From Candidatus Amesbacteria bacterium (GTDB taxonomy: Bacteria > Patescibacteriota > Microgenomatia > CAZETR01 > Amesbacteraceae): a stretch of DNA of 64,000 bases. The DNA is taken from NCBI GenBank assembly GCA_027371535.1, contig DAHXMV010000001.1, positions 172,825 through 236,824 on the forward strand, written 5' to 3'. Shown here piece after piece: positions 1 to 64,000 of this stretch. Positions within the stretch are counted from its first letter, which is position 1, and the number at the start of each line of letters is the position of its first letter. The notes beneath the pieces are model-generated. The model was not told where the DNA came from, did no database searches, and was given only the letters and a program-made list of their open reading frames with translations. The translations under genes and the position numbers were made by a program.

Positions 1-152
1 CAGACCGGCTGACAACGGAAACAGAATTTTTCGGAATGGCAGAAAATGATAAATTGTCGGGATTAAATCTGATGTAAATCTCATAGACCACCCCGATCAG
101 ACTAAAAACAGCAATACCCAGAAGGATGAGGGATAACTTATTTAACACGGCG
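1..152 (-). CDS. partial ORF at window edge, hydrophobic protein fragment; extent and start uncertain
   Basis: Minus-strand frame is open from ~152 to beyond coordinate 1 (..VLNKLSLILLGIAVFSLIGVVYEIYIRFNPDNLSF..). The only candidate start is GTG. Fewer than 60 aa are visible. Confidence 0.2.
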
Positions 153-1019
153 AGAAGATTTATGGCTGAACCAGGCTAAAAACAGGCTGGCTATAAAAGC
201 AGCTCCCAACAGAGCGATTTGAGCCAAATTACCGGTGCCGGCCAAACCTAACACAGTTGAAGCCCCAAGTACCTGGCCGGTGGTATTACCCTGTGAGGGC
301 ATGCAGCCGTTGACTGCCCGGACCTGGAAATAGTACTGCACCCCGGGTACAAGGTCATTGATTACAAAAGATGTGACATTGCCGGTGTTGGGAACGCCAA
401 AAGTGTACACCCCCGGTTTGGTACCGTAAAATATGGCGTAGTTGGTGACCGGAGAGACCGCAGTCCAGGTTAGCTGGGCAGAAGAGCCAGTCCGGGAAAC
501 GGAGACAAGCTGAGGATCGGGCGGCTGGGTGAAATTACATACCGGGGCGGTAGGCGGCCCGGAACATCCGTTACACGGCTGGGGGGCGGGGGTGGGGGTG
601 GGGGTAATCACCGGCTGACTGCAACTGATGGTAGTGTTCTGAGCCATGTACGGAGCGTCCTGCAAACCCCAGGGCAAACCGCTGGGGATATAAATCCAAC
701 CCAAATTTTTCAGGTAATTTATCTGGTCTGAAGTCAGGCTGGATATTTTCCACCAATTGGTCTGAATACCGCTATCACTGTCGGCACAAAAACACTGCAC
801 CAGTTGGGAATCGGAGACGGTGTAAACAATGTCGCTCCCTATATACTGGCCGGAATCTCCCGGAATGCCGTGGACACCGGAACTGTAATTGACAACTACG
901 GTACCGGACGGGCTCTGACAGGAAGGAAAAGCCGGGATATCAATGGCTTTTACAGGATGAGCGGCGGTCAAGAAACCGAATAATACCAGAGGTAATACAA
1001 AGATTGATTTATGTTTCAT
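138..1019 (-). CDS. secreted cell-surface protein: signal peptide, Cys-containing N-domain, Pro/Thr linker (TPTPTPAPQP), fibronectin type III-like domain, C-terminal hydrophobic anchor with basic tail
   Basis: N-terminal MKHKSIFVLPLVLFGFLTAAHPVKA looks like a signal peptide. The FN3-like stretch is LTWTAVSPVTNYAIFYGTKPGVY..YYFQVRAVNG. The C-terminus is LGLAGTGN + hydrophobic segment + HKSSRRVK. Confidence 0.6.
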   Translation of the reverse strand: MKHKSIFVLPLVLFGFLTAAHPVKAIDIPAFPSCQSPSGTVVVNYSSGVHGIPGDSGQYIGSDIVYTVSDSQLVQCFCADSDSGIQTNWWKISSLTSDQINYLKNLGWIYIPSGLPWGLQDAPYMAQNTTISCSQPVITPTPTPAPQPCNGCSGPPTAPVCNFTQPPDPQLVSVSRTGSSAQLTWTAVSPVTNYAIFYGTKPGVYTFGVPNTGNVTSFVINDLVPGVQYYFQVRAVNGCMPSQGNTTGQVLGASTVLGLAGTGNLAQIALLGAAFIASLFLAWFSHKSSRRVK

Positions 1020-1102
1020 TTTGGAGGGCGGGAGAGACAGAAAGGCAGTTGAACAGGCTTTATTATAAGCTTATTAAGCCTATAATGCAAGCAGGAAGGT
1101 TT

Positions 1103-2362
1103 TTATCCGAATAAATGAACAAAAAATGCCCTGATTCTATAAAAAATATCCGGATGTTTTGGCGATATTGTAGCTGAAATTACCCCGACTGCGGGTTTGG
1201 CCATAACAGAAACCGGCTTGTACACACCCTTTGGATCAGTAACTAATATTCCCCGGGTATTAACGTCCAGATTTAAATAAGGCAGGGTGACATTTCCGGT
1301 TTTATCTATGAGGTACGACCGGCCCAGCCAGACAGCCGTCAACCCCGGAACCGGCCGGCCCAGATCGTTTTTGACCCGTAACTTTATGTCCCGGGAAGGA
1401 GAATAGAAGCTTTTTAAAACGCCGGCTGCCGGACGGGCCTGACCTGATGTATCCCATAGCTGGGTACTGCCCCCGACACCAACCCAGTAGTTCAATCCCA
1501 AAATTTCCGGGCGGTGCGAAGCCAATACCTGTAAAACCCCATTCAGCCATTCAGCCTGCTGATTTTCAGTCTGATCGCCGGTAACGTCAGGAACGGGAGA
1601 GCCAAACTCACCGACGACAATCCTGCCGCCTGACGACCGGGCTAAATTTTCGATATCCCGGGCATAATCATCAGGGGTGCTGACATAATGATCAATGGTC
1701 ACCACACCATCCAAGCCGGCAGTAGTGGCCGGATCCATAATTAATCTGGCCACGTCGGCGTTCATAGAGGCAAAATTCGAACGGACATTTTTGCGGATTG
1801 AGGCGAAGGCGGCTTTTGTCATCTGATATTCGCTGATTAAAAACTGCCTGAAACCTGCGACATCTCCGGTGTTTCTGGGATCACCGGGTCCCCCATTTTC
1901 ACATTCGGGGCAGGGGGTAAAAATATCGCCGTCAGCAAACAAGCCAGGATTATCCAAAATAAAGGCTTTGGTTTTATCCAGATGTGACTGCCTGGTCATA
2001 GGCGGATAGCCGAACCAGCCTTCCCAACCCGACCAGTTACCCCTAAACCAAACATTCAGACCATGGCTTCTGGCAGCCAAAACCCAGAGTTTCAAGTATG
2101 GCAGAAATTCGGGGTCATAAGGAGTAGCCACAGCCACATGCGTAGCTCCGGCAGAAGCAATTTCGGTGACATGCTCCTGAATAATTCTGACAAAAGCCGG
2201 ATCGTTTAAACCCTGTCCGGCGGCATCGCGGGAGTATTTCATCGTATCCACGGACTGGATTTCCCACCAGGAATTATTTCCGGCGGCCAATACTATCCGG
2301 GGGGAAGAACCAAATAATACCAGAGTCAGGATAAATGAAATAATTAACATCGGAAATTTCAT
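1103..2362 (-). CDS. secreted glycoside hydrolase, clan GH-A TIM-barrel type (GH5/GH26/GH113-like) with C-terminal beta-sandwich region
   Basis: Has a signal peptide. Contains a VVGEFG motif typical of the nucleophile strand of clan GH-A enzymes, and W/G/N-rich TIM-barrel signatures. The family is not resolved. Confidence 0.5.
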   Translation of the reverse strand: MKFPMLIISFILTLVLFGSSPRIVLAAGNNSWWEIQSVDTMKYSRDAAGQGLNDPAFVRIIQEHVTEIASAGATHVAVATPYDPEFLPYLKLWVLAARSHGLNVWFRGNWSGWEGWFGYPPMTRQSHLDKTKAFILDNPGLFADGDIFTPCPECENGGPGDPRNTGDVAGFRQFLISEYQMTKAAFASIRKNVRSNFASMNADVARLIMDPATTAGLDGVVTIDHYVSTPDDYARDIENLARSSGGRIVVGEFGSPVPDVTGDQTENQQAEWLNGVLQVLASHRPEILGLNYWVGVGGSTQLWDTSGQARPAAGVLKSFYSPSRDIKLRVKNDLGRPVPGLTAVWLGRSYLIDKTGNVTLPYLNLDVNTRGILVTDPKGVYKPVSVMAKPAVGVISATISPKHPDIFYRIRAFFVHLFG

Positions 2363-2370
2363 AATTTTGA

Positions 2371-3288
2371 TTAAACTATAGCTTTAATCAACTTTCCGGC
2401 CGCATATTGATAAGCACCGGCCAATTCCGGCCGGCCGGTTAAAAAATAATAAAATGATCTGATCTGCATCCCAAAGATTAAAAAACCGTTAACCAGGCCG
2501 GCGGTATTCCGGTAATGGCGGCGATGAAAATGAAGCAGGCCGTCAAGATTTCGGGTCAGCAAATCCCGGGGGGATAATTTTTTGGTGGTGAAACCGCGCA
2601 GATGAACCACACGCAGGTGCCGGTTGTAGCAAATATTCAGACCGGCGGCCCGGATTCTGTGGCACCATTCCACATCTTCCATAAATAAAAACAACCCCGG
2701 GTCAAAACCACCGGTTTTCTGATAGACCTGTCTTTTTATCAGAAAAAAACTGGTAGAAAACCACTCCAGTCCGGTAACCCAGTGCCGCGGGTAGATCGGC
2801 CGGATAAGGTTTCTGGCCAACGGCAGATTTTCCAAACCCAGAGTCCATAAGACCGTCCTTGGCGGCGTTGGCAAAAAACCCCAGCTGGTCTGAGGGGAAC
2901 CGTCCGGATTTTCCAGTTTCAGACACAGGACATCACAATCCCGATTTTGACTTATGTACTTCAGGGAATTTAAAAGGGTATCTGACTTTACAAATACATC
3001 GGAGTTCAGCAGCAATATGTACGGAGTCCGGGCTCTCTTTAAGGCCAGATTATTACCCCGGGAATAACCGAGATTAGTTTTTTGAGCCAGGATTTTAACC
3101 TGAGGAAACCGGGTTCTGATTAAAGCAACCGTGCCATCAGAGGAATGATTGTCGATAACCAAAACCTGAATCCGGTTACCTAAAGCCCGGCGGCAAACCC
3201 GGACGGATTTTTCCAAATAAGAGAGATACCGGGAGGTAACTGCCCGGGTATTATAAGAAAGGATAATCACAGTTAAATCTGCCGCCAT
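2371..3288 (-). CDS. glycosyltransferase family 2
   Basis: N-terminal LTVIILSYNTRAVT...LVIDNHSSDGT is a GT2 signature. Confidence 0.7.
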   Translation of the reverse strand: MAADLTVIILSYNTRAVTSRYLSYLEKSVRVCRRALGNRIQVLVIDNHSSDGTVALIRTRFPQVKILAQKTNLGYSRGNNLALKRARTPYILLLNSDVFVKSDTLLNSLKYISQNRDCDVLCLKLENPDGSPQTSWGFLPTPPRTVLWTLGLENLPLARNLIRPIYPRHWVTGLEWFSTSFFLIKRQVYQKTGGFDPGLFLFMEDVEWCHRIRAAGLNICYNRHLRVVHLRGFTTKKLSPRDLLTRNLDGLLHFHRRHYRNTAGLVNGFLIFGMQIRSFYYFLTGRPELAGAYQYAAGKLIKAIV

Positions 3289-3290
3289 AA

Positions 3291-4916
3291 TTATTTCTGA
3301 TGAGTAAAAACGGGTTTGGTCTCTAACTGGTTTAAATATTCAGGTTTAAGTTCGTAAATGTCTGCAAAGGGATAGGATTCAACCTTGTTATAACGGGTAA
3401 AACCTTTTGTCCGGCTGACCAGTTTCCAGGTGAGATCGGAGTCGTCGTAGGTGCGCATAATAATCCATCTGGCCCAGCGGTCCGGAATATTTGTGGCAGA
3501 TTCCCAATATAAACCGGTACCCTCATGTATAAAGCGGGACATAGGCAGACCGGAAGAAAAAATTATGGCGTCATGGGAAGCCGCAGATATGAGAATAAAA
3601 CCCGGCTCGTTAGCGGCGTAAGTCTTTAACCAATTCGCCACCTGGGAGACATTTTTCTGACTGCTGCCAACCCGGGCATCATCAATGGTAACAGCGTCAC
3701 CGTTAATAAAAGCAAAAGCCAATACAAATAAAGTCAGACCTACCAAAATCAGACGGAATGATCCGGCTTTATCGATTAAAAAACCCGTAAAAACAGCAAT
3801 CGTGGGGACGAGCATCATGCCATAACGGACATTAAACCAGGTATTTCCGGACAAACCCTGAACGAAAAGAACCGAGTGGCCAAGATACAAAGCCAGAATA
3901 TTGAAAAATAAAGGCGATAAAAGGGCAATAGTGGAAAATCTGACGCCTGAAGAAATCCGGCGGTTGATCCAAAGCGTGACAGCCCCGATCAAACCTAAAA
4001 TCGCCGGAAATGTATAAGTGTTATATAAGAGGGCGTACAGATAAATTTTGGCGGATAAGTACCAATTGTTTTGCGTGAAAAGCACTCCGGCTTTGGCTAA
4101 CTGTTCCTGCTGGGTATGTGCAGAATAGGGTCCGAAAGCAAAATATAACCAGTCTTTAAAAATCAGTTGATTCCAAAACAACCAGATAAGAATTCCCAGG
4201 GCGCCAAGGGTCACAAACAGGAGGACGGAACCCTCGGCGACCTGATAACCCCTTTTTCGGAAACTATGTAAAAACACCAAACCGGTGGCAATTAACAGGA
4301 GAAACCAGCCGTCATAGCGGATGAGGGTGGAGGCCATAATAAAAAAGGCTGACTTGACAAGGTTTAGGACATTGGCATCGTCATGCCATAAAGTCAGATA
4401 GTAACAACCGGCGGTCATGGTGGCTAAAAGCAGCAGTTCGGTCATGGCAGTGGACTGTAAATAAAGCACGTTGAGATTGGCAGAGAAAATCAACACGCCC
4501 ACCAGACGCCCAAGAATTCCGACCTGCAGTTTCTCCAGATATTTGTAAATTAATATTCCGGTGGCAACGAAGGCGATCATTGACTGCAAGGCTCCGGCCA
4601 ATCCGGTATGCCACATAAAATCACTCCAAATAGTCGGTACCATCAAAAGGTGGGTCAGCGGCAGCCAAACGGAACCCAACTGGGCAATCCCGGGTTTTAA
4701 ACCTTCAACTACCCGCCGGCCGATATCCAGATGCGACCGGGCGTCGTTATAAGCCAAAGCCAGACCGTCATTTAAAAAATGCCAATAATAAAGAATGGAA
4801 ACCAGGGATAAACCCAGCATTAAAATTACCAACAGATTTTTACTCAGAAAATCCCGGAAGGTTCTTAACCTTCCGGCCGGGAAATTAAATTTGAGAGAAA
4901 AAGTTTCAGGTGTCAT
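3291..4916 (-). CDS. polytopic membrane glycosyltransferase, GT-C fold-like (PMT/ArnT/DUF2029-like)
   Basis: About 12 predicted TM helices. An early extracytoplasmic loop carries the acidic motif YNDARSHLDIGRR. The C-terminal part is soluble. Confidence 0.45.
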   Translation of the reverse strand: MTPETFSLKFNFPAGRLRTFRDFLSKNLLVILMLGLSLVSILYYWHFLNDGLALAYNDARSHLDIGRRVVEGLKPGIAQLGSVWLPLTHLLMVPTIWSDFMWHTGLAGALQSMIAFVATGILIYKYLEKLQVGILGRLVGVLIFSANLNVLYLQSTAMTELLLLATMTAGCYYLTLWHDDANVLNLVKSAFFIMASTLIRYDGWFLLLIATGLVFLHSFRKRGYQVAEGSVLLFVTLGALGILIWLFWNQLIFKDWLYFAFGPYSAHTQQEQLAKAGVLFTQNNWYLSAKIYLYALLYNTYTFPAILGLIGAVTLWINRRISSGVRFSTIALLSPLFFNILALYLGHSVLFVQGLSGNTWFNVRYGMMLVPTIAVFTGFLIDKAGSFRLILVGLTLFVLAFAFINGDAVTIDDARVGSSQKNVSQVANWLKTYAANEPGFILISAASHDAIIFSSGLPMSRFIHEGTGLYWESATNIPDRWARWIIMRTYDDSDLTWKLVSRTKGFTRYNKVESYPFADIYELKPEYLNQLETKPVFTHQK

Positions 4917-6411
4917 ATTTTAAGTAATCCAGAACATAAAAGGCGGTCAAAAACAGATACAAACCGACGACTAAGAGCAGCTGATAAATAACCGGGCTAA
5001 ACCACCCGGAAAATAAGAGATGATAAACCAGAGAGCTGGTGAAATGGTTTTGCAGCAGCTGAAGATTATACTGATAGGTGTAAGGGATGTGTGTAGACAA
5101 GGCAATTGCTTCCACTTTGGGAGGAACAGCACCGGTAGTTAGAACCCCCAAAGTATTTATATAGATGCTATAAATAAGTAAAACAAAGAAAAGACCGGCA
5201 AATAAAAGCTTTTTTTGATATTTTTTAAGCGCCGGACCGACACCTATACAAGCCGCAGCAGTGGCCGGAATCAGGTAACGGGGACCGAAAGACCAACCCC
5301 CCCATGGATCACCGAACATGGCATAAGAAATAAAATCCACCAAAATAACTGAAAACAGCAGCAGAGAAATATTTTTTAATCGGGGATGCTTTAAAACCAG
5401 CGCGAGGCCTAAAACACCGACTGCCAGTATCGGGCTGTAATAAAACCAACCCCTTTCATTACTAAAAACCAGGATATATACCCCATTAATCAGAGAACGG
5501 GAATTGTAAGCAAAACCGCCCCTTTTTTCAGAGATGGTGACTTCCTGAACCAGCTGGGGATCCAGTGATTTGGTCCGGCCATATATCTGGGCGGGAATCA
5601 GCGGTTGGCCGGTAGTCTGAAAATTGTACCAACAATAAACACCAAATAAGGGTATAAAACCTAAGAACAAGGCCAGAAGCCGAAGATTAATTTTGAATTG
5701 ATAACTGTCGTCCATCTGTATCAGAGAAAAATGTCTGAATAAAACGAATAATTCAATGGGTAATAGCATTAACAGATTCGGAATATCGATTAATAGCCCC
5801 GCACCCAAAAGCAGTCCGATAAAGATATCGTTTTTAACGGATACAGGTTTAGCGGCGAAAAATAAAGTCCCCAAAATTACGGATACGGCGTAGTGATGCT
5901 GAGTGAAAGTCTGTGAATAAGCCAACGCATCAGTGGCAAATAAAAATACCAGACCGGCAATGACCGATCCGATACGGGAAGCCCCGAGTTTCCCAGACAG
6001 GGAATATATCAAATAAACATTCAAGATGGCGAAAACAGCAGTCGTTAAGTAGGTAAACAACTGCGGAGCGCGAAGCAGATTCCCCAGCAAATACATGGGC
6101 ACACCTAAAAAGGAAACCCCGGGAGTAAAAATAGAATAATACTTCCCATTTTTACCCGCCAGATCAGGCAGGGAAAAAGCGGCTTCATCACGATCTAAAA
6201 ATATTCTGTGATCTTCTGCCAGAGCTTCTGTCAGGGCATAACGCGAAGTACTGTTGCTGGACTCAAACGGTCCGCCGACAGAAGTATTTTTATCATATTG
6301 AAAAACCAGCCGGTGATTGATTATCTGTCCCTTGACGACCAAGGCCAGAAAGACCAGGACCAGACCTATGGTAATAATGCCCGGCAATAATTTAAGCAAT
6401 TTTTTTATCAT
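4906..6411 (-). CDS. ArnT/PMT-like (GT39/GT83 family) membrane glycosyltransferase
   Basis: Multi-TM protein. The first loop carries DRDEAAFS, a DE-type motif of GT-C enzymes. Overall layout matches 4-amino-arabinose and dolichyl-P-mannose transferase families. Confidence 0.55.
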   Translation of the reverse strand: MIKKLLKLLPGIITIGLVLVFLALVVKGQIINHRLVFQYDKNTSVGGPFESSNSTSRYALTEALAEDHRIFLDRDEAAFSLPDLAGKNGKYYSIFTPGVSFLGVPMYLLGNLLRAPQLFTYLTTAVFAILNVYLIYSLSGKLGASRIGSVIAGLVFLFATDALAYSQTFTQHHYAVSVILGTLFFAAKPVSVKNDIFIGLLLGAGLLIDIPNLLMLLPIELFVLFRHFSLIQMDDSYQFKINLRLLALFLGFIPLFGVYCWYNFQTTGQPLIPAQIYGRTKSLDPQLVQEVTISEKRGGFAYNSRSLINGVYILVFSNERGWFYYSPILAVGVLGLALVLKHPRLKNISLLLFSVILVDFISYAMFGDPWGGWSFGPRYLIPATAAACIGVGPALKKYQKKLLFAGLFFVLLIYSIYINTLGVLTTGAVPPKVEAIALSTHIPYTYQYNLQLLQNHFTSSLVYHLLFSGWFSPVIYQLLLVVGLYLFLTAFYVLDYLKYDT

Positions 6412-7307
6412 TTGATTTTTTTGGTTGATTTATAGATTTTCCACATCGGGGTATAAGCAGGTGAAAAAGCGGTATAAATTAAAGATAACAAAACCAGAGC
6501 CACATAAGTAACAAAGTAGAGAGGTTGGGATAAAAAGCTGCTCCAAATAATGGAAATGGCTTTGGATATATCCAGCCTCATCGAATAAATAGTCGAGTAT
6601 GAAGTTTCTTTTTGCCTGGCTTTATGAAATTTGGAACTTTGAGCCAGAAAGTCACACAGGTTGTCAACTGATTTATAAATTATAGCTGCGGAGTCGCTTT
6701 TTACCAAAGGCAGACCGGACATGATAGCCCGGCGATAGCAGTATGAATCTTCATGTAAATCTTCCTGCCAGCGAAAATGCTTTAAAAAGTTCCGTGAAAA
6801 TAATCTGGCCCCGGTATATAGGTAAAGATTCGGAGCCGACATGGCAAATTTGAAAATATTTATTCTCAGAGAGAATCCAAAATTGATAATCCGGTTAAAC
6901 CAATTCACGGGCGGAGCCGGATAAGTCTGGCTGACTACCAGACTGAATTTACGGGATGATGGGACCGACCTGACTAAATGATGGATAAAATAGCGATCTT
7001 TCGGCAATGTATCGGCTTCGAGAATCAGCAAATAATCAGTTTTGCCGGGAAGGTGATCCAAAATTTCATTCAGTCTGGCATTTTCTCCCAGACGCCGGCG
7101 ACCGGAAATCAACGTGACTAAAGGATGATGCAAACCGGCAACTTCAGAGTCCGTATTATCATCCGAATGATCAGAGATAACCAAAACCTTAAGCAAGCGA
7201 AAATTATCCTGCTTCTGTGAAAGCAGACTTTTTAACAGCCGGCGGATATTCCCCTCTTCATTGAAGGCGGGTATTCCGATAGTGACAAACGGCAGATTAA
7301 CTGACAT
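6408..7307 (-). CDS. glycosyltransferase family 2 (polyprenyl-phosphate sugar synthase-like) with C-terminal TM segments
   Basis: FVTIGIPAFNEEGNI...VLVISDHSDDNTD is a GT2 signature. The C-terminal hydrophobic helices resemble GtrB/ArnC/DPM-synthase architecture. Confidence 0.65.
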   Translation of the reverse strand: MSVNLPFVTIGIPAFNEEGNIRRLLKSLLSQKQDNFRLLKVLVISDHSDDNTDSEVAGLHHPLVTLISGRRRLGENARLNEILDHLPGKTDYLLILEADTLPKDRYFIHHLVRSVPSSRKFSLVVSQTYPAPPVNWFNRIINFGFSLRINIFKFAMSAPNLYLYTGARLFSRNFLKHFRWQEDLHEDSYCYRRAIMSGLPLVKSDSAAIIYKSVDNLCDFLAQSSKFHKARQKETSYSTIYSMRLDISKAISIIWSSFLSQPLYFVTYVALVLLSLIYTAFSPAYTPMWKIYKSTKKIK

Positions 7308-8088
7308 AACGATTATTCCTGGACAAATAATATATTTCTTTCATTTGGGGTATATGGCCGTCTTTAAAGATGGCACGGACCTGGCTTTTATATCCTTTGA
7401 TGAGCTTGTTTTTATTTTCGGACCGTACCGGAAATTCATATTTTTTATAATCCGAAAATCTGGAATCCTTGTCGGATGATGTTAATAAGTATGGGAAGTC
7501 AGACCAGAAAATGGTTTTTGGGAAGATGAGTGAGCTGACCTTATGAACGATCACGTGATCCACATGATTACCGTTTCCCAAAGGAGAAAAGACATAATTT
7601 TTCCCCGGACTGATGATTTGGCGCAATCTCCGTCCGATTTTATCCATCAGGCTGTAATCGTTTTCAGAAATTTTGCCCCTGATCACGTGCCAGCGGTAAG
7701 TGGGGTAGATATGAATTAACTCCGGAATCAGAGGCCCAAGCCATTGGCTAACCGGATTTAATTTTTCCTTTTTTCGCCATGAACTGTCAATAAAATCCAG
7801 ATTAATCACCCGGCAGCCGATGGCCCGGAGCGTAGTTTCGTCTTCACTGATCCGGTCCCGGAATAATTTTTGCGGGTCACGGTAACCACACTGACGGAGA
7901 AACTGACGGGCAGATAAAGTGGGGGTATGGCTGTCTACTTTGGTGAACACGTTAATAATGGTCACCGGGACGTGTTTCTTACGTAATCTGTAAATCAGCG
8001 AACCTGCCGACAGGACGGCGTCATCAAGATGCGGAGAAATAAAATAACAGGGAGTTTTAGCAGTGATTAGTTTAAGCAGACGTTCCAT
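7297..8088 (-). CDS. PIG-L/LmbE family N-acetylglucosaminyl deacetylase
   Basis: ISPHLDDAVLSAGSL matches the (A/S)PHxDD zinc-binding motif of the LmbE/PIG-L family. The start is uncertain (either 8121 or 8088). Confidence 0.7.
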   Translation of the reverse strand: MERLLKLITAKTPCYFISPHLDDAVLSAGSLIYRLRKKHVPVTIINVFTKVDSHTPTLSARQFLRQCGYRDPQKLFRDRISEDETTLRAIGCRVINLDFIDSSWRKKEKLNPVSQWLGPLIPELIHIYPTYRWHVIRGKISENDYSLMDKIGRRLRQIISPGKNYVFSPLGNGNHVDHVIVHKVSSLIFPKTIFWSDFPYLLTSSDKDSRFSDYKKYEFPVRSENKNKLIKGYKSQVRAIFKDGHIPQMKEIYYLSRNNRYVS

Positions 8089-9208
8089 AATTTTTCTGTA
8101 CGGACGATAAGTAAACAGCATAACTATTTATGATCTGATTCCAGCTGAAATTTTTTGCAAATTTCCTGCCTTTTTGGGCTAAAACTTTCGACTGACGGGG
8201 GTTGTTTAATATATTTTGGATATGACGACTCAATGCGTGGACATCAAAACAGGCGGTTTTCAGACAACAATCAGCCGGCACCCATTTAAGGCCGTCGATA
8301 TCAAAAGTCACCAAAGGTTTTTGATAGGCCAAAACTTCCAAGGCAGCGAAGGAAAATGTTTCAAAACGGGATGGTACTACCACCAAATCAGCCGAAACAA
8401 ACAAAGCAAATTTTTCCCGCCCAGTTACTCTGCCAGGCAGGATTACCCTGTCAGAAAGACCCAGCCTGCCAATCATTAATTTCAGAGCACTGACTTCGGC
8501 AGCCGTACCTGAGCCGGCAATTACCAACCTACCTGAATATCCGGGCAACAGCAGTGAATACGCCCGAAGCAATAAATCCAAACCTTTCTGATTTATTTCA
8601 ATCCGACCGATAAATAAAATATAGTTACCGGAAACCGGCTTTTTAGGTAACACCGGGATATCTATACCGTTGGGAATTACTTGAATCTTGGATCCGGGGG
8701 TTTTGGAGTGTACTAACTGACGGATCTGATCACTAGTGACGTGAATATAAGAATAGGTTTTAAGGCCTAAATTTTCGGCCAGTTTAAACGGCAGATGGTA
8801 CTTGCGCTGCATATCTTCACCAGCCAACATATGGACGCTGCCGATAACCGGTTTATTGGTAAAAAGTGGCAGACAGGTAGTAGAAAACGGAGGGGTAAAA
8901 CTTTCCAACCAGATATCGAAGGGTAATCTGAAAATCAGGCTTATAAGTGACAACTGGTAGGCTAACTGACCCAGTTTAGGACCAAAATTACCGCTACCTA
9001 CATATCGATATTCAACCCCATCGATTCTTTCATTCAGACAGCCGGGATATTTACCGGCCATAACCAGCACCCGGAAACCCATTTTCTGCAAACCGGTGGC
9101 AATTTTGAGAACAGCAAAAGCCCCGCCTCCGGCATAGTACGGGTTTTTCGGGCTATCATAATTACTGATAACCAGGCGGGTTTGATGATCAGTCTGCGGG
9201 TGCATACC
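8072..9208 (-). CDS. glycosyltransferase family 4 (GT-B, group 1)
   Basis: The N-terminus contains a YYAGGG donor-binding motif. The C-terminal GT-B domain is similar to GT4 enzymes. The start is probably MHPQ. It overlaps the 3' end of the upstream giant gene by a few codons. Confidence 0.65.
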   Translation of the reverse strand, partial: GMHPQTDHQTRLVISNYDSPKNPYYAGGGAFAVLKIATGLQKMGFRVLVMAGKYPGCLNERIDGVEYRYVGSGNFGPKLGQLAYQLSLISLIFRLPFDIWLESFTPPFSTTCLPLFTNKPVIGSVHMLAGEDMQRKYHLPFKLAENLGLKTYSYIHVTSDQIRQLVHSKTPGSKIQVIPNGIDIPVLPKKPVSGNYILFIGRIEINQKGLDLLLRAYSLLLPGYSGRLVIAGSGTAAEVSALKLMIGRLGLSDRVILPGRVTGREKFALFVSADLVVVPSRFETFSFAALEVLAYQKPLVTFDIDGLKWVPADCCLKTACFDVHALSRHIQNILNNPRQSKVLAQKGRKFAKNFSWNQIINSYAVYLSSVQKNYGTSA

Positions 9209-12200
9209 AGCTTTGGGTTTGGGGCAGTTGGGTTTGAGAATTAAGACTAGATTCAATCACGGATATAAACTGGTCGGCTTTGGAATTCCAGTCGAACAAG
9301 CGCGACCAAGTCAGAGCTGCCCGGGAAAACCTAGTGAGGTTATCAGTATTTTTCACCAGATCTAGCATGACCCGGGTTAAAAATTCTATATTTTTAACCG
9401 GAACCAAAACACCCGTCCGGCCGGAGGCTACAGAGTCACGCAAACCACCCACATCTGAAGCAATCACCGGAGTGCCACAGGCATTAGCTTCAATCACGGT
9501 GATACCCCAGCCCTCAAAGGAAGAAGGCTGAAGCATGGCCCAACCCCTGCCCAGAAGTTCGCTTTTTTGTTTTTCACTGACTCTTTGGGTAAATATCACG
9601 GATTTACCAAGATGCAGTTTGGCGGCCAGGGCCCGCAGATTATCCAAATTTTCACCCCAGCCGGAAATGAAAAACCTGGCTGCAGGATAACTTTTTACCA
9701 CCACGGCAAAGGCTTTGATGGCAACATCGATATTTTTATACGGCCTGAGGCGCCCCAAATAGATGAAAGAAGGGTAGGGGGTCTTTGGACAGGGGTGAAA
9801 CATATCCGGATCAATGCCGGGATTTACTACAGAAATATCCTGAGCAGGAGCCAAACCCAGGTCAACAATATCAGTTTTGGAGGATTCGGAAACGGTGAGC
9901 ACCTGATGATGTTTATAAACCAATGGCATCACCTTCGATTCCAAAAACACAGCCAGCGAGGAAAGAGGAAATGCCAGATGTTCACGAAAAACATTCTGGT
10001 GGATATGGTGGATTAACAGAAAAACAGGCAGACGTGAATATATGGGGGTAAAAAACGGAATCCCGTTTTCACAGTCTATAATAACATCAAATTGACCCCT
10101 GAATTTAAGGAAATAATAGATGACAGCCCAGATATAGACCGTAAAGAAACCACCACGCCGGATTATCCGGACGCCATTTTTAATCTCATTCCTCCGGGAC
10201 TTACCGTCGTTCCCGCAAAAAACAGTCACCTGATAACCCTGACTGACCCAACGCTTTGACATCTCCTGGATATAAACTTCCGCACCGCCAGCCCAGACAT
10301 GTCCGGTATCCCGCCAGTTAAAAATTAACAAGCGGAGTTTTTGGGAATTGTAAATCTGATTATCAGGCAAGCCCCGGAACAAGCCTGTAAAATCCGCAAA
10401 ATTACGGATTAAATTCTTTATCTGGTCATAATACAGGTGCCCAAGGCCAACCAGAAACAGATAAAAAATGCTGTAGTAAAACATGGCATAAACAAAAGCC
10501 GTCAAATTGTTTTTGGCAGAGTATAAAAAGAGCACCTGTACGGGCGAGGTTATGACACTTAAATAACTAAAAATATACTGATGGCGGATTTGGTAGTAAT
10601 TGACAATATTACTGGCGATAGTAAAAGCCACCATAGCCAATGTAAACCACGGTAATAAACCGGAAAGAGGCAATATTTTGCTACCAAAAAGAAGGGGGGC
10701 GGTTATCTTACCGAAAACTCCGAAAACCACTGATACTGCCAGAGAAACAAGAGTAGTCACCAACAAAATCCGATAGAAAATCTGTTTGGAATTTTTTCCG
10801 GCCCCCTCTGCCCGGCTGACCAGGGGGGTAATAAACTGGGAAAAAGTCCCGCCGGCAAAATAAACCATTTTCCCGACCAGGGAAATCAGGGCATACTGAC
10901 CTGCCTGGACGGGGTTTAAAAACATTTTGGCAAAGACGATATCCAGACTCAAAAAAGACAGGGCTGAAATTCTGACCAAAAGAGAGGAAGCAAAAAATTT
11001 CCGGGGAAAATGGGTAACTGCAGCTTTATCCGGCAAGGGAGCTGAAGTTTTAAGAGTCCGAGCTGCCAGCCAGGTAAACAAAAAGGGAAACGAGGAGGCC
11101 AGGGGGATAGCTGCATAAACCAGATTGTTCCATCCTAAATGGATAAACAACATGGTCAGCAGGAATTTAATGACTGATTCCGAAACGGTAGCTACAGCCA
11201 GAATAGTAAACCGCGTATTGCCAGCTAAAAATCCGCCGTCAACTGCCGATAAAGTGCCGATAATCCATACAGGAGAAAATAATATAAAAGGAAATGCCGA
11301 ATGACTGCCGAAAACTGCCGGTAACCAGGGAGACAAAATTAACCAAAGCGCGGTTATAACCAGTGATAAACGAAAAACATTTTCCCTGATGTAGGCCCAA
11401 AATTGTTTAGGTATCAGGTTAAACCGGCCGAACAGAAAACCGCTTCTGTAGGTCACTGTCCTGGCCAAAGCACCGGCCGGAATTTCCAGCAAATTGTAAA
11501 AACTGCCCATCAGGCTGATAATCCCGAAGTCCGAAAGAGTGATTCCCGGGCTATGACTTAAAAAGGCATTGTATAAGAAATTGAAAAAATTACTGAAGAC
11601 CGAGGATGCTATCAAGGCTCCGGCTCCCAGGTTCTGGCGGGAAAAAAGCGATTTAACGGAGGTAAAATTAAAAGCCAATTCCGGGGTGAGAACGATATGT
11701 TCCGGGACAGTTTTGGGGTCCAAATTAATACCGTGGTGGGTTTTTTCCCAATAATGAGGTTTTACTACCAACTGATATACAGCCTTGACAGCGGCAAAAC
11801 TGATCATCAACCAATAAAACGGCACCAGATAAATATATTTCACCAGGTCCCAGCGGTCCCTTTTGGCGCAGCCAATCATGTAGTTATAAAAGAACATAAA
11901 GTTACCGATAACAGCCGAGAAAACAGCCATATAGAAAATTATCGGAGGATAGATAGCTTCGATTTGGGGTCCGACATACCGGTAGAGGGTAAAGTAGGCG
12001 ATAGTTGTCAACCAGAGGAAAGGATTAATAACCATAAAGGTGATACGCAAGCCGATGACCAGTTGAAAAATCAGAGCATGGATTCCGTGTTTTTTCAGAA
12101 AAGCCAAGGGGTGGCGGTTGTGGACCAAAAAAGTCTGGATGTAGCCTTTGATCCAGCGTGAACGCTGCCGGATCCAACTGGCCAGATTCCCGTTGGCTTC

Positions 12201-13814
12201 CTCGAGGGTGGTGGAATCAATCATGGCTGTCTGGAATCCGTTTTTGAATAAGCGGGCGCCCAAATCGCAATCTTCAGTGACATTGAAAGCATCCCAACCG
12301 TGGAGGGATTTCAAGACCCGGGTACGAAAATGGTTGGAGGTTCCGCCCAACGGGATAGTGGTATTAATTGATTGCAGTCCGGGCAACACCACGTCAAACC
12401 AAAGTGAATATTCAGCGGTGAACAAACGGGTAAGCAAGTTTCGGCCGGGGTTGTAAAAATTCAATTTTCCCTGCAGACAGGCCACTTTTTGTGGCGAGTT
12501 CAGAAAACCCAGATAAGCTTTTTTCAGCTGCAACGGATCCGGTTGGTCTTCGGCATCATAAACAACCACATACTCCCCCCTGACAAAGTTCAGGCCGTAA
12601 TTACAGGCTTTGGGTTTAGTTTTAGGTTGCGAATCGGGGACGATAATCGTCCTGATATATGAAGGCAATCCATAATTTTGGGCAGCGGTGATTGTGGCCT
12701 GATCATCAGCTTCCAAAAGCAGTATCACATCCAATTTATTTTTCGGCCAATCGACTCCGGTGATGGAATCTACAAAAGCCGGCAGCACACCCGCTTCCCG
12801 GTATAGAGGACACAGAATGCTATAAACAGGCAAATCCACACGGTCCAGTGAGGCCAAATCAGAGTCCGAAAAGGTTAATTCCGGCGGGAAATGCAAACTT
12901 TTCAGGACTATATACAGACTGAACAGGGTATCCAACAAATAAATTGAGGTCAGAATGGCTGTCAAAAAAATGGCAGTATTTAACGGGGTGAAATAAAAAC
13001 CTAAAAGAACTAATAACAAACAAACCAACAATCCGGCTTTCTGCCAAGGGTAGAGTGTAGGAACGGCGGAGTCTGACAGAGGCAGACGGGTATGGGTCAC
13101 AAAGCGATGTTTTTTGTGGACAATACCCGAACCGATATTATTTTCCGGGTACGGACCATTGATCGCAAAAAGTGATGGGGTATGGATTTTGGTCTTCAAG
13201 ACAGCGGTAAAATGCTGCCATGCTGAGATCTCTTCCCGATTGGCGGGGATGTCCTGGAAAACTTCAGCCACGGAATATCCAAGCTGTATGGCAGTATGCA
13301 GAAGCCAAATGTCAATGTCATTTTTACCAAGTTTTCCAAGAGGCAAATAATCTACTAAAACCCGGGGAAGAATCTTTAGGCCGGAATTGACATCATACTG
13401 AATACCCAACAAAGTCCTGGTCAGTGAATTATGAATGCGGGAGAATCTACTATTTTTGCGGCTGGCGATAATAACCTGATTCTCGGGCAGTAAATCCAGC
13501 ATCCGGGTAAAAACATCACGACTAAAAGGGGTGTTTTCGTCATAATAAGCTATAAATTCAGCCTGAGACGCGGACATTCCGTCTAACAAGGATTGGGTTT
13601 TACCATCCCGGCTGGTCTGAATAATCTTTATAGGATAATCTTTGGATAGTTTTTCCAGCGATCGTTGGTTATTTATTACTCCCCGTTCAAGTGCCAGGAT
13701 AAAAGTATACGAAATCCGGACATGATTCAGAACCTGCTGAAATTGATCTAATAGCGGGATAAGAGATCCCGATTTCCGGTTAATCCGGATAATAATATCC
13801 AGGTTATCTTTCAT
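9189..13814 (-). CDS. 1541-aa multidomain polysaccharide synthase fusion: N-terminal GT2-like domain, processive GT2 domain (DAED, TED, QRSRW motifs) with TM bundle, Wzx/MATE-like polysaccharide flippase-like TM region, C-terminal GT4 domain
   Basis: A single uninterrupted ORF. Residues ~330-560 carry PVYSILCPLYRE..YDAEDQ..TEDCDLG..QRSRWIKG, the hallmarks of cellulose/chitin/hyaluronan-synthase-like GT2. Residues ~700-1150 are about 12 TM helices. The C-terminus carries EGWGITVIEANACGTPVIASDVGG, a GT4 E-x7-E region. Confidence 0.7.
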   Translation of the reverse strand: MKDNLDIIIRINRKSGSLIPLLDQFQQVLNHVRISYTFILALERGVINNQRSLEKLSKDYPIKIIQTSRDGKTQSLLDGMSASQAEFIAYYDENTPFSRDVFTRMLDLLPENQVIIASRKNSRFSRIHNSLTRTLLGIQYDVNSGLKILPRVLVDYLPLGKLGKNDIDIWLLHTAIQLGYSVAEVFQDIPANREEISAWQHFTAVLKTKIHTPSLFAINGPYPENNIGSGIVHKKHRFVTHTRLPLSDSAVPTLYPWQKAGLLVCLLLVLLGFYFTPLNTAIFLTAILTSIYLLDTLFSLYIVLKSLHFPPELTFSDSDLASLDRVDLPVYSILCPLYREAGVLPAFVDSITGVDWPKNKLDVILLLEADDQATITAAQNYGLPSYIRTIIVPDSQPKTKPKACNYGLNFVRGEYVVVYDAEDQPDPLQLKKAYLGFLNSPQKVACLQGKLNFYNPGRNLLTRLFTAEYSLWFDVVLPGLQSINTTIPLGGTSNHFRTRVLKSLHGWDAFNVTEDCDLGARLFKNGFQTAMIDSTTLEEANGNLASWIRQRSRWIKGYIQTFLVHNRHPLAFLKKHGIHALIFQLVIGLRITFMVINPFLWLTTIAYFTLYRYVGPQIEAIYPPIIFYMAVFSAVIGNFMFFYNYMIGCAKRDRWDLVKYIYLVPFYWLMISFAAVKAVYQLVVKPHYWEKTHHGINLDPKTVPEHIVLTPELAFNFTSVKSLFSRQNLGAGALIASSVFSNFFNFLYNAFLSHSPGITLSDFGIISLMGSFYNLLEIPAGALARTVTYRSGFLFGRFNLIPKQFWAYIRENVFRLSLVITALWLILSPWLPAVFGSHSAFPFILFSPVWIIGTLSAVDGGFLAGNTRFTILAVATVSESVIKFLLTMLFIHLGWNNLVYAAIPLASSFPFLFTWLAARTLKTSAPLPDKAAVTHFPRKFFASSLLVRISALSFLSLDIVFAKMFLNPVQAGQYALISLVGKMVYFAGGTFSQFITPLVSRAEGAGKNSKQIFYRILLVTTLVSLAVSVVFGVFGKITAPLLFGSKILPLSGLLPWFTLAMVAFTIASNIVNYYQIRHQYIFSYLSVITSPVQVLFLYSAKNNLTAFVYAMFYYSIFYLFLVGLGHLYYDQIKNLIRNFADFTGLFRGLPDNQIYNSQKLRLLIFNWRDTGHVWAGGAEVYIQEMSKRWVSQGYQVTVFCGNDGKSRRNEIKNGVRIIRRGGFFTVYIWAVIYYFLKFRGQFDVIIDCENGIPFFTPIYSRLPVFLLIHHIHQNVFREHLAFPLSSLAVFLESKVMPLVYKHHQVLTVSESSKTDIVDLGLAPAQDISVVNPGIDPDMFHPCPKTPYPSFIYLGRLRPYKNIDVAIKAFAVVVKSYPAARFFISGWGENLDNLRALAAKLHLGKSVIFTQRVSEKQKSELLGRGWAMLQPSSFEGWGITVIEANACGTPVIASDVGGLRDSVASGRTGVLVPVKNIEFLTRVMLDLVKNTDNLTRFSRAALTWSRLFDWNSKADQFISVIESSLNSQTQLPQTQSWYAPAD

Positions 13815-13835
13815 AATTAGTATTAAAAAAATAAC

Positions 13836-13868
13836 CCTAGAGGGTTACTAACTATAGGATTATACCTT
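13836..13868 (-). promoter_or_regulatory. putative promoter (-10 TATAAT on minus strand at 13858-13863) plus 6-bp-arm palindrome AACCCT-AG-AGGGTT just upstream of the giant glycosyltransferase gene start
   Basis: Read directly: ggattatacc gives TATAAT on the minus strand. The palindrome sits at 13836-13849, between the -10 element and the ATG at 13814. Confidence 0.3.
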
Positions 13869-13884
13869 ATTAATAAGAAAAATT

Positions 13885-14265
13885 CTAGCCGAAGTTAAAT
13901 GAGAAGAATGTGAGAATTGTGGCAGACCCAAAAATTCCCATACTATCGATTAAAATATCCCTGACCCGGCCATCACGACCAGACACAAAAGTTTGGTGAA
14001 ATTCATCGGATGAAGCGTAAATCAGCCCGATGGCTATCAGCAGAATAATAATGCTTTTTTTAGTCAAATTTGTTGTCCGGTGCAGAGAAAAATATAACAG
14101 ACATCCCAGGATGAAATACTCGGTAACATGGGCACATTTTTTAATCAAGAAGTCCTGCCATGCGACCGGGGAGACATGCAAGGGGGGCCGGGAAGAAAAA
14201 CCGAAAATCACTACCATCCAAAATAGTGTGGGTAACCAATAATATACCCGGGGTAACGGTTTCAT
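13885..14265 (-). CDS. VanZ-like family membrane protein
   Basis: Four TM helices. The motif string CAHVTEYFILGCLLY ... SSDEFHQTFVSGRDGRVRDILIDSMG matches VanZ-like conservation. Confidence 0.6.
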   Translation of the reverse strand: MKPLPRVYYWLPTLFWMVVIFGFSSRPPLHVSPVAWQDFLIKKCAHVTEYFILGCLLYFSLHRTTNLTKKSIIILLIAIGLIYASSDEFHQTFVSGRDGRVRDILIDSMGIFGSATILTFFSFNFG

Positions 14266-15116
14266 GGCAAAGAAATTTTACTAGATTTTTTGAGTAAAAG
14301 GTAAGCGGAGATGATCATAACAAAACCGCCTAAGGCCATCAGAGCAATACCGGGTAACCGGGACGGGGAGGCCAGTTGATCTTCGGCTACCGAGAGATCC
14401 AACGCCGGGACGGCTGTTACCGAAACAGAAAGTATATTGGCGGCTAATACAGAGGAGGGTGTGGCTGCCGGAGCGGATAGAGGAGGATCGGCAATCGGAG
14501 AAGCAGCTGCAGACTGAACGGGGAAAAACGGGGTTAAGGTTGGTCTGAGGGTGGGTTTGGCAGTGGGCTGGGGAGTAATTCTGGGGGTAGGCGGAACAGA
14601 AGTGGATGTGGTTTTAGGAACGGGAACGGGAGTAGCGGTGGGCACAGGGGTGACTGTGGGGGGCGGACCGGAGAGGGAAATTGCGACAGGATCAGACCAT
14701 AAGGCCGGACTATTATCCGAGGTATAACGGCCGACTTTGAAAAAGTAGTCTCCCGGTCCGGAAAAATATTTGTCTGACGGGTCCGGTTTGACGTCCAGAC
14801 TGAGGCTGGCTACGGGTGAAGATTTGTCTATGGGGGCCAGATGAAAGTATCGGGTGGCAAGTGAACCGGGTGAATTTATCCATTCGCCCCCGTTATTTTT
14901 TGTGAATCCGAAATAATTTGTAGATTTAGGTGTATAAAATACCGCCCGGAGATAAGAGTCACCACAACCGGCAGGACAGGAAAGACTAATCTCAACCGGA
15001 AATTGACTATTTAAATCCGCCGAGGCCGGACATCCGGTGAAAGTCAGGGTAATAGCCGCTCGAATTGGGGAAAAAGATAATAAAAAGAAGACCGGACAAA
15101 TCTTCCACCAGCTCAT
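14262..15116 (-). CDS. secreted Pro/Thr-rich cell-surface protein with C-terminal hydrophobic anchor
   Basis: Has a signal peptide. A PT-rich linker is present (PPPTVTPVPTATPVPVPKTTSTSVPPTPRITPQPTAKPT). The C-terminus is SRLPGIALMALGGFVMIISAYLLL + KKSSK. Confidence 0.55.
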   Translation of the reverse strand: MSWWKICPVFFLLSFSPIRAAITLTFTGCPASADLNSQFPVEISLSCPAGCGDSYLRAVFYTPKSTNYFGFTKNNGGEWINSPGSLATRYFHLAPIDKSSPVASLSLDVKPDPSDKYFSGPGDYFFKVGRYTSDNSPALWSDPVAISLSGPPPTVTPVPTATPVPVPKTTSTSVPPTPRITPQPTAKPTLRPTLTPFFPVQSAAASPIADPPLSAPAATPSSVLAANILSVSVTAVPALDLSVAEDQLASPSRLPGIALMALGGFVMIISAYLLLKKSSKISLP

Positions 15117-15120
15117 GATG

Positions 15121-16287
15121 TCAGGACTTGATATAAGTGGAAACGGATATGATGCTGGAGGTGGAATAATGGTCGGAAAATTTCAGATCCGGCCCGAACC
15201 AGGGATCGTTCATAATATAATCCGGGCCGTTTTTAGACTTTATAACAATGAAATGCTCCGAACCGTTGGCGAATTTCAGACCGATAATTACCGGACGTCC
15301 CGCAGCCAGTTCGGAATCCACCAGTGAAAGATTACGGCCGTTATAGACTGTAAATTTAAATCCGGGTTGAGACGGCCACGGAATCCACATCAGATCCTGG
15401 AAAAAATAACTGGTATTGGAAGCAATATCAGCCGGGGTGACATTCATGCCATTTTTCTTTTGTAACATCGCCACACTGGTAATCAGGCATCCATACTGCC
15501 ATACCAGGCTGGGATTTTTTGATCCACAAGTGGTACCGATACAGGCACCGCCCCAGCGCTGGTCACGCTGGTTCATATACCAACCGTCGGGACTGGATTG
15601 AGGTGGCAAAAGACCCCCGCCTTCGGTAAACAAAGCCAGAGCGTTTCGCTGGGCTATGGCTTCATTCAGAAGTTTTTGGTAATTGGCTTCGTCGTTTTTG
15701 GTTTGTTTTAAGAGGAGGTCCTTTTGAGCCCGGAGGCTATCCAGATCAGCTTTCTGGAACTGCAGACGCTTTTTTGATGATTCGATCAGGTCCTTCTGCT
15801 GGGCATAATTTGTCTGAATAAGCTGAGTATCGTGAAGCATTTTCCGACTGGAGCTCTGGGTCTCCTGGGCATATTTAAAATGGTCCAACATCTGTGAAAA
15901 ATTATCAGATGAAAAAATCAGTTCAATAGGATCTATCTTCTCCTGCTTATAGGTGGCTACGATCTGCTTTTGCAAATATTCCACCCGCTGTTCCAGTTTG
16001 GTTTCCAAAACGTCTATTTTTTGGGATATAACGGAGATCAGATCCGTTGTCTGAGCGATTTTTAACTGGTTTAAAGTAATCTGATTGTCATAATAAGTAA
16101 TCTGACCTCCCAGAGTTTTGGCATTGCCCTGGGCCGTAGCAATTTTTTGATTAAGATCATCGATTAACTGCTGACACTCAGTCTGCTTGTCAGGCTGGTT
16201 GCAAACATCGGTCTGATCCGCGCGGACATAAGGCGCCAGGCAGAAATAGCACAAGATAAACAGTGAAAAACCTAATAATTTTTTCAT
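15121..16287 (-). CDS. PcsB/EnvC-like divisome peptidoglycan hydrolase: signal peptide, long coiled-coil, C-terminal papain-like cysteine peptidase (CHAP/C39-like) domain
   Basis: Heptad-rich region spans residues ~30-210. The C-terminal domain has a candidate catalytic Cys (WGGACIGTTCGS..YGCLITSVAML) and His (GSEHFIVIK). It lies immediately downstream of ftsEX. Confidence 0.55.
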   Translation of the reverse strand: MKKLLGFSLFILCYFCLAPYVRADQTDVCNQPDKQTECQQLIDDLNQKIATAQGNAKTLGGQITYYDNQITLNQLKIAQTTDLISVISQKIDVLETKLEQRVEYLQKQIVATYKQEKIDPIELIFSSDNFSQMLDHFKYAQETQSSSRKMLHDTQLIQTNYAQQKDLIESSKKRLQFQKADLDSLRAQKDLLLKQTKNDEANYQKLLNEAIAQRNALALFTEGGGLLPPQSSPDGWYMNQRDQRWGGACIGTTCGSKNPSLVWQYGCLITSVAMLQKKNGMNVTPADIASNTSYFFQDLMWIPWPSQPGFKFTVYNGRNLSLVDSELAAGRPVIIGLKFANGSEHFIVIKSKNGPDYIMNDPWFGPDLKFSDHYSTSSIISVSTYIKS

Positions 16288-17162
16288 GACTTGAGAAAGC
16301 GCCTGGTGGCAATTATCCCTCCCAGACTACCCACTACAACCCCCGTAGCCAATTCACCGGCCAGAAGTTTAAGCATAAACCAAACCGATACCGGTAAAAC
16401 CGGTATCCCGGAAAGGAAACTGTTTAAGAAATTCATGGAAGATAAAAGCAGAAGATACGAGACTCCCCAGGCAATCACAGCACCAAAAAGGCCGTATATT
16501 ATGCCCTCCCAAATAAACGGGGCGGATATATAACCGGAAGTGGCCCCGACCAACTGGAGAAGTAATATTTCGTCCCGGCGATTTGCTGCTTTTATTCCTA
16601 TAATAAGCAATATTATTATTAAAGTGATCAAAATATGTGTACATACAAAAGAAGCACCGATTATGCGTACAGAATTTGTCCATTGGGTTAACGAAGAGAC
16701 TATATCTTCTGCATATCTGACATCGTCTATCCCCGATTCCTTTTTCAATCGATCGGCAATGTTTTTAAGATCCTGTGGGGTCTTGGCTGAGATTTCAATT
16801 GAAGCCGGCAGCATTTCGGCAGTAACAGCTTCAATCAGGAGCGGATCAGATTTATTCAAATCACGATAAAGTTTTAATGCATCATCTTTGGAAACATATT
16901 TAAAATCAGAAACCAGCCCGGTGCCTTCAATCCGGTTTTTGATATCCGTGACCTGCTGGTTTGTGGGGACATAATCGGCGTTGAAGTAGGCGTTGACCTG
17001 GGGCCGGGTTTCAAAAAAATTGAGAACTGTCTGGGAACCGGCGGCGATTAAAAAAAAGACGCTGGCTAAAAACAAGGTCATGGTCATGATAGAAACCGCC
17101 GCAATGGTCTGATAAGGAGCCCTCCGGATACGCTGCCAGGCGACGGTGATAGCTTTAGTCAT
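16284..17162 (-). CDS. ftsX: cell division ABC transporter permease-like protein FtsX
   Basis: N-terminal TM, large extracytoplasmic loop, three C-terminal TM helices. Coupled to ftsE. Confidence 0.7.
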   Translation of the reverse strand: MTKAITVAWQRIRRAPYQTIAAVSIMTMTLFLASVFFLIAAGSQTVLNFFETRPQVNAYFNADYVPTNQQVTDIKNRIEGTGLVSDFKYVSKDDALKLYRDLNKSDPLLIEAVTAEMLPASIEISAKTPQDLKNIADRLKKESGIDDVRYAEDIVSSLTQWTNSVRIIGASFVCTHILITLIIILLIIGIKAANRRDEILLLQLVGATSGYISAPFIWEGIIYGLFGAVIAWGVSYLLLLSSMNFLNSFLSGIPVLPVSVWFMLKLLAGELATGVVVGSLGGIIATRRFLKS

Positions 17163-17832
17163 ATCGTCCTGTCGGTTCATCCTTAATTAACCTGCCTTTG
17201 TCCAAAGTGATAACCCGCAAACCGTAACGGTTGACTATTTCACTATTATGCGTGGCCATGATAACCGTGGTTTTTAAATGAGTATGAATTTCCTTAATCA
17301 GTTTAACAATAGACTGGGCAGTTTTGGGATCCAGATTGCCTGTGGGCTCATCAGCCAATAAAAGTTTGGGTTTGGCGACAATGGCCCGGGCCAAACCCAC
17401 CCGTTGCAATTCCCCTCCGGACAGCTGGGCTGGAAAAAGCCTGTTTTTACCTTTCAGACCTACCATTTCCAATGATATTTCCACCGCTTGGCGGATATCG
17501 GGGGATTTTACTCCCCTGACTTCCAGAGGCAAGGCAACATTTTCAGCCACATTCTGATCATTTAAAAGTTTAAAGTCCTGGTAAACCGTACCGATGTCCC
17601 GCCGAAACAGGGGCAGGGCCTGACCTTTGAGCTTTAGCATATCCTGACCATTTACTTCCAGTATGCCGCTATCTGGTTTAAGTTCCCGGATTAATAGCCT
17701 TAAAAAGGTGGTCTTTCCTGACCCTGATGCCCCGGTCAAGAAAACAAAATCCCCTTCCGAAACAGACAGAGACACCCGGTCCAGCGCAACCATATTTCCG
17801 AATTTTTTGGTGAGATCCCTGACAGTAACCAT
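17155..17832 (-). CDS. ftsE: cell division ATP-binding protein FtsE
   Basis: Walker A GASGSGKTT, ABC signature LSGGELQRV, Walker B LLLADEP. At 225 aa it is typical of FtsE. Confidence 0.8.
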   Translation of the reverse strand: MVTVRDLTKKFGNMVALDRVSLSVSEGDFVFLTGASGSGKTTFLRLLIRELKPDSGILEVNGQDMLKLKGQALPLFRRDIGTVYQDFKLLNDQNVAENVALPLEVRGVKSPDIRQAVEISLEMVGLKGKNRLFPAQLSGGELQRVGLARAIVAKPKLLLADEPTGNLDPKTAQSIVKLIKEIHTHLKTTVIMATHNSEIVNRYGLRVITLDKGRLIKDEPTGRYD

Positions 17833-17838
17833 GGCAGT

Positions 17839-18318
17839 TTAATCCAAAATTTTCAGTCGCCCGACATCCATCAGCCAACCTGCATACTTCGCCTGCAAAG
17901 TTTGTCCCCAGACCTGGACTTTTTTACCGACGTATGAATCCAAATCGACGACCGAGGAAACCAGATAAACAGTTTGGCTGGGGCCGCCGTCCCGGACAAG
18001 TTTATGGGTGCCTTCACCCCTGATACCACCAGCCTGAAGGGTCCCCGTGGCGGTATCTTTAAAAGTTGAGGTGTCACTGGAACCGATAATACCTGAGGCG
18101 TTGGGGGTAGTGCTGACCGTGTTACCGGTCTGTGAGGCGGCTTTGTCCGCGGCCTGGGGTTTGGCCAGAAAATAACCCGCGACAAGACCAAAAATAACTA
18201 TAAAAATATATAAAACAAAGAAGCCGTTTTTTGAGGGTGGGGAAGGATGATTTACGGCGGAATGCTGGGGAGTCAAAGTTTGCGGGTCTATAGAAGTTAC
18301 TAAAGGTTTATCTTCCAT
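17839..18318 (-). CDS. hypothetical membrane-anchored protein
   Basis: Single N-terminal TM (FFVLYIFIVIFGLVAGYFLA) and an extracytoplasmic Ser/Thr/Gly-rich domain. No recognisable family. Confidence 0.4.
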   Translation of the reverse strand: MEDKPLVTSIDPQTLTPQHSAVNHPSPPSKNGFFVLYIFIVIFGLVAGYFLAKPQAADKAASQTGNTVSTTPNASGIIGSSDTSTFKDTATGTLQAGGIRGEGTHKLVRDGGPSQTVYLVSSVVDLDSYVGKKVQVWGQTLQAKYAGWLMDVGRLKILD

Positions 18319-18337
18319 AAAATGAGTATAACATACG

Positions 18338-18874
18338 TTAACCGAAATGAACCCAGAGAAGATATTCGCTGTTACCGCCTTTATCCCCTAAAACCGGGGA
18401 TAGTTCCAGTCCGCTGATGTTAAAACCCAGGTTTTCGATTTCGTCTTTAACTTTTTGAGCAATTTTTTGGGATTCATGGAGAGCCAAATAAGCTATTTTG
18501 GATTCATAGTGGGGTTTGACCAGGGAAATAATGTCTCCGATATTGGTTTTTAAAAGGCCTGCTGCAGCGGGCATAATCAACCTCTGCGGAGTCCAGGAGA
18601 CATCGACGGTGACCAAATCCATTTTTTCCGGCAAGATGACGTGTAAAGCATTTGTCCGCTCCATAACTACTACCCGGTTTAAACGGCGCAGCTTCCAGTC
18701 CAAAACTCCATATCCGGTATCAACGGCATAGACTTTGGCAGCCCCGTTTTGGAGCAGGCAGTCGGTAAATCCACCCGTACTGCAACCCAGATCGGCACAG
18801 ACTTTACCGGATACGGTTACGGCAAATTTTGTCAGGGCATATTCCAATTTTGACCCGGCCCGGGAAACATACAT
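18338..18874 (-). CDS. TlyA-family (FtsJ-like) rRNA 2'-O-methyltransferase, lacks S4 domain
   Basis: SKLEYALTKF...ADLGCSTGGFTDCLLQNGAAKVYAVDTGYG matches the TlyA SAM-binding core. Confidence 0.7.
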   Translation of the reverse strand: MYVSRAGSKLEYALTKFAVTVSGKVCADLGCSTGGFTDCLLQNGAAKVYAVDTGYGVLDWKLRRLNRVVVMERTNALHVILPEKMDLVTVDVSWTPQRLIMPAAAGLLKTNIGDIISLVKPHYESKIAYLALHESQKIAQKVKDEIENLGFNISGLELSPVLGDKGGNSEYLLWVHFG

Positions 18875-18887
18875 AAAGGCAGAAAAA

Positions 18888-19967
18888 TTAATTTTTTAAC
18901 ATCCGGACTTCGGCATCAACAAATTCTTCTATGTTGCCATCCAAAACACTGTCCGCCTGGGAAGTTTCCACTGCAGTTCTTAGATCTTTGACCATTTTAT
19001 AAGGGTGCAGGACATAAGAACGGATCTGGTTACCCCAGGAAGCAGCTTTATAGTTGCCTTTGAGACTTTTTTCCTCGGAACCGCGTTGTTCCTGTTTTAA
19101 CTGCCAAAGTTTGGCCTTTAAAAGAGACATGGCAATTTTACGGTTCTGTTCCTGAAAGCGCTGCGTCTGACACTGGACCGAGATACCGGTGGGTTTGTGG
19201 GTCAGCCTGACTGCCGTAGAAACCTTATTAACATTCTGGCCGCCATGACCGGTAGCCCGGAAGGCTTCAAATACTATGTCATCGGATTTAATTTCGATCT
19301 GGTCATCGATTTCAGGAAGTTCAGGCAATACTTCCACCAGGGCAAAAGAGGTCTGACGCAGATTATCGGCATTAAAAGGAGACTGTCTGACCAACCTGTG
19401 GGTGCCCCGCTCCCCCACCAAGAAACCGTAAGCATACGGACCGGTGACGGTGAAGGTTACCGACTTGAATCCGGCCTCTTCACCGGAATTTTGCTCCACC
19501 ACTTCCACTCCCCAACCCCGGGATTCACAAAATTTAAGGTACATTCTCAAAAGCATAGCAGACCAGTCCATGGCTTCTACCCCGCCCTGGCCGGCATGAA
19601 TGGATACAATGGCGTTATCAGCATCGTATGGACCATTTAAAAAGGTGGACATTTCGATTTTTTCCAGCTGCCGGGAAAGCCGGTGGACGTTTTTTTGCAT
19701 TTCTTCCGTTTCTCCCACCATGTCGATTAATTCCAGGGCTTCATCCAAATCTGTCCCCAGTTTGGCGATTTTTGTCTGTTCATCCTGCAAAAAAGCCAGC
19801 CTTTTCATAGTATTCTGAGCCCGGTCCCTGTCAGTCCAGAAGTCCGGGTGCAGGGTTTGGGCTTCCAATTCCCTTATTTGCCGTTCCCTGGTGACAGGGT
19901 CGAGTTTGGTCTGAATCTGACTGAAACGATTTCCCAGATCCAGAATTGTGGTTTTAAGCTCGTTCAT
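18888..19967 (-). CDS. prfB: peptide chain release factor 2
   Basis: SPF tripeptide ([10 protein letters not shown]) and GGQ motif ([18 protein letters not shown]). The start is set at MNELKTT (ATG at 19965-19967). The frame is continuous, so there is no programmed +1 frameshift. Confidence 0.85.
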
Positions 19968-19992
19968 TAGCTGATTATAGCGGAAAGATGGC

Positions 19993-20340
19993 TCATTTCG
20001 CCGAAGACGTAGCAGCAGGCTGACAAACAAAACTTTTTAACTGGTTAAGCTGGTCGGGGGGTAAATTCCTGACTAAATTGACCAGTGTATCCAGGCTGGT
20101 ATCGGTAATTTTAACTCCCAGGACCACCGGGGAGGTCCCGCCGTGAGTTATCAGATTATCCAGTGTTTGGCTGATTTTCTTCGTAGCATCGGCAATATTT
20201 ATGTCTCTAACCCGGGTAAGATTTTTCAGACTCAGCCCGGGAGAGGATTTATTTAATTTGGGGATGACAAAGAACAGGAGAAGGACGACAATCCCCAAAA
20301 AAACAATGATTTTGAGCAGAAAACCAAACATAATAATCAA
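19993..20340 (-). CDS. hypothetical small membrane protein
   Basis: N-terminal TM helix. No family recognised. Confidence 0.35.
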
Positions 20341-20380
20341 GGTTTAGAATACCGCCGAATTTGGTACTGGTCAAACTTAA

Positions 20381-21436
20381 TTAGGACGGGGTACCCAATT
20401 CAGGATAACTTTGTGATATCAGATTGATTAAAAGTTTTTCGGCATCGGCTGCTGACATGTTGACATCAGCAGCAGCCGCGTGAGGATGCCCTCCGCCATT
20501 TTTAATTTTTCTGGCAATAACACTGACATCCCGGAATTCAGAAAGGTTATTTGAACGCAGACTGATTTTGAAAGCTTCCGGTTTTTTCTGGTAGATTACC
20601 GAAATAATTGAAGTATTTAAAACAAAAGAAAAATTATTACAAATATATTCTTTAATGCTGTCTATATATTCCGGCGGTACGTTGAATCGCGCTAGTATTT
20701 CATAGTCAACTTTGAAAATGGCGACCTTTGAATTAAAGAGCATTCTGGCATTGGCAATTACAAAACTGGCACATTCCAATACCCGGGGGTCAATACTTTT
20801 TAATTTCCAGGCCACTTCCGGCACGTTCAAATGACCCAAATTAACTAAATCCAGGGCAGATTTGAACGTTTGCGGACTGACGGAGCCTGAATAAATGAAC
20901 TGGCCGGTATCGGAAAACAAACCGGCAAACAAACAAACTGCTGCCGGAGGATTTATCTGCCAATTACATTTCAGGGATAAGAGGTAGACTATTTCGGCAG
21001 TGCATGTCCCTTCGGGAATAACCAGATTGATCTGACCGAAAGATTTATTTGAGGGATGATGGTCGATGACCAGAATAGGGATTTTTACAGGTAAAATAAC
21101 TTCCTCCAAACGGGTAAGGCGATTGAGATTTTCACAATCCGGACAGATTAACAGGTCGAAATCAGACCAGGAAATATCAGCAATATTTTTAATCAAGACT
21201 TCATTAACACCGGGGTATATTTCAGGAAACCTGGTTATTTCCGGATTTAATTTTTCTGTACTGAATACGGTCACATTCTTCCCCAAATTCTCCAGGATAT
21301 GTTTTAGGCTCAGGGCACTACCCAAAGAATCGGGATCGGCTCCCACATGGGTACCAATCAAAATTTCATGACTGTTATTTATCAGGGATATAATTTGAGG
21401 AGCAAGTTCTGTAATGGGATCGAACAGCATAATCAA
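20381..21436 (-). CDS. DHH-family phosphoesterase (NrnA-like nanoRNase/pAp phosphatase)
   Basis: DHH motif VIDHHPSN and a C-terminal GGGH motif (DHHA1). Confidence 0.7.
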   Translation of the reverse strand: MIMLFDPITELAPQIISLINNSHEILIGTHVGADPDSLGSALSLKHILENLGKNVTVFSTEKLNPEITRFPEIYPGVNEVLIKNIADISWSDFDLLICPDCENLNRLTRLEEVILPVKIPILVIDHHPSNKSFGQINLVIPEGTCTAEIVYLLSLKCNWQINPPAAVCLFAGLFSDTGQFIYSGSVSPQTFKSALDLVNLGHLNVPEVAWKLKSIDPRVLECASFVIANARMLFNSKVAIFKVDYEILARFNVPPEYIDSIKEYICNNFSFVLNTSIISVIYQKKPEAFKISLRSNNLSEFRDVSVIARKIKNGGGHPHAAAADVNMSAADAEKLLINLISQSYPELGTPS

Positions 21437-21960
21437 AGATGAATTTTATCAGGATAATCGGTAGTGTATAGTCTGGCAAAAGATTTACGGGCACGATAAA
21501 GACGGCCTTCCAGTTTCCTTGGTGAGAGCCCGAGACGGAAACAAATTTCTTTGGCAGACAGATCCTGATAGTATTTCATGTGCAGTAACTGCCGGTATTT
21601 TTCTGGCAGGATGTTTAAACAGGCATTGACGGAAGTGCAGAGTTCTTCCAGACTGAGGCGTTCATCAGGAGTTAATGACGGATCTACCAGTGTGTTGAAT
21701 TTTTCCAGCGACGGAGCAACTATTTTAGATTTATAGTGAATTTCCCGACGGTAATAATCTGCCAACCGATTTAAAGAAATCTTACATAACCAGGTGAAGT
21801 AACTGCTTTTGTGACGAAAGGCCCGGAAAGATATAAAGGCAGAGATAAATGTATCCTGGACTACAGACTCGGCAATTTCCAAATCTCCCCCTGTATGTTT
21901 CAGCAAAAAATGCAGTATGGGACGGCTGAATTTGCGGTAATTAACTGTCAGATTATCCAT
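21433..21960 (-). CDS. RNA polymerase sigma factor, sigma-70 family (ECF-like, regions 2 and 4)
   Basis: Region 2: FISFRAFRHKSSYFTWLCKISLNRLADYYR. Region 4 HTH: LSAKEICFRLGLSPRKLEGRLYRARK. The start is set at MDNLTV (ATG at 21958-21960) to avoid overlap with typA. Confidence 0.65.
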   Translation of the reverse strand: MDNLTVNYRKFSRPILHFLLKHTGGDLEIAESVVQDTFISAFISFRAFRHKSSYFTWLCKISLNRLADYYRREIHYKSKIVAPSLEKFNTLVDPSLTPDERLSLEELCTSVNACLNILPEKYRQLLHMKYYQDLSAKEICFRLGLSPRKLEGRLYRARKSFARLYTTDYPDKIHL

Positions 21961-21990
21961 ATTTTTGGTTTTTGAGGTAAAATCAGGTAC

Positions 21991-22010
21991 AGCGCTTAAC
22001 ACTTGAGCGC
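21991..22010. promoter_or_regulatory. imperfect palindrome AGCGCTTAA-CAC-TTGAGCGCT between divergent sigma-factor and typA starts
   Basis: Read directly. It lies 8 nt upstream of the typA ATG (22018). Confidence 0.3.
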
Positions 22011-22017
22011 TTTTTAT

Positions 22018-23856
22018 ATGATATCTGACATCAGAAATATTGCAATTATCGCCCATGTGGACCATGGAAAAACCACCCTGGTAGACGGGATGCTGAAACA
22101 GACCCATGAATTTCGGGAAAACCAGGCAGAAATGCAACAAACAACAATTTTAGACAGCAATGCCCTGGAAAGAGAAAAAGGGATCACAATTCTGGCTAAA
22201 AATACAGCGGTATTTTACAAAGGGGTAAAAATAAATATTATTGATACTCCGGGACATGCCGATTTCGGGGGCGAAGTGGAACGGGTTCTTAACATGGCCG
22301 ATGCGGCTTTATTGATTGTAGACGCAGCTGAAGGACCGCTGCCGCAAACTAAATTTGTGCTGCAAAAGGCCCTGCACACCGGATTAAAAATTATCCTGGT
22401 AATTAACAAAATCGACAAAAAAGACGCCCGGGTAAATGAAGTACTGGCTGAGTCTGAAGAGTTATTTTTGAAGCTGGCCACCAATACCCAGCATCTGGAT
22501 TTTCCGGTAATTTATGCGGTCGGACGGGACGGCAAAGCCTTTGACCGGTGTCCCGAAATTTATAATCCAAATGCACCGGGAGATCTGACACCACTGTTTG
22601 ATCTGATTCTGAAAGAGGTGCCCAATGCAGTAACAGGGACAGAAGAGCCGCTGCAAATGCTGATTTCGACACTGGACTTTGATAATCATCTGGGCAAATT
22701 GGGAATCGGCAGAATCCGAAGGGGGAAAATTTTCAAAGGCCAGAGAGTGGTGCAGTTAACCCCGGAAAAAATCTTAGGCACATTTGTGATTGAAAAACTT
22801 TATACCAGCCACGGGATTGTCCGGGAAGAAATTGATGAGGCCGGCAGCGGGGATATTATTACTCTCGCCGGGGTCAAAGACATCGAAATCGGGCAGACAA
22901 TCTGTGATCCGGCCGTTCCCCTGGCTTTACCGACAATCACAGTCGAAGAGCCGACTCTGAAAATTACCATCGGGGCAAATACCTCCCCATTTGCCGGAAG
23001 AGAAGGCAAGTTTGTTACCAGCAGACAGATCGGTGAAAGATTAACCAGAGAAAAAGAGACGAACCTAGGCCTAAGAATTAATGAAATCGGCGGAGGGATA
23101 TTCGAGGTAGCCGGACGGGGAGAACTTCATCTGGCAATTCTGATTGAAACCATGAGGCGGGAGGGCTATGAGATGGAGGTGTCCAAACCGCAGGTGATTT
23201 TAAAAAACGGCCTGGAACCATACGACGAAGTGGCCATTGAAGTACCCGATGAATACGTAGGCGAAATCACCAGCGAGATGGGCAAACGCCGGGGGGAAAT
23301 GCTGGATATGAAAGCCGACGGTAAGGGCGACACAAAAATGGTTTATAAAATTTCCCAACGGAACATGATCGGAGCCAGAAATACTTTGCTGACTGCTACC
23401 AGGGGCACAGCAGTGTTAAATAACGTATTTGCGGGATATGACCAGCCAGGGCCGGTTATCGGGGATTTAAGAAACGGCGTTCTGACTGCATTCGAAACCG
23501 GTAAAGCGCTGGCTTATTCTCTGGAGGCGGCCCAGCAGAGAGGGGTGACATTTATAGAACCCAACGAAGAGGTGTATGAAGGGATGATTGTGGGATTGAA
23601 CAACCGGGAAAATGACATCGATATGAATGTGACGAAAGGAAAACATTTAACAAACACCCGGTCGGCCAATAAGGACATCCGGACCATATTAACCCCGGCG
23701 TATAAAATGAGCCTGGAACAGGCACTGGATTTTATTGAAGATGACGAACTGCTGGAAGTGACGCCACAAAGCCTGAGGATGCGTAAAAAATTGCTCAATA
23801 AAATTGACCGGATCAGGTATAAGAGATCAGCAAATTCTCGACTTCAGTCCAATTAA
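22018..23856 (+). CDS. typA: translational GTPase TypA/BipA
   Basis: AHVDHGKTTL, DTPGHADF and NKID G-domain motifs. EF-G-like domain order at 613 aa. Confidence 0.85.
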   Translation: MISDIRNIAIIAHVDHGKTTLVDGMLKQTHEFRENQAEMQQTTILDSNALEREKGITILAKNTAVFYKGVKINIIDTPGHADFGGEVERVLNMADAALLIVDAAEGPLPQTKFVLQKALHTGLKIILVINKIDKKDARVNEVLAESEELFLKLATNTQHLDFPVIYAVGRDGKAFDRCPEIYNPNAPGDLTPLFDLILKEVPNAVTGTEEPLQMLISTLDFDNHLGKLGIGRIRRGKIFKGQRVVQLTPEKILGTFVIEKLYTSHGIVREEIDEAGSGDIITLAGVKDIEIGQTICDPAVPLALPTITVEEPTLKITIGANTSPFAGREGKFVTSRQIGERLTREKETNLGLRINEIGGGIFEVAGRGELHLAILIETMRREGYEMEVSKPQVILKNGLEPYDEVAIEVPDEYVGEITSEMGKRRGEMLDMKADGKGDTKMVYKISQRNMIGARNTLLTATRGTAVLNNVFAGYDQPGPVIGDLRNGVLTAFETGKALAYSLEAAQQRGVTFIEPNEEVYEGMIVGLNNRENDIDMNVTKGKHLTNTRSANKDIRTILTPAYKMSLEQALDFIEDDELLEVTPQSLRMRKKLLNKIDRIRYKRSANSRLQSN

Positions 23857-24415
23857 CCACGTTCCACCAGGCTTCCAGGTATTCAGAGCGGCGATTCTGA
23901 TATTTGAGATAGTAAGCGTGTTCCCAAACATCAACAGCCAATAAAGGATTTTTTTGTTCTGTTAACGGTGAATCCTGATTGGAAGTTTCCATAACCGACA
24001 GATGATCATGATCAATAACCAGCCAGGCCCAGCCGCTGCCGAAGTGATTTTGAGCCACTGAAAGAAACTTTTCCCTGAATGTATCCAAATTGCCGAAATC
24101 CCGATTAATGAGCTTTAAGACTGCGGTCGTGGGAGAAGGTTTAGCCGGGCTCATCCATTTCCAAAACCGGGCATGATTATCAGCGCCACCGGCGTTGTTT
24201 TTAACTTTCTGGCGGAAATTTTCCGGCACTACCGAAGGATTTTTTAATATTTCTTCGGGACTTTTAGCTAAAAGATCCGGTAAACCCGATAATAAATCAT
24301 TGTAATTCTTTACATAAGCGGCGTGATGTTTGTCGTGGTGGAAAAGCATGGTTTGCTTATCGATATAAGGCTCCAAAGCATCTGCCGGATAAGGCAATTC
24401 GGGAAGTACAAACAT
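23813..24415 (-). CDS. sodA: Fe/Mn superoxide dismutase
   Basis: N-terminal LPELPYPADALEPYIDKQTMLFHHDKHHAAYV and C-terminal DVWEHAYYL metal-ligand motifs. Confidence 0.85.
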   Translation of the reverse strand: MFVLPELPYPADALEPYIDKQTMLFHHDKHHAAYVKNYNDLLSGLPDLLAKSPEEILKNPSVVPENFRQKVKNNAGGADNHARFWKWMSPAKPSPTTAVLKLINRDFGNLDTFREKFLSVAQNHFGSGWAWLVIDHDHLSVMETSNQDSPLTEQKNPLLAVDVWEHAYYLKYQNRRSEYLEAWWNVVNWTEVENLLISYT

Positions 24416-24457
24416 ATGATTTATATTAACACAGGATAAAAAGAAAAATGTTAGAGA

Positions 24458-26920
24458 TCAGACTTTTTCCAAATGATATTTTCCCTGACCAGGGTCGGGT
24501 ATTAACCGAATATGGTCGCCGGATTTGATTTCCCCTTTTAAGATAGCCTTTCCCAGAACATCACCTAAAACAATGTCCACTACCCGGTGCATCGGCCGGG
24601 CACCAAATTCGGGTTCAAAACCGTCTTCAGCGACTTTTTTGCATAACGCGTCCGTGACTTCAAGATACAGATTCTGTTTCTTCAGATTTTCCACCAGGCT
24701 GGTCAAAGACAGGCAGGCAATACTTTCAAGTTCCGTTTGGGAGAGCGGTTTAAAAACTACCACACCGTCAAAACGGTTGAGAAATTCGGGCGAAAACAAG
24801 CCGTTTTTCTGCACATAGTTAATAATTTCCTTCTGTAATCCGTCCGGATCCATATTGGCGGAAACATACTCGCGGATTTTTTCCGCCCCGGCATTGGAGG
24901 TGGCGATGACAAACAGATGACGGGCAGAAACTTTTTTACCGAATGCATCAGTAATACTCCCCTCATCCAACAGAGATAAAAATAAATTATAGACTTCAGG
25001 AGGGGCTTTCTCGATCTCGTCCAATAATAATAGACTGGCAGGTTTATTTTTTATCGACGAAGTCAACAGACCGGGCTGATTCTTATCGATGGATCCGATC
25101 AGCCGCTCCAATCCTTCCCGTCCGGCATATTCGGCCATATCAAAACGGATGATATACTGCTCGGACCCGTAATAGACTTGGGCCAGGGTTTTAGCGGTCT
25201 GGGTTTTGCCTACACCGGTGGGCCCCAGGAAAAGAAAGGAGCCAACCGGCCGATTTTCGTTTTTAACACCTACGGTGCGTGCCCTGAGACTTTGGGCAAT
25301 TAAAGTCACGGCCTGATCCTGTCCGACCAAATTTTTATGCAACACACTTTCCAGGTCTGCCAACAGGGATTTTTCCTTCTGGGTTAAATGGGCCAGAGAA
25401 ATCCCCGTCAATTCAGCCAGGACGGAATTAACATCGTCAGGACCTGCCCGGAGAAGATTATTCTTTTCCAGATAGACGACCAGATGGTCCAATAGTTCCA
25501 GGGCTTTTTCCGGAAAAGGCGTGTCAGTGATATATTTGTCACAGCCCTCCAGCAGGGTATTTAATGACTGAACAGAAAAGACGATGTGTTTAAGTTTTTC
25601 CCAACGGGAGGCGGATTCAAAAATAATCAATAAGGCGTCTGCCTCGGAAACCGGGGGCACTTCCACGGGCTGAAAGTACTTTCTCAGGCGGTTATTAGGA
25701 AAAATAAAACGGTCATACTCAACCTGCGAACTGACGGCAATAATCTGCAGTTTTCTTTTTTCCAGATGTTTTTCCAATAAATCGGTAAAATCCATACCTT
25801 CCACATCGGGGTGGGTAAGACGGTGAAGATCCTTGATAACCAGGATAATATTTCCGGCCTGCGAAGCTTCGGAAAGAATCTCCGAAAGCTTGGTTTTTTT
25901 CTGGTTAATATCCAGGGATTGGGAAAGCAAGAAATTATAATCCAGTTCCAGAACCCGCTTATAAACCAAATCCGAACCTAATTCACCCTCCATTGCCCGT
26001 TTGGCAAATTCCAAAACCACCGTTTTTTTTCCCACTCCGGGCTGGCCAACCAAAATCACACTGTGACCTCCGGTAAGTTCCCTTTCGATACGGTTAACCA
26101 GCGATTCTCTACCGATTAGATGGTGAGAAAAATCCTGCGGCAGACTAAGGTCAGTCGAAATTTCATTCAATTTCGGGGTATATCCAAAAAGCAGTTCCAG
26201 TCCCAAACCGGGACGGCCTAGTTTCAGGTTTTCATCATCAGCTTCGGACTTATCACCGTAAACCGTGTCCCACCACCGGGCGGCCATTTTCAAATCCGCA
26301 AATGTCGCCTTTAGTTCTCTCAGCTCTTCTTCCTGCCAAACACCATCAGTGATAAATTTATTAATCAATTCTTCCAGAGTGGCCGGGATAAAACCGGAAA
26401 AATCCAAACCGGCATTTCTTGAGACAGAAATCAGGGCGGACTCTTCCAAACCGACCCGGGAAAGCCAAAATTTTCCCGGACCGGAAGACAAAAAGATACT
26501 GACCGTGTCTTCCGGGTGACGGGAGAAATTTCTTATTAAATTGGCAAATAAGCGCTGATGCTGCCTGTCACTTGTGAGATAGTAAGGGATACCTATAAAT
26601 GGCAGGCCGACCCAAAAAGCCAAACCTATCAAGCCAACCAGAAATGTGGGGGCAAATGCCAAAATACCTAATATCAACAAAAACAGTCTGACAATGGCTC
26701 CTATCCCGCGGGAAATTAGGTTATAAGAAAATTGGCGGAAAGCCTTTTCAAGATTAAAACCGATAATGGTGTCATTGTCCACCAGCCTTTTCCAGGGATA
26801 AAAAAGGGTGGGTATCAACTGCGGCAGTGAAAAATAATGCACTATCCACGCCATCAGGCGATACCATCTTTTAAGGTATAAATTCAAGCCTTCGGAATAA
26901 TGCCAGGAGATAAATTCCAT
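24458..26920 (-). CDS. membrane-anchored double AAA+ ATPase, ClpA/ClpB-like (two nucleotide-binding domains) with N-terminal multi-TM domain
   Basis: Three or four TM helices in residues ~20-130. Nucleotide-binding domain 1 (NBD1) Walker A is LVGQPGVGKKT. NBD2 Walker A is FLGPTGVGKTQTAK, with Walker B LLLLDEIEKA. It has a Clp D2-small-domain-like C-terminus. No Clp N-domain is present. Confidence 0.65.
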   Translation of the reverse strand: MEFISWHYSEGLNLYLKRWYRLMAWIVHYFSLPQLIPTLFYPWKRLVDNDTIIGFNLEKAFRQFSYNLISRGIGAIVRLFLLILGILAFAPTFLVGLIGLAFWVGLPFIGIPYYLTSDRQHQRLFANLIRNFSRHPEDTVSIFLSSGPGKFWLSRVGLEESALISVSRNAGLDFSGFIPATLEELINKFITDGVWQEEELRELKATFADLKMAARWWDTVYGDKSEADDENLKLGRPGLGLELLFGYTPKLNEISTDLSLPQDFSHHLIGRESLVNRIERELTGGHSVILVGQPGVGKKTVVLEFAKRAMEGELGSDLVYKRVLELDYNFLLSQSLDINQKKTKLSEILSEASQAGNIILVIKDLHRLTHPDVEGMDFTDLLEKHLEKRKLQIIAVSSQVEYDRFIFPNNRLRKYFQPVEVPPVSEADALLIIFESASRWEKLKHIVFSVQSLNTLLEGCDKYITDTPFPEKALELLDHLVVYLEKNNLLRAGPDDVNSVLAELTGISLAHLTQKEKSLLADLESVLHKNLVGQDQAVTLIAQSLRARTVGVKNENRPVGSFLFLGPTGVGKTQTAKTLAQVYYGSEQYIIRFDMAEYAGREGLERLIGSIDKNQPGLLTSSIKNKPASLLLLDEIEKAPPEVYNLFLSLLDEGSITDAFGKKVSARHLFVIATSNAGAEKIREYVSANMDPDGLQKEIINYVQKNGLFSPEFLNRFDGVVVFKPLSQTELESIACLSLTSLVENLKKQNLYLEVTDALCKKVAEDGFEPEFGARPMHRVVDIVLGDVLGKAILKGEIKSGDHIRLIPDPGQGKYHLEKV

Positions 26921-26966
26921 GCCTACTTCGATGATAGCATATGCAGATTAGCGGTTTTGGTTATAA

Positions 26967-28442
26967 TTGAAGGATATGGTGGAAAAAAAGAGACCACTGA
27001 GGATATTGTTTGTCGGATCAGAAATGTGGCCTTACGCCAGTGCGGGGGGCCTGAGCCGGGTGATGTCTTATTTGCCCGGGGCGCTAATGAGGACAGGTGT
27101 GGATGCCCGGGTGATGATACCCAAATACGGGATGATTGATACCGAAAAATATAAGTTCAAGAAAGTGGTGATGGGATTAAAGGTACCCACGGGAAAAATT
27201 GACAAAGAGCCGATGATAATCTGTAATGTCCTTTCCCACCAGCTGCCGGGGTCGGCGCTCACCTATTTTCTGGAAAACAGAGAGTACTACGAACTCAGGG
27301 CCAATGTTTATCAATATGCGGATGATCATATCCGCTGGGGTTTACTGCAAAAAGGAGTCTGGGAGTTTATCCGGGCATATGATGATTGGGTGCCGGACAT
27401 CGTCCATTGCCATGACTGGCATACAGGCCTGACTGCGAACTTTTTTAAACAAACCTACAGAAAGATTGAAAAGCTGGATAATATAAAGACGGTTTTTACC
27501 ATTCATAATCTGGGTTTCCAGGCGCCGTACGACCACAGATTTGTGAATCCTCTTGATGAGGATAACGGTAACCGGGAGATACCGGATATACTGGACGGAG
27601 AGTTTGCAAAGCTGAATAGCATGCGCAGAGGAATCATATATTCGGATCTGGTGACCACGGTATCTCCTACATATACCAAGGAAATATTAACAAAAGATTA
27701 CGGAGAAGGTTTGGACGAGCTGTTAGCCTCGGTGAAATACAAGCTGGTGGGGATACTCAACGGTCTGGATTATGATGATTATGATCCCCTGACAGACGTA
27801 AATATCACACAAAATTACAAGAAAGGCGAATGGGTCAGCAGATTGAAGAATAAAACCGCCCTGCAACAACAGTTTAATCTGAAAAAGGGTAACGATATAC
27901 CCATGTTTGGTATCTCTTACCGTCTGACTGATCAGAAAGGACTGAACCTCGTTACCGATATTATGGAAACGATAATTAACGAATTTGATGCCCAGTTGGT
28001 GGTCAACGGTGACGGCGAAGCTATTTATAAAACTTATTTTCTGGAGCTGTATAAAAAATATCCCCAGAACATAGGGCTAAATCTGGTATACGATGAAGTA
28101 TTACCCAGACAAATATTTGCGGGAGCGGATTTTCTTTTACATCCATCAAAATTTGAGCCCTGCGGGATTGTTCAAATGGAAGCCATGGCTTACGGCTGTA
28201 TACCCATAGTCCGGGAAGTCGGCGGTCTGGCCGATACGGTGGTAGACGAAGAAAACGGATTCACCTTTTCGGAATTTAAACCGAGTTCACTGCTGTTAAC
28301 CATGGCCAGGGCGGTAGAACTGTTCAGGCACGGGGAAATAATCAAACACATGAGAGCCGCCTGTATGGAACAGGATTTTTCCTGGAAAATTGCCGCTGAA
28401 AAATATCTCAGAAATTATAAAAAGCTGGTGGGAACAAAGTAG
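26967..28442 (+). CDS. glgA: glycogen/starch synthase (GT5, ADP-glucose type)
   Basis: N-terminal ILFVGSEMWPYASAGGLSRVMSYLP is a K/S-x-GGL donor motif. 491 aa GT-B fold. Confidence 0.75.
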   Translation: MKDMVEKKRPLRILFVGSEMWPYASAGGLSRVMSYLPGALMRTGVDARVMIPKYGMIDTEKYKFKKVVMGLKVPTGKIDKEPMIICNVLSHQLPGSALTYFLENREYYELRANVYQYADDHIRWGLLQKGVWEFIRAYDDWVPDIVHCHDWHTGLTANFFKQTYRKIEKLDNIKTVFTIHNLGFQAPYDHRFVNPLDEDNGNREIPDILDGEFAKLNSMRRGIIYSDLVTTVSPTYTKEILTKDYGEGLDELLASVKYKLVGILNGLDYDDYDPLTDVNITQNYKKGEWVSRLKNKTALQQQFNLKKGNDIPMFGISYRLTDQKGLNLVTDIMETIINEFDAQLVVNGDGEAIYKTYFLELYKKYPQNIGLNLVYDEVLPRQIFAGADFLLHPSKFEPCGIVQMEAMAYGCIPIVREVGGLADTVVDEENGFTFSEFKPSSLLLTMARAVELFRHGEIIKHMRAACMEQDFSWKIAAEKYLRNYKKLVGTK

Positions 28443-28976
28443 ATGGACCGTAGGCCAATAATTTTAGTGTTAGGCCAAGCCGCGGGAATATTGGGATTAT
28501 TTTTTTTCACTCTGGTAATCCTGACCAGTCCTGTACGCTTAGTGCCTTTTTTAGACAATGCGAACCTGTTAATACATGAGTCAGGACATACATTTTTTGC
28601 CCCTTTGGGGGAATTTATGGGTTTTTTGGGCGGATCACTAACGCAGTTGCTGGTCCCGGCAGCCTTTGCTCTATATTTTTGGTATTCGGGACATAAATTC
28701 TCCCTGGCGGCCTGCCTGTTTTGGACAGGGGAAAATCTGATAAATATCAGTGTCTATATCCGGGATGCCAGATCACAGTTATTACCGTTAATTAATAACG
28801 GGATTAATGATTGGAACTGGATATTGGGCAAGCTGCAGATGTTACAGTTTGACCAAGTAATCGGAGGTATTGTCTATGATGCGGGTTTGGCGATCTGCCT
28901 GGGCAGTCTGGTTTGGGCAATAATTATTTTTTATAACCGCACCAAGGGCCTACGTCTGCAAAAAACTTCCACGTGA
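28443..28976 (+). CDS. hypothetical integral membrane protein with HExxH motif (putative membrane metallopeptidase-like)
   Basis: Four TM helices. LLIHESGHTF sits in the first predicted loop. The start ATG abuts the glgA TAG stop. Confidence 0.35.
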   Translation: MDRRPIILVLGQAAGILGLFFFTLVILTSPVRLVPFLDNANLLIHESGHTFFAPLGEFMGFLGGSLTQLLVPAAFALYFWYSGHKFSLAACLFWTGENLINISVYIRDARSQLLPLINNGINDWNWILGKLQMLQFDQVIGGIVYDAGLAICLGSLVWAIIIFYNRTKGLRLQKTST

Positions 28977-28989
28977 TAAAATCCCGGTC

Positions 28990-29907
28990 ATGGCTAACCA
29001 GGAGACTGCAGCTGAACAAAATATAGTCATATTCAATCGTGAATGCGGAAACACCTACCCGGAATCCGTGGAGCAGATAATGGTAGATTTATGGCCCGGG
29101 GCTATCGGATGCATGGGAATTGACCAGTTTGAAAAAAATCCACAGGCGGCTGCCGGATACAATCTGGTGGTCGGAGGGGGTGATGAAACCATCAGGAACG
29201 CTGCAAATAAAGCCAGACTTTACGGGTCAAAAATATATCCCCTGCACTTTGGTACAGCCGGATCCATACCTCAGGAATTTGGCTATAAAAGAACATTACA
29301 GGAGACCATCTATATGGCTAACCAGCAAACCCAAATTGAAGGGGTGAAAATGTACGTCCGCAGAATATTAAAACAGTTGAATAACAGGAAGGTTTTGGTA
29401 GAGATATCCCCGGGAACAGTAACTACAAGTGAGACTGAATATTTTGTCTGGTCGGCCGGTATCGGTAAAGGGGCCAAGGCCCTGGCTGATATCGACAGTT
29501 GGAGAAAAAAGGGCCTCAGGTATGAGATGAGGGTGTTAAGAGCTCTTTTGGAAGCGGCAGGCAGTTTCAGACAAAGCCGCGTACATGAGATGACTATTCC
29601 TGAAAAGGATCTACAAATACAGATTATAGAAGCCGAAATAATAAAAGATCCGTTCAATTCAATTGGCGGGGTGCCGATAGTGCCGAAAATACCGGGAAAT
29701 AAAGTCTTATTTATTGAAGCTCCGAATGAAAAAAACTTCACGGATAAATTTGTCAGAGTTTTTATAGACGGGGCTTTAATGATTTTCGGGAAACCCAGAA
29801 TGGCCGGGGGGAATAGAAATCTCCGAAACTTCAGGACAGGTGACTGTTTCAGGGAAACTAGAAAACATTCATGTGGATTCCAGTGTAAACATAAGACGCA
29901 GGGGTAA
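28990..29907 (+). CDS. putative lipid kinase, DAGK-catalytic-domain-like (YegS/NAD-kinase fold)
   Basis: NLVVGGGDETIRNAAN...YPLHFGTAGS resembles the GGDGT and P-x-GTxND signatures of diacylglycerol-kinase catalytic domains. The match is degenerate. Confidence 0.35.
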   Translation: MANQETAAEQNIVIFNRECGNTYPESVEQIMVDLWPGAIGCMGIDQFEKNPQAAAGYNLVVGGGDETIRNAANKARLYGSKIYPLHFGTAGSIPQEFGYKRTLQETIYMANQQTQIEGVKMYVRRILKQLNNRKVLVEISPGTVTTSETEYFVWSAGIGKGAKALADIDSWRKKGLRYEMRVLRALLEAAGSFRQSRVHEMTIPEKDLQIQIIEAEIIKDPFNSIGGVPIVPKIPGNKVLFIEAPNEKNFTDKFVRVFIDGALMIFGKPRMAGGNRNLRNFRTGDCFRETRKHSCGFQCKHKTQG

Positions 29908-29979
29908 TAAAATAGTTGTGATACCACAGCCAGACCCGGAAATCCTACCTAAATACCTGTTTTGGCGGAATACTGAATG

Positions 29980-30252
29980 CTAATAAGCTTCAAAAAAGGG
30001 AAAGTTCCTTACCGGTCCTGTTTTGACTTTAAAATCTTTAATCTTAATCGGGGAAGGAATGGTTTTACACCATTCAACAAACTTTTCCAAATCACTGTTT
30101 TGGCCTTCTACTGCCAAACTCACACCTCCGTCCGGTTCATTCCTTACCCAACCGGTAAGATTAAGATTTTTGGCTTTTTGACTGCAGCTATAACGAAATC
30201 CAACACCCTGCACCCGGCCGGTGACGAAAATATCCAAATGAATTTTGAGCAT
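29980..30252 (-). CDS. acyP: acylphosphatase
   Basis: VTGRVQGVGFR and GWVRNEPDGGV motifs. 90 aa. Confidence 0.8.
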   Translation of the reverse strand: MLKIHLDIFVTGRVQGVGFRYSCSQKAKNLNLTGWVRNEPDGGVSLAVEGQNSDLEKFVEWCKTIPSPIKIKDFKVKTGPVRNFPFFEAY

Positions 30253-30258
30253 CAGATT

Positions 30259-30714
30259 TCAGACCGCCTGTAAAATTTCCCCCGCATGACCTTTGGGAGT
30301 GACGTGGGGAAAAACCTTATTTATTATACCTTTGGGATCTATCAGGTAAGTCATTCGCCTGGTTCCGGTAAATTCCCGGCCCATAAATTTTTTAGTGCCC
30401 CAGGCACCGTAATTTTGAATGACGGATTTGGATTCGTCACTTAGGAGGGGGAAATTGAGCTTATATTTACCGGAAAATCCGGCATGAGAAGTGACAGAAT
30501 CTTTAGATATTCCCAACACTATAATTTTTTTATCGGCCAGATCTTTGAAACTGTCTCTGAATTCACAGGCTTCCACGGTACAACCCGGGGTATCATCCCT
30601 GGGGTAAAAATAGACTACCACCCACCTGCCCCGATAATCACTTAACCGATGCAGTTTACCATCCTGATCGGGCAGGGAAAAATCCGGGGCATGGGTACCG
30701 ACAGCCGGTTCCAT
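30259..30714 (-). CDS. bcp: peroxiredoxin, Bcp/PrxQ type
   Basis: VVVYFYPRDDTPGCTVEAC carries the peroxidatic Cys motif. 151 aa. Confidence 0.8.
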   Translation of the reverse strand: MEPAVGTHAPDFSLPDQDGKLHRLSDYRGRWVVVYFYPRDDTPGCTVEACEFRDSFKDLADKKIIVLGISKDSVTSHAGFSGKYKLNFPLLSDESKSVIQNYGAWGTKKFMGREFTGTRRMTYLIDPKGIINKVFPHVTPKGHAGEILQAV

Positions 30715-30726
30715 ATAATATTAAAC

Positions 30727-31320
30727 TCAGGATAACACAATTTTCATAATATAACCCGAACCTCTTAAAGTATAAATGAGAGGTTTATCATTAATACCAA
30801 CTTTAAGTTTACGCCGCAAATAACGAAATTAGGTTTCGATAATATTTGACATACCGGAATAATCATAATTCCAGATATTATCCATAATCCGCTGTTTGGT
30901 CAGGACTACATTTGGATGGCGCAGGAAGTACTCCAGTAAAGCAAATCCGCGGCCGGCGGCTTTTTTTCTGTCTAAAAATTTGCGGACTTTTTTAACCAAA
31001 CCGGTCAACGAAAAAGGCTTTGTCAGGTAATCATCCGCCCCGGCATTCAAAAAAGACACCGGCGAACAATGAAGATCTTCCGGAACCAATACCGGTACAG
31101 AAAAAGCAGGGTGTTCCCGACGCAGTCTGTGAAGGTAATCCAACAAATCTCCTCCGGCAATTTCCACATCGGCTATCAGCAGGTTGAATTTACCCACGCG
31201 GTTTACCGGAGGTAATTCATCCACCCGGAAGACCAGACAAATTCCGAAACCATCCGCCATCAAACCCCGCCTGATAAAATTAGCGATTTTGGCTTCCGAT
31301 TCGGCTACCAGAATATGCAT
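30727..31320 (-). pseudogene. OmpR-family response regulator interrupted by an in-frame TAA (at 30829-30831); receiver domain atypical
   Basis: The ORF track ends at ..DYSGMSNIIET. Translating the same frame past the TAA gives FRYLRRKLKVGINDKPLIYTLRGSGYIMKIVLS, the conserved C-terminal wing of OmpR-type DNA-binding domains (stop at 30727-30729). Confidence 0.6.
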
Positions 31321-31371
31321 ACAGGAAAAACAATTTAGGTGAAAAACTATGGGAATTCTGTGAGATTTTAA

Positions 31372-32568
31372 TCAACTCCACGAAATCAGATATACCACAG
31401 CTACCAAAAGTCCCAAACCCGCAGTTACCAAAAACCCGGTACTTAAAGACAGGGCGGTAATTACAAAACCCATGACCAGAGGTCCGGCAGTCTGACCAAT
31501 ATCCATCACAGAGCTGAGGGCACCTAAAAAACTACCCAGTTCATTTTGTCTGGAAAGTTCAGCTACCCGGGCGCTGGTGGCCACGGTCCCAAAAGACATC
31601 CCCAACCCAAATATCAATCCTATACCTACAAGAACAAAAAAATTACCCGAGACAGTAAACAAAGCGGCTGACAGACTTAAAACAAGCAGGCCGAATACAA
31701 TCTGCAAACGTTTATCAATCCGGTCTGCCAACCGCCCGAAAAACGGCTGGGTCAGGGCTATGCTAAAAACCTGAAGTGAAAAAATCAGGCCTATTTCAGC
31801 CGAAGCTATGCCTTTCGACGCCAGATAGAGCGGCAGAAAGGTTTCGTACACCCCGTATATAAAGTAGGTGATTAATTGAACCAGCGAGGTCATAAAAACC
31901 GGGCGGCTGTGACCAAAATCAACCAGGGTCAGTATCAGACTGCGGATATTAAAGCCGCCTGTTATCCGGATAGCAGGCGCTGTTTGACGGGGAATTAAGA
32001 CGGTAAATATCAATATCGGCAGAGAAAGCAAAAAGGCTGCCAAATAAACCAGCCGGAAATTTGCCAGATGCCCCCAATAGGCAAAATACTGGATGATAAA
32101 ACCTCCCAAAAGCGGAGCCAGCATCCGGCCAAAAAGGGTGGAGGATGAGTACAGACCCAGACCTTCAGCCCGGCGGTGCTCATAGACACTGACTATCAAG
32201 GCTGCGGCAATCGGGCCTAAAATGGCCGTGGCCAACCCGTGAAAAAACCTGACCGGCAGGAGCCACCAGGGATTGGTAACCAGGAGATAGAGCAGAGGGG
32301 CCAAAGTAAAAATAAAAGCTGCGACCAGCAGCAGTTTCTTTTTTCCCAGTTTATCGGCCAAAAAGCCGACCGGAAAGCTGAATAAAATTCCCGCCAAGGG
32401 CGAAAGTGCCGATAATATGCCCAGTAATGAAGTGTCTGCCCCCAGACTTTTGGCAAACAGCGGCAGAACGGGATTTTTGGAGATGGTGGTGGAAAAAATC
32501 CCGAAAAAACCAATCAGACAAAGCAAATAAATAATTTGTTTATTATGATCCGAGGTTTTTTCCGACAC
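31372..32568 (-). CDS. MFS transporter
   Basis: Twelve TM helices. MFS loop motif GFLADKLGKKKLL between TM2 and TM3. Confidence 0.7.
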   Translation of the reverse strand: MSEKTSDHNKQIIYLLCLIGFFGIFSTTISKNPVLPLFAKSLGADTSLLGILSALSPLAGILFSFPVGFLADKLGKKKLLLVAAFIFTLAPLLYLLVTNPWWLLPVRFFHGLATAILGPIAAALIVSVYEHRRAEGLGLYSSSTLFGRMLAPLLGGFIIQYFAYWGHLANFRLVYLAAFLLSLPILIFTVLIPRQTAPAIRITGGFNIRSLILTLVDFGHSRPVFMTSLVQLITYFIYGVYETFLPLYLASKGIASAEIGLIFSLQVFSIALTQPFFGRLADRIDKRLQIVFGLLVLSLSAALFTVSGNFFVLVGIGLIFGLGMSFGTVATSARVAELSRQNELGSFLGALSSVMDIGQTAGPLVMGFVITALSLSTGFLVTAGLGLLVAVVYLISWS

Positions 32569-32701
32569 AGTCAGATTATGCCAGCTTTATATATCAGAAT
32601 AAATAACCTATAATTATTTATGGTTAAAAAAGAAAAAGATGACCTTTCCAGAATTTTTAAAATCTTTTGGGAAAACCCAATCATTAAACCGGTGAAATAC
32701 A

Positions 32702-32941
32702 CTATTTCTCGAGGTCTTTTTTCATTTCTTCAAATTGTTTTTTATCAATTTCCCCTTTGGCATAGCGCTCCTTCAGAATATCCAAGGGAGTTTTTTCGGG
32801 TCCTTCTGTCCATGGATGGTGACCCGAATACATGAATAATCTGTAAAACAGAAATATTAACACCAGCCAAAATAGTACAGCGGGGATAAGGCTCAATAAA
32901 CTCCAACCTCCCCAAGGATAATACCAGCTATATCTCATCAT
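32702..32941 (-). CDS. SHOCT-domain small membrane protein
   Basis: Two TM helices followed by LKERYAKGEIDKKQFEEMKKDL, the SHOCT consensus. Confidence 0.55.
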   Translation of the reverse strand: MMRYSWYYPWGGWSLLSLIPAVLFWLVLIFLFYRLFMYSGHHPWTEGPEKTPLDILKERYAKGEIDKKQFEEMKKDLEK

Positions 32942-33129
32942 AGTTTCCGATTAAACCACAACAAACTGAGAAAAGGCTGACAGATGATTTGAATATTCCG
33001 GAATAGAATTACTAAAACCAGGAAGGAACAAATCGCCGAAGGCGGTGAATGATTCAGGGCAAAAACAATTAGTGGCTGTTGCCATACGACTAACGGCCAG
33101 AAAAACGGGAAAATACCGGATCACTCAAC

Positions 33130-33552
33130 TTATGGGCGGGGTTGCTTCTGGGTTTCGAAAACTTCGCGGAGAGTTTTCCTGGCTTCAGCAACTATTTTCG
33201 GACTCACATGATCCGGTAAACGGACTACAATACAGACGGGATTCTTACCCTGGAGCAAAAATTGGAAAGATCTATTTGAGCCCATAAACAAAACATTTTT
33301 ATTTTGGTGATGAATTACAGTCACCGGGACATCCGTGCCATACCGCCGACTAAACAGCTCTTCCGCTTCTTCCAGGACGCATTCTTCCAGGGCGGCAATA
33401 AATAAATTTTCGGGAAGTATTTCCTGCCGGTAGACTAAGGTATTGTCCGGATCAAGATCGTAAAGCTCCAAAACGGAATTTACCGACCCTTTGACCCGGT
33501 TTTTCCATTCTTCATCTGCCACATCGGCCAATAAAACATCAAGATCGGTCAT
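33130..33552 (-). CDS. hypothetical protein
   Basis: A 140-aa acidic ORF with coding-like composition. No family recognised. Confidence 0.4.
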   Translation of the reverse strand: MTDLDVLLADVADEEWKNRVKGSVNSVLELYDLDPDNTLVYRQEILPENLFIAALEECVLEEAEELFSRRYGTDVPVTVIHHQNKNVLFMGSNRSFQFLLQGKNPVCIVVRLPDHVSPKIVAEARKTLREVFETQKQPRP

Positions 33553-33584
33553 ACGGTTTTAGTTTAACACATAACGATTCAAAT

Positions 33585-35147
33585 TTACTCTTCGAACACC
33601 TGAGTCTGAAAGACGGAAATGACCGACTGCGGATCTTTGTAACAGTCAGCAGGCAATCCGGCCTTTTGCAGGCAAAGCTGTTCCAAAAAGGCGGTTTCAT
33701 CCCAGTGATTTTCCGCGGCTACCTGGGGGAGAAAAGTGCCTGCATGCCGGCCATTTTGAATTACCACCCCATCCCGGCCATAACGGATCATCCGCCAGGA
33801 AGAAATTTGTTTGGGCGGGGTCATGACGGATAATTCAATGTGAACCCGGTCCAGATCGCTTTTTGGCAGCGGATCAAATCTGGGATCCTGAGCAGCGGAT
33901 TTAACAATAGTCCGCTGAATAACCCGGTATAAAGGATCCGCGGGTTCAAACTCACCGATACAGCCGCGCAGTTGTCCGTTTTGGGTAAGAGTCACAAATA
34001 CCCCCAGGGGTTTTAACAGATCGGGGTTTTTGGGTTTTTCCGAACGGAATTTTTTACCGTTTAAATAATCCGCCAGGGCCTGCCGGGCTATTGTAACCGC
34101 TTCTTTCTCGGCAGGCCGGGAGAGGATGATTTTCGGCGATTCCAATTGATCTTTTACCCCAACAACCGCACCATATCCGACTACCCGGGCAGGATCACCT
34201 CCCGGAATATCTCCGGAATTGGCATATTTAACCAACTGAAAATCGGTAATATTTAATTTTGCCGCCACCAATAAGGCGATTTTTATGGCTTCCTGACCGC
34301 AGGCACTGGTAGCCAGATTTGAATAATTTTTGTCAGCTTGTTTATCGATGACCTGTGTAAATTTCCCAACCTCTCCCGTAAGGATGGCTGCCAGAGTCTG
34401 GTGGTCAACGATATTTGCCGTTTGCCGGTCGGGATAATGCGACAGGTCAGTACTGACCACCAGTAAAGTATCGTCATCAAAATTATCGGCAATGGCAGCA
34501 GCTAATTGATCCCGCAGGGTTTCTGAGGGCTGGCTGACTAAAATGGGAACTATGGTAAAGTCTTTCATTACAGACTGCAAAAAGATCAACTCCATTTCCA
34601 GAGAATGTTCATTTAAATGAACCGAGGCATCTGACCGGATGCCGATAGCGGGATTGATCAAATATGCTGCCAAAGCGGCATTGACGGGGATATCCCCCAG
34701 CGGGGTGCGCCAGACACCGTCGGGAAAAACAGCTGCCTCGGTAAAAGCATAATTATGGCTGGGACCTAAAAGGATGATTTTGGAATATTTAAACCCTTGA
34801 AGCTGGTCAAAACCGGCCGCAGCCACATAACCAGCATATTCAATACCGGCATGGGGAACAATCAGGATCCGGGGTTTTTGGGTGACGGTTTTTTTGGCCC
34901 CGGCCAAATCAATACGCATGACTGCCCGGAGGGATATGGGGTCGCCGGGATAAAAAGAACCCGAAACGGCGGGGTCTCTGATAACTGCGGCCGCATCCGG
35001 GTTTTGAGAGTTCGGAGCAAAACTGAGACCGGACTGGGGAGAAATGGTATTCCGGGGAGAGTTTTTTTTAAAAATTAAAAACCATATCAGAAAGACGGCG
35101 ACAACCAAAACCGACAAAACAGCTAAAGGTTCCCTGGAAGCCCCCAT
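33585..35147 (-). CDS. membrane-anchored fusion of MEMO1-like (AmmeMemoRadiSam system protein B) and AMMECR1 (protein A) domains
   Basis: N-terminal TM helix. The MEMO-like region is ILVPHAGIEYAGYVAAAGFDQL...IILLGPSHNY...VVSTDLSHY. The C-terminal AMMECR1 region carries LGVFVTLTQNGQLRGCIGEF. Confidence 0.65.
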   Translation of the reverse strand: MGASREPLAVLSVLVVAVFLIWFLIFKKNSPRNTISPQSGLSFAPNSQNPDAAAVIRDPAVSGSFYPGDPISLRAVMRIDLAGAKKTVTQKPRILIVPHAGIEYAGYVAAAGFDQLQGFKYSKIILLGPSHNYAFTEAAVFPDGVWRTPLGDIPVNAALAAYLINPAIGIRSDASVHLNEHSLEMELIFLQSVMKDFTIVPILVSQPSETLRDQLAAAIADNFDDDTLLVVSTDLSHYPDRQTANIVDHQTLAAILTGEVGKFTQVIDKQADKNYSNLATSACGQEAIKIALLVAAKLNITDFQLVKYANSGDIPGGDPARVVGYGAVVGVKDQLESPKIILSRPAEKEAVTIARQALADYLNGKKFRSEKPKNPDLLKPLGVFVTLTQNGQLRGCIGEFEPADPLYRVIQRTIVKSAAQDPRFDPLPKSDLDRVHIELSVMTPPKQISSWRMIRYGRDGVVIQNGRHAGTFLPQVAAENHWDETAFLEQLCLQKAGLPADCYKDPQSVISVFQTQVFEE

Positions 35148-35170
35148 TGAAAATAATTATAACCCCCGCG

Positions 35171-36361
35171 TTAACAATAATTATTTTTTTGACAAAATGA
35201 TTCCAAACGGTCAAAAGCCAGATTAATTATCTGCGGACCGGCGGAAAAAGACAGGCGTAAATGTCCCTTGCCGGACGGACCCATACTATCACCGGGAATG
35301 GTGATGACTTGAGCCTCATCAACCAGGCGTTTGGCCAAATCCAGGGCAGATAAACCGGGAGGTAGGATTCTGGGAAAAAGATAAAAAGATCCATGAGGCG
35401 GATTGAAGGCAAAAAGTTTTGACAGAGATGCCATCCGCTGACAGATAACTTCCCGGCTTTTGGTAATTTCAGATTTAAATTCTTTCATCGCCCCCTGACC
35501 GCGGGGATCATTCAAAACAATCGTCGCAGCCACGATGGAAATTGTGGCGGGGTTAAGGGAAAAGTGCAGGTGAATGCTGGATATCTTTCTGATAATTTCA
35601 GGATCAGCCACCACATAACCGATTCGCCAGCCGGTCATGGCAAATTCTTTGGAAAAACTTTTGGAGAGGATAATTCTTTGCCGAAGTTCGGGTATGAACA
35701 TCGGACTATAAAGTTCCCGGTCATAGGTCAGGTAAGCATAAGCTTCATCAACCACCAAATATAAATTATGCTTCAGGATAATACGGGAGAGTTGTTCAAC
35801 CTGTTCCCGGGAAAGGACGGTGCCGGTGGGATTATTGGGGTTTGTCAGAATCACAGCTTTGGTTTTGGGGGTGACGGCAGCGGTTAATTTGTCCATATCC
35901 GGGGACCAATCGCGTTTTTCATCCAGGGGAACAAAGACCGGTTTGGCCTGGGCCAGGGCCAGCTGGGACAGATGCAGGGGGTAGCCGGGGTCAAAATAAA
36001 TGACCTCGTCTCCCGGTTCCAAAATAGACATCAAAGAGGCAAACAAACCCCCGATGCCGCCCAAAGTCAGATAGATCTGATTGCGGTCCGGTGTAAATCC
36101 GTATTTTTCCGATATATCTTTAATCAAAAGTTCTTTTAAAGGAGACTGAATCTTATCGTTTTCGGAGTTGTACGAACCCAAGAGCGGATCGGTTTTGGAT
36201 CTGGCATATAATTCGTCATAAACAAATTGCGGGGTTTTAAACTGAGGAGCACCCTGGCCAAGAGAAATGACGTCAGAATAGCGGGCGGCGTAACTCATGA
36301 TGGTGCCGATGCCGGAATCGGGGACATCCGCCACACGGCGGGAAAAATTATAATTGCCCAT
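35171..36361 (-). CDS. class I/II PLP-dependent aminotransferase
   Basis: SKSFSKEFAMTGWRIGY carries the Schiff-base Lys. 396 aa. Confidence 0.75.
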   Translation of the reverse strand: MGNYNFSRRVADVPDSGIGTIMSYAARYSDVISLGQGAPQFKTPQFVYDELYARSKTDPLLGSYNSENDKIQSPLKELLIKDISEKYGFTPDRNQIYLTLGGIGGLFASLMSILEPGDEVIYFDPGYPLHLSQLALAQAKPVFVPLDEKRDWSPDMDKLTAAVTPKTKAVILTNPNNPTGTVLSREQVEQLSRIILKHNLYLVVDEAYAYLTYDRELYSPMFIPELRQRIILSKSFSKEFAMTGWRIGYVVADPEIIRKISSIHLHFSLNPATISIVAATIVLNDPRGQGAMKEFKSEITKSREVICQRMASLSKLFAFNPPHGSFYLFPRILPPGLSALDLAKRLVDEAQVITIPGDSMGPSGKGHLRLSFSAGPQIINLAFDRLESFCQKNNYC

Positions 36362-36387
36362 GTTTATCTCTATTTTAGCAAAAGGCC

Positions 36388-38283
36388 TCAGGGGACGCAG
36401 GCAGAAGTGCCGGTAAAGCTCTTTGTACCGTCCGGGCGGGTGCAGTAAGTTCCGACATTGACCAACCTCTGACTGCCACAGGTAACATATACCTGGGGGC
36501 TACTTAGCCAACTGGTAGAGCACAACTGGTTATTGGCGGGGCACCAGTTATACCCACTGAAACCATAACCGGTATACCAGGTGCTCGAAGTACATCCGGG
36601 TGAAGCAGTGACGTTGACAGTGACATAATTTGACCATGGTATTTGGACAGGATTGATACGGGTTTCTCCGCTGACAGCTTCGTTTGGCACCCAGATTCTA
36701 AAAGGAGAATAATAAGTTCCGACTCCACCGGGGTTTGATACTCTGACCAAGCCATTATCTACCCACAGCCACTTACGGCCATTACCAGATTCCAGATAAC
36801 CGGTATAGGGGGGAGAAACTCTCAGATAATATCCCTGATTTTGGCCGACGGAAACCGCGGAAGAATAATTAACCCCGTCGGAGCTGACCTGGACAGTTAA
36901 CTGCGGGTTCTGAAAATAATTTTTTAACTTCATGACAAAACTGGGATTTTGGATGGTGTCATCCCAGCAGTCGCTATCAGACGCACACATCGGCGAGTAT
37001 TGGTTTGCCGCACCGGCATAGCGATTAAAAGTTTTTGAGATCATCTGGACCAAACCGATACCTTTGACATAATACCAGGATTCTCTGTTGGCCATATCGG
37101 TATAAGCAGTCTTGAATCCTTCATAGTAGTCTATCCGCAGGGCTTCACCGGAATAATTAAACTGACCCGGGCCATAATTAATATTCACATAATCTTTATC
37201 GACACGAATTTTCCAGGAGCCCAGATAGTTCGGATCGGGGTTGGTGACCAACATCGTCGGGACGTAAGGAATTCCGGCCTGTACAGGATAATAAGAAGTC
37301 CCCTTCTGGTAATTAATGTATGGCAAAGCAGCTGTTTTGGGAGCCAGATTGTATGAGGGGTACTGAGTACCGGTATTTTTGTAAACGTGCGAACCTAACT
37401 CGCCGGAAAAATTGATGTCATGCCAGCCCCAGGAAGTGTCCGGCCGGCTGTAATTGGTGTCAGCAAAACCCCAGATAAAATTATTGTAACCGGGTATGGG
37501 AGAATAATAGAAGTTGGGGTCGGTAATAAACCAGCGCAGATCACGTTTGCCATCGTTGACTCCGGGAATGACGGCCGCCCAGTAAAGGTTGGGGTTGGTT
37601 TTGGTATAACGCCAGGGAATGATATTGATGCCGCTTTTGGAAATTTCCTGCTCCATCTGAATCCGGGTGGTCCCGGTAGTACCGGTCAAATTGTCGGTAC
37701 TATCATAAAGATAGGTATAGCCCGGTTTATAAACAATATAATCAGTCATGTTATAAACCGGCCGGGAGTTGGTCAGTGTGCCGGTAAAGGTAATTCTGGC
37801 GGGATTGCTCCAGTCATAAGCAGTCCCGGCCGGCCGGACCCGAAAATTAGTTGAGAAGTTATTTGGCCATGGGCCATCCAGATCAATCCGGGCAATTCCC
37901 TGCTGATTTGACCGGTAAGTCCCCCAGTTGGCGGTGGTAATCCAGCCGCTACAATTATTACCCGCCCCGTCACATCTTTGGGATAAAACATCAAAATTGG
38001 CGGAACACGGCTGGCCACCGGAGGTCACATGAACATAGTATTTTGTAGGCACGCCAGATGGCAGGGAAATACTGCCGGACGGGGTCTTGCCATCTGCGGA
38101 GACCTGCAAAAGGATATAACCGCAAGAGGCAGCCCGGCTTTTGAATATCTGTTTGCGGAAGACGCCAAAAGTGATTCCCAAAGCCAAAATCACCAGCAGA
38201 GATATCAAAAAGAAGATTTGTTTGGAGAATTCGGATCTTTTGACCACTAGACAGAGAGTGACATATTTTTTATAACCAGTCAA
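36388..38283 (-). CDS. large secreted/extracytoplasmic protein (N-terminal signal-anchor), Tyr/Trp/Gly/Asn-rich, Cys-containing; function unknown
   Basis: TM at residues ~25-45. The rest is hydrophilic and aromatic-rich, with Cys clustered at both ends. Confidence 0.45.
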   Translation of the reverse strand: MTGYKKYVTLCLVVKRSEFSKQIFFLISLLVILALGITFGVFRKQIFKSRAASCGYILLQVSADGKTPSGSISLPSGVPTKYYVHVTSGGQPCSANFDVLSQRCDGAGNNCSGWITTANWGTYRSNQQGIARIDLDGPWPNNFSTNFRVRPAGTAYDWSNPARITFTGTLTNSRPVYNMTDYIVYKPGYTYLYDSTDNLTGTTGTTRIQMEQEISKSGINIIPWRYTKTNPNLYWAAVIPGVNDGKRDLRWFITDPNFYYSPIPGYNNFIWGFADTNYSRPDTSWGWHDINFSGELGSHVYKNTGTQYPSYNLAPKTAALPYINYQKGTSYYPVQAGIPYVPTMLVTNPDPNYLGSWKIRVDKDYVNINYGPGQFNYSGEALRIDYYEGFKTAYTDMANRESWYYVKGIGLVQMISKTFNRYAGAANQYSPMCASDSDCWDDTIQNPSFVMKLKNYFQNPQLTVQVSSDGVNYSSAVSVGQNQGYYLRVSPPYTGYLESGNGRKWLWVDNGLVRVSNPGGVGTYYSPFRIWVPNEAVSGETRINPVQIPWSNYVTVNVTASPGCTSSTWYTGYGFSGYNWCPANNQLCSTSWLSSPQVYVTCGSQRLVNVGTYCTRPDGTKSFTGTSACVP

Positions 38284-38298
38284 GGGAAGAACATAAAC

Positions 38299-38937
38299 TT
38301 ATAGCAGTAGCCTGATGTGATCTTTATCGATAAGAATAGCCTGGCTTTCATTGATTTTGGTCAGACGGAATTTTTGTCCGAAATCCCGACAGATGCCGTC
38401 TATTATCTCCTGATATTTGGGATTATCCGCATGGGGCACGGGTACAAAATCCACCAAACCCAGACCCCGATAGTCATTTAGTTTGGGGCCCAGATGCCGA
38501 TGGTCAAAATAAGTATCAATTTCCACATCCGGCCCGGCCAATACCGAGCCTGCGCTGGCCCCGATATAAATTTTTCCCTCATCCAGCAAATTTTTTATAA
38601 TCTGATCAAAACCGCTTTTTTTCACCTCATTAAGCAAATAGCTGGTGGTGCCTCCGGAAACAAATATTAAATCTTTGGACCGGAGTTTATTTAATAATTT
38701 GTCTTTGGAATAAGCTTTTAAATCAATGTCTGCGACAGAAAAACCCAGATCGAGAAATTTCTGCCGGTCGGCTGCCAACCAGGGTTTTTCGGAATATAAA
38801 TCAGCCGCGGTGGGGATGAAAGCCACGGATAATTCCCGGGGAGGTGCGGGCAGATAAGGAAGCAGCAATTGTAAAGTTCTTGAAGCCTGAGAAGTCAGAA
38901 ATACAGTCATTAGAATATAGTTTATATCAGGCGTCAA
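38299..38937 (-). CDS. peptidase S51 (dipeptidase E-like) family protein
   Basis: FVSGGTTSYLL and IGASAGSVLAG (Ser nucleophile) motifs. Confidence 0.65.
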   Translation of the reverse strand: MTPDINYILMTVFLTSQASRTLQLLLPYLPAPPRELSVAFIPTAADLYSEKPWLAADRQKFLDLGFSVADIDLKAYSKDKLLNKLRSKDLIFVSGGTTSYLLNEVKKSGFDQIIKNLLDEGKIYIGASAGSVLAGPDVEIDTYFDHRHLGPKLNDYRGLGLVDFVPVPHADNPKYQEIIDGICRDFGQKFRLTKINESQAILIDKDHIRLLL

Positions 38938-38949
38938 GTAACCCTTTTC

Positions 38950-39170
38950 TTAGACCGGTTTTTCTAAACACGCTTGGAGTTGATGGTAATACCGGAGTTT
39001 GAATTTTGTGGGAGGCATTTTCAGGGTAGTGTGAATCCTTTTGTGGTTGTAATAGTTAATAGCCTGATAGATAGCTTCCACCAGTTCTCCGAGGGTGCCG
39101 AAACGATCAAATTCCAACCCTAAATCAGTCATAAAGATAACCCACAACCTTACGGTCGGGGATTCAAGTT
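38950..39170 (-). mobile_element. remnant of a DDE transposase (C-terminal end of rve/integrase core); decayed IS
   Basis: TDLGLEFDRFG...YNHKRIHTTLKMPPTKF is the characteristic C-terminus of IS3/IS481-type transposases. The upstream frame is closed by a stop at 39169-39171. The following ~250 bp is non-coding. Confidence 0.5.
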
Positions 39171-39416
39171 AGGTTGGTTGAATTAAACCCGTTATTTCCC
39201 ATCAAGGCCAACAGGTTAAAATGGCCCATCAGAGGGTTATTAATGATGTATGACAATTCGTCCCAGACGAAACTATTGGCCAAAATATGAATATAAATTA
39301 CAAACCCGATGAGGATAAAAAAAGGACGGCTTTTTTAACAGTCAGCGGACGGAACCAGTCGTTTTGAGTGGAATCTTTGGCACCAGGCACAAGGCTATTA
39401 TAAGACGACCGGCGGG

Positions 39417-40055
39417 TTAATGAGTCAGCGTGTAGACGGTCATTTTGGCAGACATGCCATTTTTGATATCCGGATTTTGACCGGCGTCATACCGGGCATA
39501 AACTGTGAATTGCTGGGTGGGACGTTCCGATGACGTGGAAAATGAAAATACCGGGGCTACGGCACTGGGGGAAACTTCATCAATATATCCCCAAAAAGTC
39601 CGTCCCGGTAAAGCATCGACGGTAAAAGAAACCACCTGGCCGACTTTGATGTCCGTCAGGCCCTTATTTTCATCGATGGTACCGACCACCCTCAGGTTAA
39701 CCGGCCGAATCATCTGTATCAGCTGTGTTTGAGGCCCAACAACAGAACCGGTTAAATCGGGGGCTAAGATAATAAGGCCGTCGGCAGCCGCCCGAAGGGT
39801 TTCCGAACCTACCACGGCCAAAGCGTCACCAGGGCCTACCAGCTGGCCTTCGCGAACATCCATTTCCAAAACTTTAGCGGTGGATGAAGGCGAAACCGTG
39901 ATTACCGGGGCCTGGATGGTGGAATTGTCGATAAAAACCCGGCCGCGGCCGAGCTGATAAAACAAGAAAATTCCCATAATAATCAGCAGACAAAGAATTC
40001 CGGCAAAAATTTTAACCTGCGGACGATTTAAAAAAGCCGATGCGGGTTTTTTCAT
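39417..40055 (-). CDS. HlyD-family membrane fusion (periplasmic adaptor) protein
   Basis: N-terminal TM followed by biotin-lipoyl-like and beta-barrel hairpins. Confidence 0.55.
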   Translation of the reverse strand: MKKPASAFLNRPQVKIFAGILCLLIIMGIFLFYQLGRGRVFIDNSTIQAPVITVSPSSTAKVLEMDVREGQLVGPGDALAVVGSETLRAAADGLIILAPDLTGSVVGPQTQLIQMIRPVNLRVVGTIDENKGLTDIKVGQVVSFTVDALPGRTFWGYIDEVSPSAVAPVFSFSTSSERPTQQFTVYARYDAGQNPDIKNGMSAKMTVYTLTH

Positions 40056-41200
40056 AGCAGAGGATACTTTGGAGCGGTTAAAGATTTCGGATCGGTAATA
40101 ATCCTGTCCCGGGGAGACAACCCGGCGGTAACTTCGATTTTATCCCCATGAACAGCTCCCACAGTCACTTCTCTCAGCTGAGACTGACCGTTATTATCTA
40201 CCCAAATATACCGGCCGCCCAGGACTGTCCAGGCAGGCACCAGAGCTACATTTTCGGAATGGGTGGTAATAATGGCAGTGCCGGTCATGTCCAATTTGGC
40301 GTTTTTTTGCAATTGGCTATTTTCGATATCGACCTGATAAACGGACTGGCCGCCGGGGGTGACAACTTTCGTAGGATAAATCCTGGTAACCACACCCGTA
40401 AGTTTGTCCGGCAACCCGTCGATAGCCAAAGTCACCTGACTGCCGACAGACACATAATAGATATTTTCCAGGGGGATGTTTGCCCTAAACACCATGGAAG
40501 CCGGATCGGCAAGAGTAAAAGTGGTTGCCGGTGAAATATTTAAACCGGGGACAGTCACATCCTCACGGGTAATCACGCCCTTAAACGGCGCGGTCAACCG
40601 GGATAATTCCAGGGCATAGTTGGCAATCTCGACATTAATAACCGAATTATCCAAACCCGCCTGGCTCTGATCCAAAAGTCTTTTAATGGCATCGTCCACC
40701 GCGGTGGTAAAGTCCATCTGGGCGTTGGTATAAGCAGGAGAAACCTGGGATTTTAAGAGCTGGTCCTGATAATTTTGCTGTGTCTGGTCAAAATTTTCAC
40801 GGGTGGTTTTATAGGCATTTAAAGCCAGGGTGAGCTGGCGCTGTAAAATATAGGAATCCAGCTGGGCGATTGTCCTGCCGGCCGGAACCATATCGCCGAC
40901 TTTATAAGGGACATAAACCAGTTTTCCTCCGGTCTGAAAATTCAGGTTGGCCGTAGTCTGGGCAGTGACAACACCGTCTGTGACTATGGTAGAACTGACG
41001 AACTGAACCGAGGTGGTAGCGGTTTTGACGGGAGAACCGAAAGCCGTGAGGTGCGGAAAAACCAGCACGGTGAAACCGGCTGCCAAAAACAGCAGGAAAA
41101 TCAGCAAATATGACAAAGATTTAGGCCAGATTTTCATTAAGTTTTTGGAATCTTCGGGTAATGGTTTTAACAAGGTCATAAAGCTTTTCCTGTTCATCAC
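40052..41200 (-). CDS. HlyD-family membrane fusion (efflux adaptor) protein
   Basis: TM, coiled-coil region (ALNAYKTTRENFDQTQQNYQDQL) and barrel domain. The start is probably internal (around 41137-41179), which limits overlap with marR. Confidence 0.6.
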   Translation of the reverse strand: MMNRKSFMTLLKPLPEDSKNLMKIWPKSLSYLLIFLLFLAAGFTVLVFPHLTAFGSPVKTATTSVQFVSSTIVTDGVVTAQTTANLNFQTGGKLVYVPYKVGDMVPAGRTIAQLDSYILQRQLTLALNAYKTTRENFDQTQQNYQDQLLKSQVSPAYTNAQMDFTTAVDDAIKRLLDQSQAGLDNSVINVEIANYALELSRLTAPFKGVITREDVTVPGLNISPATTFTLADPASMVFRANIPLENIYYVSVGSQVTLAIDGLPDKLTGVVTRIYPTKVVTPGGQSVYQVDIENSQLQKNAKLDMTGTAIITTHSENVALVPAWTVLGGRYIWVDNNGQSQLREVTVGAVHGDKIEVTAGLSPRDRIITDPKSLTAPKYPLL

Positions 41201-41567
41201 CTGTTAAATATGATAGAACTTTTTTCAGCTTTTTTCTGCGGGCACACAAGGCTTCATCCAAAAGTTTTTCCCCCTGGGCCGTGAGGCTGATTCTCGTCAG
41301 ACGGCGGTCCGTTTTATCCACATGGCGGGTGACAAGCCGGTGGGCGTACAATTTATTTAAGAGGCTTGTTGCCGACGGAAGCTCGATCCCGAAGTACCTG
41401 GCAATTTCATTCATGGGCACATTTTTATGCTTACTCAAAAAAAACAGTGTCTGAATTTGTAAAATGCTCAGATGGGTGAGTTTACCGGTATAGGACATAT
41501 GAGCTTTCAAAAGCCTGGCAGTATTAAAGATGGTTTCCACTAATTCCGAGGTTTTATCCCGGGCCAT
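41121..41567 (-). CDS. MarR-family transcriptional regulator
   Basis: Winged-HTH region LTHLSILQIQTLFFLSKHKNVPMNEIARYFGIELPSATSLLNKLYAHRLV. Confidence 0.75.
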   Translation of the reverse strand: MARDKTSELVETIFNTARLLKAHMSYTGKLTHLSILQIQTLFFLSKHKNVPMNEIARYFGIELPSATSLLNKLYAHRLVTRHVDKTDRRLTRISLTAQGEKLLDEALCARRKKLKKVLSYLTGDEQEKLYDLVKTITRRFQKLNENLA

Positions 41568-41579
41568 AATTCAACTTAG

Positions 41580-41592
41580 TTAGATTATCTAA
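41580..41592. promoter_or_regulatory. perfect 13-bp palindrome TTAGAT-T-ATCTAA (likely MarR operator) with adjacent TATAAT -10 element (41604-41609) in the marR/ABC divergent intergenic region
   Basis: Read directly from the sequence. Confidence 0.45.
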
Positions 41593-41633
41593 TTATTATA
41601 TAGTATAATCTTTTTAATCCCGGGTGTCAATTT

Positions 41634-43373
41634 ATGATAAAACTACTACGATTTCTTGAGCCCTACAGATGGTGGCTGATACTGATTTCCATTCTGGCTA
41701 TCGGACAGTCAGTAGCCAATCTCTATCTGCCAAACCTGATGTCTGACATTGTGAATAAAGGAATTGCGGCTTTTGACACCGGGTTCATCTGGAGAACGGG
41801 GGGGATAATGCTGATTGTGGCCATCGGGGGAACGGTCTGTGCCACTGTCGGGGTATATTATGCTTCAAAAGTGGCTGTGGGGATGAGTACGGCTCTGAGG
41901 CGGGAGATTTTTAACCGGGTCCAGCAATTCTCACTGCATGAATTTGACACTCTGAGTACGGCATCACTTATCACCCGGACCACAAATGATACCAACCAAA
42001 TCCAGCAGGTAATGGTGATGATACTGGGCATGCTGATCACGGCGCCGATAACCCTGGTGGCCGGGGTTATTCTGGCTCTCGACCAGGACGTAACTTTATC
42101 CTGGATACTGGTGGCAATTATGCCGGTGCTGGTGTCGGTAATTTTGTTTTTACTGTTCAAGGCAGTACCGCTGTTTACAGCCATGCAGGTGAAAATTGAT
42201 AAGTTAAATCTGATTCTGGATGAAAATCTGACGGGAGTAAGAGTGGTGAGGGCATTTGACAGAATCGGCCATGAAGAACAGCGGTTTGATGAGGCTAACC
42301 ATGAAGTGACTGATATTGCCATCAGAGTCAACCAACTGATTTCCATCATGATGCCGGTAATGATGCTTCTGATAAATGTTTCCAGTGTAGCCATCATCTG
42401 GTTTGGCAGCCAGAGGGTAACCGGCGGACATTTACAAATCGGGGCGATGTTTGCCTTTTTGCAATATGCCTTCCAGATATTGTTTTCACTTTTGATGGTA
42501 GCCCTGCTTTTTATCATGATTCCCAGAGCAGAAGCTTCGGCGAAAAGAATTAATGAAGTATTTGAGATGACCCCGGAGATTAACGATCCGACCAAACCGG
42601 TCAAAAATCCACTCCTGCACGGATCGGTAGAATTTGACCGGGTGACTTTTTCCTACCATGGGGCGGAAAAACCGGCATTAGTAGATATTTCCTTCAAAGC
42701 CTTACCCGGACAGGTGACTGCGATTATCGGCGGGACCGGAGCGGGCAAGTCCACACTGGTCAATCTGATACCCCGGTTTTATGATATCGATTCGGGGAAA
42801 ATATTAATCGACGGAGCCCCAATCCAATCCTTAACCCAGCAGAACCTGCGTTCCAAAATCGGCTTTGTACCGCAAAAGGCAATTCTGTTTGCGGGGACAA
42901 TTAATGAAAATCTGCGTTTCGGAAAAGAAAATGCGACCGAGGCCGAAATCAAACATGCAGCCCAAATTGCCCAAGCCACAGAATTTATTTCCAAAATGCC
43001 GGAGGGTTTTGAAACCCAGATTGCCCAGGGAGGAACAAATGTTTCGGGCGGCCAGAAGCAGCGGTTATCCATTGCCAGGGCATTGGTGAGAAAACCGGAA
43101 ATTTACATTTTTGATGATACGTTTTCGGCATTGGATTTTAAAACCGATGCCAATCTCAGGGAGGCTTTAAAAAAAGAGACCCGGGAGGCGACGGTAATCA
43201 TCGTGGCCCAAAGAGTCAGTACGGTAATGGACACGGACCAGATAATTGTTTTGGAAGACGGCAAACTGGCCGGAGTAGGAAAACACAGGGAGTTGTTACA
43301 AATATCGGAAGTTTACCGGGGAATTGTGATGTCGCAGTTATCCCCTGATGAAATAGCCAGACAAAATACATGA
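41634..43373 (+). CDS. ABC exporter, fused permease/ATPase subunit (heterodimer partner 1)
   Basis: Six TM helices plus a nucleotide-binding domain: GGTGAGKST, LSGGQKQRLSIARAL, IFDDTFSALD. Confidence 0.8.
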   Translation: MIKLLRFLEPYRWWLILISILAIGQSVANLYLPNLMSDIVNKGIAAFDTGFIWRTGGIMLIVAIGGTVCATVGVYYASKVAVGMSTALRREIFNRVQQFSLHEFDTLSTASLITRTTNDTNQIQQVMVMILGMLITAPITLVAGVILALDQDVTLSWILVAIMPVLVSVILFLLFKAVPLFTAMQVKIDKLNLILDENLTGVRVVRAFDRIGHEEQRFDEANHEVTDIAIRVNQLISIMMPVMMLLINVSSVAIIWFGSQRVTGGHLQIGAMFAFLQYAFQILFSLLMVALLFIMIPRAEASAKRINEVFEMTPEINDPTKPVKNPLLHGSVEFDRVTFSYHGAEKPALVDISFKALPGQVTAIIGGTGAGKSTLVNLIPRFYDIDSGKILIDGAPIQSLTQQNLRSKIGFVPQKAILFAGTINENLRFGKENATEAEIKHAAQIAQATEFISKMPEGFETQIAQGGTNVSGGQKQRLSIARALVRKPEIYIFDDTFSALDFKTDANLREALKKETREATVIIVAQRVSTVMDTDQIIVLEDGKLAGVGKHRELLQISEVYRGIVMSQLSPDEIARQNT

Positions 43374-45310
43374 AAGACCAAGGCAAAACCAATCCGATGC
43401 GGACTGCCCCGGGGCCAATGGGCCGGGGTTTCGGGGCTATGGGCAGACCGGTAGAAAAAGCCAAAGATTTCAGGGGGACATTAAAAAGACTTCTGGCGTA
43501 TTTTGCCCCCGAAAAAAACAGGCTGCTGGTTATTGTCACAGCTGCTGTTTTCGGAACTATTTTTAATATCGTCGGACCCAAAGTCCTGGGTCTGGCAACG
43601 ACCAAACTGTTTGATAACCTGATTGCCAGTTTTATCATCCAAGCCAGAAACGTCGCCATTAAGAAAGAATTGCTCGTGAATCCCTACCTGTCCATTCATG
43701 CGTCACCCATACCGGGAATTGAATTCGGTTATATAGGCAAAATCATGCTGATATTACTCGGGTTATACATCATCAGCGCCGTGTTTATTTTCATCCAACA
43801 ATATCTGATGGCCGGGGTAGCCCAAAGAACCATCTATAAACTCAGAAAAGAGGTGGATGAAAAACTGTCCAGGTTACCCCTCTCATATTTTGACGGCCGG
43901 ACTCACGGGGAGATTTTGAGCAGGGCGGTGAACGATATGGACAATATCAGCTCTACATTACAACAAAGTATCGCCCAACTGATCACGTCTATACTGACAG
44001 TCCTGGGGGTTTTGGTAATGATGCTGTCCATCAGCTGGCTGTTAACAATCATTGTCCTGTTAACCCTGCCCTTGTCAATGGTAATTGTGGTGGGAATAGC
44101 CAAACGCTCACAGGATTATTTCCGCAAACAACAGGGCAGCCTGGGGGAGCTAAACGGCCATGTGGAAGAGATGTATACCGGCCACAAGATTGTCAAAGCC
44201 TTCGGCCATGAAGAAAAAGCAATTTCGGAATTTGGGGTGTTAAATGATAAATTATATGACGCGGGCTGGCGGGCCCAGTTCGTATCGGGAATCATCATGC
44301 CACTGATGAGATTTGTCGGCAATATAGGCTATATCCTGGTAGCCATTGCCGGCGGAGTGATGGCCACCCAGGGGACTATTTCAATCGGTGATGTACAGGC
44401 TTTTATCCAATATTCAGCCCAGTTTACCCAACCGATTGCCCAGCTGGCCAATATTGCCAATGTCATCCAGTCAGCCATTGCCTCGTCAGAAAGGGTATTT
44501 GAATTATTAGACGAGCAGGAACAGGTTCCGGAAGCAGGACATCCGCTAACCATTACCAACCCCCGGGGGGCAGTGGAATTCAAGCACGTCAGATTTGGTT
44601 ACAGTCCCGATAAAATTTTACTGGAAGACATGAATATTGACGTCAAGCCCGGCCAAATGATAGCCATTGTGGGACCGACAGGTGCGGGGAAGACGACTCT
44701 CATCAATCTATTGATGCGTTTTTACGAAGTGAACGGGGGGCAGATTCTGGTAGACCGTGTGGATATTACCAAAATGAGGCGCGGGGATTTGAGGCGGCAT
44801 TTCGGAATGGTGTTGCAGGATACCTGGCTCTTTCACGGAACTTTAAAGGATAATATTGCCTACGGACGGGAAAATGCCACCGAAGACGAAATTGTAAAGG
44901 CTTCCACGGCCGCGTACGCCGATCATTTCATCAGGACCCTACCCGAAGGTTATAACCTGGTATTAAATGAAGAGGCCACGAATATTTCGCAGGGGCAAAA
45001 ACAACTGCTTACCATTGCCAGGGCCTTTTTAGCGGACCCGGAAATCCTGATTCTGGACGAAGCAACCAGCAGCGTGGATACCAGGACCGAGCAGCTGATC
45101 CAGTCGGCCATGGAAAAGCTGATGCACGGACGGACCAGTTTTGTGATTGCCCACAGGTTATCCACGATCAAAAATGCGGACCTGATACTGGTCATGAATC
45201 ACGGAACCATTATTGAAAGCGGTTCACATGATACGCTGCTTTCCAAAAAGGGTTTTTATGCAGATTTGTATAACAGCCAGTTTCAGCATGCCGAAGAAGT
45301 AACAGCTTAA
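43370..45310 (+). CDS. ABC exporter, fused permease/ATPase subunit (heterodimer partner 2)
   Basis: Six TM helices. GPTGAGKTT, ISQGQKQLLTIARAF, ILILDEATSSVD. Overlaps the partner by 4 nt. Confidence 0.8.
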   Translation: MKDQGKTNPMRTAPGPMGRGFGAMGRPVEKAKDFRGTLKRLLAYFAPEKNRLLVIVTAAVFGTIFNIVGPKVLGLATTKLFDNLIASFIIQARNVAIKKELLVNPYLSIHASPIPGIEFGYIGKIMLILLGLYIISAVFIFIQQYLMAGVAQRTIYKLRKEVDEKLSRLPLSYFDGRTHGEILSRAVNDMDNISSTLQQSIAQLITSILTVLGVLVMMLSISWLLTIIVLLTLPLSMVIVVGIAKRSQDYFRKQQGSLGELNGHVEEMYTGHKIVKAFGHEEKAISEFGVLNDKLYDAGWRAQFVSGIIMPLMRFVGNIGYILVAIAGGVMATQGTISIGDVQAFIQYSAQFTQPIAQLANIANVIQSAIASSERVFELLDEQEQVPEAGHPLTITNPRGAVEFKHVRFGYSPDKILLEDMNIDVKPGQMIAIVGPTGAGKTTLINLLMRFYEVNGGQILVDRVDITKMRRGDLRRHFGMVLQDTWLFHGTLKDNIAYGRENATEDEIVKASTAAYADHFIRTLPEGYNLVLNEEATNISQGQKQLLTIARAFLADPEILILDEATSSVDTRTEQLIQSAMEKLMHGRTSFVIAHRLSTIKNADLILVMNHGTIIESGSHDTLLSKKGFYADLYNSQFQHAEEVTA

Positions 45311-46362
45311 ACTTTCTCCAGCAGCCTCCAGAAATTTAAAACCCAGGCCCCCGGTGAATAATCACCGGATAATGAAGAATAAAAAACAAGTTCGGGAGTT
45401 TGGGTGGTAACATAAGCAGGGACCACCGGATCCGGCCTGGCATTGGGCCAATTACAATCCGGACAGGTTATTAATTGTTTATTTCGAATTTCGTTTTCCC
45501 GGATTTTGTTTTCAGGTTTCCAGCCGCACCTGGGGCAAATAATTTCACGACAGGAAGCATGCTCATGGGAGTCTCCCCCGTTTTGCCCCGAACTGCCTAA
45601 AAAGGCGCCGTTGGACGGACCACAGCCGGAACCAGATAAATCAATGCTACCGCCGATATTCATCATTATTTTTTCCGCTTGCAGCCCGGTAATGTAGGGG
45701 TTAATTTTATTTTTATTTGCCAATTCCAAGATTTGGGAAACCGGAGCCATGGCTTCTATTTTTTTACGGCATCGTTCTTTTATTTCACCGGATTCAACCT
45801 GATTCCAGATTTCGGCCGGTAGCGCAATATATAACCTGCCCGTAGAGTAAAGGTTAGTATTTTCGGAAAAAGTTGCAGACAAAGGTGTCATTTCGATATC
45901 GGTTGGGTTTTCCAGAAACGGAATACCGGGATAGTCCGACAATAACCTGAAACGGTTTAAAAGACCGACAACATCCTTAATACTTTCACGGTGACGGATA
46001 CCGTAAGCTTCAAAGGTTATAACACCGGAATCATTGGTGACCAAAAAAATATTTACCCGATTTTCGGGATAGGCATATCCCGGACTAACCCACACCACAA
46101 TCCGTTTTTGATTTTCGGGAGTTTCTTTTACCAACCTCTCGGTATCCAAAGCTGCCCAAGTAGAAGCAAAATATTTTTCCGTGGGGCTTAGTTCTGGAGG
46201 AAAATGATCATAGTACCATACATTATCAGGATCAATTGGTTTTTCTGTTATCAGGGCTTCGGTATGTAAAGAGGCGGCGTCTTCGGCGGCTTTCGAAAAA
46301 TCACCGGTATAAAAAAGGGTATAGAATGCGGGGCGGGTTTCGACTGACATAATTTCCTGCAC
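45307..46362 (-). CDS. hypothetical protein with C-terminal Cys4 zinc-ribbon (CPRCG...CPDCN)
   Basis: 351-aa ORF. No family recognised. Two CxxC pairs lie near the C-terminus. Confidence 0.4.
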   Translation of the reverse strand: MQEIMSVETRPAFYTLFYTGDFSKAAEDAASLHTEALITEKPIDPDNVWYYDHFPPELSPTEKYFASTWAALDTERLVKETPENQKRIVVWVSPGYAYPENRVNIFLVTNDSGVITFEAYGIRHRESIKDVVGLLNRFRLLSDYPGIPFLENPTDIEMTPLSATFSENTNLYSTGRLYIALPAEIWNQVESGEIKERCRKKIEAMAPVSQILELANKNKINPYITGLQAEKIMMNIGGSIDLSGSGCGPSNGAFLGSSGQNGGDSHEHASCREIICPRCGWKPENKIRENEIRNKQLITCPDCNWPNARPDPVVPAYVTTQTPELVFYSSLSGDYSPGAWVLNFWRLLEKV

Positions 46363-46545
46363 GGGAAAAATAGGGGTTGTTAGTTTTCTGGCTTTAACAG
46401 TTGCGGCACAGCCGGGGAATTTCGCCCCGATTCCTTAAACACAACCTGTAGAGTTACTATAAATAAATCTAAGTTATTGTCAATAATTGTTAATTGGGAA
46501 ATAGAAATGACTAGGCCACTATACATGCAGAACGGTTGAGAAGTA

Positions 46546-47562
46546 ATGTCAGGTAGGTACAATGGCTGCTACATGCGCGGTTTCAAAATACTTCCGGTGA
46601 TGTCGTTATCCCGTATATCCACTTTGTCCAGGGATGGCTTGAAGCGGTTGGAGTGGATTGATTGGTACTATACCCACGAGAAGAATGCTGAAGGCACTTG
46701 CAGACATTTCAGTCTGTCCAAATCAGTGTTTTACCGGTGGTTAAACCGGTTTGACAAGTACAACCTGGCTACGCTGGAGTTTGATACCCAAACCAGGAGG
46801 CCAGAACATCTGAGAAAGATGACTACTCCAAGAGAGGTTATCAGTTTGGTATGCCAGATTCGGAAAGACGATCCAGAAAAATCAAAGTATGAAATACAGG
46901 CTGAACTCAGAGAAATACATGGAGTAACTTTGGGTTACAACACCATCCAAAAGATTATCAACCGAGACCCCAGACTAGCCATTTTGAAGAAGAAAATCAA
47001 ACGTCACAAAAATCACAAGATTGACCGGATGCCAGCTGCATATGATCTCAAAGACCGGGATGTGGGGTCTTTGGTTCAGGTAGACACCAAGCACTATTAT
47101 GTCCTGGGAGAGAGGTATTACATATTTGCGGCAGTAGACTGTAAATCCAGATATGCCTATACCTACGCCTACACCAGAATCTCTTCCAGTTCTGCCCAGG
47201 ATTTTTTAACCAGAGTAAAAGCTTATTTTCCTTTTCCCATGTCAGCCATTAATACAGACAACGGATCAGAATATCTTTTGTATTTTCACAAATTAACTAA
47301 AGATTTAGGCATACCCCATTACTTTTCCCGGCCCCGAACCCCCACCATGAACTCCAGGGTGGAAAGACTAATTCAAACGCTGGAGTATGAATTTTTAAAC
47401 TATCAAACCATTAGTCCGGAGATTTCCCAGGTGAGAGAAATGTGTGAAAAATTTAATACAAAATACAATCAACAGAGGTATCACCGGGCTTTAAATTATC
47501 AAACACCACAGATGTATGTTAAAACCTATTTACAGAAAGGAGGTCAACCGTTCTCTATCTAG
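46546..47562 (+). mobile_element. IS481-family-like insertion sequence: single DDE transposase ORF (HTH + rve integrase core); element ends not determined
   Basis: HTH region SKSVFYRWLNRF. DDE triad context LVQVDTKHYY / FAAVDCKSRYAY / INTDNGSEY. C-terminal YNQQRYHRALNYQTP. Flanked by ~180 bp and ~375 bp of non-coding DNA. Terminal inverted repeats could not be confirmed by eye. Confidence 0.6.
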
Positions 47563-47939
47563 GTGGCCAGCACAAGAAATTGAAAGCACTCCGGATCAGG
47601 GGATAAACTATATCAGGCATATAGCCTCATATATATCGGATGACCTAAAAGTACACGGTTTGCCGAGGTACCTAAAACGCCCGGACCGGAAAAAGACTTT
47701 CCGATAAATTTTTTTGCAGGGATACATTCTTTCCGCCCAATATCAGACAACCCGGCGGTACGCGACTTAGTAGGATAAATTTGCATATAACTGCTTTTTT
47801 ACCTTCTAAATTAACCAGAGAGGAAACGGAAAATCCGAAGGTTTGGAGGTACATACCCTGAACGCTATCAGTGCTCTTAAAATATTTTTCTGGGCCGACC
47901 CGGCTGAAATTTTGAAGAAATATTTAAGCGCGCAATGAA

Positions 47940-48599
47940 TTACCAGGGACGGATCCGGCCGGCAAACCAGAAATTGCCGGTTGGATGAGAACGGGTCACC
48001 AATTCATACAATTCTTTGGCGGGAAATTCGGGTTCTCTGGGAGCCTGCGGACCTCCCATGTCCGTTTTTACCCAACCCGGGTCAAAAGCCGATACTGTGA
48101 TGTTTTTAAGACGATCTGCCAGGGTTTTGAGATACATATTGAGGGCGGTCTTGCTGATCCTGTAAGCCGGACAAACTCCGTTATCAAATCGGGTCAGGGA
48201 AGACATCATTGAGGAAACGGCAACTATCTGGCCATCGGACTTAATCAGAGGCAATATTCCCTCCGTAAAAGCGATCGTTCCGATTAGATTTATTTCCAAA
48301 ACCCGGCGGAGTACAGAGATATCGATCCGGTTTTCATCCGGTTCAAAACTGGCACCGGCGCAATTTATTAAAACGTCAATTTAGGGATATTTTTTAGTAA
48401 TATTTTGTACAGCTGAAGAAATACTTTCGGGATCGCTTAAATCCGTTACAAAATGGACATAGTTTGGGTGTTTGAGGTTTCTGTTTTCAGATGTCGAGGC
48501 ACCCAAAACCAACCAACCTTCAGCCAGAAATTTTTTGGCGGCAGCTAAACCGATTCCCCGGCTGGAACCGGTAATAAGAACTTTATTTTCTGTGTTCAT
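47940..48599 (-). pseudogene. short-chain dehydrogenase/reductase (SDR) interrupted by an in-frame TAA at 48381-48383
   Basis: The N-terminal part has TGSSRGIGLAAAK (Rossmann). The same frame continues past the TAA as IDVLINCAGASFEPDE... and then into the catalytic part ...SSLTRFDNGVCPAYRISKTALNMY (YxxxK). The ORF track shows this as two pieces. Confidence 0.6.
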
Positions 48600-49002
48600 T
48601 TGGCGTACTGCAATTGGAATAAGTTTCCTGATTGTTTTCCATTATAAAAGCCGTGTCACCTTTGCTCCAGAAGATAAAGGATTCGTCGCCATTGGCATAA
48701 CGAATACCGCTGCCTGAAAGCGTCTGGGGCAGTGATAACTGCCTGCCATCACTAAGAACCAAATTCACTTTTCCGGAAGGAACAGGCGGTTGACCGACCT
48801 GGGGAGTGATTTCCGGACCCTGATAGAAGACAGCCGTAACTTCTTTTTTACCATCACACTGATAAGTGACTTGGGAAATTAGTTTATAATCGCTAACCGG
48901 AACGGAATTTATTTTAACTGTATGTATTTTAAGGGAAAAAAACAGATAGCCGGCGGATATGAATACTAAAACCAGAATATACAAAAAAAATACTTTATTC
49001 AT
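48583..49002 (-). CDS. MliC-family (membrane-bound lysozyme inhibitor of C-type lysozyme)-like secreted protein
   Basis: Has a signal peptide. YQCDGKKEVTAVFY ... SGSGIRYANGDESFIFWSKGDTAFI matches the MliC conserved core. Confidence 0.5.
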   Translation of the reverse strand: MNKVFFLYILVLVFISAGYLFFSLKIHTVKINSVPVSDYKLISQVTYQCDGKKEVTAVFYQGPEITPQVGQPPVPSGKVNLVLSDGRQLSLPQTLSGSGIRYANGDESFIFWSKGDTAFIMENNQETYSNCSTPNEHRK

Positions 49003-49050
49003 TTACTTTTAAGACAAATTATACTTATAGATTGGTATAATACGCAAACC

Positions 49051-49434
49051 ATGTCTCCCCTACCTTATGAAACTTTTATTTTCAGCCAGCGATGCAGTGA
49101 ACCCGCTATCGAAGAATTTCTGAATCTTAACCCATCCCGGGACGGGGTATATACCACTGTGGTAGGGAATCAGGCTAACAGGGAAATACTGTTACAGGAA
49201 TTGGGTTTACCTTTAGATTTGAAAAATTGCCCGCCCATAGAGCATGGTTATAATAATAATGGAAGAGAATTCAGGGTTTTTTCCACAAACAGGCCAAACG
49301 TATATATCAGCCAGGAAAGAAAAAGTAAAAGATCGGGAAGAGAACCATGGAGTTATTTTCAGGTAAAGATGTTGGGGGTACATATCAACGAGGCATATCG
49401 GAAATCGATACAAAATTTTGATTTACACCGGTAA
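49051..49434 (+). CDS. hypothetical protein
   Basis: 127-aa ORF with no family. Lies at the edge of the low-GC island. Confidence 0.3.
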   Translation: MSPLPYETFIFSQRCSEPAIEEFLNLNPSRDGVYTTVVGNQANREILLQELGLPLDLKNCPPIEHGYNNNGREFRVFSTNRPNVYISQERKSKRSGREPWSYFQVKMLGVHINEAYRKSIQNFDLHR

Positions 49435-49727
49435 TCATTACGTGTTATAAAAAGGCAGGTGGTTCCCAGGAATATAACTTCGCCGTGGCCGATACGGAAA
49501 ATACTGCTAGATATCTGATTTATTTAACCGGTGAATTAATATGATAATGGACGAAAACCAAAGTATTTTTAGAACCATACCTGATTTCTTCCTCCCCTAC
49601 CAACAACGGAATTTCTTTAATTTCTTTGATTAATTTGTCGGAATCCTCATATCAGGTTCCGGAAATTCCGGTATAAACGAAGGATTTGCAAATTTGTCTT
49701 TTCTTATAACTAACCTTCTTTATAATT

Positions 49728-50318
49728 CTAAAAAGGTTCATATATCGAGGTATCCGGGTACACTGTACAAGTTTGGGCGCCTATATGAAAAGTTAAACTA
49801 TATCCTCTCTCATATTTGTCACCCGGTATTGTATCTGTTAACAACTCTGCATAGTATGCGTGAGTATCCTTAGGGTTATACGCCCGATAGTCAGTATTAA
49901 GATTCCCCCGGACCTTAATAGCCGTTAACTCATCGGGTGAAGGTCTTATTGTTGAAGTATCGTCACTAATGTTTAATGTTGACAACCGAACATGTTGGAG
50001 TTTGGTATATTTGCGGGCATTCTGAGTTATATATGAAATTAGGCATCCTTTTGCCGATGATAAACCAATCTCTTTATAACGAGACCGTAAATTGTTATCT
50101 TTCCATTCATTCGCAGACCCTCCATAGGCACAACCTAAACTATCACCACGACCACCGCAGTAAGACTGCCTGTAGCAAGTTTTATCAACTAAACAGCTAC
50201 CAGTCCTCAGAGAAAATTGGTCAATTAAAAAGTATCGGCTCACGGGAATTGCCAAACTTAATCCAATAACAATAGCCAGAGAACCAATTACCCAAAAACC
50301 ACGCTTAAGTACCTTCAC
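49728..50318 (-). CDS. hypothetical membrane-anchored extracytoplasmic Cys-containing protein (island cassette 1)
   Basis: N-terminal TM (FWVIGSLAIVIGLSLAI), 8 Cys, AT-rich codon usage. Preceded on its upstream side by direct repeat R1. Confidence 0.45.
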   Translation of the reverse strand: MKVLKRGFWVIGSLAIVIGLSLAIPVSRYFLIDQFSLRTGSCLVDKTCYRQSYCGGRGDSLGCAYGGSANEWKDNNLRSRYKEIGLSSAKGCLISYITQNARKYTKLQHVRLSTLNISDDTSTIRPSPDELTAIKVRGNLNTDYRAYNPKDTHAYYAELLTDTIPGDKYERGYSLTFHIGAQTCTVYPDTSIYEPF

Positions 50319-50398
50319 AAGAATAGCTTACCAGAATTTAGAAGAATTATTTGATGAGTTTGTTCTTAAAATGGAGGGTATGGATAAAGGTATTATAA

Positions 50399-50460
50399 CT
50401 ATATATGACCTTTAATTAGGATAGTGACATTTTTTGAAGTGTCATCAAAACAGGGTACCA
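50399..50460. repeat. direct repeat R1, copy of secA 3' end + flank (minus-strand reads stop-H-F-K-K-C-H-Y-P-N-stop)
   Basis: ctatatatgacctttaattaggatagtgacattttttgaagtgtca... aligns with R2 and with the genuine secA terminus (R3). Confidence 0.7.
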
Positions 50461-50482
50461 CAAAAAAGTTTGTTAAATACTA

Positions 50483-51535
50483 TTAAAAACCGGTTATTTG
50501 TCGGCTTATTTGTTTGCTGTAACAATCCCATTCTTTCTTCGGGTCGTTTAGGTTATTTTTCAAACAATCATTTGTTGTTGAATCCGGATACGATGACCTA
50601 TAACATTTATTGGCCTCTAAATAAAACTGCTGAAGGATAATAGTCATATCGCTATTTTCAATAGTACATGAGCCATCCAGTTTACCTGTAGGCTTACAAG
50701 TCTTATCCTCGGCTTTTCGTTTATTACTGTTTGCAACATCAAGGCAATTTCTTAAGAGATAATCATACGGAGTTGGAGTGGGGACCAGTGGAGTCAGCAC
50801 GAAAGTTTGTGCTATTTGTTGAAATATATTAACCATGTCTTCCTGAGTGGGGGTGGCACTGGGGGTGCCATAGATGGCTTTGTTATAAGCATTAACCATA
50901 TCTCCCCAATTGCTATCTTTATAAAAATCCATTTCCTGCATTGGATTTTGGTAATTTAGTTCCAGTCGGACATAGTAATATAGGTTGTTTCCGAGTATTT
51001 CATAAACCAGATACTGGGTTTTGGTAGACACTTCCCGGATCTGCATGTATTTTGCCTTGATTCCATCTATGAGCACCTCTTTTTCGCTTAATGCCTGAAA
51101 TGTTTTCCCGTCAATTTGGCTTTGGTTCGTATGAAATACTTTTATCGGGCTTTCAATACTCGAATAACCATAGGCATAAGCACAACTGCCCTCCCCAGGG
51201 AACTCAATATGGGGGGTCATCTCTGGGGGATAGGATATTTTATAACCATCGTATTTACATTCGTTCGTCTTCCAACCGACTGGGATTTGAACTTTTTTTA
51301 AATTTGGTCTTACTTGTGAAACTGAAGTTCGGCTAGTCATTTTCGTTCCAAGTAACATATAAAAACCAACGACAACGCACATAATTATTAATGCCGATAA
51401 TATAGTTATTAAAAATTTAAACTTATGAGTGGGTTTTTGATCTGTATTGGTCAAGATGTTCACTTCAGGCAACTGAGACGAAGACATTTGTGTTTGTTGA
51501 GAAGATTCGTCTGCTGACTGGAGAAAAGGTTCCAT
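50483..51535 (-). CDS. hypothetical membrane-anchored extracytoplasmic protein, Cys- and Tyr-rich (island cassette 2)
   Basis: TM at residues ~40-62. PTPTPY linker. 12 Cys. Low GC. Confidence 0.45.
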   Translation of the reverse strand: MEPFLQSADESSQQTQMSSSQLPEVNILTNTDQKPTHKFKFLITILSALIIMCVVVGFYMLLGTKMTSRTSVSQVRPNLKKVQIPVGWKTNECKYDGYKISYPPEMTPHIEFPGEGSCAYAYGYSSIESPIKVFHTNQSQIDGKTFQALSEKEVLIDGIKAKYMQIREVSTKTQYLVYEILGNNLYYYVRLELNYQNPMQEMDFYKDSNWGDMVNAYNKAIYGTPSATPTQEDMVNIFQQIAQTFVLTPLVPTPTPYDYLLRNCLDVANSNKRKAEDKTCKPTGKLDGSCTIENSDMTIILQQFYLEANKCYRSSYPDSTTNDCLKNNLNDPKKEWDCYSKQISRQITGF

Positions 51536-51701
51536 GTGTTTTAAGTATTACAAATGCAACTTTTAAAAGCAATTTACTACCATGTGGTAACCTAAAGTTG
51601 TCAGTAACCAGATCACTGAGGCTGGGAATCAGAAATTAGATTTGATCCGGTTTGTTCTTAACAACTAGATTTTGTTAGAAGTGTATTTTATTCCTATGTA
51701 T

Positions 51702-51758
51702 CGGCCTAATTAGGATAGTGGCATTTTTTGAAGTGTCAGCAATAATGGGTACCGTACA
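51702..51758. repeat. direct repeat R2, second copy of secA 3'-end-derived sequence (minus-strand reads stop-H-F-K-K-C-H-Y-P-N-stop)
   Basis: cctaattaggatagtggcattttttgaagtgtcagcaataatgggtacc is about 85% identical to R1 over ~50 bp. Confidence 0.7.
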
Positions 51759-51766
51759 GATTACGG

Positions 51767-52300
51767 TCACTTACAATCGGAATCGTCCAAATTTCCATAA
51801 TGAAGCGGGCCGGATTCTACAATTTTCAAATCAGAGCAGATGGTTGTCCTTTCAGTCTTAAAAAAGTTTAAATCCGACGCGTAACCATCGCGAGAAATCT
51901 TACAATTTGTATTTCTGTCTAATTTAACCCGATAAATTTCAGTTTGAGCATATGACTCCCATGTGGAATATTCCGAACGTAAAAAGGCCCCCTGACATCT
52001 GACTGATGCCTGAAGCAAACAGTTTACCTTAGCTTGGGTTGAATTTAAATCATCATACCGGGGGATGTTATTGTCACCTACTTGGGAAGGAAAACTAGCA
52101 CCGAATTTAATCGTTCCACAATTAAGCATGTTTAAATTTTTTAAATCATAATATTTATCTAATATCATTGGAAAAATAATGAAACCTGCAAATTTATATA
52201 AAAAATAAAAGACAACCGATATAACAAAAAACAGTATCACGATGAAAATGTATAACTTCCTCGGATTCTGGGCTTTTCTATCCTGTGCAAGTTTTTCCAT
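51767..52300 (-). CDS. hypothetical membrane-anchored extracytoplasmic Cys-containing protein (island cassette 3)
   Basis: TM at residues ~17-40. 8 Cys. Low GC. Confidence 0.45.
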   Translation of the reverse strand: MEKLAQDRKAQNPRKLYIFIVILFFVISVVFYFLYKFAGFIIFPMILDKYYDLKNLNMLNCGTIKFGASFPSQVGDNNIPRYDDLNSTQAKVNCLLQASVRCQGAFLRSEYSTWESYAQTEIYRVKLDRNTNCKISRDGYASDLNFFKTERTTICSDLKIVESGPLHYGNLDDSDCK

Positions 52301-52390
52301 TTTGACTACATCGTATCATTCTATGACTTATTCGACAATTTATATACAAAATAAACTAGAGTTATGTAATCACCAATATGTATATAGCGC

Positions 52391-52428
52391 CTATATATAG
52401 ACCTTAATTTGGATAGTGGCACTTTTTG
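52391..52428. repeat. R3: genuine secA 3' terminus (..KKCHYPN-stop) and 13 bp downstream, prototype of R1/R2
   Basis: ctatatatagaccttaatttggatagtggcactttttg overlaps secA codons for KKCHYPN plus the TAA (52404-52406). Confidence 0.7.
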
Positions 52429-55220
52429 TACTTCTTGCCTGAGCCGCACCAGCAGGGGTCGTTGCGGCCGAGGTTTTTGTGAGAATTCTGGGCGCCGACA
52501 TTCTCTAGCGTTTGGAATGCGGTCATAAATTCGGGAGAAACACTTTTCGGACCTTTGCCCAGAATGGTCTTCACTTTTTCGGCAGCCCCGGCATAAGCAG
52601 ATCCTGCCTGACGTCCGGCAACATCAAGATTGTCCGTAGGAGCAGTCGGAGAAGACATGTCAAATTCGGGTTTAAGCTCGATGATCTGCGGGGTCCGGAT
52701 TTGTTCCGGCTGGCCGATCTGAATTCTGAACAGGCGTTTGGAAAATTCCGTTTCAATCTGAGCTACCAAACGTTCAAACATGGCAAAGGCTTCGGCTTTG
52801 TATTCCACCAGGGGGTCACGCTGGCCATATCCCCGGAGGCCAATGCCCGAGCGGAGATCATCCACGGCATCCAGATGATCTACCCAGAGGTGATCGATAG
52901 AGGACAGGTAAGAGAACTTAATGATCTGTTTCCAATTTTCTTCACCCACCTGGTTTTTGCGGCTATCGAAAGCTTCGGCAATAATTTTATCGGTCATATT
53001 ACCGATTTCTTCAGCAGTACCCAGTTGTTTAAACTGATCGGAAAGGGCTGACTGAGACAAATCATCAAAAGGAATAATATCAACCAGGGCGGTAGTGATA
53101 GGCAAAACCTCCGATTCCACAATCCCCCTGGGGGCATAAATGGCAATGACGTTTTTGATGGTAGTCCGAAGTTTTTCCAAAATTTCCCCGTCGGTGATTT
53201 CGTAATTCAATACCCGATTTCTGAGACCATAAACAATTTCCCGCTGTTTATTCATGACGTCATCGTATTCGACGACACTTTTTCTGGCATCAAAATTAAA
53301 ACCCTCAACTTTCACCTGGGCCTGTTCGATTGCCCGGCTGACCATACCATGCTCGATCGGCTCGTCTTCGGGAATCTTTAAAAAATTCATAATTTTGGCA
53401 ACCTGCTCCCCGCCGAATATTCTCATGATATCGTCGTCCAGGGAGAGATAAAAACGGGTGGAGCCCGGATCTCCCTGGCGGCCAGAACGGCCCCGGAGCT
53501 GGTTATCTATTCTTCTGGATTCATGGCGCTCGGTACCGATGACAAACAGACCCCCCGAAGCCACTACTTCATCATGGACAGCCTGCCATTTGGCCAGAGC
53601 TTTCTTATATTCGGCGTCGGTAAGTTTATCCTCGCCCAGTACAAATTTCGGATTGGGCGGCGGGGTACCCCCTAATATAATATCCACACCGCGGCCGGCA
53701 ATATTGGTGGCAATTGTGACCGCGCCTTTGCGGCCGGCTTCGGAGATAATAACAGCCTCCCTTTCATGATTTTTGGCATTCAGGATCTGGTGGGGAATTT
53801 TTTTATGGGTCAATAAATCGGAGACAATTTCGTTCTTTTCAATCGAAGTGGTCCCGACCAGGACCGGCTGGCCGGAGTGGTAAATTTCAGCGATCTGTGA
53901 CGCCAGTGCCGAATATTTGGCCCGGGCGGTTTTGTAAACCACATCCGGCATATCAGACCTGACCATGGGTTTGTGGGTGGGGATGACGATGACTTCAAGT
54001 TTGTAAATTTTCTGTAACTCTTCGGCTTCGGTGGCCGCAGTCCCGGTCATACCGGCTAATTTTTCATACATTCTAAAATAGTTCTGGAAGGAGATAGTGG
54101 CCATGGTTTTGGATTCTTGCTGGATTTTTACATTTTCCTTGGCTTCGACGGCCTGATGAATGCCCTCCGACCAGCGGCGTCCGGGCATTAAACGGCCGGT
54201 AAACTCATCAACGATTACCACCTCACCGTCTCTGACTATATAGTCCTTGTCCCTGATAAACAGGGCCCGGGCTTTTAAGGCATTTTCCAGATGATGGATC
54301 ATCTCAAAATCCTTTTCGTAAAGATTATCCACATTCATAATTTTTTCCACTTTTTTTAAACCGTATTCGGTCAGATTGGCAGTGCGGTGTTTTTCATCAA
54401 TGGTATAGTCGGTATCGGGGGAAAGACGGTCCACCAGTTTGGCGAAATCGTAATATTTCTGGGTGGGTTCGGTGTCTGGCATGGAAATTATCAGAGGTGT
54501 CCTAGCCTCATCGATTAAAATAGAATCAACTTCGTCGACGATGGCGAAATGATGCCCGCGCTGAACTTTATCTTTCAAATCCCCGACCATGTTATCTCTT
54601 AAATAATCAAACCCGAATTCGTTATTGGTGCCGTAGGTAATATCGGCGGCATAGGCTTCCTGACGGGTGCAAGGCTTTAAGTGGGCCAGACGGTCATCTC
54701 CGTGACTGGGATCAAAATATGCCGGATCGTAGAGAAAAGACTGGTCATGAACAATGATACCGACAGATAATCCCAAAAGATGAAAAGTAGCGCCATTCCA
54801 GCCGCCATCACGCCGGGCCAGATAGTCATTAACGGTGACCAGATGTGCACCCTTTCCGGTCAGCGCGTTCAAATAAAGCGCGGGAACAGCAGATAAAGTT
54901 TTACCTTCGCCGGTTTTTTGTTCGGCCACCTTGCCTTCATGAAAGGCGGTGGCAGCCATTAATTGAACGTCAAAAGGCCGAAGGCCAATCCCCTTCATAG
55001 AAGCCTCGCGCACCAGGGCAAAGGCCTCGGGAAGCAAAGCATCCAAAGTTTCCCCCCCGGCAAAACGGGATTTAAATTCGGCAGTCTTGGCGGCAAAATC
55101 CTTGGGACTTTTAAGGTTGGTAAAATCCGGACCCAGCAGATTGATACCGTCGACTTTGACTTTTAACTTGTCAACTTCCCGCTGATTGAAATCCAGAAAT
55201 TTGGAAAAGATTTTGAGCAT
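52404..55220 (-). CDS. secA: preprotein translocase ATPase SecA
   Basis: 938 aa with DEAD-like motor motifs and the C-terminal zinc finger CWCGSGKKYKKCH. Confidence 0.9.
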   Translation of the reverse strand: MLKIFSKFLDFNQREVDKLKVKVDGINLLGPDFTNLKSPKDFAAKTAEFKSRFAGGETLDALLPEAFALVREASMKGIGLRPFDVQLMAATAFHEGKVAEQKTGEGKTLSAVPALYLNALTGKGAHLVTVNDYLARRDGGWNGATFHLLGLSVGIIVHDQSFLYDPAYFDPSHGDDRLAHLKPCTRQEAYAADITYGTNNEFGFDYLRDNMVGDLKDKVQRGHHFAIVDEVDSILIDEARTPLIISMPDTEPTQKYYDFAKLVDRLSPDTDYTIDEKHRTANLTEYGLKKVEKIMNVDNLYEKDFEMIHHLENALKARALFIRDKDYIVRDGEVVIVDEFTGRLMPGRRWSEGIHQAVEAKENVKIQQESKTMATISFQNYFRMYEKLAGMTGTAATEAEELQKIYKLEVIVIPTHKPMVRSDMPDVVYKTARAKYSALASQIAEIYHSGQPVLVGTTSIEKNEIVSDLLTHKKIPHQILNAKNHEREAVIISEAGRKGAVTIATNIAGRGVDIILGGTPPPNPKFVLGEDKLTDAEYKKALAKWQAVHDEVVASGGLFVIGTERHESRRIDNQLRGRSGRQGDPGSTRFYLSLDDDIMRIFGGEQVAKIMNFLKIPEDEPIEHGMVSRAIEQAQVKVEGFNFDARKSVVEYDDVMNKQREIVYGLRNRVLNYEITDGEILEKLRTTIKNVIAIYAPRGIVESEVLPITTALVDIIPFDDLSQSALSDQFKQLGTAEEIGNMTDKIIAEAFDSRKNQVGEENWKQIIKFSYLSSIDHLWVDHLDAVDDLRSGIGLRGYGQRDPLVEYKAEAFAMFERLVAQIETEFSKRLFRIQIGQPEQIRTPQIIELKPEFDMSSPTAPTDNLDVAGRQAGSAYAGAAEKVKTILGKGPKSVSPEFMTAFQTLENVGAQNSHKNLGRNDPCWCGSGKKYKKCHYPN

Positions 55221-55259
55221 AGGTGATCGGTTTGATATCAGCCTTAAATTATAACTTAA

Positions 55260-55877
55260 TTACCCACAAATTATTAGTAAATTGGTGAGTTTGCGGGCAA
55301 GTTCCACCCGGGGAAAAATAATTTTTAATTTTTCGACCAGATCTCCCGCTTTGGCCTGTTTTTCCGGATCATAAAAAAGATGGTTAAAAATGACGCAGGA
55401 TCCAAGCAACTTGAGTTTCCTGAGAAACTTGTCAGAATAGACAAATACGGGGAGCTGATCGCCATAGTACATATCAACGAGGATAAAATCGAAGCATGAT
55501 TTTTGATTCATGATATATGAATGGGCGTCGGCATTAATAATTTCCAGGCAGGGAATTTTAGTCAGATCCAAATATTTTTTTCCCAGGTCAATCATTAACG
55601 GATCAATCTCCACACCGGTGATTTTTTCGGGTCTTAATTTATCCGATATGGTTTTGGCTATAGTCCCGCCGGCCAAACCAAGAATAAGCCAGGATTTGTT
55701 TTTTTGACCATATTTGCTTAAGACTCCTTCCCAGACCTCCTTTACCAATCCCCCGCTCTGGGTAAGCATCCCCGTGGCAATATATTTATAGCCCCACCCG
55801 GAAATGACTTTGACATCACCACTATATTCGGACCGGCGGCGTTCTATAATTTTAGGTCCCAAATGTAACCAGGACAT
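55260..55877 (-). CDS. class I SAM-dependent methyltransferase, spermidine/spermine synthase-like
   Basis: ILGLAGGTIAK (a G-rich SAM loop) and VDMYYGD. 205 aa. Confidence 0.5.
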   Translation of the reverse strand: MSWLHLGPKIIERRRSEYSGDVKVISGWGYKYIATGMLTQSGGLVKEVWEGVLSKYGQKNKSWLILGLAGGTIAKTISDKLRPEKITGVEIDPLMIDLGKKYLDLTKIPCLEIINADAHSYIMNQKSCFDFILVDMYYGDQLPVFVYSDKFLRKLKLLGSCVIFNHLFYDPEKQAKAGDLVEKLKIIFPRVELARKLTNLLIICG

Positions 55878-55878
55878 A

Positions 55879-56328
55879 TCAGCCTGAACCGAGATCCCGC
55901 TGGCCCTCGTTTTTGTAAAAATAATACAGCAGAGCGCCTTTGGTTTTTCTCAAGGCGTGAATTTTTTTCAGAATCTGGATGTAAGCGTCGTGCAGGTGCT
56001 GATTTAAAAGCATGGGCAGTCTCAGTTCCAATTGCCTGACACGATGATCCAGGGCTTCTGTTCTGGCCATAAGCTGACCCTCGGCGGTCCGGGCTTTGAA
56101 AGCCTCCAGATCATCAAGATTATCCCATTCACCGGATTCTATACGGGACTGCAATTCTTTTTCGGGGCTGGCCGGTCCGGAATACTGTGACTGCTGGGAG
56201 GAAGGCGGGGCCGTAAAATCATGTTCATCCACCACTACCCCCTCCAGGACTTCATCCTCCCTGACAGTCTGCTCATTTTGGAAATTCAGCTGTCTGGCCA
56301 GATCGTCCGTGATAACTTGATTTACCAT
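55879..56328 (-). CDS. hypothetical acidic protein
   Basis: 149-aa ORF. No family. Confidence 0.35.
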   Translation of the reverse strand: MVNQVITDDLARQLNFQNEQTVREDEVLEGVVVDEHDFTAPPSSQQSQYSGPASPEKELQSRIESGEWDNLDDLEAFKARTAEGQLMARTEALDHRVRQLELRLPMLLNQHLHDAYIQILKKIHALRKTKGALLYYFYKNEGQRDLGSG

Positions 56329-56352
56329 TTCATCATTTTACCATTTAACAAT

Positions 56353-58176
56353 TTATTGATAGCTTTTGGCCTGCAGATTAAACAAGCGGGCATATTCCTT
56401 GCCGGCAGCCAATAGCTGGTCATGGGTACCGGTTTCAGTGATTTGACCGTGGTCTAAAACTATAATCTTATCCGCCCGACGGACAGTGTTGAATCTGTGG
56501 GATATAAAAATAAGAATTTTTTCCCGGCCAAGTTTTAGAACCTGATCAAAAATGTCTTCCTCGGCCTGCGGATCAACACTGGAAGTCGGTTCATCCAAAA
56601 TCAATATCTGAGAATCTTTGATCAGCGACCGGGCGATACCGATTCTTTGCCATTGACCCATGGAAGGTTTGATACCTTTTTCGTAATAAGGAGACAGGGG
56701 GGTATCGTAAGCTTTAGGCAACCCCATAATCCAACTGTCGATATCTGCCGTTTGGGCATATTGCCTGATTATCGGCAAATTGTCCACGTTTTCAATGTTC
56801 CCGACAGAAATGCTTTCCCGGGCGGAAAAATCATAACCTTCGAAATCCTGAAAGAGAACGGAAAGATTTTTCCACAGGCTCGCTTTGGAATATTTCGTGA
56901 CATCAGTGTTATCTATGAGGACATGGCCTCTGGTGGGTTTATAAAAACCGGCCAATAATTTAATCAAGGTGGTTTTACCGGCGCCGTTTAAGCCGACCAA
57001 GGCACAATTTTCCCGGGCAGAAATGTGCAAATTTACCCCCCGGAGGACAAAATTATCAGCGTGGGGATATTTAAACCAGACATCTGTAAACTTGATAGTA
57101 TGCCCGACGCCCGGGGAAAATGTCCGATTACCGGAAAGACCTGCTTCGGGATGCAGTTCTAAAAACCAGGTAAGATCCGCAACATACAGGAAATTTTCGT
57201 AAAACTGGATGATCGAGCCGACTAAATTGAATAAATTGGTGTTAAACGAAGAGATGGCCCGGATATAAGCCTGGGCAGAACCGACAGTAATTTTACCGAT
57301 TAATGCGTTATAGGCAAAATAAAAATCCAGGGAATAGGAAAAAATATTCTGCGGAATAACCACCAAACTACGGGAAACGATCCGTTCATGACTTAAAGAA
57401 TTCCAGGCGTCATTAATGGTTTTTTGCGTTGACACCAGACGGGAAACCAGATAATCGGAGATCTGTAAAAGGCGCAATTCCAGGTAACTTTTGGCCCGGA
57501 TCAAATAATAGGAAAGCATACCCCCCAACCGGTTGGGGGTTCTTAATTTTTCATTTATCCCGTAGCGTTTTCTGACCAAACGGGCGTCGATGAAAAATTG
57601 GGGAATGAGAGTCAGGATGGCAAAAACCACAATCCAAGGCTGGAAGAAAACGAAAATCAGCAGGGAAGAGATAATACCGCTGATACTACCGGGAAAATCC
57701 GCAAATGAGGAAACCAGGCGATAAGCCCGGCTGCTGCCTTCAGCCTGAATTTTCTGATAACGGTCCTGAAATTCTGGGTTTTCAATAGTGGGAATGTCCA
57801 AACTTGTATATTTTTCGGCCATCAGGGCGTCCAGCTTGGAACCGAATTCCCGGGAGAGAATGTCGTCATAATTTCCGGCTATCCGGCTCATCAGGCCGGT
57901 AAACATGCCGATAAATAACCGGGCCAGAACGACTAAACCGATTACCTGGAGAGCAGGAGCCAGATTTTTGACGCCGACATTTTTGATGATGGTATCGATA
58001 AAGATTTTATCCAGATAGACTGAGGGTAAAATCACGGCACTATACAAAATATTGGCAATAACAGTAATCAAAAAAGCCCTGGAATTTGTCTGCCATAAAA
58101 GCCGGCCCAAACGGCTGATTACAAAAACCAGCTGGCGGAAAGGCGACAACTCCTTTCCGGATAGATACGTCTGCAT
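56353..58176 (-). CDS. ABC exporter, fused permease/ATPase
   Basis: Six TM helices. Walker A GLNGAGKTT. Degenerate signature SMGQWQRIGIARSL. Walker B ILILDEPTSSVD. Confidence 0.75.
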   Translation of the reverse strand: MQTYLSGKELSPFRQLVFVISRLGRLLWQTNSRAFLITVIANILYSAVILPSVYLDKIFIDTIIKNVGVKNLAPALQVIGLVVLARLFIGMFTGLMSRIAGNYDDILSREFGSKLDALMAEKYTSLDIPTIENPEFQDRYQKIQAEGSSRAYRLVSSFADFPGSISGIISSLLIFVFFQPWIVVFAILTLIPQFFIDARLVRKRYGINEKLRTPNRLGGMLSYYLIRAKSYLELRLLQISDYLVSRLVSTQKTINDAWNSLSHERIVSRSLVVIPQNIFSYSLDFYFAYNALIGKITVGSAQAYIRAISSFNTNLFNLVGSIIQFYENFLYVADLTWFLELHPEAGLSGNRTFSPGVGHTIKFTDVWFKYPHADNFVLRGVNLHISARENCALVGLNGAGKTTLIKLLAGFYKPTRGHVLIDNTDVTKYSKASLWKNLSVLFQDFEGYDFSARESISVGNIENVDNLPIIRQYAQTADIDSWIMGLPKAYDTPLSPYYEKGIKPSMGQWQRIGIARSLIKDSQILILDEPTSSVDPQAEEDIFDQVLKLGREKILIFISHRFNTVRRADKIIVLDHGQITETGTHDQLLAAGKEYARLFNLQAKSYQ

Positions 58177-58182
58177 AAATTA

Positions 58183-59418
58183 CTAACGGGGTGAAATTTT
58201 ATCCGTACCCATGAACGGCCGAAGGATTTCGGGAACAGTGACTGATCCGTCGGCATTCTGGTAGTTTTCCAAAATGGCCAGCGGAACCCGGGAAGAAACC
58301 AGGGCGGTGCCGTTCAACATATGGACAAAATCCGATTTATCCGGGGGATTTTTATAACGGATATTTAAGTTTCTCGCCTGATAATCGGTACAATTACTCG
58401 TGGAGGTAACTTCACCATAATCCCCACGTCCGGGCATCCAGGCTTCAATATCATACTTTTTGGCTGCAGTAGCCCCTAAATCACCGGTGCACATTTCCAG
58501 AATCCGATAAGGCAGCCCCAAATCCTGATAAATGGACTCCTCGTTTTGGAGAATCTCCCGGTGGTATTTATCCGAATCTTCGGGCAGACAATAGACAAAC
58601 ATCTCGACTTTGGTAAATTGGTGAACCCGATAAAGACCTTTGGAATATTTGCCGTACGCCCCGGATTCCTGGCGGAAACAATGAGAATAGCCAACGTATT
58701 TTAGGGGTAATTTATCAGCCGGGATGACCTCGTCCGCGTGTTTTCCGGCCAAAGTAACTTCGGCGGTGGCAATCAAACCCAGGTCCTGACCTTCGATAAC
58801 ATAAGTCTGGGCCTCGTTGCCTTTAGGGGCATAGCCCGTACCCAAATAAAAACGCGATTTTGCCAGATCGGGGGTAATTACCGGGGTAAAACCGGCTTTT
58901 TGTAATTTTTGCATGGCATATTGGACCAGGGCCAGCTCCAGAAGCGCTCCGGCACCATACCAATAAAAAAACTGGGAACCGGTGACTTTGGCGCCGGTCG
59001 GGAAATCCAAAATACCCAAAGCCTCCCCCAATTGAAGATGATCTTTGACGGGAAAATCAAAATTTTTGGGAGTCCCCCAGCGGCTGATTTCCACATTATC
59101 GGCTTCGGATTTACCGGACGGCACATCCGGCAGGGGCAGATTGGGAATCTGGCTTAGGGTAAAACCGATCTGGTGGTCGATTTTTTCAAGTTCCGGTTCC
59201 AGTTTTTTCAGCTGCTCTTTGACATGCCTGCCCAGCTCCTGCCGGTCTTTATCGATTTTGTTCCGGTCGGCCCGCAGCTCTTCTATCTCACCCAGCAGTT
59301 TTCTCCTGTATATATCCAGACGCAAGGCCTCATCGACCAAGTCAGCGGAATAGCCTTTAGCCCGGATGCCGGCTTTGACAAAGTCAGGTTTTTCGCGGAT
59401 AAGTTTGATATCCAGCAT
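58183..59418 (-). CDS. serS: seryl-tRNA synthetase
   Basis: N-terminal coiled-coil arm (MLDIKLIREKPDF..) and class II catalytic core. 411 aa. Confidence 0.85.
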   Translation of the reverse strand: MLDIKLIREKPDFVKAGIRAKGYSADLVDEALRLDIYRRKLLGEIEELRADRNKIDKDRQELGRHVKEQLKKLEPELEKIDHQIGFTLSQIPNLPLPDVPSGKSEADNVEISRWGTPKNFDFPVKDHLQLGEALGILDFPTGAKVTGSQFFYWYGAGALLELALVQYAMQKLQKAGFTPVITPDLAKSRFYLGTGYAPKGNEAQTYVIEGQDLGLIATAEVTLAGKHADEVIPADKLPLKYVGYSHCFRQESGAYGKYSKGLYRVHQFTKVEMFVYCLPEDSDKYHREILQNEESIYQDLGLPYRILEMCTGDLGATAAKKYDIEAWMPGRGDYGEVTSTSNCTDYQARNLNIRYKNPPDKSDFVHMLNGTALVSSRVPLAILENYQNADGSVTVPEILRPFMGTDKISPR

Positions 59419-59445
59419 GTGAATATTATATCTTAAATCAAGGAT

Positions 59446-60708
59446 ATGCGGAATTTTATAATAAAAATTGTTCCGGCTGTATTTATAGCAGCGTCAATTT
59501 TAGTCTTTCCGGCAAAGTTATATTCTGACCGGCATTTGGACACACTGAGCCTGGCGCAAATGATACTAAAAGGGGATTTTGTAGTTTTCGACATCCATCA
59601 AGATATTTACGGGCTGAAAGCAATGTTTTTAAAACAAGATCCTTACCGGGATTTGGGGCCTGCTCTCAAAACATTCGGGCTGGATTATACCGCCCGCCAC
59701 CCGTCACCACATCCCCCGACGGCTTTTTTATTAACTTTTCCCGTAGTTTTTTTACCCATAAAAATATCGGCCATGGTGTGGGCCTGGTTAATGCTTTTTA
59801 TATTTGCCATAGGTCTTTTAATTTATGGATATAAAACCGGGGACGTGATACTTATTTGTGCACTGAGCCTGCTTTGGCCGACTACGGTCACCTCACTGGT
59901 CCAGCTGACCATTATCTGGCTGACCTGCATACTGGCGGCCTACAAATTCAGAAATACCCGGCCGTTGATCTCCGGGATATTTATTGGTCTGGCATCTCTC
60001 TCCAAATTCTCTCCGGCGGTCCTGTTAATACCATTTTTATTAAGGAGGAAATGGCGTGCAGTGGCGGGTTTTTTGATAGTATGGGTGATCGCTGCGCTCT
60101 TAATTTTGGCGTTTGCCCCCGAAACGATAATGCGGTATCTGGAAGTGGCAAAACAAACGTCTGTGCAAATGATGCTAAGGACCGATAACGCCTCTCCGGG
60201 GGCATTTTTAGGGCTGTATTTCGAAACAGCGGGCTGGATAGCGGCCGGGGGGCTGGGAATGCTGTTTTTATATTTGACCAGGAAAATCTGGCTGAAAATA
60301 CCGCATGGGAACATGGCCGCAAACGAATGGAATTTCTATTCCTATCTGGCAGTGATAGTTTTACCTGTCACCTGGTCGTATTCCATCCTGCCTTTATTTC
60401 CGATTTTAGCCATGACTTTTCAAAAAGGCGGCCGGGGAAAATATCTGGCGGTATTGACGCTGGCTGTAGCGATACTTATGCCGGCTTTCGGCACCATCAC
60501 GCCATATTATGTCTTTATATTGGTATTGTTATTCGGGGTGATGATAATCATCCGGGAACAGCCAAATATTATAAACCGATTTCCGGGGTCGCGGACTGCA
60601 TGGCTGAAAGAGAAACACTTACGAATTCTTCCAAAGACAGGCCGAGTTTATCCTGACACAGGGCAATTTCGTCACGGCGGGTACCCCGGGCAAAACCGGG
60701 TTCCTTAA
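59446..60708 (+). CDS. polytopic membrane protein, putative GT87/DUF2029-like glycosyltransferase; 3' end uncertain (overlaps convergent HD gene)
   Basis: Ten or more TM helices. Hydrophilic tail after ~60540. Confidence 0.45.
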   Translation: MRNFIIKIVPAVFIAASILVFPAKLYSDRHLDTLSLAQMILKGDFVVFDIHQDIYGLKAMFLKQDPYRDLGPALKTFGLDYTARHPSPHPPTAFLLTFPVVFLPIKISAMVWAWLMLFIFAIGLLIYGYKTGDVILICALSLLWPTTVTSLVQLTIIWLTCILAAYKFRNTRPLISGIFIGLASLSKFSPAVLLIPFLLRRKWRAVAGFLIVWVIAALLILAFAPETIMRYLEVAKQTSVQMMLRTDNASPGAFLGLYFETAGWIAAGGLGMLFLYLTRKIWLKIPHGNMAANEWNFYSYLAVIVLPVTWSYSILPLFPILAMTFQKGGRGKYLAVLTLAVAILMPAFGTITPYYVFILVLLFGVMIIIREQPNIINRFPGSRTAWLKEKHLRILPKTGRVYPDTGQFRHGGYPGQNRVP

Positions 60709-61144
60709 AACGCTTTAAAACCGAACTAAGTTTGACGTCAGCAATTTTTTTTGACGGCAGGACCAAAGTGGCAGCGACGATTAAACCGGTAAGGGAATCG
60801 GCACAAAAAATAGACCAATCCATGAGATTTTCGGGCTCCACACCGGTATTATGCCAATTGTGGGCCGCCATGGCATGAGCCACGTGGGGAGGAATTTCAA
60901 AACCAGCCTCTTTGATCCAGCCGGCAATCTGAATCCCCTGCATTTGGGGCGGAACGGAATCCGTATAGTCACCGTCGTGCAATAAACCGGCAATGTACCA
61001 ATCTTCCCTGGCGGAACCAGCGTTTGGCTGCAACCTGTCATATAAGGCACCCATAACCGCGGCCAAAGCCAACATATGTTTAATGATGTTTTCATTAGTC
61101 ACATGGGACCGGATAAGTGAAAGAGCTTGTTCTTTAGTAATCAT
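60569..61144 (-). CDS. HD-domain phosphohydrolase
   Basis: H..HD motif: IKHMLALAAVMG ... AGLLHDGDY. 191 aa. Confidence 0.65.
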   Translation of the reverse strand: MITKEQALSLIRSHVTNENIIKHMLALAAVMGALYDRLQPNAGSAREDWYIAGLLHDGDYTDSVPPQMQGIQIAGWIKEAGFEIPPHVAHAMAAHNWHNTGVEPENLMDWSIFCADSLTGLIVAATLVLPSKKIADVKLSSVLKRFKEPGFARGTRRDEIALCQDKLGLSLEEFVSVSLSAMQSATPEIGL

Positions 61145-61148
61145 AGGA

Positions 61149-62957
61149 TTATTTCCATAAAGGAAATTTTCCGGTTAACAAATCGACTTTATCCTTGGGA
61201 CCGAATATGCCGATACCCGCGTAGATTATTTCATTATCGGTTTTCCCGGAAATCATTTCCGCCAATTTTTTATCATTGGTAGTGTCCATCATTTCCGGAA
61301 TATAACCTATATAGAGCAAGTCAGTAGACCGCACCTGATCCATAAGCATTTTCAATTCCGTTTTTGAAGCTGTCAGTGTCACAATCGGATACTGGGAATT
61401 TCTGGGTAAATTTACACCGTCTTTGGTAGAAAAATGCGATCCGGAATCAAAAGGCTGCCGCATTTTATTACCTAAAAATGAAGCTATATGCCCGGAAGTA
61501 TTCATAATCTGCCAGGGGGGTAAATCAGGATTAATAACAATTACGGATTTTTGGCTAAAGTCTTGTTTAGATGTAGCAGAATCCGGACGAAGCAGAGGGA
61601 ATAAAACGCACTCCCGGCTGGGCTTGTCGGCTAAAAATGAAAACAGGCGCTCTGAGACGCCAAATCCGGAAACCGGCGGCATACCATATTCCAAAGCTTC
61701 TACAAAATCTTTATCGTACATCTGGGCTTCGGCATCGCCATTATCTCTAAGTGCCTGCTGCCGGGAAAACCTGGCGGCCTGGTCTATGGGATCATTTAAT
61801 TCCGAATAGCCGTTTCCCAATTCGGAGCCGGCAATAATCACCTGATAGCGTTCCACAAAACCGGGGTTTTGGGCCTGACGTTTGGCCAGCGGAGACACTG
61901 CCACCGGATGCCCGACCAAAAATGCCGGACCGGAAATGGTCTTCCTGACTTCCTTCCATAATTCATCAATTTTTCTGGCGTCATCCATCTGCCTGATATC
62001 CCGGCCGGTTTTTTCTAAAATTGTCCGGGTGTAATCTATTTTGGGCCATGCCTGGTTTAAATTTACGTGATGACCGTAAATATCAAATTCCAGTTTTCCG
62101 AAAGTCCGTTCGGCCACTGCTTTATACATTTCCTCCACCAAGGCCATGGAATCCTCAAAATCGGCATAAGCCCAGTAAAACTCCATCTGGGTGTAGTCCT
62201 GGAGGTGTTCGCGGCTTAAACCTTCATTTCTGAATTGCCGCCCGATTTCAAATGTCTTTTCGAATCCGGCTACCATCAGACGCTTCTGCCACAGCTCACC
62301 CATGGAGATACGCAGATACAGATCGATGTCCAGGGCATTGTGATGGGTAATAAACGGAGCGGCATCCGCCCCGCCGAAGACATTTTCCAATACCGGAGTT
62401 TCCACTTCCAAAAAACCTTTGGCTTTCAGAAAATTGCGTACACTGTCCCAAAATTCGGTCTTTTGGCGGAAAAGCCGGGGTAAGCGGTCATCGAGCAATA
62501 AGTCCAGATAACGCCTCCTATACCTTTCTTCTTCGTCTTTTAAACCGTGCCAGTCGTCAGGCAGGGGTCTGATGGATTTTGATAGAAGTTCAAAGGAAGT
62601 TACGTCCACCGTGATTTCCCCCGATTGAGTGATCATAATTTTTCCCGTAACACCTATAAAATCACCGACATCAAACAGTTTTAAGAGCGGAAATCTGTCC
62701 GGGATATTATTTTTCTGGAATAACAACTGGATCTGACCAGAACTATCCCGTAAATCGGCAAAAACCACATTTCCATGTTCCCTAAAACGCCAAAGTCTGC
62801 CGACAACCGACACTTCTCCATGTTCACTACGGGCTTTTGATATAGTGATGAAAGTTTTTGAAAATTTGGCTGGATAGGGGTTGATATTCAAACTTCTTAA
62901 CTTGGCAAGTTTGGACAGGCGGTTATTTCTGATTTCTGCTAAACGGGTCTGTGGCAT
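61149..62957 (-). CDS. lysS: lysyl-tRNA synthetase (class II) with ~140-aa C-terminal extension of unknown function
   Basis: N-terminal OB anticodon-binding region, then class II motifs (FRNEG, GGADA..). The extension covers residues ~465-602 and has no obvious family. Confidence 0.8.
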   Translation of the reverse strand: MPQTRLAEIRNNRLSKLAKLRSLNINPYPAKFSKTFITISKARSEHGEVSVVGRLWRFREHGNVVFADLRDSSGQIQLLFQKNNIPDRFPLLKLFDVGDFIGVTGKIMITQSGEITVDVTSFELLSKSIRPLPDDWHGLKDEEERYRRRYLDLLLDDRLPRLFRQKTEFWDSVRNFLKAKGFLEVETPVLENVFGGADAAPFITHHNALDIDLYLRISMGELWQKRLMVAGFEKTFEIGRQFRNEGLSREHLQDYTQMEFYWAYADFEDSMALVEEMYKAVAERTFGKLEFDIYGHHVNLNQAWPKIDYTRTILEKTGRDIRQMDDARKIDELWKEVRKTISGPAFLVGHPVAVSPLAKRQAQNPGFVERYQVIIAGSELGNGYSELNDPIDQAARFSRQQALRDNGDAEAQMYDKDFVEALEYGMPPVSGFGVSERLFSFLADKPSRECVLFPLLRPDSATSKQDFSQKSVIVINPDLPPWQIMNTSGHIASFLGNKMRQPFDSGSHFSTKDGVNLPRNSQYPIVTLTASKTELKMLMDQVRSTDLLYIGYIPEMMDTTNDKKLAEMISGKTDNEIIYAGIGIFGPKDKVDLLTGKFPLWK

Positions 62958-62969
62958 ACAAATATTTTA

Positions 62970-64000
62970 CTAGGCCCGGGTAATATAAGCCAGAATTAAG
63001 TCTTTGAGCTGATTTAAGGCCGTAATCGAAATTCTTTCATTTACGGTATGAGGATTTTGGCAACCATCGCCGATAGTGATGACCCTGAAACCATGGGCGG
63101 CAAAAACATTGCTGTCACTGGCTCCGTAGATTTTTTCAGGGACTACATTCAACTTTTGATGTTTCATGACATTTATGATTGAGGTTACGGACGGATCATC
63201 AGGCCGGAATTCATAGCCCCGGCAATACAGGGCGGAATTGAATTCCAAGACTGCCTGAGACGCTTTGGTAATTTTTGAAAAGCCGGCTAATATTTTATCC
63301 TGGGCAACGGTTAAATGTTTTTGGCTGAAACTCCTGATTTCACCGACCATTTTAACCCGGCCGGGGACGGTATTCATGGCAGTGCCTCCGGAGATTAATC
63401 CCAGATTGGCTACGGTATCCGGGTTTAGCCGACCCCACTTGGCCGCGGAAATCGCCCGGGCAGCAACGGTCAAAGCATTGATAGCTGATTCCGGAAGGCT
63501 GGCATGGGCAGGTTTGCCGATAATTTCCAGTTCCAAATTCATGATCCAGGGTGAGGCCGTGACCAGATAACCCAAATCAGCTCCGAGATCCGGGATCAAA
63601 CCCTCCCTACTTTCCAGCCTTGAGAAATCGAATGAGCCGATGCCGCTGTCAGTTTCCTCGCGGACGGAGAAAACGACTTCCAGGTGACGGTTTTTTTGGG
63701 GAGGACATTCAGCGATTGATTGCATGATCGCGGCTAATGCTCCTTTATTGTCCGCCCCCAGAATTGTGTCTCCTCCACTTTGAATAATTTCGTCTGTAAT
63801 CCGGGGACGGATACCCCGACCCGGTTCTACCGTATCCATATGGGCACTCAAAATGAGCGGCGGATTACGTCCGGGAATATCGACAAATAAGTTTCCGGAC
63901 CGGTCGATTTCGGGTTTTAACCCCTGGTTTCTGAACCAATCGGAAATAAAAAGACTGACCTCGGATTCAAAACCCGACGGGCTGTCGATTTTGACCAGCT
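62970..64000 (-). CDS. M20-family metallopeptidase (peptidase T/ArgE/DapE-like), 5' end beyond window
   Basis: SAHMDTV and GADNKGALA metal-binding motifs. The frame stays open upstream to the window edge (..LVKIDSPSGFESEVSLFISDWFRNQGLKPEIDRSGNLFVDIPGRNPPLIL). Confidence 0.7.
   Translation of the reverse strand, partial: LVKIDSPSGFESEVSLFISDWFRNQGLKPEIDRSGNLFVDIPGRNPPLILSAHMDTVEPGRGIRPRITDEIIQSGGDTILGADNKGALAAIMQSIAECPPQKNRHLEVVFSVREETDSGIGSFDFSRLESREGLIPDLGADLGYLVTASPWIMNLELEIIGKPAHASLPESAINALTVAARAISAAKWGRLNPDTVANLGLISGGTAMNTVPGRVKMVGEIRSFSQKHLTVAQDKILAGFSKITKASQAVLEFNSALYCRGYEFRPDDPSVTSIINVMKHQKLNVVPEKIYGASDSNVFAAHGFRVITIGDGCQNPHTVNERISITALNQLKDLILAYITRA

Follow-up and report, generated by a model that had tools for sequence, protein, structure and literature searches.

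At the left end of the window, the 64-kb stretch of DNA that we analyzed, eight consecutive open reading frames on the minus strand span positions 1103 to 13814. A preliminary description of the locus had reported a co-directional string of minus-strand genes, which is borne out, and had counted nine of them, a number that falls to eight here and was also eight in its own gene list. Junctions between the genes are tight, with five overlaps (17, 50, 11, 4, and 11 nt) and two gaps (2 and 8 nt), and the string is therefore compatible with an operon. In related genomes the conserved order is a multi-glycosyltransferase (GT) fusion, a variable cassette of GT and sugar-modifying genes, the membrane proteins P5 and P4, a secreted GH-A-like protein (SEC), an LAxTG surface protein, and a sortase. 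Because this order includes the LAxTG protein and the sortase, the real module extends beyond position 1103, the left edge that had first been drawn, to the LAxTG protein gene (138–1019) and to a sortase gene of which the 5′ end (49 codons, 1–148) lies in the window and the remainder beyond its left edge, both also on the minus strand. Upstream of the string, the intergenic leader (13815–13884) reads, on the same strand, as a −10-like TATAAT (13859–13864), a hairpin (13830–13849), and a T-run 10 to 15 nt ahead of the ATG. The palindrome described earlier is thus present, but it was flagged as terminator-like and not as a sigma-70 promoter, and promoter-like sites are not enriched in the region (23 observed, 28.5 expected). 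In one related locus (L082), a −10-like box, hairpin, and T-run occur in the same order upstream of the fusion gene.

The gene at 9189–13814 encodes the giant multi-GT fusion that had been described, a 1541-residue protein with four modules. When compared with PDB sequences, the family profile of module 1 (residues 1–235; 13110–13814) matches DPMS (5mlz, E = 1.7e-29), ArnC (1.4e-24), and GtrB (2.6e-24), with the next match at 1e-10, and at the family level we assign this GT2 to the DPMS/ArnC/GtrB clade. The copy in this genome appears degenerate, having lost its hallmark motifs: LALERG replaces DDxSxD, YDENTPF replaces DxDLQYP, and F..R..G.SK is absent. It is 26% identical to the other copies, compared with 42% among those others, which indicates faster divergence. 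A search of the 64-kb window for another DPMS-like GT2 found none. The profile of module 2 (residues 236–735; 11610–13109) matches BcsA in the PDB (7lby, 1.1e-19; 4hg6, 7.5e-12); NCBIfam matches are CelA (1.4e-20) and PgaC (1.9e-16). Its motifs are intact (LLEADD from residue 366, DAED at 420–423, TED at 513–515, and QRSRW at 550–554) and invariant in nine orthologs, and transmembrane segments lie at residues 254–300 and 578–679. With D, DxD, TED, and QxxRW motifs and membrane segments on both sides, the module is by sequence a membrane-embedded processive GT2 of the BcsA/HAS/NodC type. A Pfam scan of the fusion gave no match to PilZ, the BcsA-specific c-di-GMP-binding domain.

The third module (residues 736–1155; 10350–11609) has multiple transmembrane segments and appears Wzx/MOP flippase-like. 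Three of nine orthologous modules match the Polysacc_synt family (PF01943, best E = 3.7e-9), the window copy itself being unmatched, and no PDB sequence was matched. We rejected this module as a third GT-C enzyme, with hhalign probabilities below 1% against both P4 and P5 and orthologs that match the MOP flippase family. Module 4 (residues 1156–1541; 9189–10349) is a GT4, a retaining GT-B enzyme resembling MshA and PimA (Glycos_transf_1, E = 1.6e-38; MshA 3c4q, E = 1.6e-14).

P4 (3291–4916) and P5 (4906–6411) are polytopic membrane enzymes with the GT-C fold. The assignment of both proteins to this type in the preliminary description is upheld by the fold and by conserved acidic residues in the first loop of each. 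P4 has ~13 transmembrane helices; its first loop carries the invariant pattern YND58ARSH...E71, and its C-terminal part is an extracytoplasmic α/β domain. Across 28 sequences, D58 and E71 of this first, extracytoplasmic loop never vary and D64 is kept in at least 90%, and the Y-x-D-A motif is retained in distant relatives in which P4 is fused to other domains. In a structure model of P4, loop 1 has low confidence (pLDDT <50 for residues 59–82). In P5, residues E50, R57, and D83 of the first extracytoplasmic loop are invariant in 29 sequences, the acidic ones being E50 and D83. The DE loop motif previously ascribed to this protein is not conserved, with neither E66-D67 nor D75-E76 among the invariant columns. 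The window copies of P4 and P5 have no Pfam match even at E values up to 10, and searches of P4, P5, and SEC against Pfam, NCBIfam, and PDB sequences, both directly and as alignment profiles, gave nothing usable. Among homologs, the PMT_2 family is matched by 16 of 29 P5 sequences, consistent with a divergent PMT_2/ArnT-like branch, and by only 2 of 28 close P4 sequences, weakly, while the distant fused P4 relatives match it at ~1e-7. The P4 family corresponds to no curated Pfam or NCBIfam family, and it is strongly conserved, at 62–80% identity across candidate phyla. Because comparison of the P4 and P5 profiles with each other gave an hhalign probability of only 17%, we treat them as two separate GT-C families. 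Membership of either protein in the GT39 PMT family was rejected: neither matches PMT (PF02366) or MIR domains, and the loop-1 DE pairs of P5 are not conserved. Membership in the oligosaccharyltransferases (STT3/AglB/PglB) was also rejected, as the WWDxG motif is absent from both sequences.

Between P5 and the fusion, and between SEC and P4, lie the cassette genes. The GT2 reported at 2371–3288 (GT2a) is a soluble GT2 (PF00535, E = 4.4e-18) with no predicted transmembrane segment and a best PDB match to 5tze/5tz8 (E = 7e-8). A GtrB-like identity was rejected, since it lacks a predicted membrane segment and its best solved matches are generic GT2s. It is accessory and sporadic in relatives, being the best label at this position only in locus L007 and a secondary label in four more loci from other genomes. 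GT2b (6408–7307; PF00535, E = 1.3e-14) is indeed a GT2 with one predicted C-terminal transmembrane helix (residues 259–277), but its earlier label of GtrB/ArnC-like did not hold. Its family profile does not separate such enzymes from generic GT2s, GtrB and DPMS align over the N-terminal half only, the single sequence matches GtrB at E = 0.7, and the best profile match is PcManGT (6yv7, E = 3.8e-15), a minimal cellulose-synthase-like enzyme. GT2b-type genes are multi-copy, with at least one labeled copy in 59 of 62 loci and up to six per locus. The suggestion that two GT2/GT-C pairs operate here therefore stands for the GT-C enzymes and not for the stand-alone GT2s as polyprenyl-phosphate-sugar synthases: by its profile, the DPMS/ArnC/GtrB-type module is the N terminus of the fusion. 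The PIG-L/LmbE-family de-N-acetylase was found as described (7297–8121; PF02585, E = 1.1e-12) and is accessory to the locus, occurring in only 12 of 62 related loci. The GT4 was likewise found (Glycos_transf_1 and Glyco_transf_4 matches), with coordinates of 8072–9205. In the public annotation the gene begins with the ATG at 9205, giving 377 residues, and not with the TTG at 9256. It too is accessory and variable (34 of 62 loci). Neither a phosphoglycosyl transferase of the Bac_transf or MraY/WecA type nor an LCP ligase is present in five annotated loci.

SEC (1103–2362) comprises a signal peptide, a ~300-residue GH-A-like catalytic domain, and a C-terminal CarboxypepD_reg-like Ig domain, the last matched by 19 of 26 family members. 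It had been described as a secreted clan GH-A hydrolase. Secretion is supported by the signal peptide, but Pfam, NCBIfam, and PDB searches matched the window protein to no GH-A family, and the clan assignment comes from homologs and a residue pattern. SEC has ~2000 homologs, and 2 of 26 weakly match Glyco_hydro_cc. The C-terminal half of a fused homolog, P0372, shares 44% identity with SEC (E = 8e-86) and matches Glyco_hydro_cc at 26.2 bits (cutoff 21). The invariant residues E155, H225-Y226, E252, and W293 form a pattern compatible with the two catalytic glutamates on strands 4 and 7 of the (β/α)8 barrel of GH-A enzymes.

The protein encoded at 138–1019 has a signal peptide, a conserved N-terminal domain of ~110 residues with four invariant cysteines and no Pfam match, a short PT linker, an fn3 domain (E = 7.8e-12), and a sorting signal consisting of LAGTG (nt 231–245), a transmembrane helix (residues 265–283), and the basic tail KSSRRVK. 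Its invariant residues are C34, C76, C78, C133, and L259-A260-x-T262-G263, and LAxTG is present in 57 of 60 homologs. The 40 residues preceding the sorting motif average 59% S/T/G/P/D/N. The 3′ end of the gene is overlapped by the sortase gene, whose encoded N terminus matches the PF04203 sortase of locus L001 (14769–15308). The product is thus a predicted surface protein of the sortase-anchored type with a cognate sortase. The tight linkage of this protein and the sortase could alternatively mean that the acceptor of the pathway is a protein.

At least 366 species-level Microgenomates (CPR) genomes share the cluster in conserved form. The same gene order recurs in ~80 genomes fetched for synteny comparison, and co-occurrence of the genes therefore clearly exceeds chance. 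P5 lies upstream of P4 in 70 of 78 loci, SEC lies downstream of P4 in 71 of 79, and the fusion is found within 10 kb upstream in at least 46 of 62. A homolog of the LAxTG protein occupies the matching position in 53 of 70 loci, and a sortase follows the locus in 53 of 70 as well. Both flanking surface proteins had been put forward as substrates of the locus. The LAxTG protein is indeed linked to it. The PT-rich protein on the other side (14262–15116), like VanZ, was not found ahead of the fusion in the other loci for which upstream sequence remains. The gene types in the cassette vary and include GT2, GT4, deacetylase, aminotransferase, epimerase, acetyltransferase, methyltransferase, and kinase. 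P4 (~63% identity) and the synthase module (~60%) are the most conserved parts, with P5, SEC, and the other fusion modules at 35–49%, a pattern that fits conserved backbone chemistry with variable decoration. In combining a stable core with a hypervariable GT cassette, the cluster resembles loci for surface antigens or phage receptors. A literature search turned up no relevant account of this CPR locus.

Gene fusions in relatives link the same components. Elsewhere, P5 and P4 are joined in one protein, P4 is joined with a SEC-like hydrolase (Glyco_hydro_cc) or with GH5, a synthase, P4, and GH113 form one chain, and a single protein combines DPMS-like, BcsA-like, and P4-like parts with a GtrA_DPMS_TM gene directly after it. 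Fusions of processive GT2, GT-C, and GH-A domains occur both in CPR genomes and on contigs that seem not to be of CPR type. Because fusions among neighboring cassette genes are common in these genomes, they prove a shared pathway and not specific donor-acceptor pairs. The fusion of P4 with BcsA-like synthases and GH-A hydrolases points to a polysaccharide acceptor as at least as likely as a protein. The locus suggests that processive GT2, GT-C, and GH-A enzymes form a functional triad not described before.

What the analysis shows is the fold or family to which each part belongs, the intact catalytic motifs of the synthase module, the conserved acidic loops of the GT-C enzymes, the synteny, and the gene fusions. 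P5 and P4 are encoded in one syntenic gene string with the other components. Because both have the GT-C fold with conserved acidic loop residues, the logic of known GtrB/GT-C systems makes it very likely that the locus performs glycosyl transfer outside the membrane from lipid-linked donors, in agreement with the extracytoplasmic glycosylation suggested earlier. Beyond this, we tentatively propose that the locus is a Microgenomates envelope glycopolymer assembly line, akin to the multi-component transmembrane glycosylation systems of Gram-positive bacteria, for which the sequence of steps and the identity of substrates, sugars, and acceptor are inferred. In this scheme, the fusion's BcsA-like module would polymerize and export a conserved backbone glycan. 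At the cytoplasmic face, the GT4 module and the variable cassette, in this genome GT4, PIG-L deacetylase, GT2b, and GT2a, would assemble a sugar or short oligosaccharide on polyprenyl phosphate. This lipid-linked unit would normally be begun by the DPMS/GtrB-type module, and as that module has decayed in this genome another enzyme would have to replace it. The Wzx-like module would flip the unit over the membrane, where P5 and P4 would transfer it to the growing polymer or to some other acceptor in the envelope, and the secreted GH-A-like enzyme would trim or release the polymer. The product would be located in the wall, beside the LAxTG protein anchored by the adjoining sortase.

The lactococcal PSP and streptococcal GacI-L systems are, on our best reading, the closest counterparts of this assembly line. 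The lactococcal pathway starts from C55-P-GlcNAc, the product of WpsA/B, which is lengthened by cytoplasmic GTs and flipped by WpsG, a flippase of the Wzx type, before GT-C enzymes polymerize the unit and attach it to rhamnan (PMC10821137). The dual-chain Rha-CWPS/PSP system (WpsA/B, WpsC-F, WpsG, WpsH/I, and WpsJ) has predicted counterparts in the present locus for its GtrB-type initiating GT2 acting on polyprenyl monophosphate, strain-variable cytoplasmic GTs, Wzx-type flippase, more than one extracytoplasmic GT-C, separately made backbone acceptor, and conserved core with a variable cassette (PMC10821137). In contrast, a BcsA-like synthase, and not an ABC-transporter rhamnan pathway, would supply the backbone here; the putative initiator and flippase are fused with the synthase and a GT4 in one 1541-residue protein; the GT-C enzymes belong to different, partly unannotated families; the module includes a GH-A-like hydrolase, an LAxTG protein, and a sortase; and the host is a CPR bacterium. 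The three- and four-component GtrA/GtrB/Gtr*, CsbB/GtcA/YfhO, and GacI/J/K/L systems combine a DPMS/GtrB-type GT2, a flippase, and a GT-C, a logic that the present locus would share, and a GtrA gene adjoins the fused P4 relative. Points of difference are the degenerate state of the GtrB-type module in the window, a predicted flippase that is Wzx-like and part of the fusion, the presence of two GT-C enzymes, and the setting of the system among a processive synthase and numerous further GTs. Synthase-dependent exopolysaccharide systems, such as BcsA with BcsZ for bacterial cellulose, have in common with the locus a membrane-embedded GT2 of the processive type, with D, DxD, TED, and QxxRW motifs and transmembrane helices on either side, and a dedicated secreted partner resembling a glycoside hydrolase; clostridial CcsA with the GH5 enzyme CcsZ is a further example of a synthase with a hydrolase. 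Unlike bacterial cellulose systems, the locus has no detected PilZ domain or BcsB-like partner, its synthase is fused to three other modules, and it has GT-C partners, which are not part of known Bcs systems.

Protein O-glycosylation is an unlikely alternative, in which P5, P4, or both would move a polyprenyl-phosphate-linked sugar onto linkers rich in Ser, Thr, Pro, and Gly in the adjacent LAxTG protein and in further secreted proteins, the remaining genes supplying donors, in the manner of actinobacterial PMT or of streptococcal GtrB with PgtC2. In the latter, the GT-C enzyme uses a polyprenyl-phosphate-hexose to glucosylate Ser/Thr-rich, disordered extracytoplasmic linkers (PMC12041528), and a protein with an S/T/G/P-rich linker is encoded beside the present locus. 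The synteny of this protein and the sortase in 53 of 70 genomes, the composition of the segment before the sorting motif, and the PMT_2 matches of P5 relatives all agree with such a role. Against it, P4-family proteins are tied to polysaccharide enzymes by synteny and by fusions to GH5, GH113, and Glyco_hydro_cc hydrolases and to BcsA-like synthases, a core synthase and a secreted glycoside-hydrolase-like protein would be unneeded for protein glycosylation, and the PMT and MIR domains and conserved DE pair are missing.

The variable multi-GT cassette and Wzx-like module also resemble repeat-unit pathways, and two GT-C enzymes recall the polymerase/ligase pair of lactococcal PSP. An en bloc route of the Wzx/Wzy or oligosaccharyltransferase type would have the cassette GTs build a repeat on polyprenyl diphosphate, the Wzx-like module flip it, and P5 and P4 act as polymerase and as ligase or oligosaccharyltransferase, placing whole units on a polymer, lipid, or protein. 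We judge this distinctly unlikely given the absence of an initiating phosphoglycosyl transferase from five annotated loci, the lack of WWDxG in P4 and P5, and the family-level DPMS/GtrB type of module 1 together with GtrA beside the fused relative, which favor monophosphate-linked donors. It is highly improbable that the product is a lipoglycan like GPI or PIM/LM, with GT4 and PIG-L making a GlcN-lipid anchor that is flipped and extended by GT-C enzymes from polyprenyl-phosphate-sugars: the set of GT4, PIG-L, DPMS-like GT2, and GT-C does parallel PIG-A, PIG-L, DPM1, and PIG-M of the GPI pathway, and the GT4 modules resemble MshA and PimA, but the frequencies of PIG-L and stand-alone GT4 mark this chemistry as accessory rather than core, and the synthase, hydrolase, and sortase linkage would be left unexplained. 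A core GPI- or mycothiol-like pathway of GT4 and PIG-L was rejected on the low frequency of PIG-L.

A further, improbable idea is that P4 represents a new GT-C family that is an obligate partner of the BcsA-like synthase and GH-A hydrolase and couples the synthase-made wall glycan to an envelope anchor, possibly the adjoining LAxTG protein. If true, this would be a proteoglycan-like attachment of wall polymer in CPR, distinct from the LCP-ligase route of other monoderms. The locus widens the known range of multi-component transmembrane glycosylation systems. The CPR, or Patescibacteria, make up a large and mostly uncultured part of bacterial diversity, and how they build their surface is largely unknown, yet that surface mediates their episymbiotic lifestyle. 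Because it is found in at least 366 genomes with a conserved GT-C family, a four-module fusion, and an LAxTG protein with its sortase, the locus offers a concrete, testable genetic handle on a putative lineage-wide envelope glycopolymer.

Eight minus-strand ORFs follow one another in series between positions 1103 and 13814, and the preliminary description, which counted nine genes here, itself names eight. The gene for a 1541-aa multi-module glycosyltransferase, referred to here as the fusion (9189-13814), overlaps a GT4 gene (8072-9205, with the publicly called ATG at 9205 used as its start) by 17 nt, GT4 overlaps a PIG-L/LmbE deacetylase gene (7297-8121) by 50 nt, PIG-L overlaps the stand-alone GT2 gene GT2b (6408-7307) by 11 nt, GT2b overlaps the gene for membrane protein P5 (4906-6411) by 4 nt, and P5 overlaps the gene for membrane protein P4 (3291-4916) by 11 nt. 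Gaps of 2 nt and 8 nt separate P4 from a further stand-alone GT2 gene, GT2a (2371-3288), and GT2a from the gene for the secreted protein SEC (1103-2362). Pfam matches to GT2 in GT2a and GT2b, to PIG-L/LmbE, to GT4, and to GT2 and GT4 in the fusion agree with the earlier calls.

The minus strand runs on at either side of the locus. Downstream are the gene for an fn3-containing surface protein (138-1019) and a sortase gene, whose first 49 codons lie inside the window. The upstream same-strand genes encode, in order, VanZ, a PT-rich protein (14262-15116) with a signal peptide, a ~70-aa Pro/Thr-rich stretch and a C-terminal TM anchor, a PcsB-like protein with a coiled coil and a C39_2-like peptidase domain (15121-16287), FtsX (16284-17180), FtsE (17155-17832), an unannotated 159-aa ORF, an FtsJ-like methyltransferase, and a release factor with PCRF and RF-1 domains. 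FtsE, FtsX and the PcsB-like protein make up a cell-division hydrolase module (15121-17832, minus strand) directly upstream, with the PT-rich protein and VanZ following toward the locus. A PcsB-like gene likewise lies ahead of the fusion gene in locus L082. Elsewhere in the window, an AdoCbl-II (cobalamin) riboswitch (46374-46447, minus strand; 44.3 bits against a gathering score of 36.5) sits immediately upstream of a minus-strand ORF at 45307-46362.

P4, P5 and SEC have no Pfam match even at E=10, and no PDB sequence match was found for them, even with family profiles. P5 has a sub-threshold NCBIfam match to the LA_3751/LA_3752 putative glycosyltransferases, and 16 of 29 P5 homologues match PMT_2. 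P4 has more than 2000 close homologues, none with a Pfam domain, and is 62-80% identical to homologues across Ames-, Gottesman-, Levy-, Woese- and Beckwithbacteria. When both proteins were tested for a GT-C relationship, the first 21 matches of each were exclusively GT-C-fold proteins, those for P5 including ALG12 (21.5), ArnT (21.2) and GPI-MT-I (17.6). Each begins with a basic N terminus and TM helix 1, followed by a loop with invariant acidic residues: Y-N-D58-A-R-S-H...E71 in P4, where the model has low confidence in this loop, and E50, R57 and D83, all invariant, in P5. The Y-x-D-A...AQLG.VWLPL motif of P4 is kept in very distant relatives. Because the first loops carry invariant acidic residues in both proteins, neither can be said to lack GT-C catalytic loops, and their earlier description as GT-C membrane proteins holds. 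The 'DE' loop motif proposed for P5 is not conserved among its homologues. P4 does not have the WWDxG motif of oligosaccharyltransferases, and neither protein has PMT or MIR domains.

Alignment of fusion orthologues from related loci defines four modules. For module 1 (residues 1-235; 13110-13814, minus strand), the family profile matches DPMS (5mlz, E 1.7e-29), ArnC (1.4e-24) and GtrB (2.6e-24), with the next protein at only 1e-10, and at the family level the module is a predicted DPMS/ArnC/GtrB-type polyprenyl-phosphate glycosyltransferase. In the window's copy, LALERG replaces DDxSxD, YDENTPF replaces DxDLQYP, and the F..R..G.SK motif is missing; this copy is 26% identical to its orthologues, compared with 42% among the orthologues, and modules 2-4 have no comparable excess divergence. 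From the motif loss and excess divergence, we conclude that module 1 is decayed or strongly diverged in this genome. Among 16 fusions whose N terminus is complete, 12 have the module and four do not, and the 64-kb window contains no other DPMS-like GT2. Module 2 (residues 236-735) has intact LLEADD, DAED, TED and QRSRW motifs with TM helices on its flanks, and its closest solved relative is the cellulose synthase BcsA (E 1.1e-19), which identifies it by homology as a membrane-embedded processive GT2. The multi-TM module 3 (residues 736-1155) is not GT-C-like; three of nine orthologues match the MOP/Wzx flippase family Polysacc_synt (E 3.7e-9), indirectly indicating a putative Wzx-like flippase. 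Module 4 (residues 1156-1541) is a GT4.

The stand-alone GT2s are not of the GtrB/ArnC type previously proposed. No TM segment is predicted for GT2a, which among solved structures is closest to 5tze/5tz8; among loci from other genomes, it is the best label at its position only in L007. GT2b has one C-terminal TM helix and as a single sequence matches GtrB at E 0.7, while the closest match of its family profile is PcManGT (6yv7, 3.8e-15), a protein with a minimal cellulose-synthase-like fold; this profile aligns with GtrB and DPMS over the nucleotide-binding half only. Most related loci that keep the genes between the fusion and P5 have one to six GT2b-like copies, which are predicted to act as ordinary enzymes of glycan elongation.

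When each GTDB species was represented by a single genome, 366 genomes were found to have a close P4 relative, and the 80 that were fetched all look like Microgenomates-type CPR. Many of these loci come from TPA records with other titles, such as 'uncultured Gammaproteobacteria', 'Candidatus Bathyarchaeia archaeon' and 'Candidatus Eisenbacteria' (L008, L011, L013, L025, L031 and many others), which are probably mislabelled or mis-binned CPR contigs. The nearest relatives are Candidatus Amesbacteria with 70% identical P4, which share GT2a between P4 and SEC as well as the fn3-bearing surface protein. P5 is directly upstream of P4 in 70 of 78 loci, SEC is downstream in 71 of 79, a homologue of the surface protein comes next in 53 of 70, a sortase follows in 53 of 70, and in at least 46 of 62 the fusion is no more than 10 kb upstream. 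An inserted HEPN/nucleotidyltransferase (toxin-antitoxin-like) pair separates P4 from SEC in L006 (11622-12307), and L005 has a DDE transposase and truncated deformylase just downstream of the sortase.

GT2b-like genes occur in 59 of 62 loci, stand-alone GT4 in 34 and PIG-L in only 12. The content of the interval from the fusion to P5 varies among GT2, GT4, PIG-L or Polysacc_deac_1 deacetylases, DegT aminotransferase, epimerases/dehydratases, hexapeptide or GNAT acetyltransferases, methyltransferase and APH-type kinase. The locus therefore consists of a conserved core and a variable cassette, as do surface-polysaccharide loci. Where other loci keep the sequence ahead of the fusion, neither VanZ nor the PT-rich protein was found there, so the conserved unit begins with the fusion at 13814 and extends past position 1 to the sortase. 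The left boundary previously set at 1103 thus falls short of the surface protein and sortase. The PT-rich protein, earlier suggested as a candidate substrate, has no LAxTG motif.

Homologues of the surface protein have a signal peptide, a ~110-aa N-domain that contains four invariant cysteines and matches no Pfam family, an optional fn3 domain (4/20), and a low-complexity linker in which S/T/G/P/D/N make up on average 59% of the 40 residues ahead of the motif. The sorting signal is LAxTG in 57 of 60, with a TM helix and basic tail behind it. Class E sortases prefer the LAxTG motif.

Within the 70 nt that separate VanZ from the fusion, an element at 13820-13864 (minus strand) comprises TATAAT (13859-13864), ~9 nt, a 6-8-bp GC hairpin (13830-13849) and a T-run that stops ~10 nt ahead of the fusion ATG. 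The palindrome described earlier as part of a putative promoter is present, but the scan flags the element as terminator-like, no acceptable -35 box was found, and the region shows no enrichment of promoter-like sites. The element may terminate the upstream unit, form a leader structure, or do both. In an unrelated genome (L082, ~1495-1597), a -10-like box, a hairpin and a T-run come in the same order ahead of the fusion gene, a shared arrangement for which a leader/attenuator or a terminator-promoter overlap is possible; terminator-like hairpins also precede the fusion gene in L012 and L013.

Searching 1.84 billion cluster representatives with a profile yielded 2675 of the P4 family, of which the long ones were inspected. 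P0363 joins P5 to P4, and P0372 and P0381 join P4 to a SEC-like domain, with or without a CarboxypepD_reg-like tail. The hydrolase region of P0372, a protein with 44% identity to SEC (E 8e-86), scores above the Glyco_hydro_cc cutoff, so the earlier assignment to clan GH-A finds support in a relative although SEC itself has no Pfam match; indirectly, SEC is a putative GH-A-like hydrolase. A Pfam GH5 (Cellulase) domain follows a P4-like part in P0371 and P0376, and the C-terminal part of P0378 is GH5-like by eye with no Pfam match. P0459 combines a BcsA-like GT2 with a P4-like part, P0465 adds GH113 to this pair, and P0414 (1471 aa) combines an intact DPMS-like GT2, a BcsA-like GT2 and a P4-like part. 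The P0414 contig (L089, region 3931-8930), which does not look CPR-like, has a GtrA_DPMS_TM gene immediately next, completing a textbook GtrB/GtrA/GT-C set wrapped around a synthase; behind that gene is one for a 1630-aa PQQ-repeat protein. Cassette genes are also frequently fused, as GT2b+GT4+P5, GT2b+Polysacc_deac_1+P5, APH kinase+deacetylase+P5, PIG-L+GNAT and DegT+GT2b, with single-ORF examples at L060 6307-9951, L061 6658-9975, L030 6553-9933, L017 6500-8329, L044 2839-4902 and L062 3231-5228. Because neighbouring cassette genes fuse so freely, the fusions establish a shared pathway rather than specific pairings.

P4 (~63% identity) and the synthase module (~60%) are the most conserved parts of the locus, with P5, SEC, the GT4 module and the flippase module at 35-49%. 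This conservation, together with the synthase-GT-C-hydrolase fusions, suggests a sequence of steps. The BcsA-like synthase would make and export a conserved backbone glycan, while cytoplasmic glycosyltransferases would assemble a sugar or oligosaccharide of variable make-up on the lipid carrier polyprenyl phosphate, begun by the DPMS-like module wherever it is intact. The Wzx-like module would flip the lipid-linked unit, P5 and P4 would transfer it outside the membrane, the GH-A-like enzyme would trim the polymer, and the sortase would put the LAxTG protein into the same wall as a partner. Of the systems described so far, the lactococcal PSP pathway is nearest: C55-P-GlcNAc made by WpsA/B is extended by WpsC-F and flipped by the Wzx-type flippase WpsG, and GT-C enzymes then polymerise the product and attach it to rhamnan (PMC10821137). 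GacI-L and CsbB/GtcA/YfhO are simpler systems with the same logic. Among rival explanations, protein O-glycosylation of S/T-rich linkers has the most support, and streptococcal GtrB and PgtC2 O-glycosylate such linkers (PMC12041528). The polysaccharide and protein-acceptor readings are compatible, as the acceptor of P5 could differ from that of P4.

The logic of the system is already known, and a full-text literature search found no description of this CPR locus. As far as the searched literature shows, its architecture, its unannotated GT-C family, the association of synthase, GT-C enzyme and hydrolase, and the linkage to a sortase are new.

Follow-up and report, generated by a model that had tools for sequence, protein, structure and literature searches.

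The window analyzed here (a 64-kb stretch of DNA from a Candidatus Amesbacteria genome) carries at 9189–13814, on the minus strand, a single unbroken ORF with an ATG start and 1541 amino acids, as read from the ORF list and the translation. The initial annotation had reported such an uninterrupted frame, and we recover it. The stop-to-stop frame reaches just 10 codons 5′ of the ATG, which is thus the earliest possible start; a chance origin is ruled out by the length of the frame at ~45% GC. By sequence comparison, this giant gene and its neighbors form a conserved cluster; the neighbors encode additional GT2 and GT4 enzymes, a de-N-acetylase, the polytopic proteins p501 and p541, and a secreted protein. 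The features are the following (the evidence is given in parentheses).

9189–13814, minus strand: whole ORF, fusion of PPGT-like, GT2 synthase, MOP flippase-like and GT4 modules (ORF list, translation, homologues)
13140–13814, minus strand: residues 1–225, degenerate GT-A domain, formerly a polyprenyl-phosphate glycosyltransferase (PPGT) of DPMS/ArnC/GtrB type (Pfam, family HMM, motifs)
12891–13139, minus strand: residues 226–308, conserved juxtamembrane segment (G230, T240–H241) and two N-terminal synthase transmembrane (TM) helices (hydropathy, model)
12120–12842, minus strand: residues 325–565, GT2 catalytic GT-A domain (Pfam PF13641/PF13632, BcsA PDB match)
11730–12119, minus strand: residues 566–695, synthase module, C-terminal helices of membrane and interface (model, positive-inside analysis, motif)
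11640–11729, minus strand: residues 696–725, variable linker from synthase to MOP domain, probably disordered (alignment, pLDDT)
10383–11639, minus strand: residues 726–1144, MOP-superfamily PST/Wzx-like 12-TM domain (Pfam matches of homologues, fold)
9255–10337, minus strand: residues 1160–1520, GT4 of GT-B fold and retaining type, with EX7E at 9489–9515 (Pfam, PDB matches)
8072–9205, minus strand: stand-alone GT4, 377 amino acids from ATG 9205, with a 17-nt overlap with the giant ORF (Pfam, public gene call)
7297–8121, minus strand: PIG-L family de-N-acetylase (PF02585, 1.1e-12)
6408–7307, minus strand: stand-alone GT2, 299 amino acids (Pfam)
4906–6411, minus strand: p501, GT-C-like polytopic membrane protein, distant paralogue of p541 (NCBIfam, hhalign)
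3291–4916, minus strand: p541, conserved GT-C-like (PMT_2-like) membrane protein (adjacency, fusion, PF13231)
2371–3288, minus strand: stand-alone GT2, 305 amino acids (Pfam)
1103–2362, minus strand: p419, conserved secreted protein (signal-peptide-like N-terminus)

The overlap of the 3′ end with the next GT4 gene, also noticed at the outset, is 17 nt with the publicly called start at ATG 9205 and 68 nt if TTG 9256 is used.

Full-length homologues number more than 120, with 46%–61% identity, in Microgenomates and other Patescibacteria; the closest in kind are the Microgenomates and Amesbacteria-like versions. In GTDB species genomes, 599+ related loci occur. The motifs DAED (D420–D423), TED (T513–D515), QRSRW (Q550–W554) and EGWG...E (E1434–E1442) are all located as first described, and DAED, TED, QRSRW and EX7E are invariant in 120 homologues. 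A frameshift or a misassembly joining neighbor genes, or a central region that is nothing else than the C-terminal TM bundle of the synthase, had been named as possible sources of error. In three related loci from metagenome-assembled genomes (L013, L017 and L019), the gene is indeed present as broken overlapping ORFs, so that sequencing errors do occur within this family. Against such an artifact, the full-length architecture recurs in over 100 divergent genomes that many studies contributed, an identical protein is present on three public contigs, conservation runs unbroken through the domain junctions of the family alignment, and the central region is an independent MOP domain (see below). 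The artifact reading is vanishingly improbable and effectively refuted. Judged from these comparisons, the ORF encodes a genuine conserved multidomain membrane enzyme of Patescibacteria (candidate phyla radiation).

The N-terminal GT2-like domain of the initial annotation is present, but its match to PF00535 is weak (E = 8.7e-4, 19.7 bits, under the 23.3-bit cutoff). With the HMM of the family N-terminal domain, the score is 172 bits, versus 260–354 in other full-length members. The signatures IIPVxNE, VDDxSxD and DxDLQYPPE read here IIRINRK, LALERGV and DENTPFSRD; 8 of the 21 signature residues are retained (the family median is 21 of 21), and the nucleotide-sugar and metal-binding motifs are gone. 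In sister lineages, the domain is deleted altogether. In relatives with an intact domain, as in the homologue P0002, it matches the PDB sequences of DPMS (5mlz, 5.7e-15), ArnC and GtrB, the best NCBIfam match is AglJ, and the ArnC model is matched as well; like those enzymes, family members carry IIPVxNE, VDDxSxD and DxDLQxPPE, which are absent from the 1541-residue protein. A further difference from DPMS, ArnC, GtrB and AglJ is that the two TM helices after the domain belong to the synthase module, since they are retained when the domain is deleted (the segment 226–308 is present also in homologues without it). Residues 1–225 thus appear, by sequence, to descend from a PPGT whose catalytic signature is lost in this copy and, with only 8 of 21 signature residues left, the domain is probably dead. 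The proposal that it initiates a glycan does not hold well, as it probably initiates nothing here. The PPGT identity in relatives suggests that the domain serves to supply a lipid-linked sugar donor and not simply to prime.

The GT2 module fares better. Its Pfam match covers residues 331–610, with DAED at 12546–12557, TED at 12270–12278 and QRSRW at 12153–12167, and the catalytic domain also carries PKTKPKACNYG and PLGGTSNHF. In the AlphaFold model, helices 256–275 and 277–308 precede that domain and helices 578–614, 624–651 and 661–684 follow it. An invariant WEKTHHG (W689–G695, 11730–11750) ends the module. Among PDB sequences the best match is BcsA (1.6e-16), the closest sequence relatives are BcsA and PgaC, and the fold of this half matches BcsA, HAS and PcManGT over ~450 columns, TM helices included. 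Residues 245–695 can therefore be assigned, from sequence, to membrane-integrated GT2 enzymes of the BcsA/hyaluronan-synthase/NfrB kind, with all catalytic motifs intact, in agreement with the cellulose/hyaluronan-synthase-like GT2 first proposed. As in BcsA and class I hyaluronan synthases, TM helices flank a GT-A domain that carries D, DxD, TED and QxxRW, and the site behind the last interface-like helix, where BcsA has its gating loop, bears a conserved motif. The sequence of that loop in BcsA is FxVTxK, whereas the module has WEKTxHG, a possible equivalent. The other differences are ~4 TM helices versus 8 in BcsA and 6 in HAS, the absence of a PilZ domain and of a BcsB-like partner, a score of 72.9 against the CelA equivalog cutoff of 699 bits, and the MOP domain and GT4 that follow on the same chain.

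PcManGT, a stand-alone enzyme of archaea, takes part in N-glycan assembly and lacks N-terminal TM helices. This “minimal cellulose-synthase-like” membrane GT2 of Pyrobaculum (PDB 6yv7) matches the module in sequence (3.6e-6), shares the small TM complement and, among the fold matches to the GT2 half, scores highest after target normalization (TMt 0.70); neither a flippase nor a GT4 is fused to it. Because of the ~4 TM helices and the likeness to this enzyme of non-polymer lipid-linked glycans, it is not certain that the module exports a polymer processively. The orthologues of the module outside Patescibacteria (45%–53% identical; in Actinomycetota, Chloroflexota and Bacillota) bear an N-terminal c-di-GMP-binding MshEN domain. 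E. coli NfrB is a c-di-GMP-activated GT2 exopolysaccharide synthase with such a domain (PMC8669469, PMC8669472). NfrB and the module share DxD, TED, QxxRW, few TM helices and W[DE]KTxH after the membrane part (WDKTTH in NfrB), and the GT2–MshEN pairing recurs in the non-Patescibacteria orthologues. They differ in overall sequence (~20%–22% identity), in the MshEN domain (C-terminal in NfrB, N-terminal in those orthologues, absent from the Patescibacteria fusion) and in the partner, since NfrB works with the outer-membrane protein NfrA and with neither GT-C nor MOP.

The linker 696–725 is gappy and little conserved in the family alignment (pLDDT <50 at 699–720). The region 726–1144 of this protein itself gives no significant match in Pfam or NCBIfam. 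The homologous regions match PF01943 in 14 of 27 (best 1.5e-11) and PF13440 in 5 of 27. The AlphaFold model of the domain has a pLDDT of 87 and a pTM of 0.85, and all 47 PDB matches found by Foldseek at E ≤ 1e-3 are MATE, MurJ or WzxE proteins, with the same 12-TM two-lobe fold (TM-scores 0.66–0.79). The domain occurs elsewhere stand-alone and in MOP–GT4 proteins; its fusion partners include GT4, GT2, GNAT and an APH-like kinase. D958, K963 and K982 are conserved. From sequence and model, we take the region to be a separate 12-TM MOP/PST (Wzx-type) domain, as the initial annotation suspected. PF01943 in homologues, the MOP fold and the stand-alone occurrence exclude that the center is the C-terminal TM bundle of the synthase. 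Like WzxE, MurJ and TacF, the homologous regions show the PST signature (in half of them); unlike these flippases, the domain shares one chain with a GT2 synthase before it and a GT4 after it, and it has no sequence-level match to solved MOP proteins. GacK and AglR are predicted Und-P/Dol-P-sugar flippases; within the sets GacI/K/L and AglD/R/S they are likewise paired with a PPGT and a GT-C enzyme.

The C-terminal GT4 with its EGWG...E, likewise claimed before, is matched by PF13439 and PF00534 (1.6e-38, residues 1176–1500), and the motif is invariant; PDB sequence matches are MshA, GlgA, PimA and PglA-type enzymes. On this evidence residues 1160–1520 form an intact GT4. The GT-B family, EX7E and both Pfam models are shared with PimA, MshA, PglA/PglJ and WbaZ, while the module reaches no equivalog-level match and is joined C-terminally to a MOP domain. 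Its putative role is deduced from its constant pairing with the MOP domain. In the AlphaFold model of the whole protein, the domains are confident, the linker is disordered and there is no confident GT2–MOP interface (pTM 0.61); the idea of one conduit finds no support there. The topology predicted from hydropathy, model and positive-inside analysis is consistent with every catalytic domain being cytoplasmic.

In related loci, we observe the full fusion, GT2-MOP-GT4, PPGT-GT2-GT4, and the separate genes [PPGT-GT2][MOP-GT4], [GT2][MOP-GT4] and [GT2][MOP]. MOP–GT4 genes, found independently, adjoin PPGT–GT2 genes. Fusions without MOP exist (L026, L028–30 and L035), so that a flippase in cis is dispensable. 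These split and fused permutations, which bear out that the four modules are usually separate proteins, argue for a functional linkage (Rosetta-stone evidence). By sequence, the protein would represent a system for glycan assembly in fused state, with parts that are separate genes in other genomes.

Of the 84 loci examined, most have p541 next to the GT2 module, and so do most of the non-Patescibacteria ones among them; in Chloroflexia the two form a single chain, with p541 on the C-terminal side (BLASTP 2e-42). Annotated as “hypothetical,” it is 62%–80% identical among Patescibacteria, and 7 of 16 family members match PF13231 PMT_2 (best 8.7e-7). It thus appears as a near-universal partner of the synthase module across phyla. 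The protein p501 has ~10 TM helices, matches NCBIfam NF047440 “LA_3751/LA_3752 putative glycosyltransferase” (1.5e-15) and aligns with the p541 family by hhalign (probability 96.7%, E = 3e-10); none of 10 homologues matches Pfam, and in the loci examined it is found mainly in Patescibacteria-type clusters. The secreted p419, without match in Pfam and NCBIfam, keeps its position in five related loci (L003, L004, L037, L047 and L058) and is possibly the glycan-processing enzyme of the cluster; in L087, a comparable position is occupied by a GH6 glycoside hydrolase. Related clusters repeatedly contain a deacetylase, of either PIG-L or CE4 type. The cluster ends with a sortase and an fn3 protein that resembles sortase substrates. 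Among the window ORFs scanned, there is no initiating phosphoglycosyltransferase and no recognizable Wzy.

We predict, at about even confidence, a synthase of the glycan backbone accompanied by a flipped supply of lipid-linked sugar for extracytoplasmic GT-C enzymes, on two tracks. On one, the GT2 module would use nucleotide sugar to polymerize a backbone glycan at the cytoplasmic face, threading it outward as do BcsA, HAS and NfrB, probably in complex with p541 (in Chloroflexia, both are one protein). On the other, cytoplasmic transferases would assemble a polyprenyl-phosphate-linked sugar or short oligosaccharide, the fused MOP domain would flip it, and p541 and p501 would move the sugar, outside the membrane, to the emerging polymer or to another envelope acceptor. 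The transferases of this track would be the GT4 domain and the products of the stand-alone GT2 and GT4 genes, joined in relatives by the N-terminal PPGT. The same logic is that of GtrB/GtrA/GtrC, GacI/GacK/GacL and AglD/AglR/AglS. In a Clostridium drakei operon, a p541-like gene comes first, then a PPGT that carries a GtrA/DPMS TM domain, and last an MshEN–GT2; this operon and the DPMS/ArnC/GtrB/AglJ likeness support the lipid-linked donor. The synthase character is supported by the MshEN domains of non-Patescibacteria orthologues, by the NfrB pairing (PMC8669469) and by the GH6 of a related cluster. With the PPGT domain degenerate and no other clear PPGT seen within the 64-kb window, the GT-C donor is unexplained here; in this copy, the PPGT step would be absent or provided in trans. 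A self-contained line that initiates, polymerizes and exports, as first imagined, is made less likely than the two tracks by the conserved downstream GT-C partners.

All modules could instead act successively on one polyprenyl-phosphate-linked glycan, in a Wzx- or archaeal Agl-like line. The PPGT would prime, the GT2, GT4 and stand-alone transferases would extend non-processively, the MOP domain would flip, and the GT-C proteins would either polymerize the glycan or attach it en bloc to protein or to the cell wall; a polymer-translocating synthase the GT2 would not be. The minimal ~4 TM helices and the PcManGT fold match (TMt 0.70) suit that role, as do AglJ as best NCBIfam match of the intact PPGT domain, the GT4 resemblance to PglA, PglJ and WbaZ-type enzymes acting on lipid-linked glycans, the varied cytoplasmic tailoring enzymes fused to MOP domains (expected for the flippase of a finished lipid-linked unit) and the sortase with its fn3 protein. 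We nevertheless hold it unlikely, if worth keeping in mind: BcsA and PgaC are the best sequence relatives of the GT2, neither an initiating phosphoglycosyltransferase nor a Wzy was recognized among the ORFs scanned, some fusions dispense with MOP, and the orthologues elsewhere bear c-di-GMP receptors of MshEN type like exopolysaccharide synthases (PMC8669469).

Improbable in our view is a pathway to a glycolipid or lipoglycan anchor (PIM/LM/LAM- or GPI-like), in which the GT4 would add GlcNAc to a membrane glycerolipid, PIG-L would de-N-acetylate it, MOP would flip the glycolipid, the GT2 would add the polymeric part and, outside the membrane, a GT-C would extend it with PPGT-made polyprenyl-P-sugar. 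In mycobacterial PIM/LM synthesis, a GT4, a PPGT, a GT-C and an unknown flippase work together, and the set found here fits that logic; a PIG-L deacetylase is adjacent and recurrent in relatives, and the GT4 matches PimA, PimB′, MshA, BshA and an N-acetylglucosaminyl-phosphatidylglycerol synthase model. That likeness to lipid-acting enzymes is, however, generic, with scores far under the family cutoffs, some relatives carry a secreted-type CE4 as deacetylase, the MOP domain has no tie to glycerolipid substrates, and the synthase, the most conserved module, is left without a clear role. More doubtful still is a hybrid conduit, where the MOP bundle would not act as an alternating-access flippase and would complete or gate the polymer channel of the 4-TM synthase in place of BcsA TM7–8, as one export pore, an idea already raised in the initial annotation. 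The few TM helices of the synthase, the attachment of MOP right after WEKTxHG, where BcsA has TM7–8, and the GT-C domain placed at the same site in Chloroflexia proteins speak for it. A variable linker predicted to be disordered (pTM 0.61), the retained PST signature, and MOP domains that are stand-alone, on separate genes or absent from otherwise intact fusions speak against it.

On the preferred reading, of a synthase beside a flipped sugar supply, the fusion would hold both tracks together at a single place in the membrane; the genome of the organism is very small. The fused design is conserved, and it merges pieces of both classical cell-surface sugar routes.

The giant glycosyltransferase is encoded by one unbroken ORF whose 3′ end overlaps the next GT4 gene, both as described in the initial annotation:

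9189..13814, minus strand: giant ORF, ATG start, 1541 aa, uninterrupted
From ATG at 9205, minus strand: downstream GT4 gene, overlapping the giant ORF by 17 nt (this start is the public gene call)

If the GT4 gene starts with the TTG at 9256, the overlap is 68 nt. In the frame of the giant ORF, the preceding stop lies just ten codons upstream of the ATG. A search of 5.8 billion proteins gives 1557 relatives; the best 120 of these are nearly all 1500–1600 aa long (98–100% query coverage, 46–61% identity) and their hosts are Amesbacteria, Gottesmanbacteria, Woesebacteria, Roizmanbacteria, Curtissbacteria, and other Microgenomates/Patescibacteria. The identical protein is present on three contigs (NCBI, ENA, and Logan), conservation continues across the domain junctions in the alignment of 120 homologs, and at least 599 related loci turn up when each GTDB species is scanned through one genome. 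With these full-length relatives, sequence comparison excludes a frameshift or a mis-assembly as the origin of the fused architecture.

The chain carries an N-terminal domain related to polyprenyl-phosphate glycosyltransferases (PPGT, aa 1–225), a GT2 synthase module (aa ~245–695), a region assigned to the MOP transporter superfamily (Wzx/MATE/MurJ, aa 726–1144), and a GT4 module (aa 1160–1520). HMMs of the four modules were run against all ORFs of 84 loci. In Patescibacteria, the fused forms are the full fusion, GT2-MOP-GT4, PPGT-GT2-GT4 without MOP, and GT2-GT4, together with fusions in which MOP is a truncated remnant and a complete MOP gene of its own comes next. The split pairs are PPGT-GT2 with MOP-GT4, GT2 with MOP-GT4, GT2 with MOP, PPGT-GT2 with MOP, and PPGT-GT2 with GT4; MOP-GT4 proteins recovered independently also adjoin PPGT-GT2 genes. 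These permutations and this adjacency argue for one functional system in which fusion is optional, and the view of the ORF as four normally separate modules agrees with the split and fused forms of the relatives.

In three MAG contigs (L013, L017, and L019), the giant gene is split into two overlapping ORFs, probably through sequencing frameshifts or as pseudogenes. The Patescibacteria-type architecture also occurs (L011, L012, L014–L016, L018, L020, and others) under TPA MAG titles such as “uncultured Gammaproteobacteria,” “Bdellovibrionales,” or “Pseudomonadales,” labels that look unreliable.

In the GT2 module, Pfam places GT2 families at aa 331–610. Among proteins of solved structure, those nearest to it in sequence are E. 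coli BcsA (1.6e-16), Rhodobacter BcsA, and then PcManGT; CelA- and PgaC-type NCBIfam models are matched with scores far under the equivalog cutoffs. The D, DxD, (T)ED, and QxxRW motifs of a BcsA/HAS-like GT2 are present where the initial annotation had seen them (D420-A-E-D423, T513-E-D515, and Q550-R-S-R-W554) and are invariant in the 120 homologs, as are PKTKPKACNYG, PLGGTSNHF, and the W689-E-K-T-H-H-G695 that closes the module. The AlphaFold model of aa 230–1150 (pLDDT 85.3) has two N-terminal TM helices, a GT-A domain, the QRSRW interface helix, and three more long helices. TM and interface helices flank the GT-A domain, whose fold resembles that of solved synthases (AlphaFold, Foldseek), and the best Foldseek matches of the GT2 half are BcsA, XlHAS1 (Xenopus), CvHAS (Chlorella virus), and PcManGT, over ~450 columns.

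Judging from the positive-inside pattern, and given that GT4 has to lie in the cytoplasm beyond a 12-TM MOP domain, the modeled GT2 module would have four true TM helices plus interface helices, and WEKTHHG would face the cytoplasm. In BcsA, the gating loop (FxVTxK) comes after the last interface helix, and we infer that WEKTHHG (aa 689–695) occupies the equivalent position. Such a topology is compatible with three cytoplasmic catalytic domains. Processive polymerization and translocation by the GT2 module are putative, with just ~4 TM helices predicted. A PilZ or MshEN c-di-GMP receptor module is absent from the giant ORF by Pfam.

The window's own MOP region has no Pfam match even at E ≤ 10 and none in NCBIfam. 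A profile of 27 homologous MOP regions searched against all PDB sequences also gives nothing at E ≤ 10, so that the assignment needed Pfam scans of each member and a fold search. Scanned singly, the homologous regions (33–66% identical) match PF01943 (Polysacc_synt) in 14 of 27 cases (best 1.5e-11) and PF13440 in five of 27 (best 2.3e-13). The AlphaFold model of the domain shows twelve long helices in the two-lobe arrangement of the MOP fold (pLDDT 87.2, pTM 0.85), and its significant matches in the PDB (47 of 47) are MATE, MurJ, or WzxE, with TM-scores of 0.66–0.79. In a profile search of 1.84 billion representatives, the domain occurs stand-alone (~410–470 aa), at the N terminus of ~720–900-aa proteins, and within long fusions; by Pfam, the mid-sized proteins are MOP-GT4, MOP-GT4-GT2, MOP-GT2-GT4, MOP-GT4-GNAT, or MOP-kinase-like. 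Separate MOP genes are present at L031, L038, L039, L045, and L049. The single-region matches, the modeled fold, and the autonomous occurrence point to a MOP-superfamily domain at aa 726–1144, with a predicted flippase role like that of Wzx in the polysaccharide branch (PST). The same matches and fold, with the stand-alone and MOP-GT4 forms, set the region apart from the TM bundle of the synthase, the alternative raised when it was originally described as Wzx/MATE-like. Conserved residues in the alignment are R754, K883, D958, K963, and K982.

The C-terminal GT4 module matches PF13439 (1.6e-15) and PF00534 (1.6e-38) in Pfam. Its EX7E motif (E1434-G-W-G...E1442), the EGWG..E of the initial annotation, is invariant in the 120 homologs, and its solved relatives are MshA, GlgA, PimA, PimB′, WbaZ, and PglA-type enzymes.

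At the N terminus, the window copy differs from its family. The family consensus is IIPVxNE...FVDDxSTDxT...GKGKAYSILEG...MIDxDLQYPPE; at these sites the window copy reads IIRINRK...ILALERGVINNQ...DGKTQSLLD...YYDENTPFSRD. The GT-A signatures PVxNE, DDxSxD, and DxDLQxPPE, met by the relatives, are replaced, and 8 of 21 signature residues are left (21 of 21 is the median in the family). The score with the family HMM is 172 bits (260–354 bits for other members) and that with PF00535 is 19.7 bits, under the 23.3 cutoff. The motifs are intact in P0002, the closest full-length relative among the best 120 of the 1557 (61% identity). Its N-terminal domain most resembles dolichol-phosphate-mannose synthase (5.7e-15), ArnC, and GtrB, and also matches AglJ, ArnC, and PgfS models, similarities that argue for a PPGT in the family. 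Ten of the same best 120 lack the domain wholly; at 52–58% identity, they are among the closest relatives of the query. The residue count, the low HMM and Pfam scores, the deletion in close relatives, and the intact P0002 indicate that the domain is decaying in this lineage, a clear case of ongoing module loss, and that it is very probably inactive in the window copy. The GT2-like module first annotated here is present, probably without the “initiating” role attributed to it.

Downstream from the giant ORF, the order is GT4, PIG-L de-N-acetylase, GT2, p501 (501 aa), p541 (541 aa), GT2, p419 (419 aa), and fn3. The neighbors that matter below are:

4906-6411, minus strand: p501, polytopic membrane protein
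3291-4916, minus strand: p541, polytopic membrane protein
1103-2362, minus strand: p419, secreted protein
138-1019, minus strand: fn3 surface protein, with signal peptide, Pro/Thr linker, and sorting-signal-like tail
13830-13849, minus strand: terminator-like hairpin AGTAACCCTCTAGGGTTATT, then a T-run, after the VanZ stop and ahead of the giant ORF
13885-17832, minus strand: upstream genes ftsE, ftsX, PcsB-like, 284-aa Pro/Thr-rich membrane protein, VanZ

In Woesebacteria and Amesbacteria loci (of which L002 stops inside the p541 gene), the recurrent order is giant glycosyltransferase, variable glycosyltransferases, deacetylase or sugar-nucleotide genes, p501, p541, p419, and sortase. For the window, the sortase gene comes after the fn3 gene, just past the window edge (public contig; L001 23667-24206), and a sortase also closes the cluster in L003 and L004. 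The tail of the fn3 protein consists of LAGTG, a hydrophobic stretch, and KSSRRVK; this surface protein may be a target of glycosylation or anchoring.

Neither p501 nor p541 has a Pfam match of its own. In iterative searches, most of the 84 loci, and most of the non-Patescibacteria ones among them, have a p541 homolog beside the GT2 module. In Chloroflexia (L059, L065–L067), p541 forms the C-terminal part of a fusion with this module (32% identity over 360 aa, E = 2e-42). Among Patescibacteria, p541 is 62–80% identical, better conserved than the giant enzyme, and annotated only as “hypothetical.” Seven of 16 diverse members of the p541 family match PF13231 (PMT_2), a GT-C family of polyprenyl-phosphate-sugar-dependent transferases, and by these family-level matches p541 appears GT-C/PMT_2-like. 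By hhalign only (probability 96.7%, E = 3e-10), p501 is a putative distant paralog of p541; its match to an NCBIfam “putative glycosyltransferase” model is weak. Searched against PDB sequences, p541, p501, and the p541 profile all give no match, and a Pfam scan of 10 p501 homologs is likewise empty. Pfam scans of 30 window ORFs show no initiating phosphoglycosyltransferase and no Wzy. Of a putative three-component system for extracytoplasmic glycosylation (PPGT, flippase, and GT-C; Gtr/Gac/Agl type), the flippase-like MOP domain and the GT-C-like p541 and p501 are encoded in the window; the third component, PPGT, is degenerate in the window copy and intact in most relatives.

Some related clusters hold further genes. 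A GH6 glycoside hydrolase occurs at L087 12373-13563, and a choline-kinase/APH-like gene lies directly 3′ of the giant glycosyltransferase gene at L004 14637-15533; a MOP domain fused to an APH-like kinase occurs as well (P0154). The GH6 and APH-like genes give hints on the backbone chemistry and on possible decoration with phospho-substituents.

Taken alone, the GT2 module is 45–53% identical to proteins of Chloroflexota, Actinomycetota (Nocardioides, Paraconexibacter), Bacillota (Clostridium drakei, Sporolactobacillus), Aquificota, and Brocadiia. The orthologs outside Patescibacteria have an N-terminal MshEN domain (PF05157; 5.9e-30 in Paraconexibacter), a high-affinity c-di-GMP receptor (PMC5013675). 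MshEN is paired with GT2 also in E. coli NfrB, a characterized exopolysaccharide synthase (PMC8669469). NfrB and the window GT2 module have in common the motif W[DE]KTxH (WDKTTH and WEKTHHG, respectively), with an identity of just ~20–22%; since direct comparison gave distant similarity only, the module is not filed as an NfrB ortholog. In Clostridium drakei, the operon order is p541-like, PPGT fused to a GtrA/DPMS TM domain, and MshEN-GT2. An MshEN-GT2 synthase with a p541-like GT-C is found in L083 (Clostridium drakei SL1), L062 (Paraconexibacter sp.), and L073 (Sporolactobacillus sp.), so that these cultivable bacteria carry a putative c-di-GMP-controlled system, on which no publication was found in the literature. 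Judging from such loci, the Clostridium drakei operon included, the link of the GT2 module to GT-C, and often to PPGT too, reaches beyond Patescibacteria. The MOP-GT4 unit and p501, as far as the examined loci show, occur mainly in Patescibacteria-type clusters.

On the other side of the giant ORF, the genes from ftsE to VanZ, with a PcsB-like protein made of a coiled-coil and a papain/C39-like peptidase domain, correspond to an operon that the Lipocone paper (PMC12419801) describes as “patescibacterial VanZ-2 + ABC + peptidase + LTD protein.” They are left out of the giant glycosyltransferase system because they are neighbors in some genomes only and because the hairpin intervenes. A TATAAT-like hexamer is found just upstream of that hairpin, which may form the boundary between two transcription units or have an attenuator function. 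The other window genes are of the housekeeping kind (coordinates cited for this part are 26967-28442, plus strand; 33585-35147, minus strand; and 52404-55220, minus strand): a GlgA-type starch/glycogen synthase, a Memo-AMMECR1 fusion, SecA, ABC exporters, an MFS transporter, and an aminotransferase.

The reading that we prefer, and to which we give an even chance, has two tracks. On one, the GT2 module would make and thread a backbone polymer, as suggested by the kinship with BcsA, HAS, and NfrB, by the putatively c-di-GMP-controlled orthologs, and by the GH6 of the related cluster. On the other, PPGT (in relatives), GT4, and the stand-alone glycosyltransferases would build a cytoplasmic lipid-linked sugar or oligosaccharide, the MOP domain would flip this product, and on the outside of the membrane it would be used by the GT-C proteins. 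This second track is patterned on Gtr, Gac, and Agl, paradigms that combine PPGT, flippase, and GT-C. A single lipid-linked assembly line, with a non-processive GT2 module for which PcManGT offers a precedent, is possible and, set beside the synthase kinship of the module, on balance doubtful. The pair of GT4 and PIG-L genes suggests instead a route to a glycolipid or lipoglycan anchor, which we regard as decidedly unlikely. Very improbable is a hybrid conduit, with the MOP bundle completing the channel of the synthase. In the model of aa 230–1150, both halves are confident, but pTM is 0.61, the linker (aa 699–720) is disordered, and the placement of GT2 relative to MOP is not fixed, so that the model does not discriminate among these readings. 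The initial annotation had proposed an assembly line that initiates, polymerizes, and exports a glycan, and had asked whether synthase and flippase-like bundle form one conduit; its description of the protein is largely correct and its mechanistic picture only partly supported, and the N-terminal “initiating” GT2 is probably dead in the window copy.

In textbooks, synthase-dependent and Wzx (flippase)-dependent polysaccharide assembly are alternative routes; here, hallmark proteins of both are joined in one conserved polypeptide. None of the domains is new in kind, and databases contain many members of the gene family, generically named; the literature on Patescibacteria/CPR yielded no description of the fusion family. 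The unusual features are the presence of a synthase-type GT2 and a Wzx-type MOP domain in one chain and the pairing, across phyla, of the GT2 synthase with an unannotated GT-C family. It is conceivable, and in our estimate unlikely, that envelope glycans are made in a third, hybrid mode by the fusion and by its split relatives. A minimal 4-TM BcsA-like synthase would then be physically coupled to a Wzx-type MOP and GT-C, the nascent polymer would be exported and glycosylated, or lipid-anchored, at one site, and MOP would complete the translocation path or hand lipid-linked units to the emerging chain. If this were true, the core of c-di-GMP/MshEN GT2 and GT-C would be an undescribed exopolysaccharide system of Actinomycetota, Chloroflexota, and Bacillota.

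The patterns of fusion and splitting act as a Rosetta stone tying four enzyme classes and two unannotated GT-C-like proteins into one putative system, and they point to a cultivable, putatively c-di-GMP-controlled version in Clostridium, Sporolactobacillus, and Actinomycetota. They offer a handle on a flippase plus its presumed substrate-making enzymes within a single chain and on the function of the very conserved “hypothetical” p541 membrane family, which is worth its own study. The host lineage has minimal genomes and cell envelopes that are almost unknown, and the system offers a handle on the surface covering of the bacteria of the candidate phyla radiation.

What the first reader, a model, noticed from the sequence alone, without database searches (positions are those of the whole stretch)
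30727..31320. OmpR-family response regulator disrupted by a single in-frame TAA; no cognate histidine kinase adjacent
Reading the same frame through the TAA at 30829-30831 restores the winged-helix C-terminus (FRYLRRKLKVGINDKPLIYTLRGSGYIM). The stop replaces the position that is normally the His of the V-H-I segment. The receiver domain is also atypical: ES replaces the N-terminal acidic pair, and LVPED replaces the conserved T/S. No sensor kinase is nearby. This is either a recent pseudogene, a sequencing/assembly error, or, less likely, a read-through site. A second in-frame TAA occurs in the SDR gene at 48381.
Basis: seen in the sequence. Interest (0 to 1): 0.5.

Follow-up and report, generated by a model that had tools for sequence, protein, structure and literature searches.

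The report
Recently broken orphan response-regulator pseudogene
This is an ordinary dead gene: a stray, already degenerate OmpR-type regulator in a candidate-phyla-radiation bacterium that was recently cut short by a genuine TAA stop codon, with no sign of an altered genetic code.

Summary
On the minus strand, a 163-codon ORF (30829..31320) ends in TAA. The same frame continues 33 codons to TGA (30727..30729). The joined product matches Response_reg and Trans_reg_C across the stop.

The stop replaces a Tyr, not a His (Y in 95 of 119 homologues, H in 21), inside the DNA-recognition helix. The receiver is a pseudo-receiver (Asp to Ser8, Thr to Val79).

No kinase or kinase remnant lies anywhere in the 64 kb. 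The three closest intact homologues I looked up each sit 2-5 nt upstream of a kinase. The nearest syntenic relative has SHOCT-MFS-Bcp-AcyP with no regulator between MFS and Bcp.

TAA is the commonest true terminator here (32 of 58 genes), and RF2 is encoded in the window. The two in-frame TAAs align to different residues: Tyr here, mostly Gln in the short-chain dehydrogenase (SDR) gene. Separate assemblies carry the same bases.

Sequence after the stop is as conserved as sequence before it, so the lesion is recent.

Verdict: a recently inactivated orphan atypical regulator. It is not recoding and probably not an assembly error. Interest is low.

The parts
30829..31320 (-). Translated part of the regulator gene: 163 codons plus the premature TAA. 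Identical to database protein P0001.
30829..30831 (-). Premature TAA (codon 164), inside the recognition helix of the winged helix. It replaces a Tyr, so the likely change was TAT/TAC to TAA. The third codon base is + strand position 30829.
30727..30828 (-). Untranslated remainder: 33 codons (rest of the recognition helix plus the wing hairpin) and the original TGA stop at 30727-30729. Still about as similar to homologues as they are to each other.
30982..31314 (-). Receiver domain (residues 3-113). It is a pseudo-receiver: E7-S8 instead of E-D, and V79-P80 instead of T-A. D51, Y98 and K101 are kept. Conserved alpha5 residues are lost (E107G, A110K, R111K, A114K, R117D).
   Evidence: definition from PMC12632262
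30954..30955 (-). Junction of the 29-residue in-frame deletion, between residues 122 and 123. The deletion removes the interdomain linker end and the four-strand beta-sheet of the effector domain (M. tuberculosis PhoP residues about 141-177).
30748..30954 (-). Remnant of the Trans_reg_C winged-helix domain (residues 123-191), interrupted by the TAA.
31372..32568 (-). Upstream neighbour, an MFS transporter. In the nearest syntenic relative (L018) its stop is 3 nt from the Bcp start, with no regulator between.
30259..30714 (-). Downstream neighbour, a Bcp-type peroxiredoxin. It starts 12 nt after the regulator's original TGA, in the position where the three homologues examined carry a histidine kinase.
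47940..48599 (-). Second gene broken by TAA: a short-chain dehydrogenase (SDR). The TAA is at 48381-48383, at a column that is mostly Gln. The rest is 60-73% identical (two more distant picks 51-54%) to intact 215-236-aa homologues. Its own true terminator (47940-47942) is also TAA.
18888..19967 (-). prfB, release factor 2 (SPF and GGQ motifs; TIGR00020 436.7 bits against a cut-off of 370). By established knowledge this factor terminates at UAA and UGA. It argues against TAA being a sense codon.

Best explanation
The locus is a recently inactivated gene for an orphan, atypical OmpR/PhoB-family response regulator. The host is a Patescibacteria (CPR) bacterium, probably a Gottesmanbacteria-like member of the Microgenomates, that uses the standard code.

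**Inferred history.**
1. A regulator copy, whose relatives all sit in regulator-kinase operons, came to lie without its kinase between an MFS transporter gene and a peroxiredoxin gene.
2. Freed from phosphorylation control, its receiver domain diverged into a pseudo-receiver. It lost the Mg-binding Asp, the Thr and the conserved alpha5 residues.
3. A 29-residue in-frame deletion removed the beta-sheet platform of the DNA-binding domain.
4. The helix-turn-helix and wing nevertheless stayed conserved, so the protein probably still worked as a phosphorylation-independent DNA binder for a long time.
5. Recently a single third-position change (TAT/TAC Tyr to TAA) put a stop in the middle of the recognition helix.

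**Consequence.** Translation now ends at codon 164. The 163-residue product lacks half the recognition helix and the whole wing, so it cannot bind DNA.

**Shown.** The stop, the domain matches, the lost residues, the deletion, the absence of a kinase, the synteny without the regulator, TAA as a true terminator, and identical sequence in separate assemblies.

**Inferred.** The order of events, past function, and present non-function.
For: **The stop and the domains.**
- The Pfam matches span the stop.
- The stop column is Tyr in 95 of 119 homologues. It is also Tyr in M. tuberculosis PhoP, the closest solved structure.
- DNA-contacting residues of this family lie in the recognition helix and the wing (PMC3960148).

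**Degeneration of the gene.**
- 25 of the 60 columns that are at least 90% conserved are lost in this gene. They include D8 (100% D), G59, T79, E107, R111, R117 and E125. None of the 119 homologues has the 29-residue gap.
- Identity relative to homologue-homologue identity is 0.57 for the receiver, 0.85 for the effector before the stop and 0.94 after it.
- A relative-rate test gives 47-57 changes unique to this gene against 14-22 in its relatives.
- The gene is a singleton. The next best hit is 38% identical among 5.8 billion clustered proteins and 1.84 billion representatives.

**No kinase, and a lineage-specific position.**
- Homologues P0006, P0032 and P0017 each sit 2-5 nt upstream of a 330-341-aa HisKA+HATPase_c kinase.
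- There is no kinase or kinase remnant in the window.
- L018 has SHOCT-MFS-Bcp-AcyP at 66/64/64/55% identity in the same order. Its MFS-to-Bcp gap is 3 nt and it has no regulator there.
- GC and GC3 of the gene are within 1 SD of the window's genes, so it is not a fresh foreign insert.

**TAA is a real terminator and the base call is reproducible.**
- TAA ends 32 of 58 genes. TAAT and TAAA are the commonest terminator contexts in the window, and the two internal stops have those same contexts.
- RF2 is present.
- Identical bases occur in an ENA MEGAHIT contig and a Logan contig.
Against: - No read-level data were available. A consensus error or a segregating intact allele cannot be excluded.
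- The strong conservation after the stop is also what read-through or an error would give.
- Two in-frame TAAs in about 60 genes is a little high, although 35-44% of random nonsense changes here would give TAA.
- The relative-rate test assumes the gene branches inside the CPR group. Near-equal distances to all homologues (39-43%) cannot confirm that.
- Insertion here versus loss in the relative rests on one syntenic contig.
- Two intact 200-203-aa regulators (P0390, P0439) also lack most of the beta-platform, so the deletion alone does not prove loss of function.
Confidence: 0.77

Rival explanations
1. The TAA is not in the organism's genome, or not in most cells. It is a sequencing or consensus artefact, or a minority variant picked by the assemblers, and the gene is an intact 197-codon atypical regulator.
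For: - The post-stop sequence is fully conserved and there is no frameshift over 594 nt.
- All assemblies may derive from the same or sibling read sets, so they are not fully independent.
Against: - Assemblies made separately give identical bases over the regulator: the ENA MEGAHIT contig and the Logan contig. The NCBI contig carries the same 163-aa product.
- For the SDR stop, a further ENA assembly (ERZ27233565) also agrees.
- Two independent substitution errors that both create stops in conserved genes within 64 kb would be unusual for short-read consensus.
Confidence: 0.09
2. The truncated 163-residue product is the functional form. It would be a stand-alone pseudo-receiver with a helical tail that acts through protein-protein contacts rather than DNA binding.
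For: - Single-domain receivers and pseudo-receivers with non-phosphorylation roles are common (PMC12632262).
- The ORF is called as a protein in three sources.
- AlphaFold2 models residues 1-70 with pLDDT near 90.
Against: - The receiver is the least conserved part of the gene, with an identity ratio of 0.57.
- Its alpha4-beta5-alpha5 region is modelled poorly (residues 84-95 have pLDDT below 50).
- The retained 40 residues of a broken winged helix have no evident role.
- No homologue of this truncated form exists among 1.84 billion representatives.
- Conservation of the 33 codons after the stop shows that selection acted on the full-length form until recently.
Confidence: 0.07
3. UAA is read through at these sites, by programmed read-through, a suppressor tRNA or an ambiguous code, so that full-length regulator and SDR are made.
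For: - There are two in-frame TAAs in otherwise well-kept genes, both preceded by CC and followed by (T/A)TT.
- Near-cognate decoding of UAA is known to insert Tyr or Gln (my own knowledge). These are the residues expected at the two sites.
Against: - TAA is the commonest true terminator (32 of 58 genes), in the same +4 contexts (T 11, A 10 of 30).
- The SDR gene itself ends at a TAA exactly where all 16 homologues end.
- RF2 is encoded in the window.
- The two sites need different amino acids.
- All 16 SDR homologues carry a sense codon at that column.
- The window has no tRNA gene and no Rfam element near either site.
- No bacterial UAA reassignment turned up in the literature search.
Confidence: 0.03

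Closest known systems
Canonical OmpR/PhoB-family regulator-kinase pairs of Patescibacteria (for example P0006 in GCA_023473235.1, P0032 in GCA_038230655.1, P0017 in GCA_964561945.1)
   Same: They are the best sequence matches (36-38% by BLASTP, 41-43% over aligned columns). They share the domain order receiver plus Trans_reg_C and the motifs 'AGADDYLTKPF', 'ALLEYF' and 'RGSGY'.
   Different: They are 224-226 aa and intact, with all five receiver active-site residues and a complete beta-platform. Each is followed within 2-5 nt by a HisKA+HATPase_c kinase. The window gene lacks all of these.
Atypical, phosphorylation-independent orphan OmpR/PhoB regulators: HP1043/HsrA (Helicobacter pylori), ChxR (Chlamydia trachomatis), NblR (cyanobacteria)
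   Same: Each has a degenerate receiver that lacks active-site residues, has no partner kinase and has a conserved winged helix (PMC5253667, PMC8345958, PMC3960148). NblR is the top NCBIfam model for this gene (108 bits). Before the stop arose, this gene probably worked in the same way.
   Different: Those proteins are intact, keep the four-strand beta-sheet of the effector domain (ChxR) and are conserved, or essential, in their lineages. This gene scores far below the NblR cut-off (300 bits), lacks the beta-sheet, is interrupted and is a singleton.
M. tuberculosis PhoP (PDB 3R0J, 5ED4), the closest solved structure by sequence
   Same: The receiver aligns over query 2-123 and the effector over query 125-193. 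A Tyr sits at the stop position ('NVVESYVSYLRRKI').
   Different: PhoP residues about 141-177 (linker plus beta-platform) have no counterpart here. PhoP is phosphorylated by PhoR.
Short intact OmpR-like regulators P0390 (203 aa) and P0439 (200 aa)
   Same: They also lack most of the beta-platform (21-25-residue gaps at the same place) and align to the query in one stretch.
   Different: They keep the last beta-strand ('I-x-L-S/T-x-x-E'), most of the receiver active site (P0390 all five residues; P0439 has T for the second acidic residue) and an open reading frame. They are only 33-35% identical to this gene, so the deletions are probably independent.

Membership tests
OmpR/PhoB-family response regulator | Receiver domain (PF00072) above the gathering score | tested here: met
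   36.5 bits against 30.2, residues 3-113
OmpR/PhoB-family response regulator | Winged-helix Trans_reg_C domain (PF00486) above the gathering score | tested here: met
   65.6 bits against 26.2, residues 123-191, but only when the TAA is read through
OmpR/PhoB-family response regulator | [quoted passage not shown] | tested here: not met
   A 29-residue gap replaces the beta-sheet. It is absent from all 119 closest homologues and corresponds to PhoP residues 141-177.
OmpR/PhoB-family response regulator | Uninterrupted reading frame that encodes both domains | tested here: not met
   TAA at codon 164, with the same bases in separate assemblies
Named regulator equivalogs (NblR, RppA, PhoB, OmpR, YycF and others) | Score above the NCBIfam curated cut-off | tested here: not met
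   The best is NblR at 108.3 bits against a cut-off of 300. All 25 listed models are far below their cut-offs.
Phosphorylatable (true) receiver domain | All five active-site residues: DD, D, T/S and K (PMC12632262) | tested here: not met
   The second acidic residue is S8 (D in 100% of 119 homologues) and the T position is V79 (T in 99%). D51 and K101 are kept.
Pseudo-receiver / atypical response regulator (definition of PMC12632262) | [quoted passage not shown] | tested here: met
   Two of the five are missing. It is not an aspartate-less receiver, because D51 is present.
Two-component operon | A cognate histidine kinase encoded adjacent or nearby | tested here: not met
   No HisKA/HATPase_c domain in any ORF of 90 aa or more in 64 kb. 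tblastn with the partner kinases of homologues gives a best E of 0.14. The rest of the genome could not be examined.
Stop-codon reassignment (TAA as a sense codon) | The codon is no longer used as a terminator | tested here: not met
   TAA ends 32 of 58 genes. These include SecA, and the SDR gene at the exact homologous C-terminus.
Stop-codon reassignment (TAA as a sense codon) | In-frame occurrences align to one consistent amino acid | tested here: not met
   Tyr in the regulator. Mostly Gln, also Glu, His, Arg, Lys and Thr, in the SDR gene.
Stop-codon reassignment (TAA as a sense codon) | Loss or alteration of the cognate release factor, and a tRNA that reads the codon | tested here: inconclusive
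   An RF2 with SPF and GGQ motifs is present. The window has no tRNA genes. RF1 and the full tRNA set lie outside the window.
Programmed stop-codon read-through | The stop is conserved in orthologues, with a conserved stimulatory context | tested here: not met
   All 16 SDR homologues have a sense codon there. The regulator has no orthologues to compare. There is no Rfam element nearby, and the contexts match ordinary terminators.

The most novel reading that the evidence does not exclude
In this CPR bacterium, UAA termination is leaky enough that near-cognate Tyr or Gln tRNAs restore useful amounts of full-length regulator and SDR. The two in-frame TAAs would then be tolerated, or even used as low-expression switches, rather than marking dead genes.
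Probability: 0.03. Interest if true: 0.6.

Novelty: new member of a known kind. Interest (0 to 1): 0.12.

Why it matters
It matters little beyond annotation. The locus should be annotated as a pseudogene of an orphan atypical OmpR/PhoB regulator, not as a 163-aa 'response regulator' protein as the databases now hold it.

It gives a small worked example of how a two-component regulator decays in a reduced CPR genome. The partner kinase is absent, the receiver has degenerated while the DNA-binding helices were kept, and a nonsense mutation came last.

It also provides a negative control for genetic-code screens. Two in-frame TAAs in one 64-kb window can look like recoding, yet they are explained by ordinary recent nonsense mutations.

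Tried and rejected
- **Genome-collection scan with the MFS neighbour, to find related bins.** It returned only 19-30% identical transporters from unrelated phyla. It found no close relative and not the source genome itself.
- **Context look-ups of the 60-61% MFS homologues P0243 and P0245.** There is no regulator next to MFS, but these loci are not syntenic either, so they say little. Only L018 was informative.
- **Same-frame neighbouring ORF pairs separated by one stop.** The pairs checked were 17155-18318, 36388-38937, 52404-55877, 26967-28976, 23813-26920 and 29980-30714. All are distinct adjacent genes (FtsE, SecA, SOD, AcyP and others), not split genes.
- **The M20 peptidase at the window edge.** It looked truncated but simply runs off the window.
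- **Promoter and terminator scan of 29800-33200.** Counts were no higher than in shuffles.
- **Repeat search around the regulator for insertion scars.** It gave only short chance matches.
- **Rfam.** Nothing lies near either TAA.
- **Shine-Dalgarno check.** Only 3 of 54 genes have an SD-like motif, so its absence upstream of the regulator says nothing.
- **AlphaFold2 on a 15-sequence alignment.** Mean pLDDT was 72.6, with the effector at 50-72. That is too shallow to decide whether the platform-less domain folds, so I ran no fold search.
- **A shared 'CC-TAA-WTT' context at the two stops.** I rejected it as a signal. It amounts to four matching flank positions, and true terminators share the same +4 bases.
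- **The 29-residue deletion as proof of pseudogenisation.** I softened this after finding two intact short regulators with similar gaps.

Full report
**1. The observation**

On the minus strand, an ATG at 31320 opens a 163-codon ORF that ends in TAA (+ strand 'tta' at 30829-30831). The same frame then runs 33 more codons, FRYLRRKLKVGINDKPLIYTLRGSGYIMKIVLS, to TGA at 30727-30729.

The joined 197-residue product matches Pfam Response_reg (36.5 bits, residues 3-113). It also matches Trans_reg_C (65.6 bits, residues 123-191), and that match spans the stop. A homologue aligns by tblastn across the stop in a single piece, E = 3.5e-47. The finding is real and is not a chance match.

The second in-frame TAA, in a short-chain dehydrogenase (SDR) gene at 48381-48383, is also real. 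Its adh_short match (1.1e-33) spans that stop.

**2. What the gene looks like against its relatives**

The only identical database entry is the truncated 163-aa ORF itself (P0001). It is a one-member cluster seen in NCBI, ENA and Logan assemblies. Everything else is at most 38% identical by BLASTP, and 222-231 aa long among the closest twenty. The best hits are from Patescibacteria and Levyibacteriota. An exhaustive HMMER search of 1.84 billion representatives also leaves it a singleton: one hit at E below 1e-30, which is itself.

Against 119 homologues:
- The stop column is Tyr 95, His 21, Leu 2, Cys 1. The lesion is most simply TAT/TAC to TAA.
- 25 of the 60 columns that are at least 90% conserved are lost here. 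These include the second acidic residue (D to S8, D in 100%), the Thr (to V79, T in 99%), G59, and the alpha5 residues E107, A110, R111, A114 and R117.
- A 29-residue gap removes the N-terminal beta-sheet of the effector domain. No homologue among the 119 shares it.

Against M. tuberculosis PhoP, the closest solved structure, residues about 141-177 have no counterpart. PhoP also has Tyr at the stop position.

By the definition in PMC12632262, the receiver is a pseudo-receiver. [quoted passage not shown]

The stop lies within the recognition helix. DNA-contacting residues of this family sit in that helix and in the wing that follows it (PMC3960148). The 163-residue product therefore cannot be a DNA binder.

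**3. Context**

No ORF of 90 aa or more anywhere in the 64 kb carries HisKA or HATPase_c. tblastn with kinases finds no remnant (best E = 0.14).

In contrast, the three closest intact homologues I looked up each lie 2-5 nt upstream of a 330-341-aa HisKA+HATPase_c kinase. Here the gene is followed after 12 nt by a Bcp peroxiredoxin and is preceded by an MFS transporter.

The closest MFS homologue (66% by BLASTP) lies on a JGI contig, L018. That contig has the same four genes in the same order:

| Gene | Identity to the window gene |
|---|---|
| SHOCT | 66% |
| MFS | 64% |
| Bcp | 64% |
| Acylphosphatase | 55% |

In L018 only 3 nt separate MFS and Bcp, and no regulator lies between them. The regulator is therefore specific to this lineage at this locus. 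It was either inserted here without a kinase or lost in the relative. Its GC and GC3 are native-like, and I found no insertion scars.

**4. Timing**

I scaled each segment's identity to homologues by how similar the homologues are to each other.

| Segment | Ratio |
|---|---|
| Receiver | 0.57 |
| Effector before the stop | 0.85 |
| 28 alignable residues after the stop | 0.94 |

The helix-turn-helix and wing were kept under constraint while the receiver drifted. This is the pattern expected of a phosphorylation-independent atypical regulator. The part now untranslated has not begun to decay, so the stop is recent.

A relative-rate test gives 47-57 changes unique to this gene against 14-22 in relatives (p at most 7e-4). 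The gene is nearly equidistant from all homologues, so the tree topology the test assumes is not secure.

Two intact regulators of 200-203 aa (P0390, P0439) have independent 21-25-residue gaps at the same place. A platform-less form may therefore be viable. I do not count the deletion alone as proof of death.

**5. Error, recoding or read-through?**

*Assembly error.* The ENA MEGAHIT contig (ERZ27233560, 153 kb) and a Logan contig (SRR13170412, 16 kb) are base-identical to the window over the gene. The 320-kb NCBI contig carries the same 163-aa product. The SDR stop is likewise identical in Logan and in a second ENA assembly, ERZ27233565. An assembler-specific error is excluded. A read-level check was not possible.

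*Recoding.*
- TAA is the commonest terminator in the window: TAA 32, TGA 18, TAG 8 of 58 genes.
- The SDR gene's own terminator is TAA, exactly where all 16 aligned homologues end.
- SecA ends at TAA right after a Cys/His-rich tail, the usual SecA C-terminus by my own knowledge.
- Release factor 2 is encoded at 18888..19967, with SPF and GGQ motifs, and scores above the prfB cut-off.
- The two internal TAAs align to different residues: Tyr in the regulator; Gln in 8 of 16 SDR homologues, then Glu, Arg, His, Lys and Thr.

*Chance of two TAAs.* Given this window's codon usage, 35-44% of random single-base nonsense changes yield TAA. Two out of two is unremarkable, with p about 0.13-0.19. The +4 bases (T and A) are those of the window's ordinary TAA terminators.

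*Other split genes.* No other gene in the window is split. All same-frame neighbouring ORF pairs are distinct genes.

**6. The SDR gene**

It is 60-73% identical (two more distant picks 51-54%) to intact 215-236-aa homologues, including one from Candidatus Gottesmanbacteria RBG_16_43_7. It keeps every column that is invariant in that alignment. In the Gottesmanbacteria contig the gene lies next to SecA. In the window, SecA is 4 kb away, beyond a low-GC stretch. An IS481-family element (46522-47561) flanks the SDR gene on its other side.

This is a clean, very recent nonsense lesion (most simply CAA to TAA) in a region that has been rearranged.

**7. Conclusion**

The most likely account (about 0.77) is an orphan, atypical OmpR/PhoB regulator that was recently killed by a Tyr-to-stop mutation in its recognition helix.

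Rival explanations:
- Consensus error or minority allele, about 0.09.
- A functional truncated pseudo-receiver, about 0.07.
- Read-through or recoding, about 0.03.

It belongs to the OmpR/PhoB family by domain content. It fails the tests for a complete effector fold, a true receiver, an intact frame, a partner kinase and every named equivalog. It worked, in the past tense, most like HP1043, ChxR or NblR.

This is an ordinary pseudogene and scores low on interest.

Noticed in passing
window 46522-47561: An IS481-family insertion sequence. The transposase ORF is 46546..47562 (+) (rve + HTH_32; NCBIfam IS481 173.6 bits). The 18-nt terminal inverted repeats are at 46522-46539 and 47544-47561. A Logan contig breaks inside its right end, which suggests the element is multi-copy. 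It lies next to the broken SDR gene.
   Followed up: partly
window 38950-39147 (-): A 65-codon ORF in a 480-nt gap between genes. It looks like the C-terminal tail of an rve-type transposase ('YNHKRIHTTLKMPPTKF') and is probably another decayed mobile-element relic.
   Followed up: no
window 46374-46447 (-): An AdoCbl-II (cobalamin) riboswitch (Rfam RF01689, 44.3 bits against 36.5). It lies just upstream of a 351-aa ORF (45307..46362) that has no Pfam or NCBIfam match. That ORF is a candidate for an unrecognised B12-related protein.
   Followed up: no
window 18888-19967 (-): prfB (RF2) is encoded in one continuous frame. I saw no in-frame UGA or +1 frameshift site of the kind most bacteria use for autoregulation.
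   Followed up: partly
window 48000-52300: A low-GC stretch (0.37-0.41, against 0.45 elsewhere) with an MliC-like lipoprotein and several ORFs without family matches. It sits between the SDR gene and SecA. In Gottesmanbacteria RBG_16_43_7 SecA and the SDR gene are adjacent, so this stretch looks like an insertion.
   Followed up: partly
window 61149-62957 (-): A class II aminoacyl-tRNA synthetase (OB fold plus tRNA-synt_2) fused to a C-terminal DUF2000 domain, 602 aa in all.
   Followed up: no
window 9189-13814 (-): A 1541-aa protein that fuses GT2 and GT4 glycosyltransferase domains. It lies within a 14-kb glycosyltransferase, PIG-L and VanZ gene cluster (about 140-14265).
   Followed up: no
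window-wide (54 gene starts): Only 3 of 54 genes have a Shine-Dalgarno-like 4-mer at -20..-4. This genome seems to make little use of SD-led initiation.
   Followed up: partly
window 33585-35147 (-): AmmeMemoRadiSam system proteins B (Memo) and A (AMMECR1) are fused into one 520-aa protein.
   Followed up: no
L018 3-173 (-) (JGI 3300037086 Ga0334812_028331): The syntenic relative that lacks the regulator between MFS and Bcp has the start of a canonical receiver-domain gene ('IVEDD...LLDVMMP'). It is divergently oriented just upstream of SHOCT, at the contig edge.
   Followed up: no
P0390, P0439 (database proteins, not in the window): Two intact OmpR-like regulators of 200-203 aa with largely canonical receivers lack beta-strands 1-3 of the effector platform. 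This is a rare short architecture, and I do not know whether it is functional.
   Followed up: partly
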